In this document: piece after piece, positions 1 through 64,000 of the stretch
How the letters are laid out: each line of letters begins with the position of its first letter
Position numbering within the stretch: position 1 is the first letter of the stretch
From: a bacterium
GTDB lineage: Bacteria > DRYD01
NCBI GenBank assembly: GCA_030549815.1
Contig: JAUQQQ010000006.1
Coordinates: 59,450-123,449 of the forward strand
Direction of reading: 5' to 3'
Length of the DNA: 64,000 nt
Program-made: the position numbers and the translations under genes
The notes under the pieces: model-generated
Told to the model about the DNA's origin: nothing
Seen by the model: only the letters and a program-made list of their open reading frames with translations
The model's database searches: none

Positions 1-295
1 TCTCAACTTTCTCATCTAAACTCTTCATATCTCTCTTGATGTTTTCTACATCTTGTTTTAAAACGTTAACATCTTGTTTTAAGATATTAACATCTTGTTT
101 TAAGATATTAACATCTTGTTTTAAGATATTAACATCTTGTTTTAAGATATTAACATCTTGTTTTAAGATATTAACATCTTGTTTTAAAACGTTAACATCT
201 TGTTTTAAATTTTGAATCTCTTCCTCTATTTTATCTAATTTATCTAATTTTTTCTTTATTTCACTTAATTCTTGCATGATTTGCTCGATATTCAC
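1..295 (-). CDS. Coiled-coil protein with tandem KQDVN(I/V)L heptads; runs off the window start (partial)
   Basis: Manual translation from GTG at 295 after AGGAAGGTG: MNIEQIMQELSEIKKKLDKLDKIEEEIQNL(KQDVN[IV]L)x7 KQDVENIKRDMKSLDEKVE..., open to base 1. Not in the ORF track. Confidence 0.8.
   Translation of the reverse strand, partial: MNIEQIMQELSEIKKKLDKLDKIEEEIQNLKQDVNVLKQDVNILKQDVNILKQDVNILKQDVNILKQDVNILKQDVNVLKQDVENIKRDMKSLDEKVE
48..208. repeat. 21-bp tandem repeat (ACATCTTGTTTTAAGATATTA), 7 full copies plus 1 partial
   Basis: Unit starts at 48, 69, 90, 111, 132, 153, 174 and 195. Five central copies are identical; the copies at 48 and 174 end in AAACGTTA. Confidence 0.97.
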
Positions 296-475
296 ATAAA
301 TCACCTTCCTATATAATTTTTTGTTTTGCAAATACTTCCATTTCCCATAATTAATTTTCTATGAATTACTTATATTCTCCTTTTGGTAAAAATTTTTTAT
401 ATAAAATTTTTTTGAAGGGGGAAATAAAATGGGAATATAATTTTAAAATAGGGTTTAATAATAGAAAAAGTTGAT

Positions 476-2254
476 ATGAGCTCGATAAGTTTTGGAAGGT
501 TTTATTACCATCAGTATTTCATAAATAATGAAAAAACCTTCCTAGCAAAAATTGACAACACTTTACGTGAAATAAAAAACTTAATAAATACTGAGATCAA
601 AGAATTATCTGGAATTATTCATGAGATAAAAAGTTATTTTGATTATGAAAAGGAAGATTTCAAAAGAAAGCATACTCTCGATTTTTTCAATAGTCATAAT
701 TACGACTCATGGTATAATTCAAAATTGAAAAGTGTCAATGAAATAGGAATAAAAATAAAAAGACTAATAAAAGATTTATCGTTAGAAGGAATTATTCCTA
801 ATAGCAAACAAAACTGCCAAAAATTAATTAAATTACTCCAAGAGTATCAATCAGATAGTCTTAAATTTACAAAAACTATTGAGTCATTGCAAAGCAAGAT
901 GGAAAAATTTGAATTACAAGAAAGAATGAACAATATAAATGAAAAGATTAAAAGTTTACAGATAAAAATTAATAATCCTTATATTTACGAATTTCTTAAT
1001 TTGTTAAGTTTTGCTTTCAAAGAAGTAACCCAGGAATTTGATCCTTTTTCTTTTGACTATAACCAAAAGAAAGACAAGAAATTAAAAAGAGAATTATCTA
1101 ATATTGAAAATTTCCTTGAAAATTTTGAACAGAGAATCACTAATTTTGAAAAATTACCGCTGGATAAAAAAGAAATGATATACAAACTTATTCAATTCTT
1201 TGAAAAATTTGGTGAACCAATTTATGAATACAAAGTTTTACAAAATTTTGTAAATAAACTTAAGAATGAAAAGTATGGGATTGAGATTGAAGAGCAATTT
1301 GCTTTAATAAAATCGCAACTTACTGAAAAAACTATTAAAATAAACACACAAGAAATTCCAGAAAAATCAAAAGAAGATGAATTAGGAATTAAAGTAAAAA
1401 ATTTAAAACGAAAAATAAAGGAAAAATTCCCACAGTTTTACGATGAAATTGAAAATAAATATTCAAATATTAAGGATTTAAAATTGCTCCTTGATTCTTT
1501 AGAGTTTGAATTTTTGAAATTAAAAAAACAGATTGTGGATGACTTTATTTATAGGCAAGAAATTGAAAATATCAAGAAAGAATTAATGGAGTTTTTCAAA
1601 TCATTTTCAAATTTTCCTGAAATTGGTAAACCTGTTTTTCTTGAATTCAAAACAAATTTTGAAGACATTATGAAGTCCATCGATCATTATTTGGCAAAGA
1701 AAAATGTGGAAGAAAAAGATTATATGTTAATAAAAAATAATGCTGATGAATTTATTCAAAAACTTGAAAGATTCTTATATCACTTAGAAAAAAAGAAAAA
1801 ATCACAAGAATTTAAAAACATTATAAAAGAAAAACTTAATGCAATTGGATACAGTGTGATCTTTGTTAATGATAAGGATGTGAGCTTTCTGGATACACCC
1901 TTTGATTTTGTTTATAAAATAATGTTGAAAATCGAGGATGATATTATTAAAGTCCAGTTTGTTAGAATTCTTGATGATAGTGAGACCTTGACGGAATACG
2001 AAAAACAAAAAGATATATACTATGCTGAAAGATGGTGCAATGATTATAAGAATTTATTAAATTTATTAGAAAAAAACGGGATTGTTATAAAACCTGAAAA
2101 CATCATAGAACCCAATCAAAGAATGAATTATTTATATATTTCTGAGCTTCCAGAATACCTTAGAAAACAGGCTTATGAATACTTTAAATCCTATCAAGGT
2201 AAGAAAACTAAAAGTATATCTGAACAGCAAAAATTTCAAGAAAAAATAGAATAA
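476..2254 (+). CDS. Long coiled-coil hypothetical protein with a C-terminal globular domain (ERWCxD motif)
   Basis: 592-aa K/E/I/L-rich ORF; C-terminus ...LNAIGYSV...KVQFVR...KDIYYAERWCNDYKNLLNLLEKNGI; 15 nt upstream of the kinase. Confidence 0.8.
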   Translation: MSSISFGRFYYHQYFINNEKTFLAKIDNTLREIKNLINTEIKELSGIIHEIKSYFDYEKEDFKRKHTLDFFNSHNYDSWYNSKLKSVNEIGIKIKRLIKDLSLEGIIPNSKQNCQKLIKLLQEYQSDSLKFTKTIESLQSKMEKFELQERMNNINEKIKSLQIKINNPYIYEFLNLLSFAFKEVTQEFDPFSFDYNQKKDKKLKRELSNIENFLENFEQRITNFEKLPLDKKEMIYKLIQFFEKFGEPIYEYKVLQNFVNKLKNEKYGIEIEEQFALIKSQLTEKTIKINTQEIPEKSKEDELGIKVKNLKRKIKEKFPQFYDEIENKYSNIKDLKLLLDSLEFEFLKLKKQIVDDFIYRQEIENIKKELMEFFKSFSNFPEIGKPVFLEFKTNFEDIMKSIDHYLAKKNVEEKDYMLIKNNADEFIQKLERFLYHLEKKKKSQEFKNIIKEKLNAIGYSVIFVNDKDVSFLDTPFDFVYKIMLKIEDDIIKVQFVRILDDSETLTEYEKQKDIYYAERWCNDYKNLLNLLEKNGIVIKPENIIEPNQRMNYLYISELPEYLRKQAYEYFKSYQGKKTKSISEQQKFQEKIE

Positions 2255-2269
2255 TAGGGGAGAAAGAGG

Positions 2270-5200
2270 ATGGAGGAAAATGAAAAGGAAGAAAAAAATC
2301 CGGAAGAGACAACAACATTAGAGCAAACTGTATTAGAAAAAACTATTCATCAATCCAAGATATTACAAAAAGAAGAACGAACAACTAAAAACAAAGAAGA
2401 GAGTGAGTTAGAAGGAGATTTTCATGAATACAAAATTGAAAAACAATTGGATTTTTTAGGAGCAGAAGCTGATTACTTTCTTTTAAGTAAAAATAACCAG
2501 TATTTTTTCTTAAAATATTATCGCAGGAATTATAAGCCAAGAAATTTTGAAAAAATACTTCAACTATCAAAAGAATTTCCGCAGCATATCATCCAAATTG
2601 TAGATTATGGGGAGCATAAAGGAAGGTTTTTTGAAATTCAGGAATACGCCGAATGTAACCTTAAAGATTTCTGTATTAAATATGAAGTTCAAAAGAATAT
2701 CGAGTTGATAGAAAAAATAATTAGTGAAATTACGGATGCCCTTTCTGCTCTACATAAAAGTAATATAATTCATAGGGATATAAAGCCACAGAATATCCTT
2801 GTTAGAAAGATGGATCCATTGGATCTTGTTTTGACAGATTTTGGGATTTCCTCTTTTGTAGAAGAAGATGTATCCAAAGTTTTGACAGAGAATGTTAGGG
2901 GAACTTTCCTTTACAGTGCTCCCGAGACATTTTCGGGATTTTTTGGAAAAGAAGCAGATTATTGGTCATTTGGAATGGTATTACTTGAAATAATAACAGG
3001 TCAAAATCCTTTTGCTTTACTTCCGCGGCAAGTAATAATGAATAACTTATTTACCCGTGAGGTTCCCATACCTGAAGATATTGATGAAATTGTTTATGGA
3101 CAGAAAAAAACAAATAGAAAATCTTTGAAAAAATTATTAATGGGACTACTTACAAGAGATCCAAGCTTAAGATGGAAGGATAAAGAAATATATACGTGGT
3201 TGAAAGGAGATGAAAATATAGAAGTTTTCTATGCTTTAAATACTGAAGATGAAAAAGTTAAAGAATACATAAATGAAGGAATAAAAAATGTGCAGAGTAT
3301 AAAAGAATGGGTAAAGTTAGGGATAACACCAAAATATGCAAAAGTTTTTGATAAAAAATCAATAAAACCACAAGAAATAGAAAAATTAATTTCCAAGAAT
3401 ATAAGCCTTGATGAAATAATAGTTTTTGTTGAAAAGGGTTATGAGGTAAATCAAATAATAGAAATATTGGATAATGGAATAAGTTTAAAAGAATATCTCG
3501 TTTGGCTTGAAAAGGGTTTTACTTTACAAGAAATTATAAAATACAAGAATAGTAATCTTAGTTTAGATGAGGCATTGGAATGGAAAAAACAATTGGCAAA
3601 TTTTAACCAAAGCTTATTGAAAATACCTGAGAATGAGATTATAGAATGGATAAAAAATGGATTTAATGAAGAGGAGATAATTGAATGGAAACAGACGAAT
3701 CTTAAACCTGAAATTGCAAAGGAATGGAAAAAATTAAGATTGTCTGCTATTGAAACAATTAAAATAAAACAAAAAGGTATTTCATTGGCAGAAGTTATAG
3801 AATGGAAGGAAGAATTTGAAAAGAACAATTTAAAATTTATTGTCAGTGATTTCTTAGAATGGCGTCAAGTTAAGGTTTCTTTCCAGAATGCTATAAAATT
3901 GATAAAAAGCAAAGTTCCTCCAAATATTGCACAGGATTTATTGGCAAGAGGCTTAAATGTTCAAGATATTATACAATTGGTAAATGAAAATATTCCATTG
4001 GTTTCATTAAAAAAATGGATAGATATGGGTTTTAGTTTGAATGATATTCCATATCTAATAAAGGGTAATCTGAGGGAAGAACAAATTCAGAGAATATTGG
4101 GAATGGGAATAAAAAAGGAATCCATTTTACAGTTAGTAAAAGGAAATATTTCATTAGATACTATAGAAGAAATTATCAATCAAGGTTTTACTGTTAAGGA
4201 TTTAGAGGATTTTCTACAATTACTTATTTTTGGTGTTTCCGTAAAGGAAATAGTAGAATGGAAGAAAAAAGGGTTTAGTGGATATGATGCTTTGGGATGG
4301 AAGAAACATGGATTTACTCCACAGGAAGCAGGGAAATGGAAAAATGAAAAATTTAATCCTTCAACGGCAAGATTATTAAAGGAGAATGGATTGTCAGTGG
4401 AGGAAGCAAAAGAATGGATATCTTGTGGATTTAATATTGATGAAATAGTGGAACTAAAGAGAAGAAATTTTTCACTGTTGGAAGCTGTTAAATTAAGAAA
4501 AGAATTATCAGATGCTGGAATATCTATAGAGGAAAAATTTGAATTGGAGATGTATGGTTTTACTATCTCTGAGGCAAAGAAATGGAAGGATGTAGGATTT
4601 AGTATTACAGAAGCTTATCAATGGAAAGAAATGAGTTTTGGACCTATTGATGCAATGCAGTGGAAAAAAATAGGCTTTGACCCTAATGAATCGATAAAGT
4701 GGAAAAGAGCAGGATTTACTCCTAATGAAGCAATACAGTGGATAAAGAAAGATTTTTCCTTAGAGCAAGCAAAAAAATGGAAAGAAAAAGGTTTTAATCC
4801 TGTAGATGCAAGAAAGCAAGAGTTGGAAATGTGGATATCACAAGGATTTACTAAGGATGAAATAAGTGAATGGATAAAGTGTGGATTTGACGTAATTAAT
4901 GCTAAACTTTGGAAGGAAAAGGGATTTACAGCAAGGGGAGCTATGGAATGGAAAAATAATGGGTTTTATTTAGAGGAAGCTTTTGAATGGTCTGGATTAA
5001 AGAATAATAATAATGCAGCAAGTGGATGCCTATTATTACTTTTATCTTTATTATTTCCACCTCTTTTGATTTTTTTCATTTTTTATTCTATTTCTTATCC
5101 TTTTAATCTTGATCTCTTAATTGGATTTTCCCCTTTGGAAGCAAAAGAATGGAAAAAATATGGATTCAATTGGGAACAAGCAGCAAAACTGCAAAAATCA

Positions 5201-5395
5201 AATGTTAGTCTTGAGGAAGCTGTAAAATGGAAAAATAATGGATTTTCTGTGGAAGAAACAATAAAATATAAAACGAAAGGTTATGATATAACCCGAGCAA
5301 GGAAAGAAAAAAAACTGTTGACAATTGTTTGGGTGGTTGTTTTTCTCTTATATTTCTGTTTTTTATATTTCTTTTGCAAATTTCTTGGTTGGTAA
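2270..5395 (+). CDS. Hanks-type Ser/Thr protein kinase with W-x3-GF repeats and C-terminal membrane segments
   Basis: HRDIKPQN, DFG, YSAPE and DYWSFG motifs; about 680 aa of EAxxWKxxGF-like repeats; two hydrophobic segments near the C-terminus. Confidence 0.92.
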   Translation: MEENEKEEKNPEETTTLEQTVLEKTIHQSKILQKEERTTKNKEESELEGDFHEYKIEKQLDFLGAEADYFLLSKNNQYFFLKYYRRNYKPRNFEKILQLSKEFPQHIIQIVDYGEHKGRFFEIQEYAECNLKDFCIKYEVQKNIELIEKIISEITDALSALHKSNIIHRDIKPQNILVRKMDPLDLVLTDFGISSFVEEDVSKVLTENVRGTFLYSAPETFSGFFGKEADYWSFGMVLLEIITGQNPFALLPRQVIMNNLFTREVPIPEDIDEIVYGQKKTNRKSLKKLLMGLLTRDPSLRWKDKEIYTWLKGDENIEVFYALNTEDEKVKEYINEGIKNVQSIKEWVKLGITPKYAKVFDKKSIKPQEIEKLISKNISLDEIIVFVEKGYEVNQIIEILDNGISLKEYLVWLEKGFTLQEIIKYKNSNLSLDEALEWKKQLANFNQSLLKIPENEIIEWIKNGFNEEEIIEWKQTNLKPEIAKEWKKLRLSAIETIKIKQKGISLAEVIEWKEEFEKNNLKFIVSDFLEWRQVKVSFQNAIKLIKSKVPPNIAQDLLARGLNVQDIIQLVNENIPLVSLKKWIDMGFSLNDIPYLIKGNLREEQIQRILGMGIKKESILQLVKGNISLDTIEEIINQGFTVKDLEDFLQLLIFGVSVKEIVEWKKKGFSGYDALGWKKHGFTPQEAGKWKNEKFNPSTARLLKENGLSVEEAKEWISCGFNIDEIVELKRRNFSLLEAVKLRKELSDAGISIEEKFELEMYGFTISEAKKWKDVGFSITEAYQWKEMSFGPIDAMQWKKIGFDPNESIKWKRAGFTPNEAIQWIKKDFSLEQAKKWKEKGFNPVDARKQELEMWISQGFTKDEISEWIKCGFDVINAKLWKEKGFTARGAMEWKNNGFYLEEAFEWSGLKNNNNAASGCLLLLLSLLFPPLLIFFIFYSISYPFNLDLLIGFSPLEAKEWKKYGFNWEQAAKLQKSNVSLEEAVKWKNNGFSVEETIKYKTKGYDITRARKEKKLLTIVWVVVFLLYFCFLYFFCKFLGW

Positions 5396-5509
5396 TGACG
5401 ATTAATAATAACCAAAATTAGGTTTTTTAAGTGGTAAAAAATTCGAGGAAGGAAAGGGAGGCTTTTTTGTAAAATAATAATTAAGAAGTTAATTTTTAGA
5501 GGGGTAATC

Positions 5510-7495
5510 ATGAGTGAAGTCAATTTTGAAAAAACTAAATACCTTAAATACATCGATTACCAAACTATAAAAGATTTAAACTATCAACAAATTTCTGTTT
5601 TATCTCAGGAAATAAGAGATTACATAACGGAGGTTATATATCACAACGGGGGACACTACGGGAGTAATTTAGGAGTTGTTGAACTTACTATCTCTCTTTT
5701 AAGAAATTTTAATCCCCCAACAGATAAAATAATCTTTGATACGTCACATCAATCTTATGTTTATAAAATCTTAACTGACAGGAAAGAAAAATTTAAGACT
5801 TTAAGAACATTTGGAGGGATTTCAGGGTTTTCAAAAATAAAAGAAAGCCAATTTGATCATTTTGGTGCGGGACATGCAGGCACAGGACTCTCTGCTGCTT
5901 TAGGATATGCAAAAGCCAGAGATTTAATGAATTTACAGCATGAAGTTGTATCTATCATTGGAGATGCAGCCCTAACTTGTGGTGTTACTTTTGAAGCTAT
6001 AAACAATATTGGACAATACCCAACAAAAATTATCATTGTTCTAAATGACAATGAATATTCTATAGCAAGGAATGTTGGAGCTATATCAATGTACCTAAAA
6101 AAATTAAGAAATAATCCTTTGGTTTTGAAAGTAGAGGAAAAAATTGACGAAGTATTAACCAAAATGCCTGTTAATAGCGTAATAAAAGAATGGATTAGAG
6201 ATACTAAGAATTGGGTTGAAGAAGGTTTTACTAAGTTGGTTTCCCCTTCACTTGTCGGAATTATCTTTGAGGAATTTGGAATTCAGTATATTGGACCGAT
6301 AGACGGACACGATGTTAAAATGTTAGACGAAGTATTCATGTTTGCTAAATCTTTAAGTAAGCCTGTTATAATTCATGCTATAACCCAAAAGGGTAAAGGT
6401 AATAGTGAAGCAGAAAGCCATTCTGAAAGGATGCATGGAGTTGCCAAAGGAAAAGTAAAACCAGGAAACTTTATTTATTTTAGCACCGATGAAGGGATGA
6501 AAGTGGATGATTTTACAAAAAGCAATAATAAAACTTACACTGAGGTATTTGGAGAATCAATCGTTGAATTGGCAAGAAGAGATGAAAAAATTGTTGCTAT
6601 AACTGCTGCTATGCCATCGGGAACAGGATTAGTAAATTTTTCTAAAATTTTCCCAGATAGATTTTTTGATGTTGGTATAGCTGAGGAACATGCTGTTATA
6701 TTTGCTTGTGGATTAGCTTTACAAGGATTAAAACCTGTCGTTGCTATATATTCAACTTTCTTACAAAGGGCTTTTGATATGTTAATTCATGATGTCGCTT
6801 TGCAAAAAATCCCAATTCTTTTTGTTTTAGATAGGGCGGGAATTGTTGGTGAGGACGGACCTACTCATCATGGAGTTTTTGACATATCTTACTTAAGGAT
6901 GATCCCAAATGTTCAAATTTTTGCTCCATCTAATGAAGTTGAATTAAGAAACATTTTATATACAGCACTCAATAAACTTGAAAAACCAACTTTCATAAGA
7001 TATCCACGGGATTTTGTCGAAGGATTAGAAATCCAAGATTTTCAAAAAATCGATTTATACAAGTGGCAAAAAATTTATGAAACACAGGAAAATAAGTCTT
7101 ACTCTAAAAAAGTAATGATTTTATCAACGGGAAGAATGAGGAGATTTATTAATTCTATTTCCAAAATTTTAGAAGAAAATGATGTGAATTTGAAAGTTTT
7201 CAATTGTATTTCAATTAAACCATTGGATGAAAATGTTTTAATGGATGCTAAGGATTTTGATTTAATCGTTAGTTTAGAAGACAATATATTAGCTGGGGGA
7301 TTTGGAAGTTATATTTTGGAATTCTTAAACGATAACGGAATATTTAAGAAAGTTTTGAGATTTGGATGGAATGATGAATTTATTGAACACGGTGCAATGA
7401 ATGTTTTATTTAATCATTATGGGTTAGAACCTGTAAAAATATCGGAGAAAATATTGGCTGAATTTAATCAGGCTGTTATTATAAAAAGTGGATAA
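5510..7495 (+). CDS. dxs: 1-deoxy-D-xylulose-5-phosphate synthase
   Basis: GGHYGSNLGVVEL, GHAGT, GDAALTCG..EAINN, YIGPIDGH, DVGIAEEHAV, DRAGIVGEDGPTHHG. Confidence 0.97.
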   Translation: MSEVNFEKTKYLKYIDYQTIKDLNYQQISVLSQEIRDYITEVIYHNGGHYGSNLGVVELTISLLRNFNPPTDKIIFDTSHQSYVYKILTDRKEKFKTLRTFGGISGFSKIKESQFDHFGAGHAGTGLSAALGYAKARDLMNLQHEVVSIIGDAALTCGVTFEAINNIGQYPTKIIIVLNDNEYSIARNVGAISMYLKKLRNNPLVLKVEEKIDEVLTKMPVNSVIKEWIRDTKNWVEEGFTKLVSPSLVGIIFEEFGIQYIGPIDGHDVKMLDEVFMFAKSLSKPVIIHAITQKGKGNSEAESHSERMHGVAKGKVKPGNFIYFSTDEGMKVDDFTKSNNKTYTEVFGESIVELARRDEKIVAITAAMPSGTGLVNFSKIFPDRFFDVGIAEEHAVIFACGLALQGLKPVVAIYSTFLQRAFDMLIHDVALQKIPILFVLDRAGIVGEDGPTHHGVFDISYLRMIPNVQIFAPSNEVELRNILYTALNKLEKPTFIRYPRDFVEGLEIQDFQKIDLYKWQKIYETQENKSYSKKVMILSTGRMRRFINSISKILEENDVNLKVFNCISIKPLDENVLMDAKDFDLIVSLEDNILAGGFGSYILEFLNDNGIFKKVLRFGWNDEFIEHGAMNVLFNHYGLEPVKISEKILAEFNQAVIIKSG

Positions 7496-7596
7496 AAAAT
7501 ATAAAAAACCTGATAATCTTTTGTTTTGTAGATTAATCTTTATCTTTAATTAGTAAGGGTTTTTTGTGCATTTTGTTTAAAGAATAAATAGGGGTA

Positions 7597-8046
7597 TTGA
7601 TGATTTTTGATAACTTTTTTTCTAAAATAGTTTTATCTGCTATATTTTTTATCATTTTGTTAGGTATATTTTGGGTTTATTCACCTTATTCAAGTGATAG
7701 AATTTACATGGATTTTCTTAGCCAAATCAAGTTTATCAAAGAAATTGTTATTAATGGTCATTTAGATAACGGAATAATAAAGGATATTTCTAATGTTTTT
7801 AATGTTACCTATTGGGATAAGGATAAAATCATTTTGCTTTCTTCCTATAAGACTGATATAACTCTATATTTAGGAAAGAATATCTATGCTGAGATTAAGA
7901 CTGTTAGTAACGATGGTGTTGTACCTGTTAAAAGTATAGTTGATGTTGATAGTTTTTTAGATGATGGATTACCAAATAGTGGTATTATAAAATCTTTAAG
8001 TTCCAATTATTATTCTGGATGTGTTATTGTCGTGTCATTAAAATAG
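7597..8046 (+). CDS. Small membrane-anchored hypothetical protein, possibly pilin-like
   Basis: N-terminal hydrophobic helix; C-terminal DSFLDDGLPNSG motif. Confidence 0.55.
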   Translation: MMIFDNFFSKIVLSAIFFIILLGIFWVYSPYSSDRIYMDFLSQIKFIKEIVINGHLDNGIIKDISNVFNVTYWDKDKIILLSSYKTDITLYLGKNIYAEIKTVSNDGVVPVKSIVDVDSFLDDGLPNSGIIKSLSSNYYSGCVIVVSLK

Positions 8047-8151
8047 TAATTTAGGTTTTTGAAAAACAGGGTAGTTTTGTTTTTTTGTAGAATATTTTAT
8101 ATTGTAGAGTGTAATGAAAGTAATTTTAAAAGCAATAATGGAGGTTAGTTT

Positions 8152-8532
8152 ATGGCTGTAAAGAGGAAAAAGAAGTTAAAAAAAGTTGGTAGCACGGGAG
8201 TAGCTCATATTCATTCAACGTTTAATAATACGATTATTACTATAACGGATGAGCATGGTAATACGGTAAGTTGGGCAAGTGGTGGAACTGTTGGATATAA
8301 AGGGACGAAAAAAAGCACACCTTTTGCAGCGCAATTGGCTGCAAGGCAGGCTGCTGAAAAGGCAATTCAACAAGGTTTGAAAGAGGTTAAAGTAATTGTC
8401 AAAGGTCCTGGAGTGGGAAGAGAATCTGCGATAAGAGCTCTTAGAGCTGCTGGTTTAGAAATAAGTGATATAAAGGATGCTACTCCGATACCACACAATG
8501 GTTGCAGACCACCTTCAAGAAGAAGAGTGTAA
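8152..8532 (+). CDS. rpsK: 30S ribosomal protein S11
   Basis: [45 protein letters not shown]; SD GGAGG. Confidence 0.99.
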
Positions 8533-8600
8533 TATCACCGCTTGCTGGATAGAAGCGGTATATAAATTATCCAGCCCTTGTGAAAACAAGGAATATAGGA
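8533..8600 (+). promoter_or_regulatory. Structured RNA leader upstream of rpsD (pseudoknot plus GAAA hairpin)
   Basis: ACCGCTT(8537-43)/AAGCGGT(8553-59); GCTGGATA(8544-51)/TATCCAGC(8568-75); CCTTGT-GAAA-ACAAGG(8576-91), just before AGGA and the ATG. Confidence 0.6.
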
Positions 8601-8604
8601 AAAA

Positions 8605-9243
8605 ATGGGTAGATACATAGGTGCTAAATGTAAGCTGTGCAGAAGAGAAGGAATAAAGTTGTATTTGAAAGGGGAAAAATGTTTTACCGATAAATGCCCT
8701 CTGGAAAAAAGAAACTATCCACCTGGGCAACATGGATTTGTTAAAAGAAGACCCAAATTAACTACTTTTGGTGTCAGATTAAGAGAAAAACAAAAAGTTA
8801 GAAGAATATATGGTGTTAGTGAAAAAATGTTTAGAAAATATTTTGATGAATCAAAGAGATTAGCAAGGTTGGGTAAGGGATTTACAGGACAAAACTTATT
8901 AAAAATATTGGAAAGAAGGTTGGATAATGTTTTATATAGAGCAGGAATAGCAGTATCAAGAGCGCAAGCAAGACAAATTATTTCTCACGGATTTGTTTTA
9001 GTTAATGATAAAAATGTTGATATACCATCTTACTTGATTAAAATGGGTGATGTAATAAAATTTAGACCAAAAGTTTTGAATATTATTAAGGATCATTTAG
9101 ATAGTGCTAAAAATTCATTTATCCCTTCTTGGTTAAATGTAGATTTTAATAATCTAACAGTTAAAGTCCTTAGAGAACCGGAAAGAAACGATGTTGAATA
9201 TCCAATAGAAGACAACTTGATCGTCGAATTCTACTCAAGGTAG
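8605..9243 (+). CDS. rpsD: 30S ribosomal protein S4 (zinc-binding C+ type)
   Basis: CKLCRREG..KGEKC...C, PGQHG, LREKQK, LERRLDN, IVEFYSR. Confidence 0.99.
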   Translation: MGRYIGAKCKLCRREGIKLYLKGEKCFTDKCPLEKRNYPPGQHGFVKRRPKLTTFGVRLREKQKVRRIYGVSEKMFRKYFDESKRLARLGKGFTGQNLLKILERRLDNVLYRAGIAVSRAQARQIISHGFVLVNDKNVDIPSYLIKMGDVIKFRPKVLNIIKDHLDSAKNSFIPSWLNVDFNNLTVKVLREPERNDVEYPIEDNLIVEFYSR

Positions 9244-9259
9244 AGGAGGTTAATTAAGT

Positions 9260-10198
9260 ATGCTTACTGTTAATCAAATTAGCACTGGGATATTAGCTAT
9301 AGAGCCTAATTATGGAAGGTTTTTTATAGATAACTTACCTTATGGTATGGGTATTACTATTGGAAATTCCTTGAGAAGGATACTTCTTTCCTATATACCT
9401 GGAGCGGCAATATTTTATGTTAAGATAAATAATGTTTTACATGAATACGAAAGTATAGATGGAGTAAAAGAAGATGTCATTGATATAATTATTAATTTAA
9501 AAAAAGTGAGGTTTAAATATAGGTCAAGCAACAATAGTGAAAAAGTTTTTCTTAATGTTACAGGGCCTGCTGAAGTTAAAGCAAAGGATATAAAATGTCC
9601 TGCTTTGGTTGAAGTGGTTAATCCTGATCAACATATAGCTACTATAACTACAAGTACTGCTTTGACTATTGAAGCTGGTGTAAAGTTAGGGTTTGGATAC
9701 GTCTCTACTGAAGATCAAGTATTGGATGAAGAAGCTAAAGCTATTGGATATATAAAAGTTGATAGCATATTTTCTCCTATAGAAAAGGTCAACTATTACG
9801 TAGAGAATGAGAGGAATGAAAACAATGAACTAATGGATAAATTATATGTTGAAATATGGACGGATGGAAGTGTTTCTCCAAAAGATGCGCTTATAAAAGC
9901 ACTTGGACTCCTTAAAAATTTTGTTGAAAATATAATTAATGGGTACGGTAAGGAGAAAGATCTCATCGAAGAAAGCCATATTTTATCAAGCAGTGGTGAT
10001 ATATTAAGTAAAAATATTAAAGAGTTGAATCTTTCTTCGAGAACTCTGAATTCACTAAAGAGAATAGGTATTAATACTGTGGGTGATTTACTAAAATACA
10101 GTGAAGATGATTTAATTACTATAAGAAATTTAGGTGGAAAATCAATACAAGAAATTAAGCAAAAATTAGAGGAATTAGGGTTAAGCTTAAAAGAATAA
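9260..10198 (+). CDS. rpoA: DNA-directed RNA polymerase subunit alpha
   Basis: GMGITIGNSLRRILL, HEYESIDGVKED, DSIFSPI, WTDGS; CTD LSSRTLNSLKR..RNLGGKS. Confidence 0.98.
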   Translation: MLTVNQISTGILAIEPNYGRFFIDNLPYGMGITIGNSLRRILLSYIPGAAIFYVKINNVLHEYESIDGVKEDVIDIIINLKKVRFKYRSSNNSEKVFLNVTGPAEVKAKDIKCPALVEVVNPDQHIATITTSTALTIEAGVKLGFGYVSTEDQVLDEEAKAIGYIKVDSIFSPIEKVNYYVENERNENNELMDKLYVEIWTDGSVSPKDALIKALGLLKNFVENIINGYGKEKDLIEESHILSSSGDILSKNIKELNLSSRTLNSLKRIGINTVGDLLKYSEDDLITIRNLGGKSIQEIKQKLEELGLSLKE

Positions 10199-10207
10199 AA
10201 AATAAAA

Positions 10208-11125
10208 TTGCGAAAAGAAGTTTTTAACATTATAGAAGATTTTAAGTATTATCTTATTAGTTTAGGGCTTTCCAATAGAACAGTAAGGGAATATATACTC
10301 GATGTAAAAAGATTTTTTGATTATGCAGGTATCAAAACTATAGATGAGAATAATGTTGAAAAAATTATTGCGGCAATCAAGAAATATGTAGTATTTTTGA
10401 AAACAGAAAAAAATTGTTCGAGTAGGGGAATAAATAGGAAAATATCGAGTTTAAGATCTTTTTTTAAATTCCTGTGGAAAGAAAAATTATTTGAAAATAA
10501 CTATTCTGACTTAATTGAGAGTATGAAGACCCCAAAAACTTTACCCAAGGCTATTTCTTTAGAGGATGTTAAAGAAATATTGTCAAGTATTAACTTAGTT
10601 TTTTCAAAAATTTCGCTTAAATATAGAGATTTTATACAAAGTAGAAATAGGTTAATATTTATATTTTTAGTTTTTACAGGTTTAAGGGTTTCTGAATTGG
10701 TAAATGTTAAATTATCTGATTTTGATTTTTCTAATAATACTCTTAAAGTTAAAGGTAAAGGTGATAAGGAAAGAATAGTAATTTTTAGTGATTATGTTAA
10801 AGAAAATCTAAATGATTACTTGAAGCTAAGGGAAAAATTTTGTAGTAGTGATTACATTTTTGTAAGTTTAAGAAAGAAAAAAATAAACGTTAGGACTGTG
10901 CAGTATATTTTTCAGAGGATTTCAAAAATAATTAGTTATAGGTTTAAATTAACACCGCATGTTATGAGGCATACTTTTGCTTCCTTAATGTTGGAAAATG
11001 GTGCTGACATAGTTGCTATTAAGGAATTGTTGGGACATTCTAATTTAAGTACTACACAGATATATACAAAAATTTCAGTTGAACATTTAAAAAAGAATTA
11101 CAAGATTGAAAAGATAAATATATGA
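10208..11125 (+). CDS. XerC/XerD-family tyrosine recombinase
   Basis: [39 protein letters not shown] (R-K-H-R-H-Y catalytic set). Confidence 0.93.
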
Positions 11126-12663
11126 GCTATATAACTTTATACAGAAAATACAGGCCACAAAAATTTTCAGAAGTAATTGGACAGGATATTAGTGTAAAAA
11201 TAATAACAAATTCTATTTTGAAAGAAAATTTTTCCCATTCTTATTTGTTTACTGGGACAAGAGGAACTGGAAAAACAACGGTGGCAAGGATATTCGCAAA
11301 GGCTTTGAATTGTTTAAATAGGCAGGGTTTTGAACCTTGCAATGCTTGTCAAAATTGTATTTCCTTTAATAACGGGAGTTTCCCAGATTGTATAGAAATA
11401 GATGCTGCTTCTAATAGAGGTATAAATGAAATAAAACAAATAAGAGAAAATTTGAAATTGAACCCTATTAAAGACAAGTTCAAAATTTACATAATAGATG
11501 AAGTCCATATGCTTACTATAGAAGCTTTTAATGCTCTCCTTAAAAGTCTTGAAGAACCGCCTTCTTTCGTTGTATTTATCCTTGCTACTACCGATATTCA
11601 TAAAGTTCCGATAACTATACAATCAAGATGTCAAAAAATAGAATTCAAAAAAGTCCATCATAAGATAATATTTGAGCATTTAAAGAGTATTTGTGACAAA
11701 GAGAAAATTGTAATAGATGAAGATGCTTTAATGTTTTTAGCTAAAGCTGCTAATGGATCAGTTAGAGATTCACTTAGCTTATTGGAACAAGTAAGAAATA
11801 TATCTGATAATATTACTTTGAAAGATGTGTTACAAATGTTCTCTGTAGTTTCCTTAAAATGGGTATATGATTATATAAATTTTATCTTGAGGGGTGATGT
11901 AGTTTCTTTTATTGATTTGATCAATAAGGTAAAATTTTACTCTGTTAACCTTTATCAATTTTTGTATATGATTGTTAATGAATTGAAAAATTGTATATAT
12001 TACAAGTTTGTTGGCCCAATAGATGAATTTAGTTCTTTTCAAATAGAAAATTACAAAGGCATTAGTTCTTATGCTAAAATTGAAGATTTGAGAAAGATGA
12101 TGAATTCATTGAATATGATGCTTAATTTTTATAAATCGGAGAATGATTATATACTTTTTGAAATTTATTCTCTTAATTTGATTTTTGAAAGAGGTATACA
12201 GATTGACAAGAAGGAAGAGGAAAAAGTAGAGAAAGAAAAAAAGTTAGAAATTACTGAAACTAAGGAAAATATGGATGTAAAAATGAGAGATAGTAGAGAT
12301 GAAGAACATGATCATACTTTTGATAAAAATAATGAGGAAAATAGTGATTTTCATAAAGATATTAAATCTGTTAAGGAAAAAATATTAAAGATATTCGAGA
12401 ATGATAAATTATTATATAATGCGATTAGTAATGTTGAAGGTGTTCTTGTTGAGGAAGGAAAATTAGTTTTTATTTTTCAATCTAATAAGAAAGATGTTTA
12501 TGTTAAGATATTAAAAAATAAGTCGAGTACTATCGTTGATCGTCTTAAGGATTTGTTTGATATTAATAGCGTTGAAATTAGGGAATTAAAAGGTCAAAAG
12601 ATTACAAAATCTTCAAAAAATTCCCAATTTGAGAGGATTGTGGATTATACAAGGAGAATATGA
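11122..12663 (+). CDS. dnaX: DNA polymerase III subunit gamma/tau
   Basis: [17 protein letters not shown], zinc cysteines, [20 protein letters not shown]. Confidence 0.97.
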
Positions 12664-12679
12664 AAAATAGGAGGTAAGA

Positions 12680-15046
12680 GTGAGAATAGTAATATTTTTT
12701 ATATTGTTATTCATAACTATTTTTGCTTCATGGGCAATTAGTCCTCAGGATTTGGAAGGTAAAAGTGAAAACGAACTTTATAATATGGCAGTTGATTATT
12801 ACAATAAATTTGACGATAAATCTGCTTATATAGTTTGTGCTTACATAATTAAAAACGTTAATCCAAGAAATAGATATGCTTTTTATTTATTGTCTGAGAT
12901 ATTAATAAGGAATATTACTTCATCTTCTGATAAACAAAAAATTTATAATGAGATTTTAAAATACGCTGATTATGTTATAAATAATATTGATTACTATGAT
13001 GCAAGAGCTTATTATTACAAGGGTTGGGTTTATTTTAGTATGGGTGATTATGCTTCTTCTGAAGTAAATCTAAAAAAATCTCTTCAGAATGACCCTTATT
13101 TTTTACCATCTTTAAGGTTATTACTTGACTTGTATATTAATAAGAAAAATTTTGATGATGCTTTAGATGTTGCGAAAAAGATACTTGATAGAGGATATAT
13201 AAATAAGGATTTTGCTTATTTAATATTCAGACTTTATGTTGAATCTGATAAGCTTGACGAGGCCAAGAAATTTGCTGATAAATATCAATCTTTTCTTAAT
13301 GATGATAAATCATTTTACTTGCTTTCTTTATTAAACTATAATCTTGGTAATTATAATGTAGCCTTAGATTTTATTGAAAAAGCTTTGTCATCTTTTCCTG
13401 ATAACCTTGATTACTTGAAATTGAAAGTAAAAATACTGTATTCTCAGAAAAGGTATAAGGAAGCTTACGATATAATAAAGCAAAGATTTGCAGATACTAA
13501 AGATGATGAAATTTTGATAATAAAAAAAGAAATAGAAGCTTCTAATTTTAGGAATATTTTCTTTATTGTTTTAGGATTTGTTATTATAATGGTTATAGGA
13601 GTATTTATTTTGTTCTATATTAAAGAGAAGAAAATTAAGGAAGAGAAAATTAGCATACAAAATATTAAGAAGAAATACCAAGAGACAGTTTCTGTTAAAG
13701 CAGAAAACTTGGATATACTTGTTAGTTTAATACAGGAATTCTTTAATGAAAATATATTAAGTGAAGTTCGTAATTTTACTTCTTTTATGGCTATTTATGT
13801 TTCTGACCCACGAAAAGATAATGTGATGTATCTTTACGTTAGTAGCCGATTATTTGAAGTTCCAGATGTTTTATATATATACCCTAAATATTCGGCTTGG
13901 CTTTCTGAGTATGCTAATACCCCTGTTCATTTAATGGAACTACAAAATAATAATATCTTTTATGAATGGTTTGGGGGTAAGAATATAACAATGTTTAAAA
14001 AACAAAGGCTATTATTTTTAATTCCTTGTATGAGTAGAGGGTTGTTGCAATGTGTTATTTTTATTGGTGCTAAAAATGAGGAAGAAGAACAAAGTATAAT
14101 TCAAGTATTAAGAAAATATAAGGAAGTAATTGGTGAGGTTGCCGAAGAAATCGCTAATGATGTTATTTCTGTTAGGTTTAAGGAAGCTGCTATTTTAGAT
14201 GAATTGACAAGGCTTTATAACAGAAGATTTATGTACCAAAAAATGGAGGAGGAAATAGGAAAGGCTTCTAAAACTAATCAGAAAATTTCTTTTATTCTAT
14301 GTGATATTGATAATTTTAAAAAATTTAATGATACTTATGGACATCAGGTGGGGGATGAAGTTTTAAGAGCAGTTGCAAGAGTATTTAAGGGTGTTGCACG
14401 AGAATTCTTCGATTGGCCTTTTAGGTATGGTGGTGAGGAAATAGGGATAATTCTGCCAAATACCCCTACTGATAAGGCATTTGAGATAGCTGAAAGAGTT
14501 AGAACTGAGGTTTCTTCTCAAAGATTTGAAAATGTCCCTACTATCATTACTATATCCTTGGGTTTGGCTACTTATCCTGATCATGGTAAGAGTATTGATG
14601 AAATAATAAAAGCAGCGGATGAAGCACTCTATTATTCAAAAAGAACAGGAAAAAATAAAACTACTATTGCAGGAGTTAAAGTATTATCAGAAGCTAATGA
14701 AAATAAAAATGAAGTTGTTAAAGAAACATCAAAAAGTATAGATTTTAAAATACCTTCATTCGTATATAGTTTGGAGCAGTTTGAAGAGTATTATGCAAGT
14801 GTCAGAAGTAATTATAAACATAAAATATTAACAATTGAAACAACAGTTAATGAAAGTTTGGAAAAAATGGTAATGGAAATTTATCATGAGCTTATGCTAG
14901 TAGAATCCATGGGAATGAAAATGCAAGATAATAAGGTAATAATAAAGATTTTATTAATAGAAAGAAGCGAAGAAGATATACAGAAAATAGTAAATGATAT
15001 TTCTAGTAAATACAATGTTAAACCAAGTATTGAAACTAAAATATAA
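12680..15046 (+). CDS. Membrane diguanylate cyclase (signal peptide, TPR, TM, GAF-like region, GGDEF, C-terminal extension)
   Basis: DELTRLYNRR, DIDNFKKFNDTYGHQVGD, RYGGEEI, ADEALYYSK..GKN; TPR-like helices in the N-terminal third. Confidence 0.92.
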   Translation: MRIVIFFILLFITIFASWAISPQDLEGKSENELYNMAVDYYNKFDDKSAYIVCAYIIKNVNPRNRYAFYLLSEILIRNITSSSDKQKIYNEILKYADYVINNIDYYDARAYYYKGWVYFSMGDYASSEVNLKKSLQNDPYFLPSLRLLLDLYINKKNFDDALDVAKKILDRGYINKDFAYLIFRLYVESDKLDEAKKFADKYQSFLNDDKSFYLLSLLNYNLGNYNVALDFIEKALSSFPDNLDYLKLKVKILYSQKRYKEAYDIIKQRFADTKDDEILIIKKEIEASNFRNIFFIVLGFVIIMVIGVFILFYIKEKKIKEEKISIQNIKKKYQETVSVKAENLDILVSLIQEFFNENILSEVRNFTSFMAIYVSDPRKDNVMYLYVSSRLFEVPDVLYIYPKYSAWLSEYANTPVHLMELQNNNIFYEWFGGKNITMFKKQRLLFLIPCMSRGLLQCVIFIGAKNEEEEQSIIQVLRKYKEVIGEVAEEIANDVISVRFKEAAILDELTRLYNRRFMYQKMEEEIGKASKTNQKISFILCDIDNFKKFNDTYGHQVGDEVLRAVARVFKGVAREFFDWPFRYGGEEIGIILPNTPTDKAFEIAERVRTEVSSQRFENVPTIITISLGLATYPDHGKSIDEIIKAADEALYYSKRTGKNKTTIAGVKVLSEANENKNEVVKETSKSIDFKIPSFVYSLEQFEEYYASVRSNYKHKILTIETTVNESLEKMVMEIYHELMLVESMGMKMQDNKVIIKILLIERSEEDIQKIVNDISSKYNVKPSIETKI

Positions 15047-15407
15047 TTATTCGCAGAAATATCAGAGAGAATTAGCTTTGTCTATTGTATTTCAATACAT
15101 ATTTTTTAATAGGTTTTTCTTACCTTTTTTTCTTTCTCAATATTTTGTTGAAATTCTTAATGAAATTATATTGAATTATTATAGATATAATGAATTAGTA
15201 TGGGAAGCTTTGTATAGATCGAATTTTTTTGTAATGAATTACATGGAAAGAGCTCTACTTCTGTTATTATTTGCTGAAATAAAGAAAGGAGATATAGAAC
15301 CTAAATTGCTGGCATACATTTATATAAGGCTGGCAAAAAAATATTGTAGAAAAAATTTTTATAAGCTAATTCCTGTTTTTGTTTCCAATGTTGAAAAAAG
15401 TATATAG
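14994..15407 (+). CDS. Divergent NusB-like protein
   Basis: RELALSIVFQ, MERALLLL..AEI, IRLAKKY...YKLI resemble NusB helices; start uncertain because it overlaps the upstream gene. Confidence 0.5.
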   Translation: MIFLVNTMLNQVLKLKYNYSQKYQRELALSIVFQYIFFNRFFLPFFLSQYFVEILNEIILNYYRYNELVWEALYRSNFFVMNYMERALLLLLFAEIKKGDIEPKLLAYIYIRLAKKYCRKNFYKLIPVFVSNVEKSI

Positions 15408-17430
15408 TATCATCCTAACTTTCCTTAGCTTTTCTCTTAAGACTATTTTATTTATTTTATTATTAGCAATATTTTTTGGGGTCTACTTTATAGTTGGGAT
15501 TATAAATGAAGCAAAAAAAGAAATGATTGATGTAAGTAAAATTAGAAAAAAAATTCCTATTCAGTCTAGTGAATTTTTTTCAATTGACAATAAAAGAGTA
15601 GCGAAAGTATATGTAGAAAATAGGTATTGGATTCCAATAAATGAAATACCTAATTCTGTTAAGATTTGTCTAATTGCTTCTGAGGATGAAAGATTTTATG
15701 TTCATAAAGGTGTGGATTTTTTAGCGGTTTTAAGGGGAATTATTGATATTATTCAAAAGAAAGAGGTTACACAGGGAGCAAGCACTATCACTCAGCAGTT
15801 GGCCAGAATTTTATTTCTAACTCCCGAAGTTAGTATAAGAAGAAAAATAAAGGAAGCTTTAATTGCAGTAGAACTGGAAAAAAATTTCTCTAAGCAAGAA
15901 ATCATGGAAATGTATTTGAATTTAGTGTATTTTGGTGAAGGTGCTTATGGTATCGAAGCGGCTTCCAGAGTTTATTTTGGTAAAAGCGCTAAACAGCTCG
16001 ATATTCCAGAAGCTGCAATGCTAATCGGATTATTACCTGCTCCTTCTGTTTATTCTCCCTACGTCAATTACAACATGGCTAAACAAAGGCAACTTTATGT
16101 CCTTAGAAGATTGGTGGAACTCAAATATATAACACCTAATCAATATCAAATCTATAAAAATTACCCTATCAAGTTAAAAAGAGAAAAATTGGAAGAAAAT
16201 AATTTACTCTACCCTTATTATACATCTTTTGTTATTCAAAATTTTAAAAAAATCACAAACATTGATTATGAATCATTAAAAACATTGGGTTTAAAAGTTT
16301 ATTTAAACTTGGACACGAGAATACAGGATGATATTCAAAATATTGTTAAAAGTGAAATAGACAAAAATAGAAAAAGTTATAATGTCAATCAATGTGCGGT
16401 TATATTGATTGAAAACTATACGGGAAGAGTTTTAACCATGGTTGGAGGATATGAATATAAAATTTCTGATCAATTCAATAGGGCTTACCAAGCATATAGA
16501 CAACCAGGATCTGTTTTTAAAATAGTTGTCTATACTACTGCATTAAAATATGGATTTACTCCAAATACCATAGTTGAAGACAGGGTATATACTTATACAG
16601 GTGCTGATGGCAAACCGTATTCTCCCGTTAATTGGGATAAGAGATATTGGGGAAGGATGACTCTTGCTGACGCTTTTGCTTTCTCTCGAAATACTGTTGC
16701 TGTTTACTTAGCAAATAATGTAGGTATTGATAATGTCATTAAAACTGCTTATGATATGGGGGTTAAAACCCAATTGGAGCCATATCTTTCTACTGCTTTG
16801 GGATCATCTGTTTTAACTCCCTTAGAGGTAGCTACATTTACTTCAGTAATAGCAAATTATGGTTACCTTATAGATCCTCAATTTGTTAGTAAGGTTGAAG
16901 ATAGGTATGGTGGAGTTATTTTTTATTCACAAAACACTTATAAGCAGGTTATACCTTATGAAGTTGCATCTAATATGAGAGTTTTAATGAAAGCAGTTGT
17001 TGATAAGGGAACAGGATACTCTGCTAAAATACAAGGTATTGATTGTTATGGAAAAACTGGAACTACCAATGATCATAGGGATGCTTGGTTTGCAGGATTC
17101 ACCGATGATTTTACCTGTGTTGTATGGGTTGGTAATGATGATTATTCTCAACTATATAACGTTTACGGAGCAACTTTACCTGCTGAAATTTGGAAAAAAT
17201 CAATTCTTGCTGCATACAAATATTACACCAAAAAGAATGATCAGCGAAGAGAAATTTTACTTAAGAACGAACAAAGTAAAAATACTACAACATTTATTAA
17301 TGAAAATACACAAGATAAAAATAATGAAAATACTTTTACTCAAAACACTAAGACTAATAACCGACAAACTTCTTCAACAACAACAGTGGATTACAACACT
17401 TTTCCATGGGAAAATACTACTGAAGAATAA
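15379..17430 (+). CDS. Class A penicillin-binding protein (PBP1A family)
   Basis: EDERFY.H.G, GASTITQQ, RKIKE; transpeptidase SVFK, SRN, KTG; N-terminal TM. Confidence 0.96.
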   Translation: MFPMLKKVYSIILTFLSFSLKTILFILLLAIFFGVYFIVGIINEAKKEMIDVSKIRKKIPIQSSEFFSIDNKRVAKVYVENRYWIPINEIPNSVKICLIASEDERFYVHKGVDFLAVLRGIIDIIQKKEVTQGASTITQQLARILFLTPEVSIRRKIKEALIAVELEKNFSKQEIMEMYLNLVYFGEGAYGIEAASRVYFGKSAKQLDIPEAAMLIGLLPAPSVYSPYVNYNMAKQRQLYVLRRLVELKYITPNQYQIYKNYPIKLKREKLEENNLLYPYYTSFVIQNFKKITNIDYESLKTLGLKVYLNLDTRIQDDIQNIVKSEIDKNRKSYNVNQCAVILIENYTGRVLTMVGGYEYKISDQFNRAYQAYRQPGSVFKIVVYTTALKYGFTPNTIVEDRVYTYTGADGKPYSPVNWDKRYWGRMTLADAFAFSRNTVAVYLANNVGIDNVIKTAYDMGVKTQLEPYLSTALGSSVLTPLEVATFTSVIANYGYLIDPQFVSKVEDRYGGVIFYSQNTYKQVIPYEVASNMRVLMKAVVDKGTGYSAKIQGIDCYGKTGTTNDHRDAWFAGFTDDFTCVVWVGNDDYSQLYNVYGATLPAEIWKKSILAAYKYYTKKNDQRREILLKNEQSKNTTTFINENTQDKNNENTFTQNTKTNNRQTSSTTTVDYNTFPWENTTEE

Positions 17431-17462
17431 AAGGTAAAAAAATAAAAAAGGAGAATAGAGAA

Positions 17463-18797
17463 ATGAACATTTATGATATCCTGAGAAAAAAAAGAAAAGG
17501 CCAAAAGTTAAATGAGAAGGAAATAGATTTTATGGTAAAAAACTACTATAACTCTAACATACCTGATTACCAAATGGCTGCATTTTTAACAAGTGTAGTA
17601 ATTAATGGTATGGATGAAGAAGAAATTTTCTATTTTACTAAATCTATTGTTGAAACTGGAGTAATTATGAATTTTGATGATGTTGATGGAATAAAAATAG
17701 ATAAGCATTCAACAGGTGGTGTAGGTGATAGTGTAAGCTTAATAGTTATACCAATCCTTGCATGTTTGGGTTATAAGGTCCCTAAATTATCTGGTAGGGC
17801 TTTAGGACATACAGGTGGGACAATAGATAAGCTTGAATCAATACCTAATTTTAGGACAGATTTGCAAATTGATTTAATGAAGGAAGCTTTGAGAAGGGTA
17901 GGTGCTTTTATCTGTCAACCACTTAATCTGGCCCCGGCTGATAAGAAAATATACGCTTTAAGAGATGTTACAGCAAATGTAGATAGTATTCCACTTATAG
18001 CTTCCAGTATAATGAGCAAGAAAATAGCATCAAATGCTGATGTTATAATTCTTGATGTTAAAGTTGGAAATGGAGCTTTTATGAATGATTATAATGAAGC
18101 TGTAGAACTATCTAAAACAATGTTGAATATAGCCAAGAATTTTAATAAAATTGCGAGCACGATTATTACTGATATGAACGAACCACTTAATACTCATATC
18201 GGTAATTATCTTGAGGTTATAGCTGCTATTGATTTTTTAAAAGGAAATTATTCGAACTATCCAAAATTGAAGGAGGTTTGTTTTACAGTTATTAAAGCTG
18301 CAAAATATATTCTTGAAAATATTGATACTATAAAAGAGAAAGGGAGAATAGAAGAAATTAATTTGAATTTTAGTGATGAGAATATAAAAAAAATTATAGA
18401 TAGTGGGGAGGCTTTAGGAAAGTTTAAGCAAATAGTGGAATTCCAAAGGGGAGATACTTCTGTTATTGATGATCCTTATAAATATTTTAATCCTTCTGTT
18501 GAGTATTCTTTTTATTCAAAGGGGGAAGGTTTTATAAGTTTTGACACTTATCTTATTGGCTTGGCTTCAGGAGAGTTGGGATTAAGCAGAAAAACTTTGG
18601 AAGACAAAATTGATAACAACGCAGGGATAATAATGTATAAAAGGGCAGGGGATTATGTTAAAGAAGGAGAAATAATAATGAAATTGTTTGCAAAAGATAA
18701 TAGGTCTTTGGAAAATTCATTAAAAATACTTGAAAATGCTATTTCTTTTAAAAAAGAAAAATTTGAAACCAAAGCTATCTATTCTGTTTTTATATAA
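17463..18797 (+). CDS. pdp: Pyrimidine-nucleoside (thymidine) phosphorylase
   Basis: DKHSTGGVGD, SGRALGHTGGTIDKLESIP, YALRDVT, SIMSKK. Confidence 0.96.
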   Translation: MNIYDILRKKRKGQKLNEKEIDFMVKNYYNSNIPDYQMAAFLTSVVINGMDEEEIFYFTKSIVETGVIMNFDDVDGIKIDKHSTGGVGDSVSLIVIPILACLGYKVPKLSGRALGHTGGTIDKLESIPNFRTDLQIDLMKEALRRVGAFICQPLNLAPADKKIYALRDVTANVDSIPLIASSIMSKKIASNADVIILDVKVGNGAFMNDYNEAVELSKTMLNIAKNFNKIASTIITDMNEPLNTHIGNYLEVIAAIDFLKGNYSNYPKLKEVCFTVIKAAKYILENIDTIKEKGRIEEINLNFSDENIKKIIDSGEALGKFKQIVEFQRGDTSVIDDPYKYFNPSVEYSFYSKGEGFISFDTYLIGLASGELGLSRKTLEDKIDNNAGIIMYKRAGDYVKEGEIIMKLFAKDNRSLENSLKILENAISFKKEKFETKAIYSVFI

Positions 18798-18893
18798 GCG
18801 AATATTTTACAATTTTTTTCTGAAAATATCAATAAAAATTTGATAGGTTTTTATTTGTTTTTGTATAATTCTTATAAGAAGGAAGTGAGGAAT

Positions 18894-19565
18894 ATGGGGG
18901 GATGTAGAGTGTTTGCAGTAGTTGATGGAAATATAGGTGCTTACAAAAGTACTGTTCTTAACTTAATTTCAAAAGAACTAGGATTTTTACCAGTTGATGA
19001 ACCTTGGTATGAAAATAATTTCCTTGATTTATTTTATCAAGACAAGAAAAGATGGGCTTATTCTACCCAATGGGAGTTCTTTACTATAAGGGCTATCAGG
19101 CATATGGAAGCACAGAATAATACAAACGAAAACCTACTTCTTGAAAGATCTGTCTATTCTGACAGATATGTTTTTGCACGGTATTTGTATGAACATGGTT
19201 ATATGAACGATAGAGAATGGGCAAGTTATACCAAATGGTTTGAATTCCTTACTGAGAAATTGTTGAAAAAACCTACTTTTATTCTTTATCTTCGAGCACA
19301 ACCCGAAACACTATATAATAGAATTCTCCAACGGTCAAGGGAAATAGAACTACAAAAAGATGGCATAACAGTTGATTATATTAGAGGATTAAACAAATAC
19401 TATGATGAATTCCTATATAACAATATTTTCAATCTTGATATACCTGTTATTGTAGTAGAAACAGATGGGAAATTCTATCGGGATAATGAAAATGATAGAC
19501 AGGAATTAATAAATAAAATAAAAGATTTTTTGGATAATTTATCTCTTAGTAAAACTAACGTCTAA
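18894..19565 (+). CDS. Deoxynucleoside kinase
   Basis: DGNIGAYKST, EP, ERSVYSD, RSRE.E; ATG at 18894 preferred over the TTG at 18840 because of a GAGG SD. Confidence 0.9.
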   Translation: MGGCRVFAVVDGNIGAYKSTVLNLISKELGFLPVDEPWYENNFLDLFYQDKKRWAYSTQWEFFTIRAIRHMEAQNNTNENLLLERSVYSDRYVFARYLYEHGYMNDREWASYTKWFEFLTEKLLKKPTFILYLRAQPETLYNRILQRSREIELQKDGITVDYIRGLNKYYDEFLYNNIFNLDIPVIVVETDGKFYRDNENDRQELINKIKDFLDNLSLSKTNV

Positions 19566-19581
19566 AACTAATAACATATCA

Positions 19582-20961
19582 ATGAAGAGGTTTTTGAAAA
19601 GGGGTTCATTTTTCTTTTTACTTTTTATTATTTTAGGATTGGCAATGATTATAATTGGATTAATCTATATCCTTATATCATATTATGATAGGGTTAATTT
19701 TTACGGTAATTTTTTATCTGGCGGAACTGTAATTTACGATGTTTCTAAAAGGAAATCTGATGACGTAGGATGGTCAATAATTGTAGATAGGGATGGAAAA
19801 TCTTATTTGGCTGGATATAGTGGAAGTAGCGATAAGGATTATGATTCTTTCATAGTGAAACTTAATCAGGATGGAAAGATTGACGATACTTTTGGAAATA
19901 ATGGTAAAATTATTTTATCTAAAGTTTTAAATAGTAAGGGGAAAGATTACGCTGAATCAATGGCTTTAGATTCGGAACAAAAAATTCTTATCACTGGTTA
20001 TTTTTTCAACGGAAAAAATTTTGATTCTTATATATTAAAACTCGATACTAATGGTAAGATAGATAAAAGTTTTGGAAAACGAGGAAAATTAATTTTCAAT
20101 GGTATTGCAACTAATAATCCCAAAGCTAATCTTAGTGATATATCACGCTCGATTTTTGTTGATAAAAGTCAAAACATATATATTGCAGGATCAGCATGGA
20201 ATAGAAAAAACTACCAAGTATTCATAATTAAAATAAATCGCGATGGTAAAGTAGATAGTAGTTTTGGTAAAAATGGAATAGCACAGTTTGATGATATTGC
20301 AATTAAATATTCTGATGATCACATTAGTGCAGTTTATGAAAAAAATGGAAAGATCTATATTGCAGGTTGGAGTGTTAGTCGTAAAAATAAAAAAACCTTT
20401 GTGATTAGGATTGATCAAAATGGAAATTTGGACAATGATTTTGGAGAACAAGGAAAGGTAATCCTGGATGAGAATTCATACCCTAACTCTATGGTTGTAG
20501 ATGAAAACGAAAACATATTTGTTGTTGGAGATATTGAAAAGGGAAAATTGGATCTTGATGCTTATTTGATAAAACTAAATAAAGAAGGAAAATTTGATAA
20601 TAGTTTTGTAGATAATGGGAAAATTTTATTTGATAATATTGCAGGAGGTAGTAGAGAAGATTCTGCTACGTCACTATATGTTGATGAATCAGGGAAAATC
20701 TATATTACCGGAGTTAGTTGGAGTGGAAAAAATTATGTTGCTTATGTTATAAAATTAAATAGTGATGGTAATTTTGATAAAGACTTTGGGGACAATGGAA
20801 AATTACTTATTGATAGAGTTTTAAGTTTAGGTAATAATAGCATAGGAAATTCGATATTTGTTGATAAAATTGGTAGGATATATATAGTTGGAAGTGTTTG
20901 GAATGGGAAAGATTTGGATGCTTTTGTTGTAAGGTTACTTAATAATGGTAATCCTGGCTAA
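19582..20961 (+). CDS. Membrane-anchored delta-60-repeat (beta-propeller-like) protein
   Basis: Repeated KLNxDGxxDxxFGxxG and YIAG units; N-terminal TM. Confidence 0.85.
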   Translation: MKRFLKRGSFFFLLFIILGLAMIIIGLIYILISYYDRVNFYGNFLSGGTVIYDVSKRKSDDVGWSIIVDRDGKSYLAGYSGSSDKDYDSFIVKLNQDGKIDDTFGNNGKIILSKVLNSKGKDYAESMALDSEQKILITGYFFNGKNFDSYILKLDTNGKIDKSFGKRGKLIFNGIATNNPKANLSDISRSIFVDKSQNIYIAGSAWNRKNYQVFIIKINRDGKVDSSFGKNGIAQFDDIAIKYSDDHISAVYEKNGKIYIAGWSVSRKNKKTFVIRIDQNGNLDNDFGEQGKVILDENSYPNSMVVDENENIFVVGDIEKGKLDLDAYLIKLNKEGKFDNSFVDNGKILFDNIAGGSREDSATSLYVDESGKIYITGVSWSGKNYVAYVIKLNSDGNFDKDFGDNGKLLIDRVLSLGNNSIGNSIFVDKIGRIYIVGSVWNGKDLDAFVVRLLNNGNPG

Positions 20962-20994
20962 CTACCTATTGGAAGATTTGAAATTTTTGTTTTA

Positions 20995-21633
20995 TTAGGG
21001 GTAGATATAGCTTTGCAGGGTTCCAAAAGTTCTATCGCCTGCATCTCCTAAACCGGGCACTATGAAACCTTTATTATTCAAGTTTTTATCTATCGAAAGC
21101 ACAAAAAATTCAATAAACGGGTACTTTTCGTTTAATTCTACTAATGACTTTTCATATGCTATTATTGAGCAGGCTTTGATTTTTGATATTTTTCTTTCTA
21201 ACAGGATTTCTATTGCTTTATTTATACTACCTCCTGTTGCGATCATAGGTTCTAGTATTATTCCTGTAAAATTAGTTAAATTTTCTGGTAGGTTTGTATA
21301 GTATTGTGTTGGGGTTAGGGTTTCTTCATTTCTTGTTAAGCCGATTATTCCAACAACGATGTCTGGTATTAATTTTGTAAATGCTGGTAATAATCCCAAG
21401 CCTGCTCTTAAGATAGGAATAACTATGTATTTATCTTTTAAACTGAAACCTGGTGCTTTGTCTAAGGGTGTTTGGACTTGGAATTCATTTAATTCTGATT
21501 TTTCGAAGCAGTAGAATACGAATAAGTAGGATAATTCTTCTAATGATTTCCTGAATTGATCTGGAGGTGTGTTTTGATCTCTGAGGATAGTTAATTTGAT
21601 TTTTGCTACGGGATGGTTTATAGGTATGATCAT
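20995..21633 (-). CDS. upp: Uracil phosphoribosyltransferase
   Basis: PILRAGLG, RNEETL, PMIATGGS, IVPGLGDAGDR.FGT. Confidence 0.96.
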   Translation of the reverse strand: MIIPINHPVAKIKLTILRDQNTPPDQFRKSLEELSYLFVFYCFEKSELNEFQVQTPLDKAPGFSLKDKYIVIPILRAGLGLLPAFTKLIPDIVVGIIGLTRNEETLTPTQYYTNLPENLTNFTGIILEPMIATGGSINKAIEILLERKISKIKACSIIAYEKSLVELNEKYPFIEFFVLSIDKNLNNKGFIVPGLGDAGDRTFGTLQSYIYP

Positions 21634-21638
21634 TTTGT

Positions 21639-21713
21639 TGGTGGGCCCCCCAGGATTCGAACCTAGAACCCTGCGGTTATGAGCCGCATGCTCTGCCGTT
21701 GAGCTAGGGGCCC
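21639..21713 (-). tRNA. tRNA with CAT anticodon, probably tRNA-Ile2 (lysidine); CCA encoded
   Basis: GGGCCCC acceptor stem, TGCGG-CTCATAA-CCGCA anticodon arm, GGTTCGAATCC, ends ACCA. G1-C72 and C4/C5 favour Ile2 over fMet. Confidence 0.93.
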
Positions 21714-21865
21714 TTTCCTATTTATATTAATACTACATCCACAATTTTTTCCCTCTTTTTTTGAATTTTATATTTTTATTAATCAAAGAAGGATAGTTAA
21801 TAGAATGTTTAGAATAATTTATATGTGAAATTTTTGAAAGATTAATAAAGAAAAGGGGGATCTCT

Positions 21866-22393
21866 ATGATACAAACAATAGATTATGTAAAAAGTTTAAT
21901 AAGAGAAATTCCTGATTTTCCAAAACCAGGTGTTAATTTCAAAGACATTACTCCGCTTTTAAGAGATAAAAAGGCTTTTCAATTTGTTGTTGACAGCATT
22001 GCTAATTATTACGTTGATAAGAATATTGATATAGTTGTTCCTATAGAAGCAAGAGGATATATAATTGGTTCTGCAATTGCTTACAAGCTTTCTGCTGGTG
22101 TAGTTCCTGTTAGAAAACAAGGGAAATTACCATCTGAGAAGCTCTCTGCTGCTTATCAACTCGAATATGGTGAAGAAATTCTCGAAATACATACGGATTT
22201 GATTAAACCTGGTGAAAGAGTTTTAATCGTTGATGACCTTATTGCTACAGGTGGGACAGCAGAAGCTACAAAAAGATTAGTTGAAAACTTGCAGGGAGTA
22301 GTGGTTGGGTTTGCTTTTATCATAGAACTAACATTTTTAAACGGATATGAAAAAATAAAAGGGTACCCTTATTTTTCATTGATTAAGTACTAA
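21866..22393 (+). CDS. apt: Adenine phosphoribosyltransferase
   Basis: PDFPKPGVNFKDITPLL, EARG, RKQGKLP, LEYG, VDDLIATGGT. Confidence 0.97.
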   Translation: MIQTIDYVKSLIREIPDFPKPGVNFKDITPLLRDKKAFQFVVDSIANYYVDKNIDIVVPIEARGYIIGSAIAYKLSAGVVPVRKQGKLPSEKLSAAYQLEYGEEILEIHTDLIKPGERVLIVDDLIATGGTAEATKRLVENLQGVVVGFAFIIELTFLNGYEKIKGYPYFSLIKY

Positions 22394-22395
22394 GA

Positions 22396-23532
22396 ATGAG
22401 ATTGGGAATAAAAACAAGGAAGTTTTTTCTTTTTTTATTCTCTTTCTTTTTTTTATTAATTTTACAAGCTAAATCTCAGCAATATTTATTATATATTTTT
22501 AACTTACCCATTGATTCAAATTATTATTTAATTGAAGGAGAAAACATATGGATAGATGAAAAAGTTATTCATTTGATTCAAAAAAAAGTGGAAATAAAAA
22601 ATTTAAAAAAATATTTTGATGTATCAAAAAGACTTTATTCCCTTAATTCACTTTGTCAAGATAATAAAGATAAATTAATTCTCATTAAGAATGATCAAAC
22701 AAAGATAATTGACGTTAATACTCTAAGATATCAACAGCAGGATTTACAAAATGTAACTAATAATTACAATAATATAAAAGTAGAAGGTTACAGGACTTTG
22801 GAAACAAAATATTTTAAATTATTTTATACTAACTACCAACTTGGATTGATTTTGTCTAATCTTTTGGATACCTACTATGAAAACATAGTTGGTTTTTTTG
22901 ATTTTAGGTATTCTGATTTGTATAGATTAAACTATAAAGTTCCGATATATTTGGCTCCTACTGATGAAGTTTATAAAAAATTCAATTTGGTACCGGATTG
23001 GTCCACTGGTGCATTCGTTTTTGATTTTTTCTCACCAACACCTAATTTTGTTATCTATGCTCATGAAAGGGATTCTTTTCTTGTTCAAAGAGTATTACCC
23101 CATGAAATAACACACCTTATTTTAGCTCTTCACTGGAAGGAAAATGTTATGGACTTTAGGACAAAGTTTATACAGGAAGGGGTAGCACAGTATATGGAAT
23201 ACCGATTACTTACAGGTCTGGAGGAAATTACTATACATCCTTCTAATAAGTTAAAATTCCAAGATATGCTATATCCTGTTTTTAACTCTAAAGATGACGT
23301 TAGAAATTTTTATGAAAGTGCTCTTTCTTTTACATCTTTTCTAATAGTTCAATATGGAAAGTATAAGTACATACAGTTTATAAGAAAATGCAGGTATAGT
23401 ATGGATGTTATTAAAAATCTCAATGATGTTTATCAATTTACTTTGTTTTATGATGAAAAAAAGGTTATAGATCAAATAGAAAATAGATGGGAGCATTTCA
23501 TAAAAAATAGTTCTCCTACACCCCTTAAATGA
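22396..23532 (+). CDS. Exported gluzincin-type (peptidase MA-like) metalloprotease
   Basis: Signal peptide; HEITH...EGVAQYME; downstream Y..A motif. Confidence 0.75.
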   Translation: MRLGIKTRKFFLFLFSFFFLLILQAKSQQYLLYIFNLPIDSNYYLIEGENIWIDEKVIHLIQKKVEIKNLKKYFDVSKRLYSLNSLCQDNKDKLILIKNDQTKIIDVNTLRYQQQDLQNVTNNYNNIKVEGYRTLETKYFKLFYTNYQLGLILSNLLDTYYENIVGFFDFRYSDLYRLNYKVPIYLAPTDEVYKKFNLVPDWSTGAFVFDFFSPTPNFVIYAHERDSFLVQRVLPHEITHLILALHWKENVMDFRTKFIQEGVAQYMEYRLLTGLEEITIHPSNKLKFQDMLYPVFNSKDDVRNFYESALSFTSFLIVQYGKYKYIQFIRKCRYSMDVIKNLNDVYQFTLFYDEKKVIDQIENRWEHFIKNSSPTPLK

Positions 23533-24440
23533 ATCTCAGTATTATTATACCAACTTTAGGAATTAATGAGGTTTTAATAAAAACTCTTTATTTACTCAAT
23601 TTTCAAGAAAATAAAGATTTTGATGTTTTTGTTGTTGATACATCTTTAAATTCTGATTTTTGTTTACCTTTCGAAACTGAATATAAACTTAACTATGTTA
23701 ATTGTAACAATTATTTTAAAGGTTTGGGAAAAGATGAAATAAGAACGAAGGCTTTTGCAAGGAATTTAGGTATTCATTTATCTAAATCAAAATATATACT
23801 TTTTATTGATTCTGATATGATTCCGCACCCCGATTTAGTAAATGAACATTTGAAATTACTTAAGTTTGATGTTGCTGTTGTAGGTTTAGAATTGCGAACT
23901 ATTTTGCTAATCGAATACCAAAAAATAAAGGCATATTTGGATGGAGTTAAAACCAAAACAGACTTAGAAAAAATTTTTGTTTATAGTTTTTCTAATAGAA
24001 GCAGGAAGGTTTTAAAAAGAAGAAAATTAGAATGGTATAAATTTCTTACAGGTAATCTTTCAGCTAAAAGAGAATTTTTTATAAAAACGGGAATGTTTGA
24101 TACAAGCTTTGTATTCTATGGCTTTGAGGACTTGGAGTTAGGATATAGATTTGATAAGCTCGGGATAGATATAATTTTTAATCCTAATGCTTTAACTATT
24201 CACATGCACCCTTTACCGATTGAAAAAAGGATAGAAAACAAAATTGAGTCAGTTAAAAATTTAAGAAGATTTTATAAAAAATATGAGAATAAAAAGATAC
24301 TGGAGAAATTAGGGATAAATTTCTATAGTAAGTTAATATATGGTTATTTACCTGAGTTTTTAAGAAAAAATCTTTGTAGATTAAATAAAGATTACTTAAC
24401 TAACTACAATTTTTGGAAAGCATGGAATACAAAAAATTAA
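23529..24440 (+). CDS. Glycosyltransferase family 2
   Basis: SIIIPT, VVD, ARNLG, FIDSD, GNLS, YGFEDLELGYR. Confidence 0.92.
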   Translation: MNLSIIIPTLGINEVLIKTLYLLNFQENKDFDVFVVDTSLNSDFCLPFETEYKLNYVNCNNYFKGLGKDEIRTKAFARNLGIHLSKSKYILFIDSDMIPHPDLVNEHLKLLKFDVAVVGLELRTILLIEYQKIKAYLDGVKTKTDLEKIFVYSFSNRSRKVLKRRKLEWYKFLTGNLSAKREFFIKTGMFDTSFVFYGFEDLELGYRFDKLGIDIIFNPNALTIHMHPLPIEKRIENKIESVKNLRRFYKKYENKKILEKLGINFYSKLIYGYLPEFLRKNLCRLNKDYLTNYNFWKAWNTKN

Positions 24441-25645
24441 CTACATTTTTATCAAATATAGAGAAGATTACAAATTATCCTTTTATCATTATTTTGAGAA
24501 ACTCAATGATAAACGTTGTTCCGATTATAATTGTTGGTAGTTTTTTTCTTCTTATTTTGGTATTTTTTAGACAATTTGGATTTTTTCAGGAATATACAGA
24601 ATTTATCAAGAAATTATACTTACTTACTATGGGATTGGTTTCTTTGTATCTTTCTGCTGCTATTGGATACAATTACGGACAGTATTACAAAAAAGAGAGC
24701 AGTATTTTTGTTTTAGTTAGCCTATCTTCATTTGTTGTTTCTGCATTGATTTATCAAGATTGGACAATAAATGCCAAAGAATTTTTATCTTTCCTCGGAG
24801 TTAAAAATATGTTTTCTTGTGTTATTATTTCACTCGTTTCATGTTATCTTTTTACCAAGCTTGAAATAAATATTTTTAAAGATAAATCTATACCTTCGTA
24901 TGTTTTGATAAGTTTAAATTCAATAATACCATTTTTTTTAGTGGTCTTTTTTGTAGCTGTTTTATCTCATTTTTTTTATTTTAATGAGTTTATTCTTATT
25001 TTACTAAAGCCGTTTGAAAATTATGGAGATAACATTGTTGTTGTTTGGATTACAAATTTGTTTTTACACTTAACAAATTTTTTAGGTATTCACGGGATTT
25101 CTTTGATTAATAGTGTATTTTTATCTTTGTGGCAAAAGTATTTAGCTGTTAACGCTGATTTGGTTATTAATCATAAAGATCCTATTTATATAACTGCTTA
25201 TCCTTTTTTTCAGTGGTTTGTTTGGATAGGTGGTGCAGGAGCAACTCTGGGGCTAAACATTGCCCTTTTATTCTCTAAATCTTCCCATTTAAGAAACATT
25301 GGGAAATCTTCGATTATCTTTTCTTTTTTCAATATCAATGAACCGTTGCTTTTTGGTTTACCTATTGTTTTAAATCCCTATTTTTTGGCTCCCTTTATTA
25401 TTACTCCATTGATTTTAGGAACTGTTAGTTTTCTGTTTTTTCTATTAGGTTTTGTAAATAAACCTTATATTGAGGCGCCATGGATGTTTCCTTCACCTAT
25501 CGGTGCTTTCTTATCAACTACCGACATAAGGGCAATTCTGCTCAATTTACTTAATATCTTTTTATCAGTTATTATCTACTTACCTTTTCTTAAAATCTAT
25601 GAAAAGAAGTTAATTGCTGAAGAAGGAAAGCAAGATAAGGAGTGA
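24413..25645 (+). CDS. PTS lactose/cellobiose-family EIIC component
   Basis: Multiple TMs; GIHG, IGGAGATLGL, FNINEPLLFGLPIVLNP, IYLPF. Confidence 0.9.
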   Translation: MESMEYKKLTTFLSNIEKITNYPFIIILRNSMINVVPIIIVGSFFLLILVFFRQFGFFQEYTEFIKKLYLLTMGLVSLYLSAAIGYNYGQYYKKESSIFVLVSLSSFVVSALIYQDWTINAKEFLSFLGVKNMFSCVIISLVSCYLFTKLEINIFKDKSIPSYVLISLNSIIPFFLVVFFVAVLSHFFYFNEFILILLKPFENYGDNIVVVWITNLFLHLTNFLGIHGISLINSVFLSLWQKYLAVNADLVINHKDPIYITAYPFFQWFVWIGGAGATLGLNIALLFSKSSHLRNIGKSSIIFSFFNINEPLLFGLPIVLNPYFLAPFIITPLILGTVSFLFFLLGFVNKPYIEAPWMFPSPIGAFLSTTDIRAILLNLLNIFLSVIIYLPFLKIYEKKLIAEEGKQDKE

Positions 25646-25649
25646 TAAA

Positions 25650-27137
25650 ATGATAAAATTGAGCCTTGGACAAATTATCGATTATGTTAAACCTTTGAAG
25701 ATCATTGATTTTAAAAAAAATGAAGATGATTTTAAAAAATCGGAGGAATGGTATAATTTTTATATTGATAATATTTTTACCGATAGTAGAAAGATAGAGG
25801 AAGGAGAAAGTGGGATCTTTGTTTGTATTAGAGGGGAAAATTTTGATGGACATGATTTTATTAAAGAAGTAATTGATAAAAGAGTAAAGGTGATAGTTAT
25901 CGATAATGAAAGTAAAGTACTTTCTGTTAAAAATGATCCTTTTCTAAAGAACGTTGTTTTTATAGTTGTAGAGAATAGTATAAGTTTTTTGGGTAATGTT
26001 TCGAGATTGATAATAGAATCTTTAAAGAAAAAAAATAAGGATTTTAAAGTTGTGGGGATTGCTGGTGCTGCTGGGAAAACTACTACCAAAAACCTACTTA
26101 GGAATATTCTTGACTTTTTGAAGTTTAAAGTGGTAGCATCTGAGAAGAGTTTTAATAATGAAATTGGTGTTCCTTTAACCGTATTTAAAGTTAACGAGGA
26201 TATTGAATGGTTGGTTTTAGAGATGGGAATGAGAGGTTTTAAACAAGTTGATTACCTATGTTCAATTTCCGACCCTGATTATGGAATTATTACCGCGATA
26301 GGACCTGAACATCTTGAATTTGTGGGTAATGTAAAGGGAGTTATAAAAGCAGAAACAGAACTGACTAATTATTTAATAAAAAAACAAGGATTTTTTCTTG
26401 TACCTTCATCTATTAAAAAAATTTTCAAAGATTATCACTATTTTGATTATTATCCTTCTAAAAAATGTTTAATTAAGGAATTTAGGATTGAACTTGTGGA
26501 AAATGATTTTTTTAGGACTTTTACAAAGATAAAAATAAATAATAGGTATTTCGATTTGTTTTTTGATACTATTCTATCCAAGGCAATTATCGATAATTTC
26601 CTTATGTGTATGCTTTTTTTGCAAAGAGTTCTGAAAAATGAGGAAAAAATAATTGATAGGGTAATTGAAAATGCTGACAAAATAATTTTAAAGTCAATAG
26701 AAAATGATAGATTTTATTTCCAAAAAATCTATGATAATATTTTTGTTATAAATGATTTTTACAATAGCAATTATCTTTCGTTAAAATCGAATCTAGAAAC
26801 AGTTGAAAAAATGTTTAACTATTTTGAAGAGATATTTTTATTTATTGGTGATATGTTAGAATTGGGTAAGTATTCTAATTTTTACCATCGAAGAATAATA
26901 AATAGAGTTTTGGGTTATCCAAATAAAGTAAAGATTTTTTTTATTGGTCAGTGTTTTTATAGTAATAGGATTGTCAAGAAAAATGTAAGGTATTTTGTTG
27001 ATTTTAATAATTTGCCTGAAAATATGTTTAGGGAAATTTTCAGTAATAAGAAGAAATTAATTTTCATAAAGGGTTCAAGAAGATTGAGGTTGGAGAGAAT
27101 ATTGGATAGGATTTGTTCAAAAGTATCATCTTTGTAA
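25650..27137 (+). CDS. murF: UDP-N-acetylmuramoyl-tripeptide--D-alanyl-D-alanine ligase
   Basis: TDSR, GENFDGHDF, GKTTTK, FNNEIGVP, EMGM, HLE, YNSN, GDMLELG, KGSR; ATG at 25650 has an AAGGAG SD. Confidence 0.93.
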   Translation: MIKLSLGQIIDYVKPLKIIDFKKNEDDFKKSEEWYNFYIDNIFTDSRKIEEGESGIFVCIRGENFDGHDFIKEVIDKRVKVIVIDNESKVLSVKNDPFLKNVVFIVVENSISFLGNVSRLIIESLKKKNKDFKVVGIAGAAGKTTTKNLLRNILDFLKFKVVASEKSFNNEIGVPLTVFKVNEDIEWLVLEMGMRGFKQVDYLCSISDPDYGIITAIGPEHLEFVGNVKGVIKAETELTNYLIKKQGFFLVPSSIKKIFKDYHYFDYYPSKKCLIKEFRIELVENDFFRTFTKIKINNRYFDLFFDTILSKAIIDNFLMCMLFLQRVLKNEEKIIDRVIENADKIILKSIENDRFYFQKIYDNIFVINDFYNSNYLSLKSNLETVEKMFNYFEEIFLFIGDMLELGKYSNFYHRRIINRVLGYPNKVKIFFIGQCFYSNRIVKKNVRYFVDFNNLPENMFREIFSNKKKLIFIKGSRRLRLERILDRICSKVSSL

Positions 27138-27195
27138 AAAGGAGGTAGGATTTAATTTTTATAGAATAATATTATTGTTAAGGAAAAAAGGAAGG

Positions 27196-27267
27196 GGGCC
27201 GCTAGCTCAGTGGAAGAGCACTTGCCTTTTAAGCAAGGGGTCCTAGGTTCGATTCCTTGGCGGCCCA
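27196..27267 (+). tRNA. tRNA-Lys (TTT); CCA not encoded
   Basis: GGGCCGC/GCGGCCC acceptor stem, CTTGC-CTTTTAA-GCAAG anticodon arm, GGTTCGATTCC. Confidence 0.95.
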
Positions 27268-27271
27268 CTGA

Positions 27272-28024
27272 TCCTGTATTTTTAGTAGTTACCAAAGAAT
27301 TATAGCCTCCGCTTCCCTCCTCTTCATCTCTCTTCTTTTCCTTCACCCCCTCTTTTTTGTTTTTTTCCTCTCCCTTAAAAATAACTTCTTTAATAACTAT
27401 TATATAGTATTGACAAATTACAATTTCATTGTTTACATTTTTAACAGTTTGTTTGTTTCTTTAATTGGGTCTTTTATTTCCGTTTTAGTTTGTTTTTTAG
27501 CAGCGTATTATTTTTATAAATCAAGATCTGTTTTTTCTAAAATCTTGCTTACTTTAATAATAGTATCTTTTTTATTTCCTCAGGAAGCAAAAGTTATTTT
27601 TAATTTCATCATTATAAAACAATTAAAATTATTGGATAATTTGGTTGCTTTATTTTTACCATTTATTTCTGTTCTTTTTAATTTATTGTTATTTATACAG
27701 GCATTAAGATTTTATTCTTCTGATATAGACGATCAAACAGAATTAGAGGGATTTAATGTGCTCCAAAAAATATTCCTTATTCAAATACCTGTTTTAAAAA
27801 GTTATTTTATAACTGCTTTTATTACAAACTTTCTCAATTTGTGGAATGATTTTTTATGGCCGTTAATAGTTATTCAAAGTGATAAAAAATATACTGTTCA
27901 GGTTGGGATAAACTATATTTCAAAATCACTAATATTCGAACCTTCCTATTTTTCTGCTGCTATTACCATTTCTATTGTTATTCCTATTCTACTCTTTGTT
28001 CTATTTCAAAAATACTTTAAGTAA
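27272..28024 (+). CDS. Carbohydrate ABC transporter permease (MalG/UgpE-like); start codon unresolved
   Basis: YIFNSLFVS, degenerate EAA loop, WNDFLWPLIV, TVQVG, FQKYF. The frame is open from 27272 and includes a TM helix upstream of the tracked TTG at 27410. Confidence 0.8.
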   Translation, partial: SCIFSSYQRIIASASLLFISLLFLHPLFFVFFLSLKNNFFNNYYIVLTNYNFIVYIFNSLFVSLIGSFISVLVCFLAAYYFYKSRSVFSKILLTLIIVSFLFPQEAKVIFNFIIIKQLKLLDNLVALFLPFISVLFNLLLFIQALRFYSSDIDDQTELEGFNVLQKIFLIQIPVLKSYFITAFITNFLNLWNDFLWPLIVIQSDKKYTVQVGINYISKSLIFEPSYFSAAITISIVIPILLFVLFQKYFK

Positions 28025-28072
28025 AACTAAAAAGAGGATATTTTATTTATTTTTGTATAATAGAATAGTAGG

Positions 28073-30202
28073 ATGGATAAAGTACAAGAATTATATAACA
28101 GTTTAATAAATAAATTAAAAACTTATAAAGATGATTTATCCTTAGTTAGGAAAGCGTTTGAATTTGCTTCGCTTAGTCACGAAGGACAAAGGAGGATTTC
28201 AGGAGAACCATATATAATTCATCCACTTGAAGTTGCTATAATCCTTACTGATTTTTACATGGATGATGTTACGATTGCTGCTGCTTTGTTGCATGATGTT
28301 GTTGAAGATACTTCTGTTAGTATTAATGATATATACAATAATTTTGGTAAAGAGGTAGGATTTATCGTCGAGAGTTTAACAAAGCTACAGAAAATAACTC
28401 CTTTTATTGATAAAAGTTTAGATAGTAGTAAAAACAAGGAAATTACTCTTGTTAATTTAAAAAGATTATTTATAAGTACTTCTCAAGATATAAGAGTTAT
28501 AATAATAAAACTTGCTGATAGATTGCATAATTTAAGAACTATAAATTATCTTTCTCCTGATAAACAGAGGAGAATAGCTTTGGAAACCTTGGAATTTTAT
28601 GTGCCAATAGCGCAAAAATTGGGGATTTGGAAAATAAAATCCGAGATGGAAGATATAGCCTTTTCTATTTACGACCCTCAAATGTATAATAAAATCTTGC
28701 AATACATAAACCATATTAAAGAAAAGATAGAACAAAATTATCATGAAGTAATAGATATTTTGAGAAGAAAGTTGGATGAAGAAAAAGTGGAAGCTACTAT
28801 TCAAAGTAGAATAAAAACGGTTTATAGTGTTTATAATAAAATGGTTAAAAGAGGTGTGCCTATCGATGAAATAATGGATATCGGTGCTGTGAGAGTAATC
28901 GTAAATCATGTTAATGAATGCTACCTTGTTTTGGGAATCATACATAATTTGTGGATACCTATTCAAGATAGAATAAAAGATTATATTGCTAAACCAAAAC
29001 CAAATGGTTATCAATCTTTACACACTGTTATATATAATGGTTATCCTGTTGAGTTTCAAATAAGAACATGGAATATGCACTATGCTGCAGAATATGGTGT
29101 AGCTTCACATTGGAAATACAAGGGTGTAAGTCCGTGGGGCGATATAGAAAAAGTAATAACAAACTGGAAAAAGGAATTAGAAAAAATAGAAAATATAAAT
29201 ATTGAAAATTTGCCAGAAGAAATTTTTTCTGAAAATATTTTTGTTTTTACTCCTAAAGGTGATTGCATAGATTTACCAGCAGGTTCTACTCCCATTGATT
29301 TTGCTTATAGAATACATACTGAAGTTGGAAATAGATGTGCTGGGTGCAAAATTAACGGAAAAATGGTCTCTTTGGATTATAAATTAAATAACGGTGATAT
29401 TGTTGAAATTATTACTTCTAAAACGGCTTCTCCAACTTTTGAGTGGTTAAAAATCGTTAAAACTAATTATGCAAGAACAAGAATAAAGCAATTTCTAAAG
29501 AATAAAAATAAAAAGGAATATATACAAAAAGCAAATGAATTAATTAACAATATTTTCAAAAATATAACAGAAAGGAATAAAGGAGGAAGAGAAGAAATAA
29601 CCATTGATAATATTCTAAACGAAATATTTGATAAATATTACAAAAATGCCTACAAAGAAATGGAAGATTTTATCTTAGCTGTTGGAGTTGGTGATGTAAA
29701 AATTGAATCAATCGAAGCAAAAATTAAACAAATACTAATTGATAGACAGGAGCAGAAAGTCGATAAAAAATTTCAAGAAAAGAGTAGTGATATTATATTA
29801 GGAGGAGGAGTTCTTTACAGGTTTGCAAAATGTTGTAATCCCTCATTTCCTCAGCCAATTGTGGGGTATGTAACAAGGGGTAATGGAATATCAATACATT
29901 TGCACAATTGTAGGAATATAAAAAATCTTAACGGACAGATTATAAATTTAAAGTGGGAGGAAATCAGGGAAAAGAAAAATCTTAGTTTAAAAATTTTTGC
30001 TTCTGATAAAAAAGGTTTATTACAAGATATACTTACTATTGTATCATCAAAAGCGTTGAATGTTTTAAGTGTTGATGCTAAAACATCGGATGGTTTAGCT
30101 CAGATAAATGTTTTGTTAGAAGTTACCCGAAATATTGATGCAGAAAAATTAAAACTAATGTTATTAAAAAAAGTACCAAATATAATAGATATTAGAACTT
30201 AG
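28073..30202 (+). CDS. rel: Bifunctional (p)ppGpp synthetase/hydrolase (long RSH)
   Basis: SGEPYIIHP, HDVVEDT, KLADRLHN, RIKDYIAKPKPNGYQSLHT, EFQIRT, TGS, AKCC and ACT regions. Confidence 0.96.
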   Translation: MDKVQELYNSLINKLKTYKDDLSLVRKAFEFASLSHEGQRRISGEPYIIHPLEVAIILTDFYMDDVTIAAALLHDVVEDTSVSINDIYNNFGKEVGFIVESLTKLQKITPFIDKSLDSSKNKEITLVNLKRLFISTSQDIRVIIIKLADRLHNLRTINYLSPDKQRRIALETLEFYVPIAQKLGIWKIKSEMEDIAFSIYDPQMYNKILQYINHIKEKIEQNYHEVIDILRRKLDEEKVEATIQSRIKTVYSVYNKMVKRGVPIDEIMDIGAVRVIVNHVNECYLVLGIIHNLWIPIQDRIKDYIAKPKPNGYQSLHTVIYNGYPVEFQIRTWNMHYAAEYGVASHWKYKGVSPWGDIEKVITNWKKELEKIENINIENLPEEIFSENIFVFTPKGDCIDLPAGSTPIDFAYRIHTEVGNRCAGCKINGKMVSLDYKLNNGDIVEIITSKTASPTFEWLKIVKTNYARTRIKQFLKNKNKKEYIQKANELINNIFKNITERNKGGREEITIDNILNEIFDKYYKNAYKEMEDFILAVGVGDVKIESIEAKIKQILIDRQEQKVDKKFQEKSSDIILGGGVLYRFAKCCNPSFPQPIVGYVTRGNGISIHLHNCRNIKNLNGQIINLKWEEIREKKNLSLKIFASDKKGLLQDILTIVSSKALNVLSVDAKTSDGLAQINVLLEVTRNIDAEKLKLMLLKKVPNIIDIRT

Positions 30203-30239
30203 GAGGAAAGATTTTTTTTTTGTAAGATTATATAATTAT

Positions 30240-31481
30240 ATGGTAGAGGATAAGAAGAAAACGAAAGTTTATAATTATATAGCTTTTGATGAAGCGGGCT
30301 TAAAATATGCAGGACTAATTGAGGCTTATTCTGAAAAAGAAGCAGAAAGAATACTTGCAGGTGGTGGATATAGAAACATTAAACTAAAGGAGTTAACTCC
30401 ATTCCAGCATTACATAGTTGCTAATTTTATTAAGATAAGTAGGCAAGAGGTTATGTTGTTTACTCGTCAAGTAGCAGAAATGTTGAAGGCAGGTTTTCCT
30501 GTAGCTCGTTTATTTGATGTTATTGCTTTATCTACATACAACAGGAAATTGGCATTGATATGTTTGGTAATAAAAGAGAATTTAAAATCAGGTAATGCAA
30601 TAAGTACGGCATTGCAAAGATACACGGATATCTTTTCTCCTGTTTATATTGCTCTTATAAGAGTAGGTGAAAAAACGGGGCAACTTTTTGATGTTATGGA
30701 AGAATTAGCGAAGTATTCCGAAGAAGAACATAAGATAAGAAGCAAGCTTATATCTTCTCTTATTTATCCAATTTTTGTTTTATTAATTACATTTTTAATA
30801 GTCTGGGGATTAATTGTTTTTATATTTCCTAAATTATTTGAAATAATGCAAGGTTTTGACGCTCCTATTCCTCTTTTAACACAAATTTTATTAAAGCTTT
30901 CACAAATTCTTTCTAATCCTTTGGTTTTAGGTATGGGATTTACTTTTATTTTTATTTCATCTTTACTTTTTAGGTTTTTTACAGAGCTTTCTCCTAAGAC
31001 AAAAATTTTAATAGAGAAAATAATCTTTGCTATTCCTTATATTGGTAATATTATGTATAAAATATATGAATTAAGGTTTGCAAGGGCTTTGTTGTTGGTT
31101 TTAAGAAGTGGGATGTCTTTTTTGGAAGGATTGAGAAACTTAGAACAATCTTTTGATAGTGGTATTATGAAAGAGGTTTCAATAAGATTACAACGGTATT
31201 TAAAAGAAGGAGAATATTTAACTACTGCTCTTTATAAAGTTAAATTCTTTTCTCCTTTTTTTATTGATATGGTAAAGACTGGGGAGGAGACAGGAGAATT
31301 AGAAGTTATGCTTGAAAAGATATGCCAGAATTTAGAGTTTGAAATAAGAAATAAGATAGATGCTTTATTATCACTTTTTGAACCTGCTTTGGTTGTTTTT
31401 TTAGGTATAGTTGTAGGGTTAATCCTATTTGCAGTTTTCTTGCCTATAGCAAGTATAGTTGGAACAGTAACAAAGTATTAA
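30240..31481 (+). CDS. pilC: Type II secretion / type IV pilus platform protein (GspF/PilC family)
   Basis: FTRQVAEML.AG, GEKTGQL, LIYP, GEETGEL, EP; three TM segments. Confidence 0.9.
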   Translation: MVEDKKKTKVYNYIAFDEAGLKYAGLIEAYSEKEAERILAGGGYRNIKLKELTPFQHYIVANFIKISRQEVMLFTRQVAEMLKAGFPVARLFDVIALSTYNRKLALICLVIKENLKSGNAISTALQRYTDIFSPVYIALIRVGEKTGQLFDVMEELAKYSEEEHKIRSKLISSLIYPIFVLLITFLIVWGLIVFIFPKLFEIMQGFDAPIPLLTQILLKLSQILSNPLVLGMGFTFIFISSLLFRFFTELSPKTKILIEKIIFAIPYIGNIMYKIYELRFARALLLVLRSGMSFLEGLRNLEQSFDSGIMKEVSIRLQRYLKEGEYLTTALYKVKFFSPFFIDMVKTGEETGELEVMLEKICQNLEFEIRNKIDALLSLFEPALVVFLGIVVGLILFAVFLPIASIVGTVTKY

Positions 31482-31524
31482 ATGAAAAGGGAAATATAAA
31501 GGATAGTTGAATAAGATAATGGGG

Positions 31525-31596
31525 GGCGACGTAGCCAAGCGGCAAGGCAGGGGCCTGCAAAGCCTCGATTCCCGGGTTCGAATCCCGGCGTCGCCT
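31525..31596 (+). tRNA. tRNA-Cys (GCA); CCA not encoded
   Basis: GGCGACG/CGTCGCC acceptor stem, U73 discriminator, CTGCAAA loop, GGTTCGAATCC. Confidence 0.96.
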
Positions 31597-31607
31597 CAAT
31601 AAATAAC

Positions 31608-32621
31608 ATGCGAAACAAACTTATTATCTCCTTACTCCTTATTATTATCATCTTTCAACAATATATCATATCAACTAATTCTCAGAAAGCTTACTCTGAA
31701 CACGAGGAAAAAGTTATAAGTGCCATAGAGAGGATAAAAAAATCTGTTGTTAGAATTGATGCCTGGTCAAGCGAGGGAAAGCCGAGAGAGTTGGGATCAG
31801 GTGTAGTATTTACTAACCAGGGGCACATTATAACAAATGCTCATGTTATTAAAGATGCTGATAATATAAACGTTACATTTTTTGATGGTAAAAAAAAAGT
31901 AGGAGTTCTGGTAGATTATTCAGACCAGTATGATATTGCTGTTTTAAAAGTTGATCCAGCAGGTTTAAACTTAGTTCCTGCAAAATTCGCTGATGCTGAT
32001 AAACTGAAGCTGGGTCAAACTGTTATAGCAGTGGGTAATCCTTTGAATTTTGGTTGGACGTGCACTGTGGGTATAGTAAGTGGCCTTGATAGAAACATAA
32101 AAGTTGATAACAGAATATATGAAAACCTTATTCAAACTGATGCTGCTATAAACAAAGGTAACTCAGGGGGGGCACTTGTCAATTTAGCAGGGCAAGTCGT
32201 GGGAATAAATACCCTGGTTTATAGAGGTAAAAGTGGAGCAGAAGGAGTTGGTTTTGCTATTACTTCGAATAAAGCAAGATATGTTGCTAATGACATACTT
32301 AAGGGAAGAGTTCTTGTTCCCCAAAGAGCATGGTTGGGTATAGAACCAATAGAAATAACTCCTCAATTGGCAGAAAGATATTCTTTACCTGTAAATTATG
32401 GAATATACGTTAAATCCGTTATACCTGATGGACCTGCTGATAAATATGGAATAATGCCAGGAGATATAATAATTAAATTAGATGATAAAATTGTTGATAG
32501 TATAGCAAAGTTTAATACATTGATAGAATCGAAGAAACCAGGTGATTTTATAAAGGTTACCGTTTATAGTAATAACATAATGAAAGTTATTAATGTGAAG
32601 CTTGATGTAAGAAGTAGGTAA
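31608..32621 (+). CDS. HtrA/DegP-family serine protease with one PDZ domain
   Basis: GSGV, TNAHVI, DIAVLK, QTDAAINKGNSGG, WLGI (PDZ); signal peptide. Confidence 0.95.
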   Translation: MRNKLIISLLLIIIIFQQYIISTNSQKAYSEHEEKVISAIERIKKSVVRIDAWSSEGKPRELGSGVVFTNQGHIITNAHVIKDADNINVTFFDGKKKVGVLVDYSDQYDIAVLKVDPAGLNLVPAKFADADKLKLGQTVIAVGNPLNFGWTCTVGIVSGLDRNIKVDNRIYENLIQTDAAINKGNSGGALVNLAGQVVGINTLVYRGKSGAEGVGFAITSNKARYVANDILKGRVLVPQRAWLGIEPIEITPQLAERYSLPVNYGIYVKSVIPDGPADKYGIMPGDIIIKLDDKIVDSIAKFNTLIESKKPGDFIKVTVYSNNIMKVINVKLDVRSR

Positions 32622-32634
32622 GGAGGTTGAAAAA

Positions 32635-33033
32635 ATGTTAATTCAAATGAATTTGGGATATTTTTTTATATTCTTTGCTACATTTGTTGCTCTTGTTTTC
32701 GCTGTATTCAATCTTATTATTCCTCTTATTATTGCTCCAAAGGATTGGGAGGAAAAGGATGAAAAATTAAAGATTTTCAAAAAATGGAGAACTGTTCCTT
32801 ATGAATCTGGTGAAATAAATCCTATACCCGCAAGATTTCAATATAATATACACTACTATATGTATGCTCTTCTTTTTGTTATATTTGATATTGAGGTTTT
32901 GTTTTTTATTCCATGGATTATAACTTTGCAACAAATTGGATGGATAACTTTAATTGAAATGCTTATCTTTGTTGCTATTCTGTTGGTTGGGCTTTATTAT
33001 GCTGTTGTAAAAGATGCTTTAAGATGGAGGTGA
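32635..33033 (+). CDS. nuoA: NADH-quinone oxidoreductase subunit A
   Basis: PYESG, YYMYALLFVIFDIE, three TMs, ends ALRW. Confidence 0.93.
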   Translation: MLIQMNLGYFFIFFATFVALVFAVFNLIIPLIIAPKDWEEKDEKLKIFKKWRTVPYESGEINPIPARFQYNIHYYMYALLFVIFDIEVLFFIPWIITLQQIGWITLIEMLIFVAILLVGLYYAVVKDALRWR

Positions 33034-33039
33034 TTAGTT

Positions 33040-33636
33040 TTGAATTTTGAAATAAAAAGTAGGTCGGATTTGCCTATACCTTCAAGTAGGATGGAGGTAG
33101 TTCCTAAGCTTAGAAGATTACCTGCTTTAAAGGAATTTTCGATTAGGGACAAAATTCCTGTATATTTAGAATCGTTACCCGGTGGTCAGTTAATAATGAC
33201 CAAAGTGGATGATGTTTTAAAATGGTCAAGGGCGGGATCTTTGTGGTATCTTTTATTTGGTTTAGCCTGTTGTGCTATTGAAATGATGGCTACTGGAGCT
33301 TCAAGGTTTGATTTTGAAAGATTAGGTATGCCTTTTAGGGCTTCTCCAAGGCAAGCTGATTTAATGATATTGGCAGGGACGATTACCTGGAAAATGGCAC
33401 CCAGGGTCAGAGTATTGTATGAGCAAATGCCGCATCCTAAGTATGTTATAGCAATGGGTACTTGCACAATAAGGGGAGGACCGTATGTTTATCAGTGTTA
33501 TTCTGTGCTGCCAGGAGCGGATGTGATAGTTCCTGTTGATGTTTATGTTCCTGGTTGTCCACCAAGACCAGAAGCTTTGCTTCATGGCTGTATGGTCTTA
33601 CAAGAGAAGATAAGAGCAGGAAATTCACCTAAATAA
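33040..33636 (+). CDS. nuoB: NADH-quinone oxidoreductase subunit B
   Basis: [35 protein letters not shown]. Confidence 0.96.
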
Positions 33637-33641
33637 AAATT

Positions 33642-33863
33642 TCATTCTTTCATTATTTCTATTATCTTTTTTCGAGAATTTGCTCCTGCTATTATCTTTA
33701 TGTTTTTTTTTGGGATTTTAAAGTAATCTGATAAAATTTCTATCAATTCTTTATTTGCTTGGTTGTCAATTGGTTGAGATTTTAGTTCGATAATAAAATT
33801 ATTGCCATCCCTTTTTATGCTTTGTTTTTTTCTGTTAGGTTTTACTATTATTGTGATTTTCAT
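33642..33863 (-). CDS. DUF167/YggU family protein
   Basis: VKPN, P.DNQANKELIE.LS, I.IIAG.NSRKK. Confidence 0.88.
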   Translation of the reverse strand: MKITIIVKPNRKKQSIKRDGNNFIIELKSQPIDNQANKELIEILSDYFKIPKKNIKIIAGANSRKKIIEIMKE

Positions 33864-36243
33864 TTGTTTTTATTCCAACTCTATTAAATAGGTATGCAAC
33901 TAAAAGAAGAGACAATCCCATTATAAAACTAAGAATTGCTTTGAAAATGGATGGTATATCATAGAAAATCACAGTAAATGCATTAATTATAGCAAGTAAA
34001 GATATAGCAAAACCTGCTTGTCTCCATATTTTTGAATTAACTTTTATTCCAATGTATATAGCAAAAAATGAATAGATGATCCATATTGTTGATATCACGA
34101 GAGTGTAATATATTTTCCAGTTTGGTAAATTAGAATTATAGAATATGTGTAAAATTTCTTGGCTGAAGCCTATTAAAACAAATAGATTAATAAAAATAAT
34201 CATTGTATCTCCCAATATTTTGTAATCTATTGCCATCTCTTCACTTTTACTTAACATTGTGTTTGATCGATGATATAAAAATAAAGACGCGGCTATAAGA
34301 AAGATAAAACTAATAAACCTTATATTAAAAAATGGATACCATTCTTTTGTGTATTTTAGGTAAAATTCTTCATTAATAGTTGGTATAATTTGTACAATAA
34401 GAAGACTAATAACTATAAATAACAGGCTGATAAAAAACGAAATTCCTGCAGACCTTATAAATATGTCATCTATTTGTTTGTTGTATTTTAAGTAATCGTA
34501 TAATAAAATTGACGCAACCCCAAGTATAGCAAATATTATTGAAATCGAATGTAATATTGCAAACCATGTTTGTTGATCATGTGGAATCTGAAAGATATTT
34601 AGAATAAATGAATAGATGACGGATATAATCAAACCAATTAACCATATTCTAAGATCTCCAATTTTTGTCGATGCAAATATCCTTTTGAATAAAATAATAC
34701 CGTTGATAAAAATTAATAATAGAAAAATTAATAATGAAAAGCTTTTTCCCATAATGTCACTTAATAAAACTATAGAAGTTAAGATTGAAGGGAAAAACCA
34801 TAAAGAAAAAGAGTAAAATAGATATTCCTGCTCCTTTATAATTTTACTTGTAACTAAAAATGTTAAAATAAATGGAAGTGAAAAAATAATAGGTAATACA
34901 ATAAAATAAATACATGAAAGGATGATAATGAAAGTAATATCAGAAAGGAGGTAATCTATTTTTTCAATTGCTTCGAACAATTTTTTTATAAAAGGTATAT
35001 ATTTAGCCCAAATTGTCAATAAACTTCCTACAAAAAATTCCACAAGAAAAAATGACTTACTAAGCTCAACATAATCTATGCTTTTAACTCTTTCATAATT
35101 AAAAGTAATTAAGCAAAAAACTGCAAGAATGATAAAAAATGAGAGTAAAATATTTCCGAAATTCAAACTGCCTATGTTAAAAATGAAATAAAATATAAAC
35201 ACAAAAAATGAAATAATTATGTGAGAAAGTGAGTAATAAAAGAAGTTACCTTTTTTATCTTTTATCAATGAAAATATTATTGCAGTAATTAAAAAATATA
35301 GAATCCACAAGTAATCAAAGTTTGAAATTAATAAGAAAGATAAACCTGTTAAAAAGCCAGTATTTAAACTTAATACTGTCGCTAAATTTTCCAAATTCTC
35401 CCCAATGCTTCTCGATAAAAAATAAATACCAATGTTAGTAAAAAAGAAAAACATAGTATATAATCCTGAATATAAAAATGCGAAATTTTCAACATAATTG
35501 TTAATAATTAGTTGTCCGATTATGTAGAAAATAAAATTGATAATAAAAAGATAATCTTGATCTAAACGAATTATATCTTGTTTTTTTATTATCGAATAAA
35601 TTAATATACTTGCTGAAAAAATGACATAGTTTATTAAGGTATAGGTAAGTAATATTGGTAAAGAGATTTGGTCTTGAAGAAAATTATTAAAAATCTTGTA
35701 AAAAGTAAAGGAAAATGAGATGATGAAAACAAAAAAATTGATGTACCCAATCGTTGAAAATCTCTTGTATGTTGATGTAAAAACTACACTTAAGTTTAGC
35801 AAAGTTATGTATAGAAGTGAAAAATTCGGATTAACTCCAAAAAAGAATATGGGAAAATATCCACCTAAGATTGTAATGAAAGACAAAAATACAGAACTGA
35901 ACTTTATAGTAAAAATAATTAAAGCAAATAAAATTATTGCCTGAAAAACAAAAGCCAATGATAAGTCGATAGTTTTGAAAAATACTGCAACAAAATTGGT
36001 TGTAAGTAGTATAGAAAAACCAATTGAAGTTACTGCTTCGTAGAATATTTTTTGGGTTTTTGATTTGATTAGTCCTCCTGTTGTAATAAATCCTATTCCT
36101 ATTATTGCACTAAGCAGAAATCTTAAGGGTAGTGATATAGCATTCCATATTTCTTTCAAAAAATAACCTGCAGATAGAATAACAAAGAAAACTGCAAGAA
36201 TTAAAAATAGCCTTCCCCCTACTATTTCCTCCCAATTTTTCAC
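33835..36243 (-). CDS. DUF2339-like polytopic membrane protein
   Basis: WEEIVGG..F..L...GYFLK start; very many TMs; PFFN.RF; C-terminal SF..G..LL..AY. Confidence 0.75.
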   Translation of the reverse strand: MKNWEEIVGGRLFLILAVFFVILSAGYFLKEIWNAISLPLRFLLSAIIGIGFITTGGLIKSKTQKIFYEAVTSIGFSILLTTNFVAVFFKTIDLSLAFVFQAIILFALIIFTIKFSSVFLSFITILGGYFPIFFFGVNPNFSLLYITLLNLSVVFTSTYKRFSTIGYINFFVFIISFSFTFYKIFNNFLQDQISLPILLTYTLINYVIFSASILIYSIIKKQDIIRLDQDYLFIINFIFYIIGQLIINNYVENFAFLYSGLYTMFFFFTNIGIYFLSRSIGENLENLATVLSLNTGFLTGLSFLLISNFDYLWILYFLITAIIFSLIKDKKGNFFYYSLSHIIISFFVFIFYFIFNIGSLNFGNILLSFFIILAVFCLITFNYERVKSIDYVELSKSFFLVEFFVGSLLTIWAKYIPFIKKLFEAIEKIDYLLSDITFIIILSCIYFIVLPIIFSLPFILTFLVTSKIIKEQEYLFYSFSLWFFPSILTSIVLLSDIMGKSFSLLIFLLLIFINGIILFKRIFASTKIGDLRIWLIGLIISVIYSFILNIFQIPHDQQTWFAILHSISIIFAILGVASILLYDYLKYNKQIDDIFIRSAGISFFISLLFIVISLLIVQIIPTINEEFYLKYTKEWYPFFNIRFISFIFLIAASLFLYHRSNTMLSKSEEMAIDYKILGDTMIIFINLFVLIGFSQEILHIFYNSNLPNWKIYYTLVISTIWIIYSFFAIYIGIKVNSKIWRQAGFAISLLAIINAFTVIFYDIPSIFKAILSFIMGLSLLLVAYLFNRVGIKTNENHNNSKT

Positions 36244-36291
36244 TTTTCCACCCCCTCTTATTTAAAAATTTAAAAAATTTAGATTAAAAAT

Positions 36292-37749
36292 TTAAAAATT
36301 AGTGTGTGACATTATGGTTCCTGCGATTACAGCAGATGAAAAATTGGCCAAGTTTCCAATTATCAGTGCTCTAAGTCCAAGCTGTGCTATCGTTGGCCTT
36401 ATTTTTGGTTCTAAAGCCCCGATCCCACCTATCTGTATTCCTATGGAGCTAAAATTTGCAAACCCCGCTAAAGCATAGCTTAAGATTATTTTAGATTGCA
36501 TTGATAATACATCTGGATTTTCTGCTATCGTTTTAGCAAAATTACTATAAGCAACAAACTCATTTATTACTATTTTCTGGCTTATAAAGTTTGCTGCTAA
36601 AAAAGCTTCGTGCTTAGGAATACCTAATAGATAAGCTATAGGGTAAGTTATAAACGAAAGTATATCTTGAAAGGTAAATGGCTTAAGAATAAAACTAAAG
36701 GAAAGTAGGTTAATAGATTTAATTGGTGAAATAGTAAACAACCAACTTGTTATATTGAATACTAAATCATTTAGGAGTGCGATTAAACTAATGAAAGCTA
36801 ATAACATTGCGCCTACGTTGAATGCTAAAAACATCCCATCTCTTGCTCCTAAGGTTATGGCTTCAAATAGGTTTGTTCCTGGTTTTTCTAATTTTATTTT
36901 TATATCTCCTCTTGTTACAGGGTCTCCTGTTTCTGGTATCAGGGTTTTAGACATATAAACGGATGCTGTAACTGAAAGGATTATAGCTGTTAGTAAGTGT
37001 CCTGCTATTGTGGGTATGTAGGGACTAATCATAGCAACATAGGCTGCCATGACTCCTCCAGCCATAGTTGCCATTCCTGCTGACATAACTGTGAAAATCT
37101 CGGATCGAGTAAGCAATGCAAGAAATGGTTTTATTATCAATGGTGCTTCAGTTTGACCAACGAATAACTTTGCTGATGCAACGACGGATTCTGCCCCGGA
37201 TGTCCCTAAAACTCTCATCATTATCCAAGCATATGCTTTTATTATTAACTCCATTAAACCAATGTAATAAAAGAAATAAATTAAAGCACCAAAGAATACT
37301 ATCGTAGGTAGAATGATGAATGTAAAATTAATTAGTGGATTTTCTAAATTTCCTGTAACGAAACTTGCAAACAGGAAATTAATTCCTTTTTTAGCATATT
37401 CCATAAGTGCTAAAAATACATCATTTGCTGCTTTAAAAATTCCTACAAAATCTTGAGTTAATAACAATAGCAAAGCAAGGATTAGTTGGAATAAGAAACC
37501 AACGATTAATGTTTTATAATTTATTGCTTTTACATTTTCACTAAGGAAAAATAATGTTGTAAAAATAAAGGTTAACCCGATTATTCCTCTGATGATTTTG
37601 TTTGTTTCAAATATATTTGCTAAAAGAAACAGGATTGATAAGATAGCAAAATATGATAATATTTTTATCCCCATTTGTACAATTTTGTTTTGTAAGAATG
37701 AATTTCCAGTTTCTAATTTTTTTTCTTGTTCTTTATCATTTTCATTCAT
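36292..37749 (-). CDS. nupC: Concentrative nucleoside transporter (NupC/CNT family)
   Basis: LPTIVFF, FVGQTEAP, GMATMAGG, NEFVAY, GFANFSSIGIQIGG. Confidence 0.94.
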   Translation of the reverse strand: MNENDKEQEKKLETGNSFLQNKIVQMGIKILSYFAILSILFLLANIFETNKIIRGIIGLTFIFTTLFFLSENVKAINYKTLIVGFLFQLILALLLLLTQDFVGIFKAANDVFLALMEYAKKGINFLFASFVTGNLENPLINFTFIILPTIVFFGALIYFFYYIGLMELIIKAYAWIMMRVLGTSGAESVVASAKLFVGQTEAPLIIKPFLALLTRSEIFTVMSAGMATMAGGVMAAYVAMISPYIPTIAGHLLTAIILSVTASVYMSKTLIPETGDPVTRGDIKIKLEKPGTNLFEAITLGARDGMFLAFNVGAMLLAFISLIALLNDLVFNITSWLFTISPIKSINLLSFSFILKPFTFQDILSFITYPIAYLLGIPKHEAFLAANFISQKIVINEFVAYSNFAKTIAENPDVLSMQSKIILSYALAGFANFSSIGIQIGGIGALEPKIRPTIAQLGLRALIIGNLANFSSAVIAGTIMSHTNF

Positions 37750-37985
37750 ATTGTTTTTCCCCTTTGAAGTAGTATATGAAATATTTCTTTGATAATTTTT
37801 CTTTTCCCTTCTTAAAAAATTTAATTTTTTATTTTAAAATAAAAAATTTATTTTTTATTTTTACAATTTTTTTACATTTGTGGTGTGTTTTTATTTTGAA
37901 AAATTTTAATAAATAGAATGTTAGTACCAAAAGAAATTGTTGAAAGTAGTAGCAAGAAATATTGTTTATCAGGTAGAGGAAGTAA

Positions 37986-38993
37986 ATGAAAAAGAATGTA
38001 TTGATAACTGGTTCTTGTGGGTTTATCGGGTATTTTGTTTGTTTAGAATTTCTTAAGAATAATTACAGAGTTTTTGGAGTTGATAATCTTAATGATTATT
38101 ATTCCAAATTAATGAAAAACCATAGATTAACATTATTATCTCAAAATAAAGGTTATACTCACCTGTATTTTGATTTATCAGTAAAAAAAGATGTCAAATT
38201 TCTTTTTGATAGATTAAAAAATGAGGAAATAGAATATGTTGTTCATTTGGCTGCCTATCCCGGTGTTCAGTATAGTTTAAAAAATCCTCAGAAATATATT
38301 AAAAACAATATAGTAGCAACTCAAAATCTGTTTGATTTTATTAATAAACACCCTTATTTTAAAAAAAATATTATTTTAGCTTCTACTTCTTCGGTTTATA
38401 CAGGTAATCCTTTACCTTTTAATGAAGATCTTTGTATAAAAGAATTTAGATCACCTTATGCTTATACCAAATTTGCATCTGAAAATATTGCAAGATTTTT
38501 CTACTCAGTTTATGATTTTAATGTTGTTGTATTAAGATACTTTACTGTTTATGGACCTCTTAATCGCCCTGATATGGCAGTTTATAAGTTTTTTGAATCA
38601 ATTTTGAAAGGTAAAACTATTTATGTAAGAGGGAAGGATATTGAAAGAGATTTTACATATGTTGAAGATGCTGCAAAAGCTACTTTCCAAGCAACAAAAT
38701 TGTTTACATTAAATCAAAAGGTTTTTGAGATTATAAATATTGGTAGTGACAACCCTATAAAAGTTCTGGATTTGATTAAGGTTATGTTTGAGGTTGCGAA
38801 GAAGGAAACTAAGGTTGTGGTAGGGGAGTATGCAAGTTTTGAACCCGTCTCTACTTGGGCAAATATTGAAAAGGCAAGAAAGTTACTTAACTTCTCTCCT
38901 TCGATTGATCTGTATCAAAATTTACTAAAAACTTTTCGATCCCTTGAACATTATTGGAATGAAATTGAAGGAAGTTTATTGAGAATACATTAA
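37986..38993 (+). CDS. NAD-dependent nucleotide-sugar epimerase (UDP-glucuronate 4-epimerase-like)
   Basis: TGSCGFIG, DNLNDYY, HLAA, STSSVY, YAYTK, RYFTVYGP..RPDMA, RDFTY. Confidence 0.9.
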   Translation: MKKNVLITGSCGFIGYFVCLEFLKNNYRVFGVDNLNDYYSKLMKNHRLTLLSQNKGYTHLYFDLSVKKDVKFLFDRLKNEEIEYVVHLAAYPGVQYSLKNPQKYIKNNIVATQNLFDFINKHPYFKKNIILASTSSVYTGNPLPFNEDLCIKEFRSPYAYTKFASENIARFFYSVYDFNVVVLRYFTVYGPLNRPDMAVYKFFESILKGKTIYVRGKDIERDFTYVEDAAKATFQATKLFTLNQKVFEIINIGSDNPIKVLDLIKVMFEVAKKETKVVVGEYASFEPVSTWANIEKARKLLNFSPSIDLYQNLLKTFRSLEHYWNEIEGSLLRIH

Positions 38994-39234
38994 TAAATCA
39001 TTAATTTTTATTTGTAAATCTTGGATTTTTATTCTGTTTATTACTTTTTTCTATTGCTAATACAACAGAGCCTTTAATTAGTATTCCAGAAAAATATGAG
39101 GATAATTTCGATGCTTATAAAGATTATAATACTTTGTTTTTTTAGGATTGCAATGAAAATGTGGTTTAGATATACTATGATGCTTTATCGGGGAGGATTG
39201 TTAATTTATTAAGTAAATAGTATGAACAGGTTAG

Positions 39235-39408
39235 TGGTTTTGCTTTAAAAACATAGATGGAGCTGCCTATAGAGCTATCCAATTAATCACAAATAAAGAA
39301 ATGAGAGAAAGAATGGGAGATTTGGTAAGAGAATACGTCAAAAATAGATTCCTCATAACAAGACACCTAAAAGATTATCTCGTGCTTCTTAATAGATTTT
39401 ATGATTAA
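39235..39408 (+). pseudogene. Remnant of the 3' end of a TreT-like GT4 glycosyltransferase
   Basis: NIDGAAYRAIQLITNKEMRERMGDLVREYVKNRFLITRHLKDYL resembles trehalose synthase TreT C-termini; upstream frame is broken (TAG at 39232). Confidence 0.7.
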
Positions 39409-39439
39409 AACAAAAGATAAAAAAAGGATAATTATCTTT

Positions 39440-40597
39440 CTATACAAGTTTATCATAAATCTTCCTTAATATTTTACTTGTTATTCCTTTTTTATCTATC
39501 CATCCTATTGAAGGGTATATTACGAAAGAAAAGATTCTAACTAGGAGTTTAAGGTGTTTTTCCTTGCCCTTTTCTGTACTGCTTTTTACCTTTATCACCT
39601 CTTCCAAGTTTTTATCATTTATTTTTTCTATACCTTCTTCTTTGAGTTTTTTTATAAGCATCTGTTTTTTTTCTTCTGTATTTACGTTTATTTGTAAAAG
39701 ATATTTTAGTGGCACAAAGTGAGGGATAAGAACTTCTCCTATGAATAATTCATTTAATTATTCGGGTTTTAGGCGGATATTATTATTAGTGGTGTCTCCC
39801 CAAGCATCTACTTGGTGTATAATACTATTTGGTATTTCTATAGGTTCAATACTAAAAACAAGATCTCCTATGTCTTTTTCGTTGGATAGCCTGAAGAATA
39901 CATAGTTACTTCCTCCACCGTATTCATCAAATGATCCTATTCCATTACTATTTATTCCTGTTTCTTTTCGTAGTTCTTTTGATATTAATCCTCCAGATTT
40001 GATAATATTTTTGATTATTTCTATTTTTTCAAAAGTATTCTTATTTCCTAATAAGAAATGGTTTAGAAATAATTTTGTTTTATTTTCTTCAATATATTTG
40101 TTTTTATTTTTATCCAATGGTAATAGTTTTATATTGTATTTTAGCAATGTGCTTTGTAGAGTTTGAAAATTTTTTTGGGAATCTCCGATTATTTCAATAA
40201 TTCCCTGTTGAGGTAAGGGTTTTGGATTTTGTTCGAAATACTTTGTTTCTATTTTTTTCATCTTTTCTCCTATAAATTCTTGTATAGATTGTTTTAGTTT
40301 TTCATTTATTGGTAGAACAAGTAGGGTACCTCTTACTGTTTTCCAGAATACGACATGAACCTTTGGGGGTGTGTATTTGTATCCTTCTATAAATGGAGTA
40401 AAATGTAATTCTGTTTTGTTAAAAAGTTCAAGCAGAATATTTTTTATTTTTTCCGTTTCCTTTAGATAATCCTTATTTATTCTAATTATTATTTTATCGT
40501 TAGTTGAATTAATATCGTCAATAATTTTAATATCTTTGAATATATTACTATCTGTCGTATAAATGTTTATTTTTTGATTATTGATTTTTATTTCCAT
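39440..40597 (-). pseudogene. Putative ADP-ribosyltransferase-fold gene interrupted by one in-frame TAA (joins ORFs 39758..40597 and 39440..39715)
   Basis: After the TAA at 39760-39758 the same frame reads LNELFIGEVLIPHF directly into the 91-aa ORF. Motifs: H..., GGLIS..R, GG.NYVFFR, DAWG, GEVLIP. Confidence 0.6.
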
Positions 40598-41321
40598 TTT
40601 GTTTTATTTCCTTATAATCATTGGGAATAGAAAAGAAATCTTCTGGTTCTTCAATTATTTTTATTGTTTCTAATTTTTGTTTATATTTTCCATATTCTGA
40701 AGATATTTCTATTATTATATATCCCTCTTGTATTTTTTGATTGATTTCTTGTAAGAAAGGCACTTTTTGAAATAAATCGAAAATTTTATAGGAATTGGAA
40801 TTGGTTATAGTATTATAACTTTTTAAATCTTCTTCGCTAAATATTTGGTTTTTGTGTGCTATTGTTATATCCATAAAGTTGGTTTGTTGGAATGAAATTT
40901 TGTAATGTGTCGCATTAATATTTTTTTGATTTACTTGGGTTTGAGTTGATGTTTTACTTATTTGTAGATTTTTTAATACTTCAGATATTGTTGGATCTGA
41001 TAGAATTTGATTTGTGTTATTTATCAGGTCATTTATATCTTGTTCTTTTTTTGTGTAGGATTTATTTTTGTGGTCGATTAAAATTGTTAGGATTTTGGGG
41101 TAGTTATTGAAAAACATCAGGTTTGTGTATGTAATTTGGTTTTTATCTAAAACATCTATTCGGGTGGAATTTATGGATGAGTAGAGGTTATAGGATTTTT
41201 CATCAGTTTGATTTCCGTATACCTCTTCCGAAATTTTGATATTTTGGTAAAGAATCTTTTGAGCAAAGATTGTATATAGAATAAAGTATATTACTAACGT
41301 TAAGGCTATTATTTTTTTCAT
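40578..41321 (-). CDS. Secreted protein, DUF4412-like
   Basis: Signal peptide MKKIIAL...IFA; LIDHKNKSY; C-terminal FSIPNDYKEI. Confidence 0.65.
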   Translation of the reverse strand: MKKIIALTLVIYFILYTIFAQKILYQNIKISEEVYGNQTDEKSYNLYSSINSTRIDVLDKNQITYTNLMFFNNYPKILTILIDHKNKSYTKKEQDINDLINNTNQILSDPTISEVLKNLQISKTSTQTQVNQKNINATHYKISFQQTNFMDITIAHKNQIFSEEDLKSYNTITNSNSYKIFDLFQKVPFLQEINQKIQEGYIIIEISSEYGKYKQKLETIKIIEEPEDFFSIPNDYKEIKQNGNKNQ

Positions 41322-41460
41322 TTTTTCCTCCTTTACAATTTTTATTCCTTTATATTATATTTAATCATTTTTTTTATTTTCATTCTTTAGAAAGAAAATT
41401 TTAACATTTTTTTTACAAATTCAAAAGAATTTATTGAGAAATAAAAAAAATTATTAATAA

Positions 41461-42240
41461 ATGAAAGGTTTTGTATTTGCTAATTTTATTTTTATTTTAC
41501 TTTTATTTTCATTTGTTTTTGCTGATAAAAGATTGGAATATATTTTTTATTATGATTACTTTAAACCAAAGGAAAGCTATGGAAATTATAAAACATATGC
41601 AATTAGATATTTTGACAGAATAAGTAAAAAGCAAACTAATTTCTTTGAATTATATTTTCATAATCCTCCTAATAATAAAGAAGGTAATGTTTTTGTTACA
41701 GGAGTGTATAAAGATTGGAGTGAAAGGTTGTTTTCGTATTCATCTATTTCATTTGGAACTAAGGCAGATTATCTACCAAAATTTAGAATAGACCATGAAT
41801 TTTTCTATAAAACAGGGAAAAGTAAAGAATTATTGCTTAGTATTGGAGCGTATTATATTCGATATTATAATAAATACCAAGACTTTACATTTTCATATGG
41901 GATTGTTTATTATTCTAATGGCTGGAATTTTACTTATAAAAAATTAGAAAGTAATATAAATCCAGGCTCAACCAGATCATACACGGATATATATAGTTTG
42001 GGATTGGGGTTTGAAAAAAAATACTGGCTCTACTTAACTTATAATTATGGTAATCAATCTTATATAAGTAATTTTTATTCAATCCCTTTTAGGTTTGATT
42101 CTAAATTTAGCTTCTACCAACTAAATTACAGAACATGGATTAAGGATAACAAAGGAATTATTATAGAATACAATAAATTAAATTTAAAAAATAGTTACTA
42201 TAAGAATGGATTTATGGTAGGAGTATTTTATGAATTTTGA
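41461..42240 (+). CDS. YaiO-family outer-membrane beta-barrel
   Basis: Signal peptide; YDYF...YG, YKDW, YLPK.R.D, NINPG; alternating aromatic strands; terminal YEF. Confidence 0.8.
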   Translation: MKGFVFANFIFILLLFSFVFADKRLEYIFYYDYFKPKESYGNYKTYAIRYFDRISKKQTNFFELYFHNPPNNKEGNVFVTGVYKDWSERLFSYSSISFGTKADYLPKFRIDHEFFYKTGKSKELLLSIGAYYIRYYNKYQDFTFSYGIVYYSNGWNFTYKKLESNINPGSTRSYTDIYSLGLGFEKKYWLYLTYNYGNQSYISNFYSIPFRFDSKFSFYQLNYRTWIKDNKGIIIEYNKLNLKNSYYKNGFMVGVFYEF

Positions 42241-43042
42241 AAAAGAATTTGAATTAATGAAAAAAAATTTAATGAAATATATTTATTATCATCGCTTTGG
42301 TAGGAGACTCCACATTAATTTATTTTTTTCAATTTTAAATTTTTTTATTATTTTAATTCTTGCTTTTTTCCTTGCCTTTTATAAATATGATGAAATCAAT
42401 CATTTTTTTATTAGTTTTTTATCTAAATATTTTGATGAATATGTTATTGAAAATTTATTCATAAATTTTGGATTTTATACTATAAATTTGCATTATTTGA
42501 TAATACTTGGTAGATTTCCAAATAATTTCGAAATTTTAGTTTCACTTCTTTTTATTAGTATTTTGGGATTGCTATTATTTATTTATAGGAGAAAGATATT
42601 AGCATTTTTTATGTGGTATGTTTTCTTTTCTATTCCGTTTATCGTTTCTGTTTTTTATTTTACTTTTTTTAAAAATTATTTTCCTTATACTGTTAGGGAA
42701 TTTTCAATTCTTTATACTTTATTGCAATATGGTATAACTGTCTTTTTTGTATTTATCATTGCTGTTTCCATATCAGTTATAAGCTTTAGTTTTTGGACTA
42801 CATTTACTAACATTATTTTTACATTTTTGCTAATTTTTTATATCTTCTTATTTGGATATTTAAGGTATTTTGTTTTTTTGCTTGTATTAAATAAGATGTC
42901 ATATTTGTATATGGCTAACTTATTTTTTACATTTGGGCCATCACTTGATTTTTTATATTTTACTTCCTTTTATACTTTGTATATTTCTTTACTAATGAAA
43001 AATATTATGAGAAATTCGATGTTATGGAAATTTGTTAGTTAA
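42230..43042 (+). CDS. Polytopic membrane protein of the YaiO/GT2 operon
   Basis: About 6 TM helices; overlaps the barrel gene; FGPSLDFLY motif. Confidence 0.75.
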   Translation: MNFEKEFELMKKNLMKYIYYHRFGRRLHINLFFSILNFFIILILAFFLAFYKYDEINHFFISFLSKYFDEYVIENLFINFGFYTINLHYLIILGRFPNNFEILVSLLFISILGLLLFIYRRKILAFFMWYVFFSIPFIVSVFYFTFFKNYFPYTVREFSILYTLLQYGITVFFVFIIAVSISVISFSFWTTFTNIIFTFLLIFYIFLFGYLRYFVFLLVLNKMSYLYMANLFFTFGPSLDFLYFTSFYTLYISLLMKNIMRNSMLWKFVS

Positions 43043-43045
43043 AAA

Positions 43046-44335
43046 ATGACAGAAATATTAAAATTATTTTTAAAAATATATTTGCTTATTTTAATGATTA
43101 TTCTTACACTATATGCAATAAGGCATTATGTATTTAGTTTTAACAGGTTATTCGGTAAGCAAAGAATGTATTATCAAGACATTATTGATTCAGATTTGCC
43201 CTTTATAAGTGTTTTAATACCAATGCATAACGAGGAAAAAGTTCTTCATACTATTCTTAATTCTCTTATAAATACTGATTACCCTAAAGATAAATTAGAA
43301 ATAATCCCTGTTAATGATCATTCAACGGATAAGACTAAAGAAATATTGGATAATTATGCTTCCAAATACAGTTTTATAAAGCCATTTCATAGATATAGTG
43401 GTGATAGAGGAAAACAGAATGCATTGAATGATGCTGTTGAAGTAGCAAAGGGAGAAATAATAGTAGTTTATGACGCTGACTATATTGTTCCAAAAGGACA
43501 ATTGAAAGATATGATAAAATTTTTTATAGATCCTGAGGTTGCTGCCGTTATGGGTAGGGTAGTGCCTGTTAATTTTGAATCTAATTTTTTGACGATGATG
43601 CTTGACTTAGAAAGATCTGCTGGATATCAGGTTGATCAACAAGCGAGATACAAGCTTGATCTTATTCCTCAGTATGGTGGAACTGTTGGAGCTTTTAGAA
43701 AAGACGTATTTATAAATTTAGGAAAATTTGACCCCAAAGTATTGGCAGAAGACACAGAACTTACTTTTAAGATATTCCTTAATGGATACAAAGTTGCTTA
43801 TGCAAACAGATTAGAATGTTATGAAGAAGCACCAGAGGATTGGTACATAAGAGCAAAACAAGTAAGAAGATGGTCAAGAGGACATAATCAGGTTTTATTC
43901 AAATACTTTATTCCTTTAATTCTTTCTGACAAATTGAGATTAATCCAAAAAATAGACGGTCTGTTTTTACTTTTTGTTTATGCTGTTCCTTTTTTTACTC
44001 TTTTAGGTTTTTTTGCATCTTTGATTTTGTTTTTTCTTGGTGATATGACGATTTCTTCTTATTACTTGTTTTTATTAGCGGTTTTTGCTTATAATTCATA
44101 TGGTAATTTTGCTCCGTTTTTCCAAATTGTTACTGCTGCAATTTTAGATGGAAGAGTATACTCAGTTAGAATTATACCTTTATTTTTCTTTTCTTTTGTT
44201 TTTAATTTGTTTTATACTTCTTTGGGATTTGTTGATGCTGTTATTGATATCATTTTAAAAAGAAAACCAGTTTGGCATAAAACATTAAGGTTTAGGAAAG
44301 ATAAGGATGTAAAAGCAGATGATAATAACAAATAA
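43046..44335 (+). CDS. Processive GT2 glycosyltransferase (PgaC/IcaA/YaiP-like synthase)
   Basis: PMHNEE, DHSTD, GKQNALN, DAD, AEDT, QVRRW; flanking TMs. Confidence 0.93.
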   Translation: MTEILKLFLKIYLLILMIILTLYAIRHYVFSFNRLFGKQRMYYQDIIDSDLPFISVLIPMHNEEKVLHTILNSLINTDYPKDKLEIIPVNDHSTDKTKEILDNYASKYSFIKPFHRYSGDRGKQNALNDAVEVAKGEIIVVYDADYIVPKGQLKDMIKFFIDPEVAAVMGRVVPVNFESNFLTMMLDLERSAGYQVDQQARYKLDLIPQYGGTVGAFRKDVFINLGKFDPKVLAEDTELTFKIFLNGYKVAYANRLECYEEAPEDWYIRAKQVRRWSRGHNQVLFKYFIPLILSDKLRLIQKIDGLFLLFVYAVPFFTLLGFFASLILFFLGDMTISSYYLFLLAVFAYNSYGNFAPFFQIVTAAILDGRVYSVRIIPLFFFSFVFNLFYTSLGFVDAVIDIILKRKPVWHKTLRFRKDKDVKADDNNK

Positions 44336-45356
44336 TCCATTTTTGTTTATTTTTCAATATATTTTTGATAATTTGCATCTTGCTTTGTGGCAGATTGTTT
44401 TAATTTTTGCTATTATTTTTGCTATTCCATTAATTTTTCCTCTTTATGAATTATGGAGAAAAAAAGAAGGAAAACTTAATGTAGATCTATTATATTCACG
44501 GTCTCCTGATTATTGGGGAAAATCTTATCTCAATCTTTTGCTATGTACCCTTTCTAATAATTTAAATAATATAAAATCTTTTGATGACATAAAAAATATC
44601 GAAGCTGATGTCTTATTGGAATTAAATTTTTGTTTTGACAAAGGTAAAGATAAATTTTTTATCACTAAAGATTTTGTAAAAAACATAGAAAAAATAACCA
44701 ATGCCAAGAAAATAAATTTTATTGTCTTAAATACTAACAACTCGGTATTGGATAAATCTTTTGTTTTTGATAAAGAAGTAATTATATTCGGTGATTTGAT
44801 CTTAAATTCTGAGTGTATTTTCAATAGCTTAATAGTTTTGGGAGACCTTTATATCAATTCGAAAACAAGGGTTTTAAAATTTTTACATGTTGAGGGTAAA
44901 GTATTTATTAATAATGAAATTAATATAGGAAATATTTTCTATGCTTCGGATTCAATTAGTGTTCTTGCTCCTGTTGCCTACAAGAGAATTTTCTCTCCAA
45001 GAATTATATCAAAAGAAGATATAGATGAGCATAAATATTTAAATGTGGAAGAAAACAAAAGAATAGAAATATCAGGTAATATGAAAGTTGAAGGTAAATT
45101 AAATATAGAATCAAAAGAGAAATATGTTATAATTGATGGTAATTTGATTTGTAATAGTGATCTTAAATTAGCAGGCAATGTTTGGGCTAAGAATAATGTT
45201 TTTTCTCAAGAAAATATATTTTTGTCAGATGGTGTAATTGTTGGGGTGTCTAATAAAATAAAATCAGTGGTTGCAAGAAAAAAAGTTGTAATTAACGGAA
45301 AAGTTAAAATATATGGTTATGTCCATTCTGAACAAGAATCAATTATCAATCCTTAA
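44319..45356 (+). CDS. Membrane-anchored protein with beta-helix-like (polymer-forming-like) repeats
   Basis: N-terminal TM ending PLYELWRKK; repeated (I/V)xGxL / GN(I/V)x units. Confidence 0.6.
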   Translation: MIITNNPFLFIFQYIFDNLHLALWQIVLIFAIIFAIPLIFPLYELWRKKEGKLNVDLLYSRSPDYWGKSYLNLLLCTLSNNLNNIKSFDDIKNIEADVLLELNFCFDKGKDKFFITKDFVKNIEKITNAKKINFIVLNTNNSVLDKSFVFDKEVIIFGDLILNSECIFNSLIVLGDLYINSKTRVLKFLHVEGKVFINNEINIGNIFYASDSISVLAPVAYKRIFSPRIISKEDIDEHKYLNVEENKRIEISGNMKVEGKLNIESKEKYVIIDGNLICNSDLKLAGNVWAKNNVFSQENIFLSDGVIVGVSNKIKSVVARKKVVINGKVKIYGYVHSEQESIINP

Positions 45357-47226
45357 TTTGTCTGTAAATAGCAATATTATTAAAATTATTAAATACTCTG
45401 TATTTTTTGTTTTTTTTGCTGTTTTAACTTTATTTCTTTTTTTGATCAATAAAAATAGTAATTACTATTTGGAAAAGCAATACTATCCAATTATAATTAT
45501 ATACAATCCAGATTTTTATGAGCTTTACAAGCATAATTTACTTGCTTTTCAATATTCGTTAAAAGAAGAAGGAGTTAACTTTAAGACAGTAGATTCTTAT
45601 TCTTTCTTGTCTAATTACAAACTATACCTGGATGATCCTTATATAAAAGGTCTCATTTTCCCTGATAAAATAAATCAGTTTTTACCATACGATTATTATT
45701 TTATTGTAAAGAGATTTTTGGAATCTGGTGTAAATGTATTTCTTAGTTATGATGTTGGAGTTAAAGATAGATATGATAACTACCTAAAAGAATGTATATT
45801 TTCAGATTTTTTAGGTTTAAATTACATAACATATGAAAAAGAGAAAGAGAATAGTTATTTGGTTGATCAGGTTAAAGTTTTGGATTCAAAATTTTTAGGA
45901 TTTCCTACTTTTAGGCTTGATAATGATTTAATTGTTGGTTATAAGTATCCTAAAAAATTATATTATGTTGCTAATGTGGAAAAATTGGATGAAAAAGGAT
46001 TGGTGGTATTGGCTAAAACTGAAAACTATAATTTACCTTTCATAGCATATAAAAAATATAGTAATGGGATTTTATACTATGTTAATACTCCTGTAGGTTA
46101 TCTAAAAGCTAATTCTGATGATTTAATTTTAAGAGTTAATTTAAGAACTTTTCTTTATAGGATTTGCAAGGTTAGTTCTGTATTAAATATTACCAATTGT
46201 AAACCTTGTATTATAATAAACTATCATTTGGATTCAAGTATTGATTGGAAATCTATTGAATTTTTGTATAGTAATGGGTATTTTACTAAAAATGTAAAAA
46301 ATTCGTTTCATGTAACTGCTGGAGACTTTAGGGATAGGGAGGGGGATGGATTAGGATTTGATGCTTGTGGGAAAGGGAAAAAATATGTTGAGATTATTAA
46401 AAATTATGGAGAAATAGGCTCTCATGGAGGATGGGCTCATAACTACTTTTCTTATACTATCCTTTATGATTCAGAAAAAGTTGATTTGCACAATTTTATA
46501 AAGAATTACATTAAAAAAAATAACGAATGTTTGGAAAGTATAGTTAAATATAAAATAAAAGAATATTCAGCTCCTAATGGTGTTTATCCTCAACCTATTA
46601 GTACTAAAATTTTGGAAGAATTGGAAATGAATTCATATTATTATGTTGGTGATTTAGGTAGCCAGCCTAATCTAACTTTCTATAACAATCAAGTAGTTTC
46701 TAATAAAGTTTTGGCTTTTCCTGTTATTCCTTATAAAACTATTGTCTCATTGGGGGAAATGAAAAAAAGAAATATTCCAGAGGAAGAAGTAGAAAGTTTT
46801 TTAAAATCAATTATTGATTATGTTATAAAAAATGAAACTATTCGTTTGTATTATACTCATCCTTATGATGTTCTGGAATATCCCAATGCCTATAAAGAGT
46901 TCTTAAATTATTTAGAATTAGAGATAAAGCAGGGAAAGATTCAAACACTAACAATGGATGAGTACGCAAAATTTTTCTTTAGATTTTTAAAAACTGAATT
47001 TGATATAAAACAACAACAAAATTCTATTTTTGTTTCATTGTACAATAATGATAGTTTGGAAGGAATAAGTTTTAGAATTAGTAAAGAGGAATTTGGAAGG
47101 CTAAAGATAAACCAAAGATATCTTGAGTCCAAAGGAGTATTTTTTGTAAAAGAAAACGATGATTATTACTATTTTATGATAAATTCAAAGAGGAATTTTG
47201 TTTTAATTATATTACCAAAGATTTAA
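45313..47226 (+). CDS. Polysaccharide deacetylase-domain protein
   Basis: N-terminal TM; NYHLDS, EIGSHGGWAH, YSAPNG, YTHP (NodB-like motifs). Confidence 0.8.
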   Translation: MVMSILNKNQLSILNLSVNSNIIKIIKYSVFFVFFAVLTLFLFLINKNSNYYLEKQYYPIIIIYNPDFYELYKHNLLAFQYSLKEEGVNFKTVDSYSFLSNYKLYLDDPYIKGLIFPDKINQFLPYDYYFIVKRFLESGVNVFLSYDVGVKDRYDNYLKECIFSDFLGLNYITYEKEKENSYLVDQVKVLDSKFLGFPTFRLDNDLIVGYKYPKKLYYVANVEKLDEKGLVVLAKTENYNLPFIAYKKYSNGILYYVNTPVGYLKANSDDLILRVNLRTFLYRICKVSSVLNITNCKPCIIINYHLDSSIDWKSIEFLYSNGYFTKNVKNSFHVTAGDFRDREGDGLGFDACGKGKKYVEIIKNYGEIGSHGGWAHNYFSYTILYDSEKVDLHNFIKNYIKKNNECLESIVKYKIKEYSAPNGVYPQPISTKILEELEMNSYYYVGDLGSQPNLTFYNNQVVSNKVLAFPVIPYKTIVSLGEMKKRNIPEEEVESFLKSIIDYVIKNETIRLYYTHPYDVLEYPNAYKEFLNYLELEIKQGKIQTLTMDEYAKFFFRFLKTEFDIKQQQNSIFVSLYNNDSLEGISFRISKEEFGRLKINQRYLESKGVFFVKENDDYYYFMINSKRNFVLIILPKI

Positions 47227-47528
47227 GAAATCAAATATTTAACAAAAATATCTTATTATATTAAAATGTTTTAGATTTGTTTTTGTTAGGGAGTAATAGA
47301 ATTTTTGTATAAAATAAGAACTTTCTTTTATGTAGCTTTGTTGTGAAAAAGTATAAAAAAGATAAAGATTTTATTTAATATTAGAGCAAATATTAAAAAA
47401 ATGTTCTAAATAAAATTTATAAAATATTTTTAAAAAACTTTATAAAAATATTTATAAAAAAAATTTTATAAAAAGAAGGAAGGAATTTTTGATAAAAATG
47501 TATAAATATAAAATAGGAGGTGATAAAA

Positions 47529-49346
47529 ATGCCAAAAGCAGTAGGAATAGATTTGGGAACCACTAACTCAGTTATAGCTTATAAAGATGCTTCTGGAAAT
47601 GTTGTTGTTATACCCAATGCCGAAGGATCAAGGTTAACACCATCAGTCGTTTCCTTCAAAGATAATGAAATAATCGTTGGAGAGCATGCAAAAAGAAGAG
47701 CAATCCTAAATCCTGAAAACACTGTAATATCAATTAAAAGAAAAATGGGGTCTGATTATAAGGTAAGAATTGAAGGAAAAGAGTATACACCCGAACAAAT
47801 ATCTGCTTTTATTCTACAAAAACTAAAAAGAGACGCAGAAGCATATTTAGGAGAACCAATCCAAGACGCTGTTATTACCGTACCTGCATATTTTAATAAC
47901 CCCCAAAGAGAAGCAACAAAAAACGCAGGAATTATAGCAGGATTTAATGTTTTAAGAATAATTAACGAACCTACAGCAGCAGCACTGGCTTATGGGTTAG
48001 ATAAACAAGATCAAGTACTAACAGTTTTAGTGTTTGACTTAGGAGGAGGAACATTTGACGTATCAGTCTTAGAAATAGGACAAGGAGTTTTCCAAGTTAA
48101 AGCAACTGCAGGAGACAACCACTTGGGTGGAGATGACTGGGACCAAAAAATTATTGACTGGATACTTGAAGAATTCCAAAAAGAACACGGAATAAATTTG
48201 AGAAATGAAAAAGCTTCAATGCAAAGAATTAGAGAAGCAGCAGAAAATGCTAAAAAAGAACTATCTATTAAATTAGAAACTGAAATAAACTTACCATACA
48301 TATATGCCGATGAAAAAGGTCCAAAACATATTCAACTTAAATTAACAAGAGCAAGATTTGAAGAAATGTCTAAGGATCTTATGAAAAGGTTAGAAGAACC
48401 ATGCAGAAGAGTCTTGGATGACCTTAAAATAACTCCAGACAAAATAGATAGAGTTTTACTTGTTGGTGGATCTACTAGAATGCCCATGGTTCAAGATTTT
48501 GTCAGAAAATTCTTTGGAAAAGAGCCTGCAAAAGATATAAATCCTGATGAAGCTGTCGCTATTGGTGCAGCAATCCAAGCATCAATCATTAAAGGAGAAA
48601 CCAAAGATATCGTCTTAGTTGATATTACTCCTCTTTCCTTAGGTGTTGAAGTTATGGGTGGAATGACTCACGTATTGATACCAAGAAATACACCAATACC
48701 AACACAAAAATCTGAAATATTCACAACTGCAGCAGATTTCCAAACTAATGTTGAAGTACACGTCGTGCAAGGTGAAAGAGCAATGGCTAAAGATAATATA
48801 TCATTAGGTAGATTTATACTTTCTGATATACCTCCTGCACCAAGGGGAATACCACAAATTGAAGTAACCTTCGAAATAGATGCAAATGGAATATTAAACG
48901 TAACTGCTAAAGATAAATCCACTGGTAAATCACAAAAGATAACAATAACCGGAGCTACAAAACTATCAAAAGAAGATATAGACAGAATGATCAAAGATGC
49001 ACAGCAGTATGCGGAACAAGATAGAAAATATAGAGAATTAGTTGAAGCAAGAAATAGATTGGATCATATCATTTACTTGTCAGAAAAAGCTCTAAAAGAA
49101 TATCAGAATGCGGATCCAAATTTAAAATCAGAACTAGAAAAAGAAATACAAGAAGCCAAAAACATAATGAATTCTGAAGATATAAGTTTAATAAATAGAC
49201 AAGTTGATAGGTTACAAATGGCATTGTCTAAATTCTCTTCGAGTGCTTACGCTGCTACTGGTGCAGCAGCCGGTGCAACAGCAAGCTCAACTGAAGGACA
49301 ATCTACATCTGAAAATACTCAACAAAACTATAAAATAGAAGATTAA
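47529..49346 (+). CDS. dnaK: Chaperone DnaK
   Basis: [39 protein letters not shown]; ATG at 47529 follows AGGAGGTG. Confidence 0.99.
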
Positions 49347-49353
49347 TGAAAAT

Positions 49354-49380
49354 AGAAGGGGGGCTTTTAGCCCCCCTTCT
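49354..49380. terminator. Intrinsic terminator hairpin, probably bidirectional, between convergent dnaK and gdhA
   Basis: AGAAGGGGGGCT-TTT-AGCCCCCCTTCT, a perfect 12-bp stem. Confidence 0.85.
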
Positions 49381-49411
49381 TGTAAAAATTTCCCAAAAAC
49401 CTAATTTTTTT

Positions 49412-50797
49412 CTATGGGAAAATACCCAACTGACTGTATGAAACACTTATTTTTTCTAAAGCTAAAACAAATGCCGCAGTTTTCAAATCTATGTTTTTCT
49501 CTTCAGCTTTCTGAATTATGTTATTAAAACCACTAACCATACTTTCATAAAGCCCTGATCTCACTATATCTTCTTCTGAAAAACCGTTTAGGATATTTTT
49601 GTATTCAATTTTTTTGCCTGTTATTTTCTCGATTTCTTTTATAAGGTTAATATTATTTTGTTCTCTTAATCTCTTTTCTAATCTCCCAAATCTAACATGA
49701 GAGAGATTTTTTAAGTATTCAAAATAGGATACTGTTACTCCTCCTGAGTTAAAGAGAATATCTGGTATTATAAGTTTTTCATTTACTAATTTGTAGTGTG
49801 CTTTAAATGTAGTAGGACCATTTGCCGCTTCTGCTATTATCTTTGCTTTGATTTTTTCTATATTGTCCTCATTTATAACATTTTCTAAAGCGGCAGGTAT
49901 TAGTACATCGACTTCTAAAAACAATGAATCATTGGGATTAGGAGAAGAATTCTTTGTAAATCCCAAAACTCCACCTTTTTCCTTGCTGTACTCATACAGT
50001 TTATCTACATCTATTCCATTTTCATCGAATACTGTTCCTGTTATATCTGATATAGCTACTATTTTTATTTTTTTATCAAATAAAAATTTAGCTAAGTAGT
50101 ATCCTACATTACCAAATCCTTGGATTGATACGGTAATATCCTCTATATCTTTTTCTACGTTGAATTTCTTGAGAATATCTTTTCTTTCATTAAAAAGATA
50201 TTCTATTACGTAGAACGCACCTAATCCTGTGGCGTATTTTCTTCCTCTAATTCCTCCTTGTTCTATTGGTTTTCCTGTTACGCATGCTAAGTAATCTACT
50301 TCTCTGTTAGATAAAGTAGCGTAGGTATCAAGTATCCAAGCCATTTCTCTTTCTCCGGACCCCATATCTGGTCCTGGTACGTCTATAGCTGGACCTATAA
50401 AATTTTTCCTATACAATTCAAAAGTATATCTTCTTATTATTTTTTCAAGTTCGTTTAATGAATATTTCTTGGGGTTTATTTTTATCCCACCCTTTGCTCC
50501 TCCAAATGGTATATCCATTATTGCACATTTATAACTCATCAAAGCGGATAGTGCCATCACTTCATCTAAATTAACATCTTCACTTATTCTAATTCCGCCT
50601 TTTGTGGGTAATTTATGAAAGCTATGTTGTGCTCTCCATCCATATATTGTTTCTATTTCCCCATTATCTCTTTTTATAGGAAAGGTTATACTTAAAACAG
50701 ATTTGTACTGTTTTATTAAATCAAGTAATTTTTTGTCAGTTTTTACATAATTTGTTGCATAATCTATGAATGAATTAACTTCCTTAAAGAAGCTCAC
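49412..50797 (-). CDS. gdhA: Glutamate dehydrogenase (Glu/Leu/Phe/Val family)
   Basis: KGGIR, PFGGAKGG, DVPGPD, TGKP..GG..GR, QGFGNVG, EAANGP, GGVTVSYFE. Confidence 0.95.
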   Translation of the reverse strand: MSFFKEVNSFIDYATNYVKTDKKLLDLIKQYKSVLSITFPIKRDNGEIETIYGWRAQHSFHKLPTKGGIRISEDVNLDEVMALSALMSYKCAIMDIPFGGAKGGIKINPKKYSLNELEKIIRRYTFELYRKNFIGPAIDVPGPDMGSGEREMAWILDTYATLSNREVDYLACVTGKPIEQGGIRGRKYATGLGAFYVIEYLFNERKDILKKFNVEKDIEDITVSIQGFGNVGYYLAKFLFDKKIKIVAISDITGTVFDENGIDVDKLYEYSKEKGGVLGFTKNSSPNPNDSLFLEVDVLIPAALENVINEDNIEKIKAKIIAEAANGPTTFKAHYKLVNEKLIIPDILFNSGGVTVSYFEYLKNLSHVRFGRLEKRLREQNNINLIKEIEKITGKKIEYKNILNGFSEEDIVRSGLYESMVSGFNNIIQKAEEKNIDLKTAAFVLALEKISVSYSQLGIFP

Positions 50798-50836
50798 GGT
50801 TTTTCTCCTTTCCTTTTTGTTTCTATTTATTTTTAA

Positions 50837-51658
50837 TTACGTTAAAAATTCTCCGCCGTCTACGAAAATAGTATTTCCGGTTATCCAATAAGAAGCAGGG
50901 TGAGAGAGTAACATTATAGCATTTGCTACATCTATTGGTGTTGTCAATCTTTTATGTGGATTATATTTTTTTGCTTTTTCTATCATATCTTCATGCCCTG
51001 GTATTTTCAGGATTGCTGGGGTTTCGGTAACGCCTGCACAAATTGCATTAGCTGTGATTTTATATGGAGCTAATTCTAAAGCCAATTGTCTTATATGTGC
51101 TTCCAATACTGCTTTAGCTGCGGATACTGGACCATAATTTTTCCAATTCCTACTTGAACCTATACTCGTCATTGCAAATATTCTTGCGTTTTCACAAAAC
51201 ATGTCATTATCAAATAATTTTTGAACCCAATAAACTAAGCTATTAGCCATTACATCGAGTGTCATTTCCAACTGTTCTTTATTAACCTTATCTTTCCCGA
51301 TGTATGGTTTTAAAGATCCGAAAGCAAGGGAATGTAGAAGAACACGAACAGATTTGACTCCTATTTTTGATTTTAACTCACCAATAATTTCATCCATCTT
51401 TTGTAAATCCGCTGCATTTGTATTGTAAAAGATTGCTTCTTTTTTCATCTCAATAATTTTATTTTTTATATCCATTGCGTTTTGTAGAGTTGATTTTCTA
51501 TCTAAATGTATTCCGACGATATTCATTCCTGCTTTTGCTAAAGCCAAAGCGGTTGCAGCACCAAATCCTGAAGATGCCCCTAATATTATGGCCCAACCAT
51601 CCAGTTTTATTGGCTCAACCAATTCCATCAATTCATTTTTCTGGTTTAACATAAACAA
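50837..51658 (-). CDS. SDR-family enoyl-ACP reductase (FabL-like)
   Basis: GASSGFG; Y-x6-K motif YGPVSAAK; ITGNTIFVDGG. Confidence 0.8.
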   Translation of the reverse strand: MFMLNQKNELMELVEPIKLDGWAIILGASSGFGAATALALAKAGMNIVGIHLDRKSTLQNAMDIKNKIIEMKKEAIFYNTNAADLQKMDEIIGELKSKIGVKSVRVLLHSLAFGSLKPYIGKDKVNKEQLEMTLDVMANSLVYWVQKLFDNDMFCENARIFAMTSIGSSRNWKNYGPVSAAKAVLEAHIRQLALELAPYKITANAICAGVTETPAILKIPGHEDMIEKAKKYNPHKRLTTPIDVANAIMLLSHPASYWITGNTIFVDGGEFLT

Positions 51659-51665
51659 CCACCTC

Positions 51666-53378
51666 TCATTCTAAATATTCTTGGATATCTTTTTCTATTC
51701 TATTAAAAGCCTCTTGCCAGAATTCTTTTGTCCTTATGTCTAAACCTATACTTTTTAATATTCTTTCTGGCTTATCCTTTGCAGTGTTTTTTAGTATATC
51801 TCTGTAATCATTTGCAGTTATTTTTTTGTTTTCAAAGAGATTATACAATGATAGTCCTATTAACAGTCCACAAAGATAAGGATAGTTGTAGTAGTTGGAG
51901 GAATAGTAATGTGGCTTGTTTGCCCACATATATGGATGGTATGAGTTTATGCTATCAACATAAACTTCATATTGTGAATCAAGCATGATACTACATAGTT
52001 CAGAAGGACTTAATGTTCTTTCTTTCCTTATGTTTATTACTTTATCCTCAAATATAAAGCGTGACATTATATCGACTACTACTATGCTAACTGTATATAG
52101 GTATCCATCCAAAATTTGTGCTTTTGTATATTGATTTTTTGCTAATTTAATTGCGTTTTTTCTTGTTATAGTTTCTGCAAGTATGCTTGCTGTTTCTGCT
52201 AATATTAAGGGTGAATGTCGAAATAGGGGAGTATTTTCTGACATTACCCAATTGTGATAGGCATGTCCTAACTCATGAGCCAACGTTAAAACAGATTTAA
52301 TGGAATTATCAAAATTTACTAATATCCTGGATTGTTTATCAAAAACATATATACAGAAGCCCCCATCTGCTTTTCCAATCCTTGGCTCTGCATCTATCCA
52401 TCCATTTTCAAAAGCTTCTTTAGCCATCAAATACATATCGTCTGAAAATTCTGCAAAACTTTCTAAAATGAATTTCTGAGCTTTTTCAAAATCAAAGATT
52501 TCTGTTTCTTTTTCAAAGATTGGTGCAGATAAATCGAACCAATCTAATTTTTCTAATCCCAAAAACTTGGCTTTCTTGTGAAAATATTTTCTCACAATAC
52601 TTAAATTCTCAAAAGTAGTGTTTATAACAACATCCAATATTTCCTTGTCTATTTGATTATAAAAAAGTGATTGTTCTAAAACACTGCTAAAATTTCTTTT
52701 CTTACTAATTACTATTGAATCCCATTTTACACTGTTCAAAATTCTTGAAAAAATGTATTCGTATTCTTTGAATATCTCTATTTCCTTTTTATATGCTTTT
52801 TCCCTTATTTCTCTATCTGAGTGGTTATAGTAGTTTCTTAGCTGACTTATTGAAATAATTTGGTTTTCAAAATCGACTTTAATGTTTGATATTAACTCGT
52901 TATAAAGTGATTTCCATTCTGAGTTTGATGATACTGAAAGTAAGCTATATAGCTCCTCTTCTTCATCTTTCATTCTATGTTTATTGTTTTCAATGGATAA
53001 TTCGATAAAATATTTGTATTCAGGTATGTTGATGTTAGTTTGTGAGATTATTTTTTCTAACTTTAAATCGAGTAATTTTAGAGAAGATGATAAATTGTAG
53101 AGATATCCTTTTATTTTTTGTGCTTCTTCATTTTTACTTTCAACTGATAAAACGCAAATTATGAACGTCTGGATTTTTCTATTTTTCTCGATTATTTTTT
53201 CATATTCTTTAATCAAATCAACTATTTCTTCGTCCTTAATTTTATCGATTGTTAATGTATTTAATTTATTATGAAAACTTTCTATTGAATTTTTAAGAAT
53301 CTCTATATCTTTTGACAATTCTGTTGAGTTTAGTGAGGGATAAATAGAATTGAGATTCCATCTTGTTTTGGTTTGCAT
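51666..53378 (-). CDS. pepF: M3-family oligoendopeptidase F
   Basis: WNL..IYP, GWIDA, GGFC, TLAHELGHAYH, AETAS, YYNYPY. Confidence 0.93.
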   Translation of the reverse strand: MQTKTRWNLNSIYPSLNSTELSKDIEILKNSIESFHNKLNTLTIDKIKDEEIVDLIKEYEKIIEKNRKIQTFIICVLSVESKNEEAQKIKGYLYNLSSSLKLLDLKLEKIISQTNINIPEYKYFIELSIENNKHRMKDEEEELYSLLSVSSNSEWKSLYNELISNIKVDFENQIISISQLRNYYNHSDREIREKAYKKEIEIFKEYEYIFSRILNSVKWDSIVISKKRNFSSVLEQSLFYNQIDKEILDVVINTTFENLSIVRKYFHKKAKFLGLEKLDWFDLSAPIFEKETEIFDFEKAQKFILESFAEFSDDMYLMAKEAFENGWIDAEPRIGKADGGFCIYVFDKQSRILVNFDNSIKSVLTLAHELGHAYHNWVMSENTPLFRHSPLILAETASILAETITRKNAIKLAKNQYTKAQILDGYLYTVSIVVVDIMSRFIFEDKVINIRKERTLSPSELCSIMLDSQYEVYVDSINSYHPYMWANKPHYYSSNYYNYPYLCGLLIGLSLYNLFENKKITANDYRDILKNTAKDKPERILKSIGLDIRTKEFWQEAFNRIEKDIQEYLE

Positions 53379-53383
53379 TTATG

Positions 53384-54235
53384 TTAATCCTCCTCTTCCC
53401 TTTCTTTGTATTCTTTAGTGTACAAACTTATGATTTTTTCTCCCCATAAGACGAGAGCAGCAAATATCCAATTCGATAATCTTCTTAATTTTACTTGTTT
53501 TTCATATGTTTTTGCTAAGCCCCATGTTATTGCAGATGTCCATAATCCATTGGATAAGTGATATGATATAGATATTATGAAAAATCTGTATGTTATGTGC
53601 CCTATTATCGATAAGGGAGGTCTAAACCAAACATTTACTTTTTGAAAAGTCAAATCTCTTTTGGAAGGAATGTTTAATGGTTTTCTTATAAAATCAGGTA
53701 TATATTCATTGAACCTAATAGTTACTAAGTGGAATATTAGAGTTTTTAGTATTATGTAAGCTGATAATCTTTGCATGATGTATCTATAATTTGTTTCACT
53801 TTTTATTCTTGTGTCAATCTTTCCTTTTCTTAGCAGAATTAATCCTATTATGATGTGTGTAGTTAATGGTATGTAGATGCCAACGATTTCTATTAGTGGA
53901 AAGAGTGGGTTTTTATGAATAGATTTTGATAGTTTATTTAATTTTTTTGGGTTGTATGCGAGTGTATTATTAATGAAGTGTGCTATTACGAATCCTCCTA
54001 TGAAAATTGTTCCTGTTATTGAATGTATTCTTTTAAATACCACGTAGGGAATATCGTCTATTGTTTTTGTTAGTTTTGATAAATAAATTATTGTAGAATT
54101 TTTAAAATCATTAATTGCTTGTTTTATGCTTACTATTGCTTTTGTTGATATTTCTTTATCTTTCTTTTCTTTTGTTATTAATTTTTTGGAAGCAAATAAA
54201 CCTACGATTAATCCTGCTCCAATGATTAAAAGCAT
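53384..54235 (-). CDS. sdhC: Succinate dehydrogenase cytochrome b558-like subunit with N-terminal extension
   Basis: KRIHSITG...AH, PLTTH..G, MQRLS...FH, YHLSNGLWT..ITWG (four heme-type histidines). Confidence 0.8.
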   Translation of the reverse strand: MLLIIGAGLIVGLFASKKLITKEKKDKEISTKAIVSIKQAINDFKNSTIIYLSKLTKTIDDIPYVVFKRIHSITGTIFIGGFVIAHFINNTLAYNPKKLNKLSKSIHKNPLFPLIEIVGIYIPLTTHIIIGLILLRKGKIDTRIKSETNYRYIMQRLSAYIILKTLIFHLVTIRFNEYIPDFIRKPLNIPSKRDLTFQKVNVWFRPPLSIIGHITYRFFIISISYHLSNGLWTSAITWGLAKTYEKQVKLRRLSNWIFAALVLWGEKIISLYTKEYKEREEED

Positions 54236-54348
54236 TTTTATCCCCTTCTTTCTTGTTTTTTATTTCTGTTATTATATTTTTATAAAATCTTTATAAAAAC
54301 CCTTCTAAAAAAAGTTGAATGGAGATACGTTATAGAGGATTAATTTTA

Positions 54349-55140
54349 TTAAGCAGGTATTGGTAGAGGGGGATTATATCCTGTTACTGTATAATACATT
54401 TTATCCCAATGTGTTGATGTTGTAAAATCTGTTTTTGCGTATTCGTATGGTCTTGGGTTAAGTGGCATTTCCATAGATACTCCATGTGCATGAGGATATT
54501 CTTGATTATGATAATTCTGTATTACATATTCTTTTAATTTTTCCATTGTTTTGGAGGCTTTTTCTTTTATTTCTTGATTTACATTGGATTTTTGCAATGA
54601 TTCTAAGAAGTGTCCTAAATCTCTGTATCCCATATAAAATTTTTGTGTGTTTATAAAGATTTGCCTTATTGTTGGGAAATATTCAGAGTATTTAAGTATG
54701 GTTAATGATAGTTCATCTATGCTTTTGGCTAATTCTTCTGATTTTGATAGATTGACAGCTAATAATGTTCTTATCGAAGGAAAATCTATAGATGATTTGA
54801 CAATTTTTTTAGCTGGAGTTTCTGGTATATTTTCATCCTCGTAATTAACGTAGTTTTTTAGCTAATATCCAACCTCAAACATTCCTATTAAGTATGAGTC
54901 CCATCCTAAGATATCTATTTTTTTTGCCTTCTATTTCAGTTAATTTTTTTAAGCTTCTTTAATTTGTTTGAGTTTCATGTTTCTAATATAGGTATTATGT
55001 CGTCTATTGCACTTTGTCATCCTGTGTCATGATCTGATATTATTACCATAACATTTTTAGAGAGAATTTATTTATTATTTCTCCTATTTTTTAATCATAA
55101 AATCGAGGTCTGCCATATTTACATTTCCCAATTGGATATG
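54349..55140 (-). pseudogene. Degraded clostripain (peptidase C11) family gene
   Basis: Fragments GNVNMAD, MVIISDHDTG*, IDILGWDSYLIGMFEVGY*LK, YRDLGHF, AHGVS..P separated by stops and frameshifts. Confidence 0.75.
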
Positions 55141-55157
55141 TAAAATTTTTGTGAAAA

Positions 55158-56243
55158 TTACCAAAGAAAACCGGAATCTTTATTTTCCTGTGCATGCATT
55201 AATTCTTCAGGATGTTCAGTTAATGTTATCGCCATATTTCTCGTTATATGGCCTTCTTCTACTAATTTTTTCAAACTCTTACCAAAGGTTATCATTCCAT
55301 CATATTCTCCGTTTAGTATGTATTCGTATATTTTAGGTAGATCGTTATCTCTTATTAGTCCTCTAATTGTTGGTGTGGATACCATTATTTCCACTACTGG
55401 CATTAGGTTACCTGTTTTTATGCTTGTTATTAACTTTTGGCATATTATAGCTGTCATTGAATTCATTAAAGCTTCTCTAACTATATCTCTTTGTTCTTCT
55501 TTAAACATATCCATTATTCTATAGATAGTTTTTGTAGTAGTATCGGAGTGTATAGTAGTGATGACCATATGTCCAGTTTCTGCTGCGTTTATTGCTATCC
55601 ATGCACTTTGAGAATCTCTTAGCTCACCTAAAAATATTATATCTGGGTCTTGCCTTAAAGCATCTCTCAAACCTCTTTCAAAAGAAGGTGTATCTATACC
55701 AACTTCCCTTTGGGTTATAAAGGATTTATTGTCTGTGAAAACATATTCTATAGGATCTTCAATTGTTACTATCCTTTTAGCTAAATTTTGGTTTATGTAT
55801 TCTATGATTGCGGCTGCGGTGGTTGTTTTTCCACTACCAGCAACACCTGATATTATTATTAAACCTTTTTGTTTCTGAATTATTTTTTCAATTAATTCGG
55901 ATGGTAAATTAAGCGAATCGAAATTTGATGGGGGTTCCAGAATTTTTCTCGCAGATATACCAATAGCTCCTTGGGTTTTAAAAACGTTTAATCTAAATCT
56001 TATGTTTCCTACACTTATTCCATAATCGAAAGACCCGTTTAATTCTAACTCTTTCAAATATTTAGGGTCAAAGTTTTCTTTTAAAATTTGAATCATATTT
56101 TCCATTGTTAATACTTCTTTACCAAAAAAAACAAGTTGTTTATTTATTCTATATGCTGGACGTAATCCAACTTTTAAGTGTAGATCTGTAGCATTAACAT
56201 CTTTGTCATTCATTAATTCAAGTAATTTAATAAAATTATACAT
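55158..56243 (-). CDS. pilT: PilT/PilU-family type IV pilus retraction ATPase
   Basis: TDLHL, RFRLN, GVAGSGKTTT, TIEDPIE, QREVG.DT, LRQDPD, GELRD, AETGH. Confidence 0.94.
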   Translation of the reverse strand: MYNFIKLLELMNDKDVNATDLHLKVGLRPAYRINKQLVFFGKEVLTMENMIQILKENFDPKYLKELELNGSFDYGISVGNIRFRLNVFKTQGAIGISARKILEPPSNFDSLNLPSELIEKIIQKQKGLIIISGVAGSGKTTTAAAIIEYINQNLAKRIVTIEDPIEYVFTDNKSFITQREVGIDTPSFERGLRDALRQDPDIIFLGELRDSQSAWIAINAAETGHMVITTIHSDTTTKTIYRIMDMFKEEQRDIVREALMNSMTAIICQKLITSIKTGNLMPVVEIMVSTPTIRGLIRDNDLPKIYEYILNGEYDGMITFGKSLKKLVEEGHITRNMAITLTEHPEELMHAQENKDSGFLW

Positions 56244-56256
56244 ATTTAAACTCCTC

Positions 56257-57693
56257 CTATATAATTTCGTCGATGAAATCTGTAAGGCTACTTATCATAT
56301 TATTTATTATTTTTCCTTGGTATATTTTTAACATTGTTTTAACTCTCTTAACACTTTCCATAATTTCGGTTTGTGGAATGATTTTAATAAATGTATCGAC
56401 AAGAAATGGATCGAGTTTATTTTTTTCAGCGTCTTCCTTAAGTATATGTATTGCTTTGCTAAAGGAGAATCCTGGTCTATATGGTCTGTCTATTATAAGG
56501 GCGTCAAAAGTATCTGCTACTGCCAATATTCTGCTTTCTAAAGGTATGTCCTTTGCAGTATATCCATAGGGATATCCTTGACCGTTTAATCTTTCATGAT
56601 GTAGTTCAGCAACATCAACAATTTCTTTTATAAATTCATAAACATCACTTAAAATATTTTTCAGTTCTTTAACATGTAATTTAATTTTTTCGAATTCATC
56701 TTGAGTTAATTTTCCCTTTTTTTGTAGAATTTCATCGGGTACTATTATTTTTCCTACATCATGAATCATTGCAGCTTTGTATATTCTGTCAACGTCTTTT
56801 AATCCTAAATTAAGTTGTTTAGCTATATTGTAGCTTATGAGTGCAACTCTTGATGAATGATCAAATGTATATCGATCTTTTTTTTCTAATAAATCGACGA
56901 TTAGTGTTATAAAAGTCAAAACTTGCCCCGAAATGTGACTGTTGTCTTTTAATGATATAAGAAAGATAAAAAAAACAAGTAATAAGTAAATTTGGGAATC
57001 AATAAAAGTGTAAAAGAGGCAAATGAAAAAAATAAAATGTAAAATTAGTTCTAATATTATTGATAAATTGCTATTGTATAAATTTCTTTTTTTTGTTAAT
57101 AAATTTCTTATATAGGGGTTTAAAGTTTCAAAATGAAGATTATTAATAAAATTTTGAAAAATCTTTTCTAATACTACCCAAAGAATAAAAAAAGCAATCG
57201 TAAAAATGAATATACCATTATTCTTAAGCAAAGGTAATTGTGCAAAAAGTAAGAATGTAGTAAAGAATGATAAAAAGAAAATAATGTATTCAGTAAAATA
57301 TTTTTCTTGCTGCTGTTTTATTAATTCTTTCTGAATTGTGTGAATTTGCGGGAATTTATCTTTTATATCAAACATTTGTTTTTCCTCAATAGTTAAAATC
57401 TTAATGATAAAAACTATTATTATGCTTATGCTGGAGATTATTATAGTATATGCAATGCCATTTAGTAAAGTGTAGAACAATACCAGAAGTCTAAAAAAAT
57501 CTATTTTGTAAGTTATGTTACGGTGAAAGTATAGATCTTTTCTCATTAAAAGTGCGATAACCAGAATTGCCGTATCAAAAAAATAGTTGATTGTAAAAGT
57601 ATTGAGGCTAAGTAAAATCACGATATTAGCAAATAGAAAGAATAAAGCTGTTTGTATTTCACTGTTTAGTATGAGTTTTCTTATTTCACTCAT
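56257..57693 (-). CDS. Membrane HD-GYP phosphodiesterase
   Basis: HSSRVA, HDVGK, HHERLNGQGYP, ADTFDA, RPYR; multi-TM N-terminus. Confidence 0.92.
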   Translation of the reverse strand: MSEIRKLILNSEIQTALFFLFANIVILLSLNTFTINYFFDTAILVIALLMRKDLYFHRNITYKIDFFRLLVLFYTLLNGIAYTIIISSISIIIVFIIKILTIEEKQMFDIKDKFPQIHTIQKELIKQQQEKYFTEYIIFFLSFFTTFLLFAQLPLLKNNGIFIFTIAFFILWVVLEKIFQNFINNLHFETLNPYIRNLLTKKRNLYNSNLSIILELILHFIFFICLFYTFIDSQIYLLLVFFIFLISLKDNSHISGQVLTFITLIVDLLEKKDRYTFDHSSRVALISYNIAKQLNLGLKDVDRIYKAAMIHDVGKIIVPDEILQKKGKLTQDEFEKIKLHVKELKNILSDVYEFIKEIVDVAELHHERLNGQGYPYGYTAKDIPLESRILAVADTFDALIIDRPYRPGFSFSKAIHILKEDAEKNKLDPFLVDTFIKIIPQTEIMESVKRVKTMLKIYQGKIINNMISSLTDFIDEII

Positions 57694-58289
57694 GGAACTA
57701 ATTTGTCAAGCTGATTGTATAATGATTCGATATCTTTATCATTAATAATAACTTTGTCTGCTTTTTTAACTTTTTCTAAAGGGTTTATTTGGTTTTCCAT
57801 TATTTTTTTTACCAAATCCTCATTTATTTTGTCTCTTTTAATTATTCTTTTTATGCAAATATTTGTAGGTGCGAAAATCATCCAAACTTCATCGAACAAA
57901 TATTCTAACTTTTTTTCATACAGTAAAGGGACAACAAAAAAAGCAAAGCTTTTATTGTATTTAGGATTCTGTTTAATTTTTTTTTGTGTTTTTATAATTT
58001 CATCAATAACTATTGGGTGAATAATAGACTCCAACTGTTCTTTTTTTTCTTTATTATTAAATATAATGTTTTTGATACACTTTTTTATTAATCTACCTTT
58101 TTTTACACATTCAGGTAATATTTGCTTTATTTTTTCTTTTGTTTTTTGGTATTTTGATGAATCATATATTTTAGACACTATTTCATCCGCGTCTAAAACG
58201 AAATACGATTTACTTTTCAGGTAGTTAGCTACTACACTTTTTCCACTTCCTATGTTTCCTGTTATCCCTATTAATTTGGTGTTATTCAT
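57690..58289 (-). CDS. coaE: Dephospho-CoA kinase
   Basis: GITGNIGSGKS, DAD, LESIIHP, PLLYE, RD, ADKVIIN. Confidence 0.95.
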   Translation of the reverse strand: MNNTKLIGITGNIGSGKSVVANYLKSKSYFVLDADEIVSKIYDSSKYQKTKEKIKQILPECVKKGRLIKKCIKNIIFNNKEKKEQLESIIHPIVIDEIIKTQKKIKQNPKYNKSFAFFVVPLLYEKKLEYLFDEVWMIFAPTNICIKRIIKRDKINEDLVKKIMENQINPLEKVKKADKVIINDKDIESLYNQLDKLVP

Positions 58290-58534
58290 TGATTTAATCT
58301 TATAACTTTATCTTCCAAGAATACTGGTATTTCTTCTATTATAGGGAAAAGTAAGTTACATTTGCTACATTTGTATCCACTTATTTCTTGACCTTTGATT
58401 TTTTTTAGTAATTCGTCTTCTGTTTCTTGGTTGAAAAGGTATTTTTCAATAAATTCAAGGTCTGATTTACAAAATGGGCAACACAAAATTTCAAGCAATT
58501 CTACATACTTTTTACTCATTTCTCCTCCCTCCAT
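58286..58534 (-). CDS. Trm112-family small protein
   Basis: LLEILCCPFCKSDL...CSKC..FPI.EEIPVFL; real start may be 58519. Confidence 0.85.
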   Translation of the reverse strand: MEGGEMSKKYVELLEILCCPFCKSDLEFIEKYLFNQETEDELLKKIKGQEISGYKCSKCNLLFPIIEEIPVFLEDKVIRLNQ

Positions 58535-58643
58535 TTTATTCTACTTAATAAAAATTTCTACACATTTTTATAAATTCCCTACATAATGAAGGTATTTTTT
58601 GTTGTTTATAGAAAAATAAAAAAACAGAAAGGGGAAAAAGAGT

Positions 58644-59300
58644 ATGGATGTAATTGTTGCAGGGTCAATAATAGGAGGTAATTTGTTAAATATCGAAGAA
58701 GTTATAAAAGTATCAGAAGAAAATGGAGTGGATTGGATACACTTAGACATTATGGATGGTAATTTTGTACCTAACATAACTTTTGGTTTGCAAATTGTTG
58801 AAAGTATTAGAAAAAAAACTTCATTACCTATTGATATACACTTAATGGTATTAAATCCTGAAAAATATAAGGAGTTTGCTAAATTTTGCGAGATGATTAC
58901 TTTTCATATAGAGGTTACTCATTTTCCAATTAGAATTATAGAATTAATGAAATCTGTTAATAGTAAAGTAAAGGTTGGTATAGCTGTAAATCCTGCCACT
59001 AATATTGATTTTTTGGAAAATTTAGAAGGGTACATAGATAATGTTCTTGTTATGACAGTTGAGCCTGGTTTTGCAGGACAAAAATTTATCCCTAATACAC
59101 TTAACAAAATAGAAAAAGTAAAAAAAATGACAGATTTATGGAAAAATAAAATTTTCATATCTGTTGATGGAGGAATTAATGAAGAAAATTATAAATTAGT
59201 TTTAGGAAGGGGGGCAAACTATATAGTATGTGCTTCATATTTATATAATGACTACTCCAAAATTAAAGAAAAAATCCAAAAAATCAAAAACAAAAATTAA
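58644..59300 (+). CDS. rpe: Ribulose-phosphate 3-epimerase
   Basis: HLDIMDGNFVPNITFG, DIHLMV, MTVEPGFAGQ, VDGG. Confidence 0.96.
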   Translation: MDVIVAGSIIGGNLLNIEEVIKVSEENGVDWIHLDIMDGNFVPNITFGLQIVESIRKKTSLPIDIHLMVLNPEKYKEFAKFCEMITFHIEVTHFPIRIIELMKSVNSKVKVGIAVNPATNIDFLENLEGYIDNVLVMTVEPGFAGQKFIPNTLNKIEKVKKMTDLWKNKIFISVDGGINEENYKLVLGRGANYIVCASYLYNDYSKIKEKIQKIKNKN

Positions 59301-59329
59301 ATTTTTTCAAAAAGCGAAGGGGGATATTT

Positions 59330-59767
59330 ATGCCAAGAAAAAAACAAAATGAAAACAAACCGGAAGAAAAAAGTAAATCTGAAACTAAGAAAACTAAGAA
59401 AAATACTGATAAGGAAAACCAAAAAACAAAAACTAATGGAAAACAAGATGAATACGAAATAGATGAAAGCTTGGAAAATGAAGAACAAAATATAGAATTA
59501 GAAGAAGAAGAGTTGAACATTGATAGTTTAACTGATCTTGAAGATTTAGAGGATTTAGAAGATGAATACAGTGAAATGGAAGATACTGATTTCTTTATTT
59601 CTGAGGATGACCTAATTATATGCCCGAGTTGTGGAGAAGTTATCGAAGTTGAAAGATTGAGGTTACTCGAGGAATGCCCAAGCTGCGGCCTGAGTATAAC
59701 TGAATTTGAAGACTTCGAAAAATACCAATCTTTGTATCAAGAGAAAGAAGAAGATGAAGAATGGTGA
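59330..59767 (+). CDS. Hypothetical basic/acidic disordered protein with a C4 zinc ribbon
   Basis: Lys-rich start, long D/E tract, two CPSCG knuckles. Confidence 0.75.
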   Translation: MPRKKQNENKPEEKSKSETKKTKKNTDKENQKTKTNGKQDEYEIDESLENEEQNIELEEEELNIDSLTDLEDLEDLEDEYSEMEDTDFFISEDDLIICPSCGEVIEVERLRLLEECPSCGLSITEFEDFEKYQSLYQEKEEDEEW

Positions 59768-59806
59768 ATAGTATAAACATAAATACCTATGAAGGAGGTG
59801 ACTAAA

Positions 59807-61174
59807 ATGAAAAAAATACTCTTAACATCATTTATCCTTACAGTAATGCTAATTTTACTATTAAGTTGTTTTAAAGGAGGAGGAATTAACTTTAATTCAT
59901 TTGTTAGTAATTCTGGGGGAAATGGTGGAGGAAGTGGAGGAAGCGGTAATCTACTCCAATCCTTCCCAAAAGTTTTTTATACAACTAATAATCAAAGTGA
60001 ATACTTTAATTCTGTTTTCCCTACTTCTGACGGAGGAATATTACTAAGTGGTGCTTATTATGCAAGTAATGATGCTTTGTTTGTTAAAATATCTTCGACA
60101 GGACAAACTTTATGGAAAAAATTGGGAAGTATTGGTTACCAAGCATATTCTTTCATCCAAATGGATGATGGATACTATTATGGTTCTGGAGCTGCAATCG
60201 TTAATGGGAATCCAAAAAGTTTTATTTCAAAACTTGATCAAAATGGAAATACTGTAAATATTTTGTATTTTGAACCAGCAGGTAGTGTAACAATCCTTCC
60301 TCTTGATAGCGGGAAGATAATAATGAGTGTTAATAATACATTAGTTAAAGTATCATTAACTACTAATCTTGATTCTTCTAATTCTATAAAGTGGGATTAT
60401 CAATTTAACGTAAACAATGGTTTCTTCCAATTTGCCAGTAATGTTTTACCTTTCAAAGATAATAATATAAATTATGTTTTTATTGCTTATTTTGCAGGTA
60501 GCACTATAGGTAGGGTTGATGCAACAAGTGATACCCCAGATACTGGCACATTTGCTATTTTTAAAGATATATACAATTTACCTTCTTTTTCTTATGATTT
60601 TGAATGTCTTTCTCCTGCAGTTTCTAATGATAGTGCGGATATATTAGGAGTTTTACAAAATTACAATGATAAAACAATTGCAATTATTAAGATGGATAAA
60701 AATTTAACAACTGTTGGTGGTAAATTATTCTCTTCAAACAGTTTATTTGATATTAAATTAATACCAACTCCGGATGGTAAATATTTACTTACCTTGAGTA
60801 GTGGTCACAATTCTTTGGTTGTTTTGCTTGATAGTAATTTAACGATTATCAGTAAGAAAATAATAAAGATGGAGGTTAGATCGGTAATTCCTGTATCTGG
60901 AGGATTTATTTTTGCTGGGTTCCTTGGTGGTTATCCTTATGATGCTGTTGTAATGTCATTAGATAGTTTATTAAATCCACCTACATGCCCTACAATAGTA
61001 GATACCAATGATATTTATAATTTTCACTTTTCACAAGATTTAAATAATCTGAGTTTTAGTAGTAATTTAAATTATACAGTCTATTCTAATATTATTACAA
61101 ATCTACAAAATGCTAATACTTCTACTACTGATGCAAATTTAGTAGAGGACACAACATGTAGAACAAGCTGGTAA
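59807..61174 (+). CDS. Lipoprotein with Gly/Ser linker and beta-rich (propeller-like) domain
   Basis: Lipobox LLSC, GGNGGGSGG linker, TSDGG..L.G and K.D.NG repeats; ATG at 59807 follows AGGAGGTG. Confidence 0.75.
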   Translation: MKKILLTSFILTVMLILLLSCFKGGGINFNSFVSNSGGNGGGSGGSGNLLQSFPKVFYTTNNQSEYFNSVFPTSDGGILLSGAYYASNDALFVKISSTGQTLWKKLGSIGYQAYSFIQMDDGYYYGSGAAIVNGNPKSFISKLDQNGNTVNILYFEPAGSVTILPLDSGKIIMSVNNTLVKVSLTTNLDSSNSIKWDYQFNVNNGFFQFASNVLPFKDNNINYVFIAYFAGSTIGRVDATSDTPDTGTFAIFKDIYNLPSFSYDFECLSPAVSNDSADILGVLQNYNDKTIAIIKMDKNLTTVGGKLFSSNSLFDIKLIPTPDGKYLLTLSSGHNSLVVLLDSNLTIISKKIIKMEVRSVIPVSGGFIFAGFLGGYPYDAVVMSLDSLLNPPTCPTIVDTNDIYNFHFSQDLNNLSFSSNLNYTVYSNIITNLQNANTSTTDANLVEDTTCRTSW

Positions 61175-61275
61175 TACCTACCCGAAGGGAGGCTTCGCCG
61201 AATTTAATTTGGTAAAAAATTAATTGGTAAAAAGAAGGATATTAGTTTTAAATGCAGAATTTATGATTATAGACG

Positions 61276-61671
61276 ATGAATGAAGCATTGGTAATATCGG
61301 TATCAATCATTATAGGTTTTATAATAGTGGGCTTTTTGATATTTTTTGTATTAAATGGTTTTTTGAATTCATTAAACAGTAAGATAGATAGGTTGTTAAA
61401 TACTACAGATGAATTAAATCAGACATTGAGGAAAATGCAGGAGGTTATGGAAACAGCAAAACCTATCCTTTATAATCTACAGGAAGTTAGCGGGAATGTT
61501 AAAAAGATAACCAATAATGTTTCTGAAATTACCGGAGATGTTAGTTTTATCGTTAAAAAAGGAAGGATATCGGTTGAGGTTATTGAAAAAACTGCTAATA
61601 TGGGAATTTCTAAATTTAATGAAATGATTAAAAGTATGCTAAAAAGTAAATTAAAAGAGGAAAGCAAGTAG
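61276..61671 (+). CDS. DUF948/YtxG-like protein (TM plus coiled coil)
   Basis: N-terminal TM then amphipathic helix; precedes YtxH. Confidence 0.65.
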   Translation: MNEALVISVSIIIGFIIVGFLIFFVLNGFLNSLNSKIDRLLNTTDELNQTLRKMQEVMETAKPILYNLQEVSGNVKKITNNVSEITGDVSFIVKKGRISVEVIEKTANMGISKFNEMIKSMLKSKLKEESK

Positions 61672-61694
61672 TATGAAAAAGGAGGTAAGATAGT

Positions 61695-61967
61695 ATGAAA
61701 AATACAGGTGATATAATCGGAGCATTCTTAATTGGTGTTGCTGTCGGAACTATAATAGGAATATTATATGCACCACAAAGCGGAGAAGAAACAAGAAAAT
61801 TAATATCTGAAAAAAGCCAAAAAGCAAAAGAAGAAATTAGCGAACAAGTGGAAAAATTAAAAGAAGAATTTGATAAACTAAAAAAACAAGTATCAAAGGT
61901 TACAAGCGAAATTACTGAAAAGATAAGTCAACAGTTTGAGAAAAAAGTAGAAGCAAAAAATGAATAA
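61695..61967 (+). CDS. YtxH domain protein
   Basis: FLIGVAVG..GILYAPQSGEETR. Confidence 0.9.
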   Translation: MKNTGDIIGAFLIGVAVGTIIGILYAPQSGEETRKLISEKSQKAKEEISEQVEKLKEEFDKLKKQVSKVTSEITEKISQQFEKKVEAKNE

Positions 61968-62004
61968 CTCCTTTAAAGGGTTGGATGCTCAGGAGGATTT
62001 AATT

Positions 62005-62352
62005 ATGAATATAAGCGTTAAAACCGAAAAAATTGACGATATAACATTAATTGAAATAGATGGAGAAGTAGATACATATACTTCTTCTAAGATAAAACAG
62101 GATATATTACAAGTTGTTGAGCAAACACCTAAGATAATAATATCGATGGAAAAAGTTAAATTTATAGATAGTACGGGCTTAGGTATTTTAATTGGAGTTC
62201 TTAAAAAAGTTAAAGAAAAAGAAGGAGAAATGATTATCGTCTCTCCAAATTCCTACATAAACCAGATATTCGAAATCACTGGTCTTTTTAAGGTATTTAA
62301 AATAGTTGAAAATACACAACAAGCAATCGACTATTTAAGAAAATCGGAGTAA
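62005..62352 (+). CDS. STAS-domain anti-sigma factor antagonist (RsbV/SpoIIAA-like)
   Basis: GEVDTYT, FIDSTGLG, IFEITGL; ATG at 62005 follows AGGAGG. Confidence 0.92.
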   Translation: MNISVKTEKIDDITLIEIDGEVDTYTSSKIKQDILQVVEQTPKIIISMEKVKFIDSTGLGILIGVLKKVKEKEGEMIIVSPNSYINQIFEITGLFKVFKIVENTQQAIDYLRKSE

Positions 62353-62355
62353 TCG

Positions 62356-63111
62356 ATGATGGTTATAAATCTTGAAGGAAAAAACGCTTTAATAACAGGT
62401 GCTTCAAGAGGAATAGGAAGAGCAATAGCAATAAAATTAGCAGAAGCAAAAGCCAACGTAATTATAAATTACAGATCAAGTAAAGAAGAAGCCGAAAATT
62501 TAGCAAATTATATTTCCAAAGAATTTAGCGTTAAAGCTATTCCTATTCAAGCAGATGTCGGAGATTTCGAGCAGGTTAAAAAGATGAAAGAAATAATATC
62601 AAAAGAATTGGGACCTATACAAATACTTGTCAATAACGCAGGTATTACTAATGATAAGCTACTTAGAAATATGACCTATGATGTTTGGGATAGCGTAATA
62701 AAATCTAATCTTTATTCTGTATACAATACATGCTTTGTATTTTTAGAAGATATGTTAAGCAGTAGATGGGGAAGAATAATTAACATTTCTTCCATAGTTG
62801 GTTTGATGGGGTCAGCAGGGCAAGCTAATTACGCCGCTGCCAAAGCAGGTATTATCGGATTTACAAAATCAATAGCAAAAGAATACGCAAAGAGAAATAT
62901 AACATCTAACGTTGTTTGTCCAGGATACATAGAAACTGATATGACGTCAAAATTAGCTACAAAGATAAAAGAAACTATAATAGGTAATATACCTGTTGGA
63001 AAACCTGGGTTGCCTGAAGATGTCGCAAATTTAGTTGTATTCCTTGCTTCAGATTTGGCATCTTACATAACAGGTGAAGTTATAAACATTAGTGGTGGGC
63101 TCTATATGTAA
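62356..63111 (+). CDS. fabG: 3-oxoacyl-ACP reductase
   Basis: TGASRGIG, NNAGI, NISS, GQANYAAAKAG, PGYIETDMT. Confidence 0.88.
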   Translation: MMVINLEGKNALITGASRGIGRAIAIKLAEAKANVIINYRSSKEEAENLANYISKEFSVKAIPIQADVGDFEQVKKMKEIISKELGPIQILVNNAGITNDKLLRNMTYDVWDSVIKSNLYSVYNTCFVFLEDMLSSRWGRIINISSIVGLMGSAGQANYAAAKAGIIGFTKSIAKEYAKRNITSNVVCPGYIETDMTSKLATKIKETIIGNIPVGKPGLPEDVANLVVFLASDLASYITGEVINISGGLYM

Positions 63112-64000
63112 GTGGTTAATCTAGTTATTTTTAACCTTTCAATATTTTTGCTTCTTTTAGTTAGTGTCATATTTGTAGGGGTTGCAAATAATTTTGACCA
63201 AAAATTTATTAAACATATTTTTTCTATTTTAGTAGGTTTAGTATTTTTTATATTAGCTTCTATTGGAATTGTTAAGATAGATAAGGTAAAAAATTACGCT
63301 TTATTTTTATGGATTTTTTCTATATTCATTCTTGTATTGAACTTATTTGTTGGGACTACCGTTAACGGATCGAGAAGTTGGATATATATCGGTAATTTTT
63401 CATTTCAACCCGCAGAGTTAACCAAATTATCTCTTGTATTTCTTTTTGTCTTTTTATATAATTTAGTAAAAGAAAAAAATGTTTTCTTTTTTGTTTCTTT
63501 GTTTGTTGTATCCATAACTATTTTACCGATATTTATACAACCGGATTTAGGATTTTCTGTTCTTTTATTTTTATCAAATTTAATTATGAATTATGGTATA
63601 GGTGTTAACGGTTTTTTAGTTTTGTTTGTTTTGTCTGGTGCAGTTTTTGCAGGTAGTTTAGTAATGAAACCCTATCAAGTTGAAAGATTAACAACTTTTC
63701 TTGATCCGTATAAAGATCCATTAGGGAATGGATGGCAAACTATTCAAAGTGTTAATTGTATAATAAATGGGGGGATTTGGGGGCAGGGGATTGGAAAAGG
63801 AATGATATCTAAACTTGGCTTTCTTCCTGAAAAAGATACCGATTTCATTTTTTCCTTAATTACAGAAGAGGTAGGACTAATTGGCGCTTTATTTATTATT
63901 TTACTTTTTATTACACTTATTATTTGTATTCTTTTGGTTTTCAAAAATACTGATAAACAAGAGTATAAGATAATTAGTTTGTTTGTAGCTGCTGTTGTAT
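63112..64000 (+). CDS. SEDS protein RodA/FtsW; runs off the window end (partial)
   Basis: Manual translation from the GTG directly after the fabG stop: VNGSRSWI, FQPAELTK, QPDLG, FLDP..DPLGNGWQ, LPEKDTDFIFS..EE.G. Confidence 0.93.
   Translation, partial: MVNLVIFNLSIFLLLLVSVIFVGVANNFDQKFIKHIFSILVGLVFFILASIGIVKIDKVKNYALFLWIFSIFILVLNLFVGTTVNGSRSWIYIGNFSFQPAELTKLSLVFLFVFLYNLVKEKNVFFFVSLFVVSITILPIFIQPDLGFSVLLFLSNLIMNYGIGVNGFLVLFVLSGAVFAGSLVMKPYQVERLTTFLDPYKDPLGNGWQTIQSVNCIINGGIWGQGIGKGMISKLGFLPEKDTDFIFSLITEEVGLIGALFIILLFITLIICILLVFKNTDKQEYKIISLFVAAVV

Follow-up and report, generated by a model that had tools for sequence, protein, structure and literature searches.

Two adjacent genes, here called A and K, very probably belong to a conserved multi-gene phospho-signalling system, which in its usual arrangement in other genomes comprises six genes. 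They were found in the window, the whole 64,000-nucleotide stretch of bacterial DNA that was analysed. In our best reading, an undescribed conflict system gated by phosphorylation has A and K as its sensor and partner arm; to the joint claim, that both genes are part of the conserved system and that this system has a conflict role, we assign a probability of about 0.5. A full-text search of the main texts available found no description of the gene set, none of the libraries searched has a name for it, and PMC7159879 (eLife 2020) describes a different system. If the reading is true, A-K points to a widespread six-gene system without a name, with a distribution over Aquificota-, Thermotogota-, Calescibacterium-, Leptospiraceae-, and Bacillota-type genomes and a reduced form in Rhizobium plasmids. 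It would combine a eukaryote-like switch of kinase, phosphatase, and FHA protein with a ClpB-like unfoldase and an orphan NrdG-like radical-SAM enzyme, three elements that are not known to act together, and would make the six-gene set a candidate new defence system.

Genes A and K and their products

The window derives from a hot-spring bacterium, and A and K are neighbours on the + strand. The features of the locus are the following:

2..331, minus strand: heptad-repeat ORF upstream of A
412..441, + strand: promoter-like candidate, TTGAAG-18 nt-TATAAT, 35 nt upstream of the A ATG
476..2254, + strand: gene A, helical/coiled-coil ORF of 592 aa
485..505, + strand: N-terminal beta-strand of A (aa 4-10, DSSP E4-10)
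1844..2155, + strand: conserved C-terminal alpha/beta domain of A (aa ~457-560; invariant G458-Y459, D513, W520-C521, P546)
2257..2269, + strand: Shine-Dalgarno-like purine-rich run, GGGGAGAAAGAGG, in the A-K spacer
2270..5395, + strand: gene K, GxEAD-type Hanks kinase of 1041 aa with repeat array and membrane anchors
2423..3205, + strand: kinase domain of K (aa ~52-312; beta3 Lys82)
2459..2473, + strand: GAEAD loop of K (aa 64-68)
3287..5299, + strand: about 45 repeats of 13 aa, GFsxxEAxxWKkx, interrupted at aa 917-946
5018..5107, + strand: first hydrophobic segment of K (aa 917-946)
5315..5392, + strand: C-terminal hydrophobic tail anchor of K (aa 1016-1041)
5510..7495: dxs, downstream of K (DXP_synthase_N E 2e-97)

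The original prediction had given the ORF sizes, the 15-nt gap, the flanking unrelated gene and dxs, the intact kinase motifs and atypical LGAEAD loop of K, and a GY...QFVR...ERWC motif at the end of A, and all of these were recovered as described, the ORF coordinates being exact. In the spacer (2255..2269), no terminator-like site was found between both genes, and the sequence suggests that A and K probably form one transcription unit. The promoter-like site upstream of A has 10 of 12 consensus matches; it is considered only a candidate because the region contains 23 such sites, which is not above the shuffled mean of 28.7. The GC3 of A and K corresponds to the genome median (51st percentile) and gives no sign of recent transfer.

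K matched the Pfam family PF00069 (Pkinase) with 116.2 bits (gathering score 31.7; E 2.2e-33) over aa 99-307, a match that spans only profile positions 54-257 of 263. Its HRD (168-170), DFG (190-192), and APE (217-219) motifs, as well as K82, are invariant in alignment A4. No GxGxxG, the canonical glycine loop, was found before the HRD motif; G-A-E-A-D is present instead, within LGAEAD at aa 63-68. The GxEAD loop was present in 24 of 24 operon-linked kinases covering that position and in all 12 further homologues fetched, so it represents a clade feature and not decay, and it can serve as a clade marker for these kinases. A search with the kinase region yielded 539 proteins at E<=1e-5, and the wider GxEAD homologues carry Sel1, ankyrin, TPR, WD40, FGE-sulfatase, or PQQ domains at their C-termini. 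In the tail of K, identity autocorrelation was raised at lags 13 and 26 (0.21 and 0.20, respectively; about 0.09 at other lags), and 13-aa repeats of this type were also detected in operon-linked kinases of other phyla. The sequence suggests that the segment at aa 917-946, with the five repeats and the anchor that follow it, represents a duplication of the C-terminal end. K homologues likewise terminate in a hydrophobic tail, and the repeat tail of K is on the cytoplasmic side of the predicted C-terminal membrane anchor. A weak likeness of the repeats to the DotG/IcmE repeat region (E 3.6e-9) was read as repeat composition and not as functional homology, and a match to the Pfam 'Decapeptide' family was below its cut-off.

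The C-terminal end of A reads ...AIGYSV...VQFVRILDD...YEKQKD...ERWCNDY...LLEKNGIVI. Using the C-terminal 163 aa as query, a word-based search matched A alone, whereas an exhaustive HMMER search of 1.84 billion sequences gave a family of 72 cluster representatives (E<=1e-3), of which 23 also reach E<=1e-10; no family for A was found in Pfam, NCBIfam, or PADLOC. All 20 aligned members share the same residues at the G-Y, D, W-C, P, and Y positions, and Ser2 is nearly invariant (alignment A1). The conserved part of A is a globular domain with invariant residues and not the coiled coil. Given the invariance of these positions and the constancy of the GxEAD loop, the motif features of A and K exceed chance. 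No A relatives were found in phage records or viral contigs.

The AlphaFold model of full-length A had a pLDDT of 79.4, and the C-terminal domain alone 85.7. In a structural comparison, the KA1 domain of Chk1 matched with Z 8.6 and an rmsd of 2.5 A over 87 of 93 residues for the full model. When the domain alone was compared (VIA-align), Chk1 KA1 scored Z 7.3 and the AMPK alpha C-terminal domain Z 7.2, with no row reaching Z 8, and KA1-type structures (Chk1, AMPK alpha, METTL16, TUT1, MARK1, MARK3, SAD-B, SOS2, and Kcc4) made up 13 of the best 31 rows. The KA1 and AMPK matches cover model residues 1..539 and 5..535, and these matches suggest that the N-terminal strand of A completes the C-terminal sheet. 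Foldseek returned nothing from the PDB at E<=1e-3 for either the full or the domain model, and no KA1 family was among the Pfam matches at E<=0.1. As modelled, the N-terminal strand and C-terminal domain of A would resemble the eukaryotic KA1 fold (beta-alpha-beta-beta-beta-alpha) modestly (Z 7.3-8.6), and A may be a bacterial, trans-encoded counterpart of that domain.

Other likenesses of A were also considered. A PD-(D/E)xK nuclease reading came from scattered weak Foldseek rows (probability <0.3) and was dropped because the acidic and lysine positions vary within the family, and a likeness to PvuII in a PDB sequence search (alignment A3; a 25-residue stretch, E 1.5e-4) was taken as spurious. 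A weak Foldseek row named Crl (probability 0.91, TM 0.47). The ESM Atlas gave feature matches below 0.9, all without names, and its structural rows, with a TM by query of 0.65-0.71, pointed to proteins without names that are 428-557 aa long; both are leads only.

A recurrent six-gene set in other genomes

Beside A-family and GxEAD kinase genes, the usual operon encodes a PP2C protein, an ATPase designated AAA*, an NrdG-like radical-SAM protein, and a zinc-ribbon-FHA protein, with domain matches to PP2C, AAA_2 plus ClpB_D2-small, Fer4_12/Radical_SAM, and zinc ribbon plus FHA, respectively. The original prediction had named an AAA ATPase, described as Ycf46-like, and a 4Fe-4S protein as partners. 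AAA_2 and Fer4_12/Radical_SAM proteins do occur in these operons, the ATPase being of the ClpB-NBD2 type; the DUF1257 and DUF2997 partners that it also named were found neither in the window's genome nor among 40 small ORFs of system loci (E<=0.01). AAA* has about 600 aa and combines a degenerate N-terminal AAA-like domain with a ClpB-NBD2-like (AAA_2) domain that is predicted to be active. A glycyl-radical motif was sought in AAA* and none was found, a conserved GGRGIGN occupying the ClpB sensor-2 position. In PADLOC, A and the FHA protein are without a model, and the other components match at the domain level only.

The operon is carried by Thermocrinis, Calescibacterium, Fervidobacterium, Leptospiraceae, and an Aristaeella plasmid. 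This plasmid, from Aristaeella lactis and 44 kb in size, has two kinase genes, both with GEAD, together with genes for FHA, radical-SAM, AAA*, PP2C, and an A-family protein (E 3.4e-8 with the A3 profile). In Rhizobium plasmids, AAA* and radical-SAM genes adjoin a gene for a 2086-aa protein with a kinase domain. Outside the window's order, a sample of about 390 genomes from across the domain yielded the N-domain of AAA* in only 3, all of which have AAA*, radical-SAM, and kinase together.

Loci were scanned with the 13-sequence alignment A2, alignment A1 being too divergent, and A-family loci were clustered at 60% identity. Of the 14 A-family clusters that do not belong to the window's family, 13 have a kinase within 9 kb and nine have one within 300 nt; the single cluster without a kinase starts 98 nt before a contig end. 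The proposed link between GxEAD kinases and WC-motif coiled-coil proteins was thereby confirmed. Within the window's family, no kinase was found within 300 nt at any of 11 other A-family loci, and the A-K pairing is the only one in its lineage, which counts against the main reading. A kinase or repeat ORF accompanied the A-family gene at each of five genome loci, at four of them within 300 nt. Among 52 metagenome loci, many of them on incomplete contigs, an A-family ORF was found at 51, a kinase at 40, AAA* at 36, PP2C at 35, FHA at 31, and radical-SAM at 29.

Of 21 representative loci, 8 have defence or mobile neighbours; these 8 come from at least five A-family clusters and are an anecdotal raw count. 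The neighbours include Cas6, Cas8b, Piwi/Argonaute, DarT-Macro, Mrr, PLD-SNF2, PIN with HTH-IrrE, and transposases; other system loci are flanked by housekeeping genes for aconitase, a MiaB-like protein, PBP1, and DnaK. Because of these plasmid and defence-island contexts, defence against phages or mobile elements is the most likely role, although a conflict or defence function of the system as such has only about an even chance of being correct.

Parts in the window's genome and possible roles

The window's genome encodes AAA*, radical-SAM, and FHA proteins in intact open frames with conserved motifs; their genes are located off the A-K contig and are not adjacent to one another:

contig C5, 85502-87532: AAA* (E 1.9e-206 to a Calescibacterium protein)
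contig C14, 5435-6049: radical-SAM gene (E 1.3e-58)
contig C12, 28438-28896: zinc-ribbon-FHA gene

Partner genes had been described as absent here, which holds for the two DUF families and not for the AAA ATPase and the 4Fe-4S protein; because these lie on other contigs, 'relocated' fits and 'absent' does not. The central inference is supported: the pair represents a phosphorylation module, reduced or relocated, from a signalling or defence system that is not yet characterised. The PP2C and zinc-ribbon-FHA partners, the KA1-like fold, and the cytoplasmic side of the repeat tail had not been foreseen. For PP2C, the window's genome gave no PF13672 match, and phmmer --max and tblastn gave none better than E 0.19; as the genome is 90.3% complete, absence is not proven. 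NrdD was not found there (no NRDD match), and the NrdG-like activase is without a glycyl-radical enzyme partner in this genome.

In the proposed mechanism, K would be held at the inner membrane face, with its 13-aa repeat array as a sensing or scaffolding surface, and A would bind K as a trans-acting KA1-like regulator, serve as its substrate, or both. Once activated, K would phosphorylate threonines in A, in the FHA protein, or in its own chain. This mark would be read by the zinc-ribbon-FHA protein and coupled to the AAA*/radical-SAM pair as output, PP2C resetting the switch. For the window's genome, where PP2C was not found, the scheme would leave the switch without reset. The order of these steps is tentative and probably not right throughout. 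A more specific version, an immune effector based on protein-radical chemistry gated by threonine phosphorylation, is a long shot. The NrdG-like activase would then have one of the system's own proteins as its target. The candidate is the A family, whose only invariant residues include Gly-Tyr and Trp-Cys pairs that recall the Gly and Cys radical sites of glycyl-radical enzymes; AAA* would unfold or present the substrate, and K, the KA1-like module of A, FHA, and PP2C would set the timing. If the main reading is right, the six-gene system would also provide a function for orphan NrdG-like genes in genomes without class III ribonucleotide reductase.

The conflict reading has to be weighed against a housekeeping one, in which the system would serve envelope or cell-cycle signalling of thermophilic lineages, A would be a membrane-associated scaffold comparable to the DivIVA/Wag31-type targets of PknA/B, PstP, and FhaA/B in Actinobacteria, phosphorylation by K and remodelling by the Clp-like ATPase would control assembly of A-family scaffolds, and plasmid copies would be secondary. 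The best NCBIfam match of the FHA protein is FhaB/FipA. Nine of ten genomes in the window's family have AAA*, the single sister-family genome gives a weaker match, and the scattered parts of this lineage sit among core genes (glyQ, comF-like genes, rpoC). Five of six genomes of the genus keep a second module, in which a two-ring ClpB-like ATPase of 702 aa is accompanied by an FHA protein of 99 aa and by an A paralogue that has a transmembrane helix at its N-terminus. In the window's own family the system looks vertical rather than mobile, the GC3 of A and K is genome-typical, and no obvious toxic or nuclease effector domain was found among the system components. However, a core function would be less rare than AAA* is outside the order, and would not readily account for copies on plasmids and beside Cas, Argonaute, DarT, Mrr, and transposase genes, for the strongly varying C-terminal sensor domains of the kinase clade, or for a radical-SAM enzyme, which has no explained role in a scaffold system. 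K also lacks a close orthologue in nine related genomes, the best being 42-49% identical, and a related strain appears to be without A-K at the dxs site: in one hot-spring run, a contig of depth 15.4 matches dxs onward from 5446 while its upstream 2415 nt do not map to 35..5445, and low-depth contigs of the same run keep A-K unchanged. Taken together, we consider the housekeeping explanation rather unlikely.

That A and K are an autonomous unit, with the KA1-like A regulating K in trans and no further need of the scattered AAA*, radical-SAM, and FHA genes, seems distinctly improbable to us; such a unit could be a remnant, or its targets could have changed, for instance to the genome's other kinases. 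Only A and K are adjacent in this genome, the remaining parts lying on four other contigs and PP2C not being found; the genome has 10 Pkinase matches, the AAA* type is common to the whole family while K is species-specific, and eukaryotic KA1 domains are known to autoinhibit their own kinases without further partners. On the other hand, K is the sole GxEAD kinase among five ORFs with an HRD..K..N motif in the genome, such kinases adjoin AAA* and radical-SAM genes in every other lineage examined, the other parts retain intact frames and motifs, and scattered genes can still co-function. Coiled-coil and repeat sequences draw spurious similarity, A has no library family, and it was the only match of the word-based search, as would be expected if A were a generic structural coiled coil that happens to neighbour an ordinary membrane Ser/Thr kinase with low-complexity repeats. 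This extremely improbable explanation is already contradicted by the family search and the linkage counts, since conservation in A falls on the globular domain and close adjacency to a GxEAD kinase recurs in nine of 14 independent clusters and in several phyla.

Relation to known systems

Like A, the KA1 and related C-terminal domains of eukaryotic kinases (Chk1, MARK, SAD, AMPK alpha, SOS2/CIPK) are associated with Ser/Thr kinases. They function in autoinhibition, as in MARK1, Chk1, and SAD, in acidic lipid binding, and, in CIPKs, in PP2C docking. The domain of A differs in being encoded in trans, in being split by about 440 helical/coiled-coil residues, and in having its own invariant G-Y, D, and W-C, with no sequence match to any Pfam family.

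The kinase-based anti-phage PADLOC entries PD-T4-6, MADS mad6, Mokosh MkoA, and Stk2 match K with E 9e-36 to 1e-14 but cover the generic kinase core only (PD-T4-6: E 1.6e-31, aa 106-275, profile 70-238 of 311), and A, FHA, and AAA*/radical-SAM have no matching system models. The radical-SAM protein is closest to NrdG (TIGR02491 E 3.3e-30, CxxxCxxC motif, ~200 aa), although the Calescibacterium orthologue, with 105.1 bits, remains under the TIGR02491 cut-off of 126.1, and its gene adjoins AAA* (in the window's genome it is scattered) and not a glycyl-radical enzyme gene.

Control of type VI secretion involves the kinase PpkA, the PP2C phosphatase PppA, Fha1, and the ClpB-like ATPase ClpV. The six-gene system likewise clusters a membrane Hanks kinase, PP2C, an FHA reader, and a ClpB-family AAA_2 ATPase, and the common logic would be that FHA reads phospho-threonine and gates an ATPase-driven machine. 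Unlike type VI control, it adds the NrdG-like radical-SAM protein and the A family; AAA* reaches only 226.2 bits against ClpV/TssH (NCBIfam TIGR03345, cut-off 884.95), its first domain being degenerate, and no type VI structural genes were present among 126 neighbour proteins scanned at system loci. In Esr, a threat-sensing system of Actinomycetales with a defensive role, a kinase/phosphatase pair sets the phosphorylation of an FHA output that often has zinc fingers (bioRxiv 10.64898/2026.09.08.750141). As described there, Esr is without a ClpB-like ATPase, a radical-SAM protein, and an A-family protein, all of which the six-gene system has, while both share repeat-rich, diversified sensor parts (bioRxiv 10.64898/2026.09.08.750141).

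Gene pair A-K and its two proteins

Two neighbouring open reading frames were found on the forward strand, exactly where the original prediction had placed them:

476..2254, + strand, gene A, ORF of 592 aa encoding a coiled-coil protein
2270..5395, + strand, gene K, ORF of 1041 aa encoding a Hanks-type kinase

The spacer of 15 nt between them carries a purine-rich, ribosome-binding-like run, and no terminator-like site was found between the two genes. A promoter-like site lies at 412-441, in AT-rich DNA where the frequency of such sites is not above chance. The gene dxs lies downstream of K, and an ORF with heptad repeats lies upstream of A on the opposite strand. This ORF (2..331, minus strand; in full C10:59307-59780 of the window's genome, 157 aa) is oriented divergently to A and consists mostly of the perfect 7-aa tandem repeat LKQDVNI/V in about 9 copies, in which Pfam found only coiled-coil-type noise. 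Just before the window start, at C10:52757-59271, five tandem paralogous genes for membrane proteins of ~240 aa with similar N-termini (MINDIIINELENIRK.../MNEIIIYE...) are followed by ORFs of 792 and 248 aa, all on the minus strand; these genes look like a variable family beside the A-K insertion.

K matches the Pkinase profile with an E value of 2.2e-33, the match beginning only at profile position 54. The N-lobe is atypical and its glycine loop was rightly read from the sequence, with LGAEAD at residues 63-68; the HRD, DFG and APE motifs are intact. A search with the kinase region yielded 539 proteins at E<=1e-5, and G-x-E-[A/S/C]-D (the GxEAD motif) replaces GxGxxG in each of the 24 operon-linked kinases whose sequence reaches this position and in 12 of 12 further homologues fetched. 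C-terminal to their kinase domain, these homologues have 13-aa repeats, Sel1, ankyrin, TPR, WD40, PQQ propeller or FGE-sulfatase domains. About 45 copies of the 13-aa repeat GFsxxEAxxWKkx make up the tail of K itself (autocorrelation of 0.21 at a lag of 13), and in the predicted topology K is held in the membrane by C-terminal hydrophobic segments at residues 917-946 and 1016-1041. The stretch from the kinase domain to the repeats contains no transmembrane segment, which places the array on the cytoplasmic side, together with the kinase, so the sensor tail originally proposed for K would not be external. The end of the protein (window 5018..5392, residues 917-1041) looks duplicated: beyond the main array come a hydrophobic segment, five further repeats of 13 aa and then another hydrophobic tail. 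Homologues close with one tail anchor.

In Pfam, NCBIfam and PADLOC, no model matched protein A above its cut-off. Its last 163 residues, used in an exhaustive HMMER search, recovered 72 cluster representatives at E<=1e-3 (23 even reached E<=1e-10), nearly all 400-630 aa long and matching at the C-terminus. The members in the full-length alignment (n=34) have a common plan: they start with 'MSS...', continue with a long helical part and close with a C-terminal domain in which G458, Y480, D513 and C521 are invariant. When 20 diverse C-terminal domains were compared, the residues without any variation were G-Y, D, W-C, L, P and Y. An N-terminal transmembrane helix is present in some members, among them a paralogue in the window's genome (C9:13235-14671). 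The AlphaFold model of full-length A (pLDDT 79.4, pTM 0.63) has a strand at residues 4-10, is helical from 12 to 456 and ends in an alpha/beta domain, which reached a pLDDT of 85.7 when modelled alone. Foldseek gave nothing significant with the A models. With the domain alone, an exhaustive VIA-align search placed KA1-type rows on top, namely Chk1 KA1 (Z 7.3) and AMPK alpha C-terminal domains (Z 7.2, 6.8, 6.5, 6.3), followed lower down by METTL16 and TUT1 KA1, MARK1, MARK3, SAD-B, SOS2 and Kcc4, so that 13 of the 31 top rows were of KA1 type. The full model matched Chk1 KA1 at Z 8.6 over 87 of 93 residues at 2.5 A, and the match spans model residues 1..539, which suggests that the fold takes its first strand from the N-terminal one and that the long helical region is an insertion. 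These Z values fall in the range that VIA-align itself calls middling, and we treat the domain as KA1-like, a supported lead from modelling that stops short of KA1 membership.

Conserved gene set and its distribution

The A-family profile located five genome loci (Thermocrinis, Ca. Calescibacterium nevadense, a Leptospiraceae MAG and two contigs of a Fervidobacterium MAG) in which a kinase that shares the GxEAD domain and the 13-aa repeats is next to, or not far from, an A-family gene. The Calescibacterium and Leptospiraceae loci have four further genes in a row, encoding a PP2C phosphatase, an ATPase, a radical-SAM protein and a zinc-ribbon-FHA protein. The ATPase, here called AAA*, has ~600 aa with AAA_2 and ClpB_D2-small behind a 300-aa N-domain; the radical-SAM protein (~200 aa, Fer4_12/Radical_SAM) is most like NrdG. 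The open frames of these two overlap in Calescibacterium, and the two genes adjoin in most loci examined. Across 52 metagenome loci, many of whose contigs stop within the cluster, an A-family ORF was present in 51, a kinase/repeat ORF in 40, AAA* in 36, PP2C in 35, FHA in 31 and the radical-SAM gene in 29. To allow for the many near-duplicate contigs, A-family ORFs with 380 aa or more (68 in all) were grouped at 60% identity into 23 clusters; outside the window's family, 13 of 14 have a kinase within 9 kb (9 of 14 within 300 nt), and the exception begins 98 nt from the end of its contig. Gene order differs by lineage, for example A-K-PP2C-AAA*-rSAM-FHA, K-A-PP2C-AAA*-rSAM-FHA or K-A-AAA*-rSAM-FHA-PP2C, where rSAM is the radical-SAM gene.

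In a domain-wide sample, the AAA* N-domain occurred in 13 of 401 genomes, ten in the window's order and three elsewhere. All three of the latter have AAA*, radical-SAM and kinase together, and in one of them an A-family gene is next to a GGEAD kinase. Plasmids also carry full-length AAA*. A 44-kb plasmid of Aristaeella lactis (Bacillota) encodes, in this order, a kinase, a 430-aa hypothetical protein (E 3.4e-8 with A3, the family-A profile), an FHA protein, a 4Fe-4S protein, an AAA ATPase, a phosphatase, a DUF6273 protein and another kinase; GEAD is found in the two kinases alike. On Rhizobium megaplasmids, AAA* and the radical-SAM gene adjoin the gene for a 2086-aa kinase-domain protein, and an A-family gene is missing. 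The locus on Rhizobium leguminosarum pRLgr12_2 (L103 7992-16733) has AAA*, a 4Fe-4S protein and then the 2086-aa protein (E 1.5e-28 to K), adjoins a thermonuclease gene and a transposase fragment, and is a reduced variant of the system. Taken together, the plasmid and sampled-genome loci indicate that AAA*, radical-SAM and kinase co-occur in every lineage examined, with the GxEAD loop confirmed in one of the three sampled genomes outside the order and in Aristaeella; A, FHA and PP2C are frequent companions. AAA* homologues, named only generically in the sources, include proteins of Pseudothermotoga, Caldicellulosiruptor, Nitrospirae and Synergistaceae.

Parts of the system in the window's genome and family

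The window's genome (1.59 Mb, 23 contigs, 90.3% complete) contains parts of the system, yet scattered over other contigs:

C5:85502-87532, AAA*
C14:5435-6049, radical-SAM gene, flanked on one side by glyQ, an ordinary kinase of 321 aa lying beyond it
C12:28438-28896, zinc-ribbon-FHA gene

No PP2C, NrdD, DUF1257 or DUF2997 was found in this genome at its 90.3% completeness. Three genes from AAA*, an ORF (C5:82223-83470) runs into X translation from masked or undetermined bases. A second module, C9:10834-14671 (locus L144:835-4669), has three genes with overlapping stops and starts, encoding a 702-aa two-ring ClpB-like ATPase that lacks an N or M domain, a 99-aa FHA protein and a 478-aa transmembrane paralogue of A; this trio is kept in 5 of 6 genomes of the genus.

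AAA* is found in 9 of 10 genomes of the family, and at its 11 other A-family loci no kinase lies within 300 nt. K is the sole GxEAD kinase of its genome, and no close orthologue of it was found in the family, the best matches there, in the other genus, being 42-49% identical. At C1:12851-17189, directly after an ABC-type ATPase gene, two near-identical tandem kinase genes (719 and 724 aa, the first ~40 residues the same) lack the GxEAD loop. In one hot-spring run, an abundant contig matches dxs onward from 5446, and its 2415 nt upstream are not on 35..5445; minor contigs of the same run have A-K unchanged. One side of the joint spans only 34 nt, with uncertain content between, so these contigs give a hint, short of proof, that A-K is present in some strains and absent from others.

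Possible role and comparison with known systems

Our functional statements are drawn from domain content and gene context; demonstrated are the domain identities, the conserved linkage and catalytic residues, the dispersal in the window's genome and the contexts. K would act as a kinase anchored by its tail, with the repeat array serving for sensing or as a scaffold, and A may bind it via the KA1-like module, being its regulator, its substrate or both. The zinc-ribbon-FHA protein would read phospho-threonine marks and PP2C would erase them, with the always-paired AAA*/radical-SAM couple as the putative output. The second domain of AAA* is a complete ClpB-NBD2 and its N-domain looks like a degenerate AAA domain, a make-up suggesting that AAA* probably threads or remodels a protein. 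The radical-SAM enzyme has no glycyl-radical enzyme partner in the window's genome. The boldest reading, protein-radical chemistry gated by threonine phosphorylation, appears improbable.

We give a role of the system in conflict a probability of about one half. Its rare and patchy occurrence outside the window's order (3 of about 390 sampled genomes), its carriage on plasmids and the hypervariable sensor domains of the kinase clade speak for such a role, as does the species-specific K with its possible strain-level absence. Defence- or mobile-type neighbours (Cas6, Cas8b, Argonaute, DarT-Macro, Mrr, PLD-SNF2, PIN with HTH-IrrE, ParA/DnaB plasmid-type genes and transposases) were found in 8 of 21 representative loci, a raw count that carries no background rate. 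The flank scan covered 69 of 89 ORFs, omitting duplicates of near-identical loci and ORFs scanned before, and a later scan added matches. In different lineages such genes lie directly beside the six-gene operon:

L011 8863-10572, Cas8b (TM1802)
L063 5490-7577, Piwi-domain Argonaute
L061 5375-6571, DarT-Macro fusion
L073 2001-2741 and 13686-14603, Cas6 with Mrr

Against this stand the housekeeping neighbours at other loci, the near-universal AAA* in the window's family and the scattering of parts among core genes. Moreover, there is no compositional anomaly (the GC3 of A and K equals the genome median), no toxic effector is recognisable among the components, no PADLOC system model matches, and phage and viral collections yielded no match. 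A cell-biological role fixed in the lineage, an alternative to conflict, seems to us rather unlikely.

Pfam, NCBIfam (release 20.0) and PADLOC (2.0.0) contain no model that names the gene set, and searches of the accessible full texts found no description of it. In type VI secretion, a kinase, a PP2C and an FHA protein control a ClpB-family ATPase, which is the nearest known logic to the six-gene set; that control is not known to involve the AAA*/radical-SAM core or the A family. The recently described Esr threat-sensing pathway is also close in logic (bioRxiv 10.64898/2026.09.08.750141): there, an FHA output protein is switched between states by a kinase together with a phosphatase. As described in the preprint, this pathway has neither the AAA*/radical-SAM core nor the A family. 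From this closest known logic, and with no earlier description found, we rate the set as a Ser/Thr-phosphorylation-gated multi-gene system of new make-up, a known kind in a new form.

Follow-up and report, generated by a model that had tools for sequence, protein, structure and literature searches.

In Escherichia coli, ribosomal protein S4 is the repressor of the alpha operon; its target is a pseudoknot located at the ribosome-binding site of rpsM and its mechanism is entrapment, and both a conformational switch and entrapment of the 30S subunit have been described for this operator (PMC10931766). In Bacillus subtilis, autorepression by S4 through the leader of its own gene, rpsD, has been demonstrated experimentally (PMC3849166). 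These two systems are the precedents that a sequence-only reading of the locus described here had named, and the cited passages agree with that account. A survey of ribosomal protein leaders counts two experimentally confirmed S4 leaders and four candidates (PMC7247131). The new S4 motifs are described there as lacking meaningful similarity to one another, save for a partial resemblance between those of Firmicutes and Fusobacteria, and the GUAA of the Firmicutes leader, which imitates rRNA, is also present in the Fusobacterial leader (PMC7247131). For the candidates from Bacteroidia and Flavobacteria, the regulated genes are given as rpsD, rpoA and rplQ (Table 1 in PMC7247131), so these candidates sit immediately upstream of rpsD; S4 is their presumed ligand, since it is a known repressor. 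More generally, most of the regulatory RNAs of E. coli ribosomal proteins are reported to be narrowly distributed to Gammaproteobacteria (PMC3616713), and the r-leader motifs of Eckert and Weinberg have been included in Rfam since releases 14.1 and 14.3 (e.g. S4-Clostridia, RF03140; PMC7779021). A literature search for an rpsK-rpsD pseudoknot, or for newer S4 leaders, found nothing beyond the papers cited here.

An isolated rpsK-rpsD-rpoA trio

The locus lies in a 64,000-nt stretch of bacterial DNA, referred to below as the window, and consists of three genes, all on the plus strand. The first gene of the cluster is rpsK, coding for ribosomal protein S11 (ORF 8152-8532; Pfam Ribosomal_S11, E = 5e-48), which ends with a TAA stop codon at 8530-8532. 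It is followed by a 72-nt spacer that also constitutes the rpsD leader (8533-8604), by rpsD, coding for S4 (8605-9243; Pfam Ribosomal_S4 and S4 domain, N-terminus MGRY...), and by rpoA (9260-10198; Pfam RNA_pol_A_bac, RNA_pol_A_CTD and RNA_pol_L). S4 is the presumed ligand of the spacer and rpsD the presumed regulated gene. The trio stands isolated in its surroundings (window 5510-12663) and thus represents a broken alpha operon: dxs and a 149-aa ORF without a family are found 5' of it and a XerC/D-like recombinase gene and dnaX 3' of it, and neither rpsM nor rplQ was found among the ORFs and Pfam matches of the neighbourhood, with no rpsM 5' of rpsK.

The ATG of rpsD is located at 8605 and, because a TAG at 8596-8598 shares its reading frame, the start of S4 is fixed at this position and an N-terminal extension of the protein is ruled out. 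Upstream of the start codon, an AGGA Shine-Dalgarno (SD) sequence can be read (8597-8600), which is weaker than the SD sequences of rpsK (GGAGG, 8140-8144) and rpoA (GAGGAGG, 9243-9249). Because the SD of rpoA overlaps with the stop codon of rpsD (9241-9243), translation of rpoA may be coupled to that of rpsD. The S4 protein has four cysteines near its N-terminus (residues 9, 12, 26 and 31; window 8605-8700), which we take to be the zinc-ribbon type of S4.

Helices of the rpsK-rpsD spacer

The sequence-only reading had described a 7-bp stem, the loop of which is complementary over 8 bp to a downstream segment reached through an 8-nt A/U linker, and these parts were recovered exactly. All of them lie on the plus strand. 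Stem-loop S1 (8537-8559) pairs ACCGCTT (8537-8543) with AAGCGGT (8553-8559) in a 7-bp stem that closes a 9-nt loop (8544-8552); its arms are 100% complementary in an inverted-repeat search, it is found in the minimum free energy (MFE) fold, and alone it has a free energy of -9.7 kcal/mol. Helix S2 (8544-8575) is made up of GCTGGATA (8544-8551) and TATCCAGC (8568-8575), which form 8 bp with 100% complementarity, with energies of -10.0 kcal/mol as a nested hairpin and -12.7 as a duplex. S2 takes up eight of the nine bases of the S1 loop, and S1 and S2 therefore cross in a pseudoknot topology. The linker ATATAAAT (8560-8567), which reads as 8 purely A/U nucleotides, would be loop L3 and cross the S1 minor groove if the pseudoknot forms. 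The last helix, hairpin H3 (8576-8591), consists of CCTTGT (8576-8581), a GAAA loop and ACAAGG (8586-8591). It has 6 bp and an energy of -8.0 kcal/mol, is present in all low-energy folds and abuts the S2 3' strand with zero nucleotides in between. Both the sequence and the inverted-repeat search also bear out the earlier placement of its end 5 nt (AATAT) before the AGGA.

The start-codon segment (8606-8615, plus strand) has two alternative weak partners in the MFE and suboptimal folds, with the pairings 8568-8573/8606-8611 or 8533-8539/8608-8615. It also resembles the S1 loop, as 6 of 7 bases are identical between 8546-8552 and 8606-8612, a likeness that is only suggestive given a chance probability of about 0.04 by rough estimate. 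S1, S2 and H3 are free of G-U pairs, so RNA and DNA, or plus and minus strand, are not separable from sequence alone, and the minus strand folds equally well. A segment of the rpsK coding region (8465-8471) is perfectly complementary to 8532-8538 (7 nt), overlapping the first two bases of S1; this pairing could compete with S1 when rpsK is untranslated.

In an H-type pseudoknot, loop 1 runs across the major groove of stem 2, the last loop runs across the minor groove of stem 1, and stems joined by at most 1 nt stack coaxially (PMC6007934). Here, the 5' strand of S1 is followed immediately by that of S2 (L1 = 0), the junction is 1 nt (G8552) and the last loop consists of the 8 A/U nucleotides, and with L1 = 0 a full H-type knot of 7 + 8 bp would be sterically strained. 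At least 1-2 nt are needed to span 6-8 bp, and a full 8-bp S2 would therefore be incompatible with a full S1, while a knot with S2 shortened to 6-7 bp is plausible. The stack sums are -14.3 kcal/mol for S1 and -15.7 kcal/mol for the full S2, or -10.2 and -12.3 kcal/mol when S2 is reduced to 6 and 7 bp, respectively; together, the sums of S1 and S2 would exceed the pseudoknot penalty of about 9.6 kcal/mol in the Dirks-Pierce model.

The sequence-only reading had also considered that the two stems could be alternative conformations of a switch. When S1 and S2 are each folded as a nested hairpin, their energies are practically the same (-9.7 vs -10.0 kcal/mol), and an L1 of zero nucleotides speaks against both being complete at once, so this part of the earlier account stands as a possibility beside the knot. 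When the start region is included in the folding, two families of folds are found within 0.7 kcal/mol: one combines S2, H3 and the pairing 8533-8539/8608-8615 (-21.6 kcal/mol) and leaves the start codon open, and the other combines S1, H3 and the pairing 8568-8573/8606-8611 (-20.9 kcal/mol), which covers part of the AUG. Given the footprint of a ribosome, one that terminates at the rpsK stop codon would be expected to open S1, the 5' strand of which begins 5 nt downstream.

How far the arrangement departs from chance was assessed in several ways. The GC content is 0.375 for the spacer and 0.436 for its core (8537-8591) vs 0.286 for the window, so that the GC enrichment noted before in this AT-rich genome is real and modest. 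None of the other 19 intergenic regions of at least 40 nt surveyed up to position 55157 is as GC-rich as the spacer (0.13-0.35), and among the 20 its energy per nucleotide is the second lowest, behind the convergent-gene hairpin at 49347-49411. The nested MFE of the spacer is -18.3 kcal/mol (z = -3.2; -3.2 to -3.6 across runs), and none of 200 shuffles folds as well. Equally good folding is found in 60 of 7104 sliding 72-nt windows, which places the spacer in the top 0.84%, and the best 25 of these 60 mostly represent the three tRNAs and the probable terminator at 49347. A perfect hairpin of at least 7 bp combined with a loop pairing of at least 8 nt downstream was obtained in 0 of 100,000 dinucleotide shuffles of the spacer, which makes chance a poor explanation; 7 of these shuffles attain 7/7 and 137 attain 6/6. 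Across the whole window and both strands (128 kb), two loci have the 7/8 arrangement, namely the rpsK-rpsD spacer and a low-complexity site at 39413 that is composed of A/T only. No second copy of the spacer element was found in the window with up to 3 mismatches, and a repeat or mobile element is therefore rejected. Equally, neither a sigma-70-like promoter nor an intrinsic terminator was found in the spacer, and its reading as such an internal site is dismissed. In our judgement, a real, selected RNA structure at 8533-8604 is very likely.

Several other structures and gaps were noted in the window. The hairpin at 49347-49411 is its strongest local structure (-27.6 kcal/mol in 72 nt; z = -5.9 and -7.2 on the two strands); it sits between a dnaK-like gene (47520-49346) and a convergent glutamate dehydrogenase gene (49412-50797) and is probably a bidirectional terminator. 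A 142-nt region (27268-27409) that follows a tRNA (27196-27267) and precedes an ABC-type permease gene is also structured on the plus strand (z = -3.7), with no Rfam match at the gathering threshold. Two long intergenic regions, 38994-39439 (446 nt), within which the A/T-only site at 39413 falls, and 54634-55157 (524 nt), lack ORFs of at least 90 aa as well as Rfam matches, and their folding is unremarkable.

Relation to known S4 leaders and other rpsK-rpsD spacers

A cmscan search of the whole window against all 4227 families of Rfam 15 at the gathering threshold returned three tRNAs only, and no match was obtained for region 8050-8750 even at E <= 10, so the element is not a known Rfam family. 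The sequence-only reading had named a match to an existing family as the result that would remove the novelty of the element, and this search returned no such match. In their position, the Bacteroidia and Flavobacteria candidates are the closest described systems: here, too, the element is found directly 5' of rpsD, with rpoA downstream and inside an operon. As in these candidates, it is compact, hairpin-based and presumably lineage-restricted, and S4 is the presumed ligand. In contrast to the Bacteroidia and Flavobacteria motifs, which are simple hairpins by description, it combines the pairing of a loop with a downstream segment and a second hairpin; it also differs in that rplQ is missing downstream, that cmscan gives no match at E <= 10 and that it comes from a single sequence. 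If real, the element would join the lineage-specific S4 leaders with a new fold, set apart from the Bacteroidia and Flavobacteria motifs by the cmscan result and by their description.

The E. coli alpha-operon operator is a pseudoknotted mRNA element tied to S4. For the spacer, a link to S4 is proposed, the non-random crossing complementarity of 7 and 8 perfect base pairs would give a knot strained by its L1 of 0, and the two near-isoenergetic computed conformers are reminiscent of the switch of that operator. However, the E. coli operator is located at rpsM and includes the rpsM ribosome-binding site, whereas the element described here is located in the rpsK-rpsD spacer and ends at 8591, before the SD and the ATG; it is thus neither in an rpsM 5' leader nor does it contain a ribosome-binding site. 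The family of the E. coli operator, which we take to be Alpha_RBS of Rfam, gives no cmscan match to the spacer. Like the B. subtilis leader, the spacer would control rpsD itself and nothing upstream of it. Unlike the Firmicutes and Fusobacteriales leaders, it has no GUAA (no GTAA in 8533-8604), no likeness to 16S rRNA and no cmscan match. As many as 268 of 300 shuffles match E. coli 16S rRNA, used as a stand-in for that of the host, locally as well as the spacer does, and sequence mimicry of rRNA is rejected on this shuffle-level match.

For a wider comparison, S4 peptide patterns, including the near-universal NYPPGQHG, were used to draw at least 80 loci from many phyla, with S4 identities of 46-54%, from among at least 600 matching stretches. 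The S11 gene precedes the S4 gene in 79 of the 80 listed loci, and the 79 rpsK-rpsD spacers from these other phyla are 5-215 nt long (median 26), with 12 of at least 72 nt; the 72-nt spacer of the window is longer than 67 of the 79. A folding z of -2 or below was obtained for 3 of the 24 spacers from other phyla that are at least 40 nt long and without N, so a structured element at this position is not the rule. Resemblance to the window element was found in none of the 79 distant spacers (S4 46-54% identical). Two single-sequence covariance models, one of S1 and H3 and one of S2 and H3, were run over the window and the 80 loci and gave 6 matches each at E <= 10, of which the self-match alone was significant (109 bits); the remaining 5 per model have E >= 0.2 and are mostly located outside rpsK-rpsD spacers. 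The nearest match other than the self-match (L009 2927-2987, E = 8.8) begins at the end of rpsK and reaches into the spacer behind it. Among the best 120 S4 protein clusters listed, 11 are 75-95% identical to the S4 of the window, 2 are 61-62% identical and 106 at most 59% identical. None of the three ORFs that span the spacer was found in the protein collection by exact-sequence look-up.

Some of the distant spacers carry structures of their own. Four rpsK-rpsD spacers of 109-124 nt from Thermoanaerobaculia/Acidobacteriota (L023 2878-3000, L029 2892-3000, L036 2468-2582 and L038 2877-3000) contain a near-invariant two-stem core in which a GUAAA internal loop faces a purine-rich strand. RNAalifold predicts 25 pairs for them, 3 with double changes, the core stems being invariant, and none of the four has an Rfam match at the gathering threshold. 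The best local E. coli 16S match of L023 and L036 is at 442-462 and is equalled by 60 and 11 of 300 shuffles, respectively; these spacers may belong to an undescribed rRNA-imitating S4 leader, for which the 16S match is only suggestive. Significant folding was also seen in spacers from Nitrospirae (L014 606-703, z = -2.6), Anaerolineae (L025 2906-3000, z = -4.2) and Thermoflexus (L064 2804-3000, z = -6.7), and the long spacers of two uncultured deltaproteobacteria (L050 2863-3000 and L053 2878-3000) have a common sequence block. No Rfam match at the gathering threshold was found for any of these five spacers.

Possible functions of the spacer

The best reading of the spacer, which we put forward tentatively, is that of a lineage-specific S4 autoregulatory operator acting on translation. 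It is based on the position before rpsD with rpoA behind, as in the Bacteroidia and Flavobacteria candidates, on the weak AGGA beside strong SD sequences, and on S4 being a repressor with unrelated operators. In the proposed model, S1 would fold first during transcription, and its loop would then pair with 8568-8575 to give an H-type pseudoknot, in which the absence of an L1 would probably limit S2 to 6-7 of its 8 pairs, with the A/U linker running along S1. Since the GAAA hairpin H3 directly follows the S2 3' strand, the three helices would meet just 5' of the weak AGGA. S4 present in excess of free 16S rRNA would bind to this helix junction and block or trap the 30S subunit at rpsD, and rpoA would follow by translational coupling through its SD overlapping the rpsD stop codon. 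As to the S4 autoregulatory leader proposed from sequence, its anatomy, non-random nature, single copy and location at a known S4-leader position hold up, and formation of the knot, S4 as the ligand and repression of translation by binding are the parts that we infer. Counting against an S4 operator are that 5 nt separate the end of the element from the SD and the start codon is left outside, that the structure comes from one sequence, with a strained L1 of 0 and no G-U pair to tell strand and molecule, and that it has no likeness to any known S4 site by cmscan (E <= 10), GUAA or 16S comparison.

The same features can be accounted for in other ways. The spacer could be an mRNA stability or processing element, in which an endonuclease cuts the A/U linker or a flank of the spacer, the rpsK segment is shielded at its 3' end by the S1/S2 knot and the rpsD-rpoA segment at its 5' end by H3, and the two parts of the operon acquire different half-lives, all without feedback by a protein. 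Hairpins between cistrons are known to determine mRNA stability in bacterial operons, and such a role would suit the stable helices on either side of an 8-nt pure A/U stretch, a structure that ends before the SD instead of covering it, and a spacer in which the Rfam and 16S comparisons reveal no known S4 motif. We nevertheless consider it unlikely: a protective hairpin needs no 8-bp complement between its loop and a downstream segment, an arrangement seen in none of the 100,000 shuffles, and differential decay would have no obvious purpose for S11 and S4, since both are required in equal amounts. The spacer could also be a switch driven by ribosomes. A ribosome terminating at 8530-8532 would unwind S1 and free 8544-8551 to capture 8568-8575 in S2, whereas 8568-8575 would otherwise pair weakly with the start segment at 8606-8611, and rpsD would be coupled to rpsK translation with no involvement of S4. 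The near-equal energies of S1 and S2 (-9.7 and -10.0), the two fold families within 0.7 kcal/mol, of which one has the start codon open, the 6 of 7 bases common to the S1 loop and the start segment, and the L1 of 0, which disfavours full coexistence of S1 and S2, are all in line with such a switch. However, masking of the start by pairing gains only about 3 kcal/mol, too little to shut initiation, the 6/7 likeness may be fortuitous at its roughly estimated probability of about 0.04, and H3 is given no role, which together make this explanation quite improbable.

That the inverted repeats act on DNA, as a transcription factor operator, or serve at the RNA level as the binding site of a different protein, is in our view very unlikely. 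Each of the three is a perfect palindromic repeat free of G-U pairs, folding is as good on the minus strand, and arm spacings of 9 and 16 bp would be compatible with dimeric DNA-binding proteins, but the surrounding genes form an operon and all run in one direction, no promoter-like site was found in or beside the spacer, and overlapping repeats in a knot topology are typical of RNA and not of operators. Chance complementarity without function, picked out by scanning 64 kb for pairing, is most improbable, although one sequence only is at hand and a scan for perfect matches yields one more 7/8 site in the window; this other site is A/T only, the 7/8 arrangement is reached by 0 of 100,000 shuffles of the spacer, and for this genome the spacer stands out by its length, GC content and stability.

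The S4 operator could also be of a kind of its own. It would then represent a new structural class, in which a compact H-type pseudoknot stacked on a GNRA hairpin is bistable and binds S4, is reset by translation termination at rpsK and is locked in one conformer by S4; we regard this more specific proposal as rather unlikely. If it were true, an uncultured deep-branching lineage with a broken alpha operon would unite translational coupling and autogenous feedback in 55 nt. The host lineage is known from metagenome-assembled genomes only, and outside a small clade its S4 is at most 62% identical to the proteins among the matches listed. Should the spacer be merely a stability element or a coupling device, it would be an ordinary one. 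At a length of about 55-90 nt, the element lends itself to direct binding assays and structural studies. Convergent evolution has a standard example in the S4 leaders, and a seventh, pseudoknotted one would give another independent solution to the recognition of RNA by S4.

Follow-up and report, generated by a model that had tools for sequence, protein, structure and literature searches.

A single private stop codon interrupts a gene predicted to encode a divergent DarT-like ADP-ribosyltransferase domain

Among the enzymes that ADP-ribosylate DNA bases, DarT has been studied best. DarT toxins are described as falling into two subfamilies according to their antidotes (PMC11543638). In the account of the Thermus enzyme, E160 is given as the catalytic Glu, and R51 is reported to polarise NAD+ and to abstract a proton, acting with His-13 and Tyr-71 (PMC9967889). 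DarT-related proteins of the ORF28 type are reported from baculoviruses, iridoviruses and giant viruses (PMC9503650). ADP-ribosyltransferases (ARTs) are also carried by phages: the layout described for MuF toxins is that of a C-terminal toxin domain with a small ORF downstream, polyvalent proteins are said there to have an ART of H-Y-D type (Tox-ART-HYD2), and Alt/VIP2 and N4-ART are named as the ARTs fused to MuF (PMC5576092, PMC5512222).

The locus reported here lies on the minus strand of the window, i.e. the whole stretch of 64,000 nucleotides, from a hot-spring bacterium, that was analysed. Two ORFs of 279 aa (39758-40597) and 91 aa (39440-39715) share one frame. The former begins with ATG and closes with a TAA at codon 280 (39760-39758), followed by a T; after the stop come 14 sense codons (TTA AAT GAA TTA TTC ATA GGA GAA GTT CTT ATC CCT CAC TTT), and the GTG of the 91-aa ORF comes directly after them. 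The joined reading, with X at the stop, is a product of 385 residues (P0001). The original prediction had described two in-frame ORFs separated by one TAA and 14 sense codons, giving about 385 aa when joined; coordinates and frame agree with that description, and all the motifs that it quoted are found in the 385-residue product in the order claimed. The homologues do not end at the break. Because six relatives of 383-401 aa are colinear across it and a sense codon is present in 4/4 other sequencing runs, the split layout exceeds what chance would give. The 91-aa ORF begins after the candidate catalytic Glu-288, in a region where the relatives are unbroken, and constitutes the broken gene's tail rather than an independent gene. 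As the best explanation overall, to which we give a probability of about 0.8, the locus holds a single gene whose protein of 385 residues has three parts (1-164, 165-345 and 346-385), and the window copy has recently become a pseudogene in this strain only or, less likely, contains a miscalled base.

The central part, residues 165-345 (39563..40105, minus strand), is the DarT-like domain, and codon 280 interrupts it. An AF2 model of this domain built from 55 sequences reached a pLDDT of 89.9 and a pTM of 0.88. Aligned with VIA-align, the model matches the DarT structure 8baq with a Z score of 12.3 and an rmsd of 2.9 over 149 aligned residues. Seven DarT entries including 8baq (PF14487/DUF4433, the toxin of DarTG1 and DarTG2) gave Z scores of 10.1-12.3, at 12-17% identity in the structural alignments, and the next structural match after DarT was Tpt1 with a Z score of 7.0. 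Among 48,161 PDB representative chains, four had a Z score of at least 8 and every one of them is DarT. Likewise, the top seven Foldseek matches are all DarT, as are the four with E values of 0.001 or below. The predicted model supports the assignment of residues 165-345 to the ART domains, with DarT nearest by a clear margin. Models from BFVD of iridovirus 6 422L and of betabaculovirus ORF30/ORF32 also match the domain, with Foldseek probabilities of 0.98-1.00.

At the sequence level, the likeness to DarT is limited to about 40 residues. The Pfam DarT profile matches residues 287-326 of the window protein with 24.1 bits, above its cut-off of 22.5 (E 3.5e-5). The scores are 24.1-24.5 bits for the window protein, P0002 and P0003, with 40-49 of the 201 profile positions covered, while P0004 falls below the cut-off (21.9 against 22.5 bits), and 14/55 domain sequences match this profile at E values of 0.1 or below. 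When the family was compared by hhalign with 11 true DarT sequences, a probability of 87% was obtained (E 3.9e-6) over 36 columns, with Glu-288 placed on the invariant Glu of DarT. The ART fold of DarT/DUF4433 type that had been proposed from motifs is thus borne out by the structure search, in which DarT is the best match to the predicted domain model, and by the profile searches. By contrast, the window protein fails the NCBIfam equivalog NF048013 (toxin_DarT), scoring 12.8 bits where the cut-off is 150. When the PDB sequences were searched with profiles from alignments A2 and A3, chance-level matches alone were returned and no DarT (best E 0.044). In the domain region, PADLOC matched 0/11 proteins; PHROGs matched the domain in 0/11 proteins, its matches being restricted to MuF parts.

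The residues kept within the family point to a conserved active site. Glu-288 (GAA, 39734..39736, minus strand, as are all codons given here) lies eight codons past the stop, is invariant in 55/55 domain sequences and is paired by hhalign with the Glu of DarT, in line with the proposal that the candidate catalytic Glu would sit just past the stop. Asp-224 (GAT, 39926..39928) and Gly-267 of the DAWG motif (GGA, 39797..39799) are equally invariant (55/55 each). His-180 (CAT, 40058..40060), in the first strand FLNH, is His in 41/55 sequences. Arg-210 of the GGLISKELR segment (CGA, 39968..39970), a candidate counterpart of R51, is Arg in 46/55 and Lys in 9/55. Tyr-232 in the NYVFFR strand (TAT, 39902..39904) is Tyr in 37/55 and Phe in 4/55, and Phe-234 beside it is kept in 52/55. 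The order of His-180, Arg/Lys-210 and Tyr-232 agrees with that in DarT, where the pairing of His-180 with the His of the YxxTH motif comes from a global hhalign alignment of low confidence.

Codon 280 is a sense codon in all six full-length relatives (383-401 aa), in which it encodes E, K, D, S, E and K. These intact relatives include P0002 (385 aa, 98% identity), P0003 (90%), P0004 (38%), P0005 and P0006, and the stop-free copy of genome G008 has 399 aa. In 4/4 other public runs, from four studies, a C is found on the plus strand at 39760, which makes codon 280 GAA; the runs were compared as assembled contigs, not raw reads, and none is shown to derive from the sample of this assembly. A second private change is found downstream of the stop at Lys-310 (AAA, 39668..39670): in 4/4 runs a C at 39670 gives GAA, and Glu-310 is invariant among the six intact members of the clade. 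The stop is therefore private to this assembly. TAA closes 32/43 stop-to-stop frames of at least 200 codons within the window, so that it is the ordinary and main stop of this organism and an alternative genetic code is ruled out.

Since the stop is private to this assembly, both a nonsense change and a base error fit it, whereas read-through, the third origin put forward by the original prediction, found no support. That the TAA arose by error in base calling or assembly, the organism itself carrying an intact, active gene, is unlikely, with nonetheless a real chance of being true. The private changes at 39760 and 39670 are G-to-T or G-to-A on the coding strand, stand 90 nt apart and are absent from 4/4 runs, and some of the runs' contigs that contain the locus have a shallow depth of about 4, suggestive of populations of low abundance. 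Against such an error, substitution errors are rare in an assembled consensus, and the private E310K change, which lies past the stop and alters a residue that is invariant elsewhere, agrees with selection having relaxed once the gene was inactivated. A programmed read-through of the TAA yielding small amounts of full-length enzyme would agree with the 105 open codons past the stop and with the retention of all family-invariant residues in the downstream part. We nevertheless consider it very improbable, as a stop at codon 280 is seen in 0/6 relatives and 0/4 runs, TAA is the main stop of the organism, and the T after it makes TAAT, the strongest termination context in E. coli. It is hardly credible that the 279-aa and 91-aa pieces reassemble or act separately. 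The locus is modular, the G007 relative encoding the ART domain and the tail without the N-terminal domain; however, the 91-aa ORF starts past Glu-288, so that neither piece contains this residue, the GTG has no ribosome-binding motif at a useful distance (the closest GGAG is about 20 nt upstream), and no relative is split at the break.

Under the preferred reading of one inactivated gene, codon 280 is TAA in this assembly where near-identical populations have GAA. The 279-residue product would lack the Glu-288 strand together with the final third of the ART fold, which would leave the window copy enzymatically dead. Regarding the intact protein, we infer an NAD+-dependent ADP-ribosyltransferase that would use NAD+ to modify a target, most likely a nucleic acid, because the nearest structures are all DNA-modifying DarT, relatives of the domain are fused to domains of the PLD nuclease type, and others are the C-terminal cargo of phage MuF head proteins, with small candidate immunity genes after them. 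Some families with the ART fold are NADases or pseudo-enzymes, and the domain could accordingly hydrolyse NAD+ or serve as a binding module, with no transferase activity; the identity to DarT of only 12-17% in structural alignments and the candidate status of Arg-210 as counterpart of R51 would agree with this. We judge it improbable, since the invariance of Asp, Gly and Glu and the retention of Arg/Lys in 55 diverse sequences argue for a conserved active site, and since the C-terminal position as toxin-like cargo, with small ORFs after it, matches that of enzymatic toxins.

Compared with DarT, the window domain presents the same order of elements, i.e. a His strand, G-L-(I/L)-S, an aromatic YxF strand, and a Glu strand followed by a helix, in a domain of similar size, about 180 residues against about 200 in DarT. 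Unlike DarT, the window protein has an extra N-terminal domain and a tail. Unlike DarTG, no macrodomain or NADAR is found beside the gene, in keeping with the earlier remark that no DarG macrodomain is adjacent; the sole macrodomain gene of G000 sits on a different contig, and a search of G000, G007 and G008 for NADAR gave no match. True DarT genes are present separately in the related genomes G001, G006, G007 and G008. Tpt1/KptA RNA 2'-phosphotransferase, SopF, OspC3 and CopC share the common ART core and are the next-best structures, with Z scores of 5.0-7.0; compared to DarT, they align over fewer residues or with a higher rmsd, and give no sequence-level signal. With respect to ART-PolyVal/Tox-ART-HYD2 (PF18760), the window family has an invariant Glu where an Asp is expected, and PF18760 is absent from the families matched by the 55 domains at E values of 0.1 or below; in P0087 it occurs as an extra, separate domain. 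The window domain resembles the ORF28-type proteins in that the iridovirus 6 422L and betabaculovirus ORF30/ORF32 models match it, at TM-scores near 0.5 and identities of 14-18%; these are proteins of eukaryotic viruses.

Upstream of the gene, a 247-aa ORF (40578..41321, minus strand), whose N-terminus MKKIIALTLVIYFILYTIFAQ looks by eye like a signal peptide, overlaps the start of the 279-aa ORF by 20 nt (40578-40597), as had been described. This ORF has no match in Pfam, NCBIfam or PADLOC; its Atlas features resemble those of DUF4412 proteins with a score of 0.94, which is a lead only. Relatives with 24% identity to it in G005 and G006 do not adjoin an ART gene. The suggested coupling to a secreted protein thus holds as a positional overlap, but neither gene keeps the other as its neighbour in relatives, and the overlapping gene of secreted type is no conserved partner. 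No conserved partner of the chromosomal branch was found in the neighbourhoods of its relatives, and the branch has neither a macrodomain or NADAR gene nor a small partner downstream; in G008, the ART-like gene lies beside flagellar rod genes and a DUF4126 membrane protein. Downstream, the minus strand contains no ORF of at least 40 aa before the convergent epimerase gene, and a 29-aa ORF overlaps the end of the ART-like gene. When five genomes of the same genus were searched at the DNA level, no match to window positions 38950-41440 was obtained and the flanking genes were spread across other contigs, so that synteny could not define an insertion site. A promoter and terminator scan of this AT-rich DNA was uninformative, with 23 promoter-like sites where 17.3 were expected, and no terminator.

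The N-terminal domain (residues 1-164; 40106..40597, minus strand) is an orphan found in the close clade alone. Among the 72 matches of an exhaustive search, only P0002, P0005 and P0006 cover residues 1-164, and the copy of G007 is devoid of them. Pfam gave for this domain a weak match to DUF4846 alone (E 0.01-0.05) and Atlas nothing usable; in the whole-protein AlphaFold model, which was made from three sequences and is poor (pLDDT 45.3), it scores 25-46. The domain is an obvious candidate for intramolecular control of the intact enzyme. The tail (residues 346-385 with the TAG stop at 39440-39442; 39440..39562, minus strand) is conserved inside the clade, with the pattern KI.K.IYD.., and is predicted, with low confidence, to be helical. 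Speculatively, the hot-spring clade might represent a third, self-contained DarT-like system: a nucleic-acid ADP-ribosyltransferase, akin to the cargo domain of MuF head proteins in phages, with no macrodomain or NADAR, in which the N-terminal domain would act as a fused sensor or inhibitor, perhaps in phage defence, and the private stop would mark past selection against a toxin that is costly to carry. We hold this proposal to be doubtful.

The DarT-like domain is unannotated in the sources compared, its members being labelled 'hypothetical' or 'head morphogenesis', and no account of the family was found in the literature on DarT-like proteins and on MuF with DUF4433, the supplements of PMC5576092 (Ct_MAD profile, domain tables) aside. 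Concerning the original prediction of an undescribed ART effector, the DarT-type ART fold stands, on the predicted model and the profiles, while 'effector' is unproven for the chromosomal branch. The window copy itself is broken and its value is that of a pointer to the family. The locus brings to light a third, very divergent DarT-like family with three kinds of context: hot-spring bacteria, where the domain stands alone with a new N-terminal domain; fusions to domains of the PLD nuclease type; and phage head proteins, of which it is the terminal cargo. Should the family prove active, nucleic-acid ADP-ribosylation would have a wider range than is known at present, and a version from a thermophile would be available for structural work.

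In most of the 72 matches, the domain is the C-terminal end of long proteins. Its relatives are joined to phage MuF proteins or PLD domains, not to DarG: MuF was found in 6/28 and PLD in 2/28 of the family proteins scanned, and MuF in 20/25 of the longer matches and in 5/6 of the long ORFs scanned. Unlike MuF polymorphic toxins and phage polyvalent proteins, the window protein and its clade have no match to MuF (PF04233), and the gene stands outside any phage context. A quick family tree placed the window clade in one group with a support of 100, the adjoining groups being weakly supported. Scans of metagenome contigs found no relative, and that of genome contigs recovered the G007 contig alone. 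As with MuF toxins, distant members of the family stand at the very C-terminal end of MuF head proteins with small ORFs after them, and the head morphogenesis protein of phage Pan1 terminates in this domain. In IMG/VR, where loci were retrieved with the four-sequence alignment A6 and many ORFs are clipped by the edge of the locus, 24/24 loci have the domain in a long ORF, of 679 to more than 1,500 codons, with 1-22 residues between the domain and the end of the ORF. A small ORF follows close behind in all 24 of these phage loci, one of these small ORFs being probably spurious.

The ART-like gene (39440-40597, minus strand) is one gene broken by a single stop codon. Its first part, a 279-codon ORF with an ATG start (39758-40597), ends with a TAA at 39760-39758 and is followed in the same frame, after 14 sense codons, by a 91-codon ORF with a GTG start (39440-39715); translation of the frame with X for the stop yielded 385 residues (P0001). 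This is the minus-strand layout of the original prediction, whose listed motifs were all found in the joined frame in the stated order. The 279-residue product stops eight codons short of Glu-288 and is missing the final strands and helix of the fold, and the 91-codon ORF starts past Glu-288 and is not preceded by a usefully spaced ribosome-binding motif. Neither piece can therefore hold the active site. A 29-codon ORF (39367-39456, minus strand), encoding the hydrophobic peptide MINLYRKIIILFLSFVLIIKSIKKHEIIF, overlaps the final 17 nt of the gene and may have arisen by chance in AT-rich DNA.

Intact relatives were then compared across the break. A word-indexed search retrieved three proteins of 383-385 residues, P0002 (98% identity), P0003 (90%) and P0004 (38%), all uninterrupted at this position, the exhaustive profile search contributed P0005 (383 aa) and P0006 (401 aa), and a sister-genus genome (G008) carries a stop-free copy of 399 codons. 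In these six relatives the residue aligned with the stop is E, K, D, S, E and K, variable yet always encoded by a sense codon. Each of four public runs, from four different studies of hot-spring, aquatic or unspecified metagenomes or of one coded organism, was compared with the window over 39300-41400 as Logan contigs (not reads). In all four, plus-strand position 39760 is C, giving GAA (Glu) in place of TAA, and position 39670 is also C, so that codon 310 reads GAA instead of AAA; Glu-310 is unvarying among the six intact clade members. Two changes private to the window, the stop and, past it, the substitution of a conserved residue, thus lie within 90 nt, among only 4 differing places in the 1158 nt of the gene. 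Among the same runs, the upstream secreted-type gene (40598-41321) shows 20 differing places in 724 nt.

These results demonstrate that the TAA is private to this assembly, in which it kills the ART-like gene. It was also proposed that the gene might be switched by read-through. Programmed read-through has no support, since codon 280 is a sense codon in every relative and other sample compared, and TAA is the usual terminator of the organism: of the 43 stop-to-stop frames in the window that span at least 200 codons, it ends 32. The base after the internal TAA is T. As the run data are contigs of uncertain tie to the source sample, only prior odds separate a real nonsense allele from an error in the consensus.

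Regarding the nature of the product, the Pfam DarT profile (PF14487) matched the window protein with 24.1 bits (cut-off 22.5), only over residues 287-326 (profile positions 152-191 of 201), which is exactly the part that lies beyond the stop. P0002 and P0003 behaved alike and P0004 scored just under the cut-off (21.9 bits). The NCBIfam DarT equivalog scored 12.8 bits, far from the 150 needed. An exhaustive search detected 72 proteins (E <=0.001), nearly all of which match only residues ~165-340. The matching stretch usually sits at the C-terminus, in proteins as long as 3,479 residues, and this restriction defines a domain. Among 55 of the 68 domain stretches (13 were omitted from the alignment for brevity only), Asp-224, Gly-267 and Glu-288 are invariant (55/55), position 210 holds Arg in 46 and Lys in the other 9, His-180 is retained in 41, Phe-234 in 52, and Tyr-232 is Tyr in 37 and Phe in 4. 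When the family was aligned by hhalign with 11 DarT sequences, taken from related genomes and from others (87% probability, E 3.9e-6, 36 columns), Glu-288 fell on the invariant Glu of DarT. On these alignments, the DarT catalytic Glu is predicted to be matched by Glu-288, eight codons past the stop, in agreement with the original prediction. A forced global alignment of low confidence set FLNH on YxxTH and IIKSGGLIS on SIL..GILS, and the family has plausible counterparts of the DarT His and Tyr. A passage of a review (PMC9967889) names H13, R51, Y71, M78, H119 and E160 as the functional residues of Thermus DarT.

The whole-protein model, obtained from only three sequences, was poor (pLDDT 45.3), and the domain model built with the 55-stretch alignment reached a pLDDT of 89.9 and a pTM of 0.88. 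The DarT-type ART fold that had been proposed was borne out by this model: in a Foldseek search of the PDB, ranks 1-7 were all DarT entries, as were the four matches at E <=0.001. VIA-align superposed 149 residues on E. coli C7 DarT1 (Z 12.3, rmsd 2.9) and gave Z 10.1-11.9 with six other DarT entries, whereas the next structures scored lower (Tpt1 7.0, SopF 6.9, OspC3 6.1, cholera toxin 4.9). Similarly, a Foldseek-independent search of 48,161 representative chains gave Z >=8 for four chains, all DarT, below which almost all matches likewise have an ART fold. Among predicted viral structures, the best matches were uncharacterised giant-virus proteins, iridovirus 422L, baculovirus ORF30/32 and phage minor capsid proteins. 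The locus is thus a single gene whose product is a DarT-like ADP-ribosyltransferase with an N-terminal domain specific to the clade, and the family to which it belongs is unannotated.

The gene is flanked on one side by genes for a nucleoside transporter, a DUF2339 membrane protein and an epimerase, and on the other by those for a YaiO-type outer-membrane barrel and a glycosyltransferase. As predicted, no DarG macrodomain is adjacent: scanning of the neighbouring genes revealed neither a macrodomain nor a NADAR gene, the single macrodomain gene of the genome is on another contig, and NADAR was not found in this genome. The proposed coupling to a secreted protein stood in part. The upstream 247-codon ORF (40578-41321, minus strand) overlaps the start of the ART-like gene by 20 nt and has a signal-peptide-like start, judged by eye; its similarity to DUF4412 proteins by Atlas features is a lead only. 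Its relatives in two related genomes (G005 and G006) do not adjoin an ART gene, and the ART genes of two sister-genus genomes (G007 and G008) follow flagellar rod genes and precede a DUF4126 membrane protein, so the overlap is local rather than a conserved partnership. The ART-like gene was found in two of three sister-genus genomes and not in six same-genus genomes (71-89% complete). A DNA search of five same-genus genomes gave no match to 38950-41440. The G007 copy (L003 1498-2240) consists of the ART domain and tail only (214 aa), without the N-terminal domain; directly upstream is a 36-nt tandem repeat (2.8 copies), and the preceding 390 nt have stops throughout all frames. Canonical DarT genes occur in four same-family genomes (L007 in G007, L008 in G006, L009 in G008 and L010 in G001), with a macrodomain match right beside them in G007 and G008, and some of their frames (357-406 codons) suggest a DarG fusion; the genome of the window itself yielded none at E <=1e-5. 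Divergent from the ART-like gene, 41461-47226 (plus strand) encodes the YaiO-family barrel, a polytopic membrane protein, a family-2 glycosyltransferase and two unannotated ORFs, and looks like an exopolysaccharide export cluster. The sole tRNA in 30000-50000, tRNA-Cys (GCA) at 31525-31597 (plus strand), does not adjoin the ART-like gene.

In the wider family, Phage_Mu_F was detected in 6 of 28 proteins scanned and PLD domains, akin to DrmC, in 2. Of 25 longer homologues, named 'head morphogenesis', 'minor capsid' or 'hypothetical', 20 matched PF04233 and none PF14487; HipA_C matches correspond to a kinase paired with the DarT-like domain in MuF proteins. Pseudanabaena phage Pan1 (ON968452.1; L032 2805-5955) encodes a head morphogenesis protein of 927 aa, Pan1_15, with MuF at residues 153-277 and the DarT-like domain at its end, and a gene for a 110-aa hypothetical protein begins 35 nt beyond it. 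Likewise, a very long ORF has the domain near its end, with 1-22 residues beyond it, in 24 of 24 IMG/VR loci, and a small ORF, in one case apparently spurious, starts between -49 and +56 nt of the stop. These small ORFs form eight unrelated groups, and none of ten, including Pan1_16, matched Pfam. A long phage ORF with a varied small ORF behind it fits the pattern of toxin-immunity pairs. Passages of the polyvalent-protein and MuF-toxin literature (PMC5512222, PMC9503650, PMC5576092) describe ARTs of the H-Y-D, Alt/VIP2 and N4 types and make no mention of a DarT-like ART; by contrast, the domain described here is DarT-like with an invariant Glu. From the kinship to DarT and the PLD and phage-cargo contexts, the sole grounds, we infer that the intact enzyme may target nucleic acids.

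Two proteins, P0010 (978 aa) and P0012 (834 aa), carry the DarT-like domain followed by tandem PLD nuclease-type domains matching DrmC models (DISARM defence system). Two others, P0007 (1064 aa) and P0008 (1111 aa), had no Pfam match whatever and contain two DarT-like domains each (~385-567 and 847-1031), the second of which grouped nearest to the window clade in a quick tree, with weak support.
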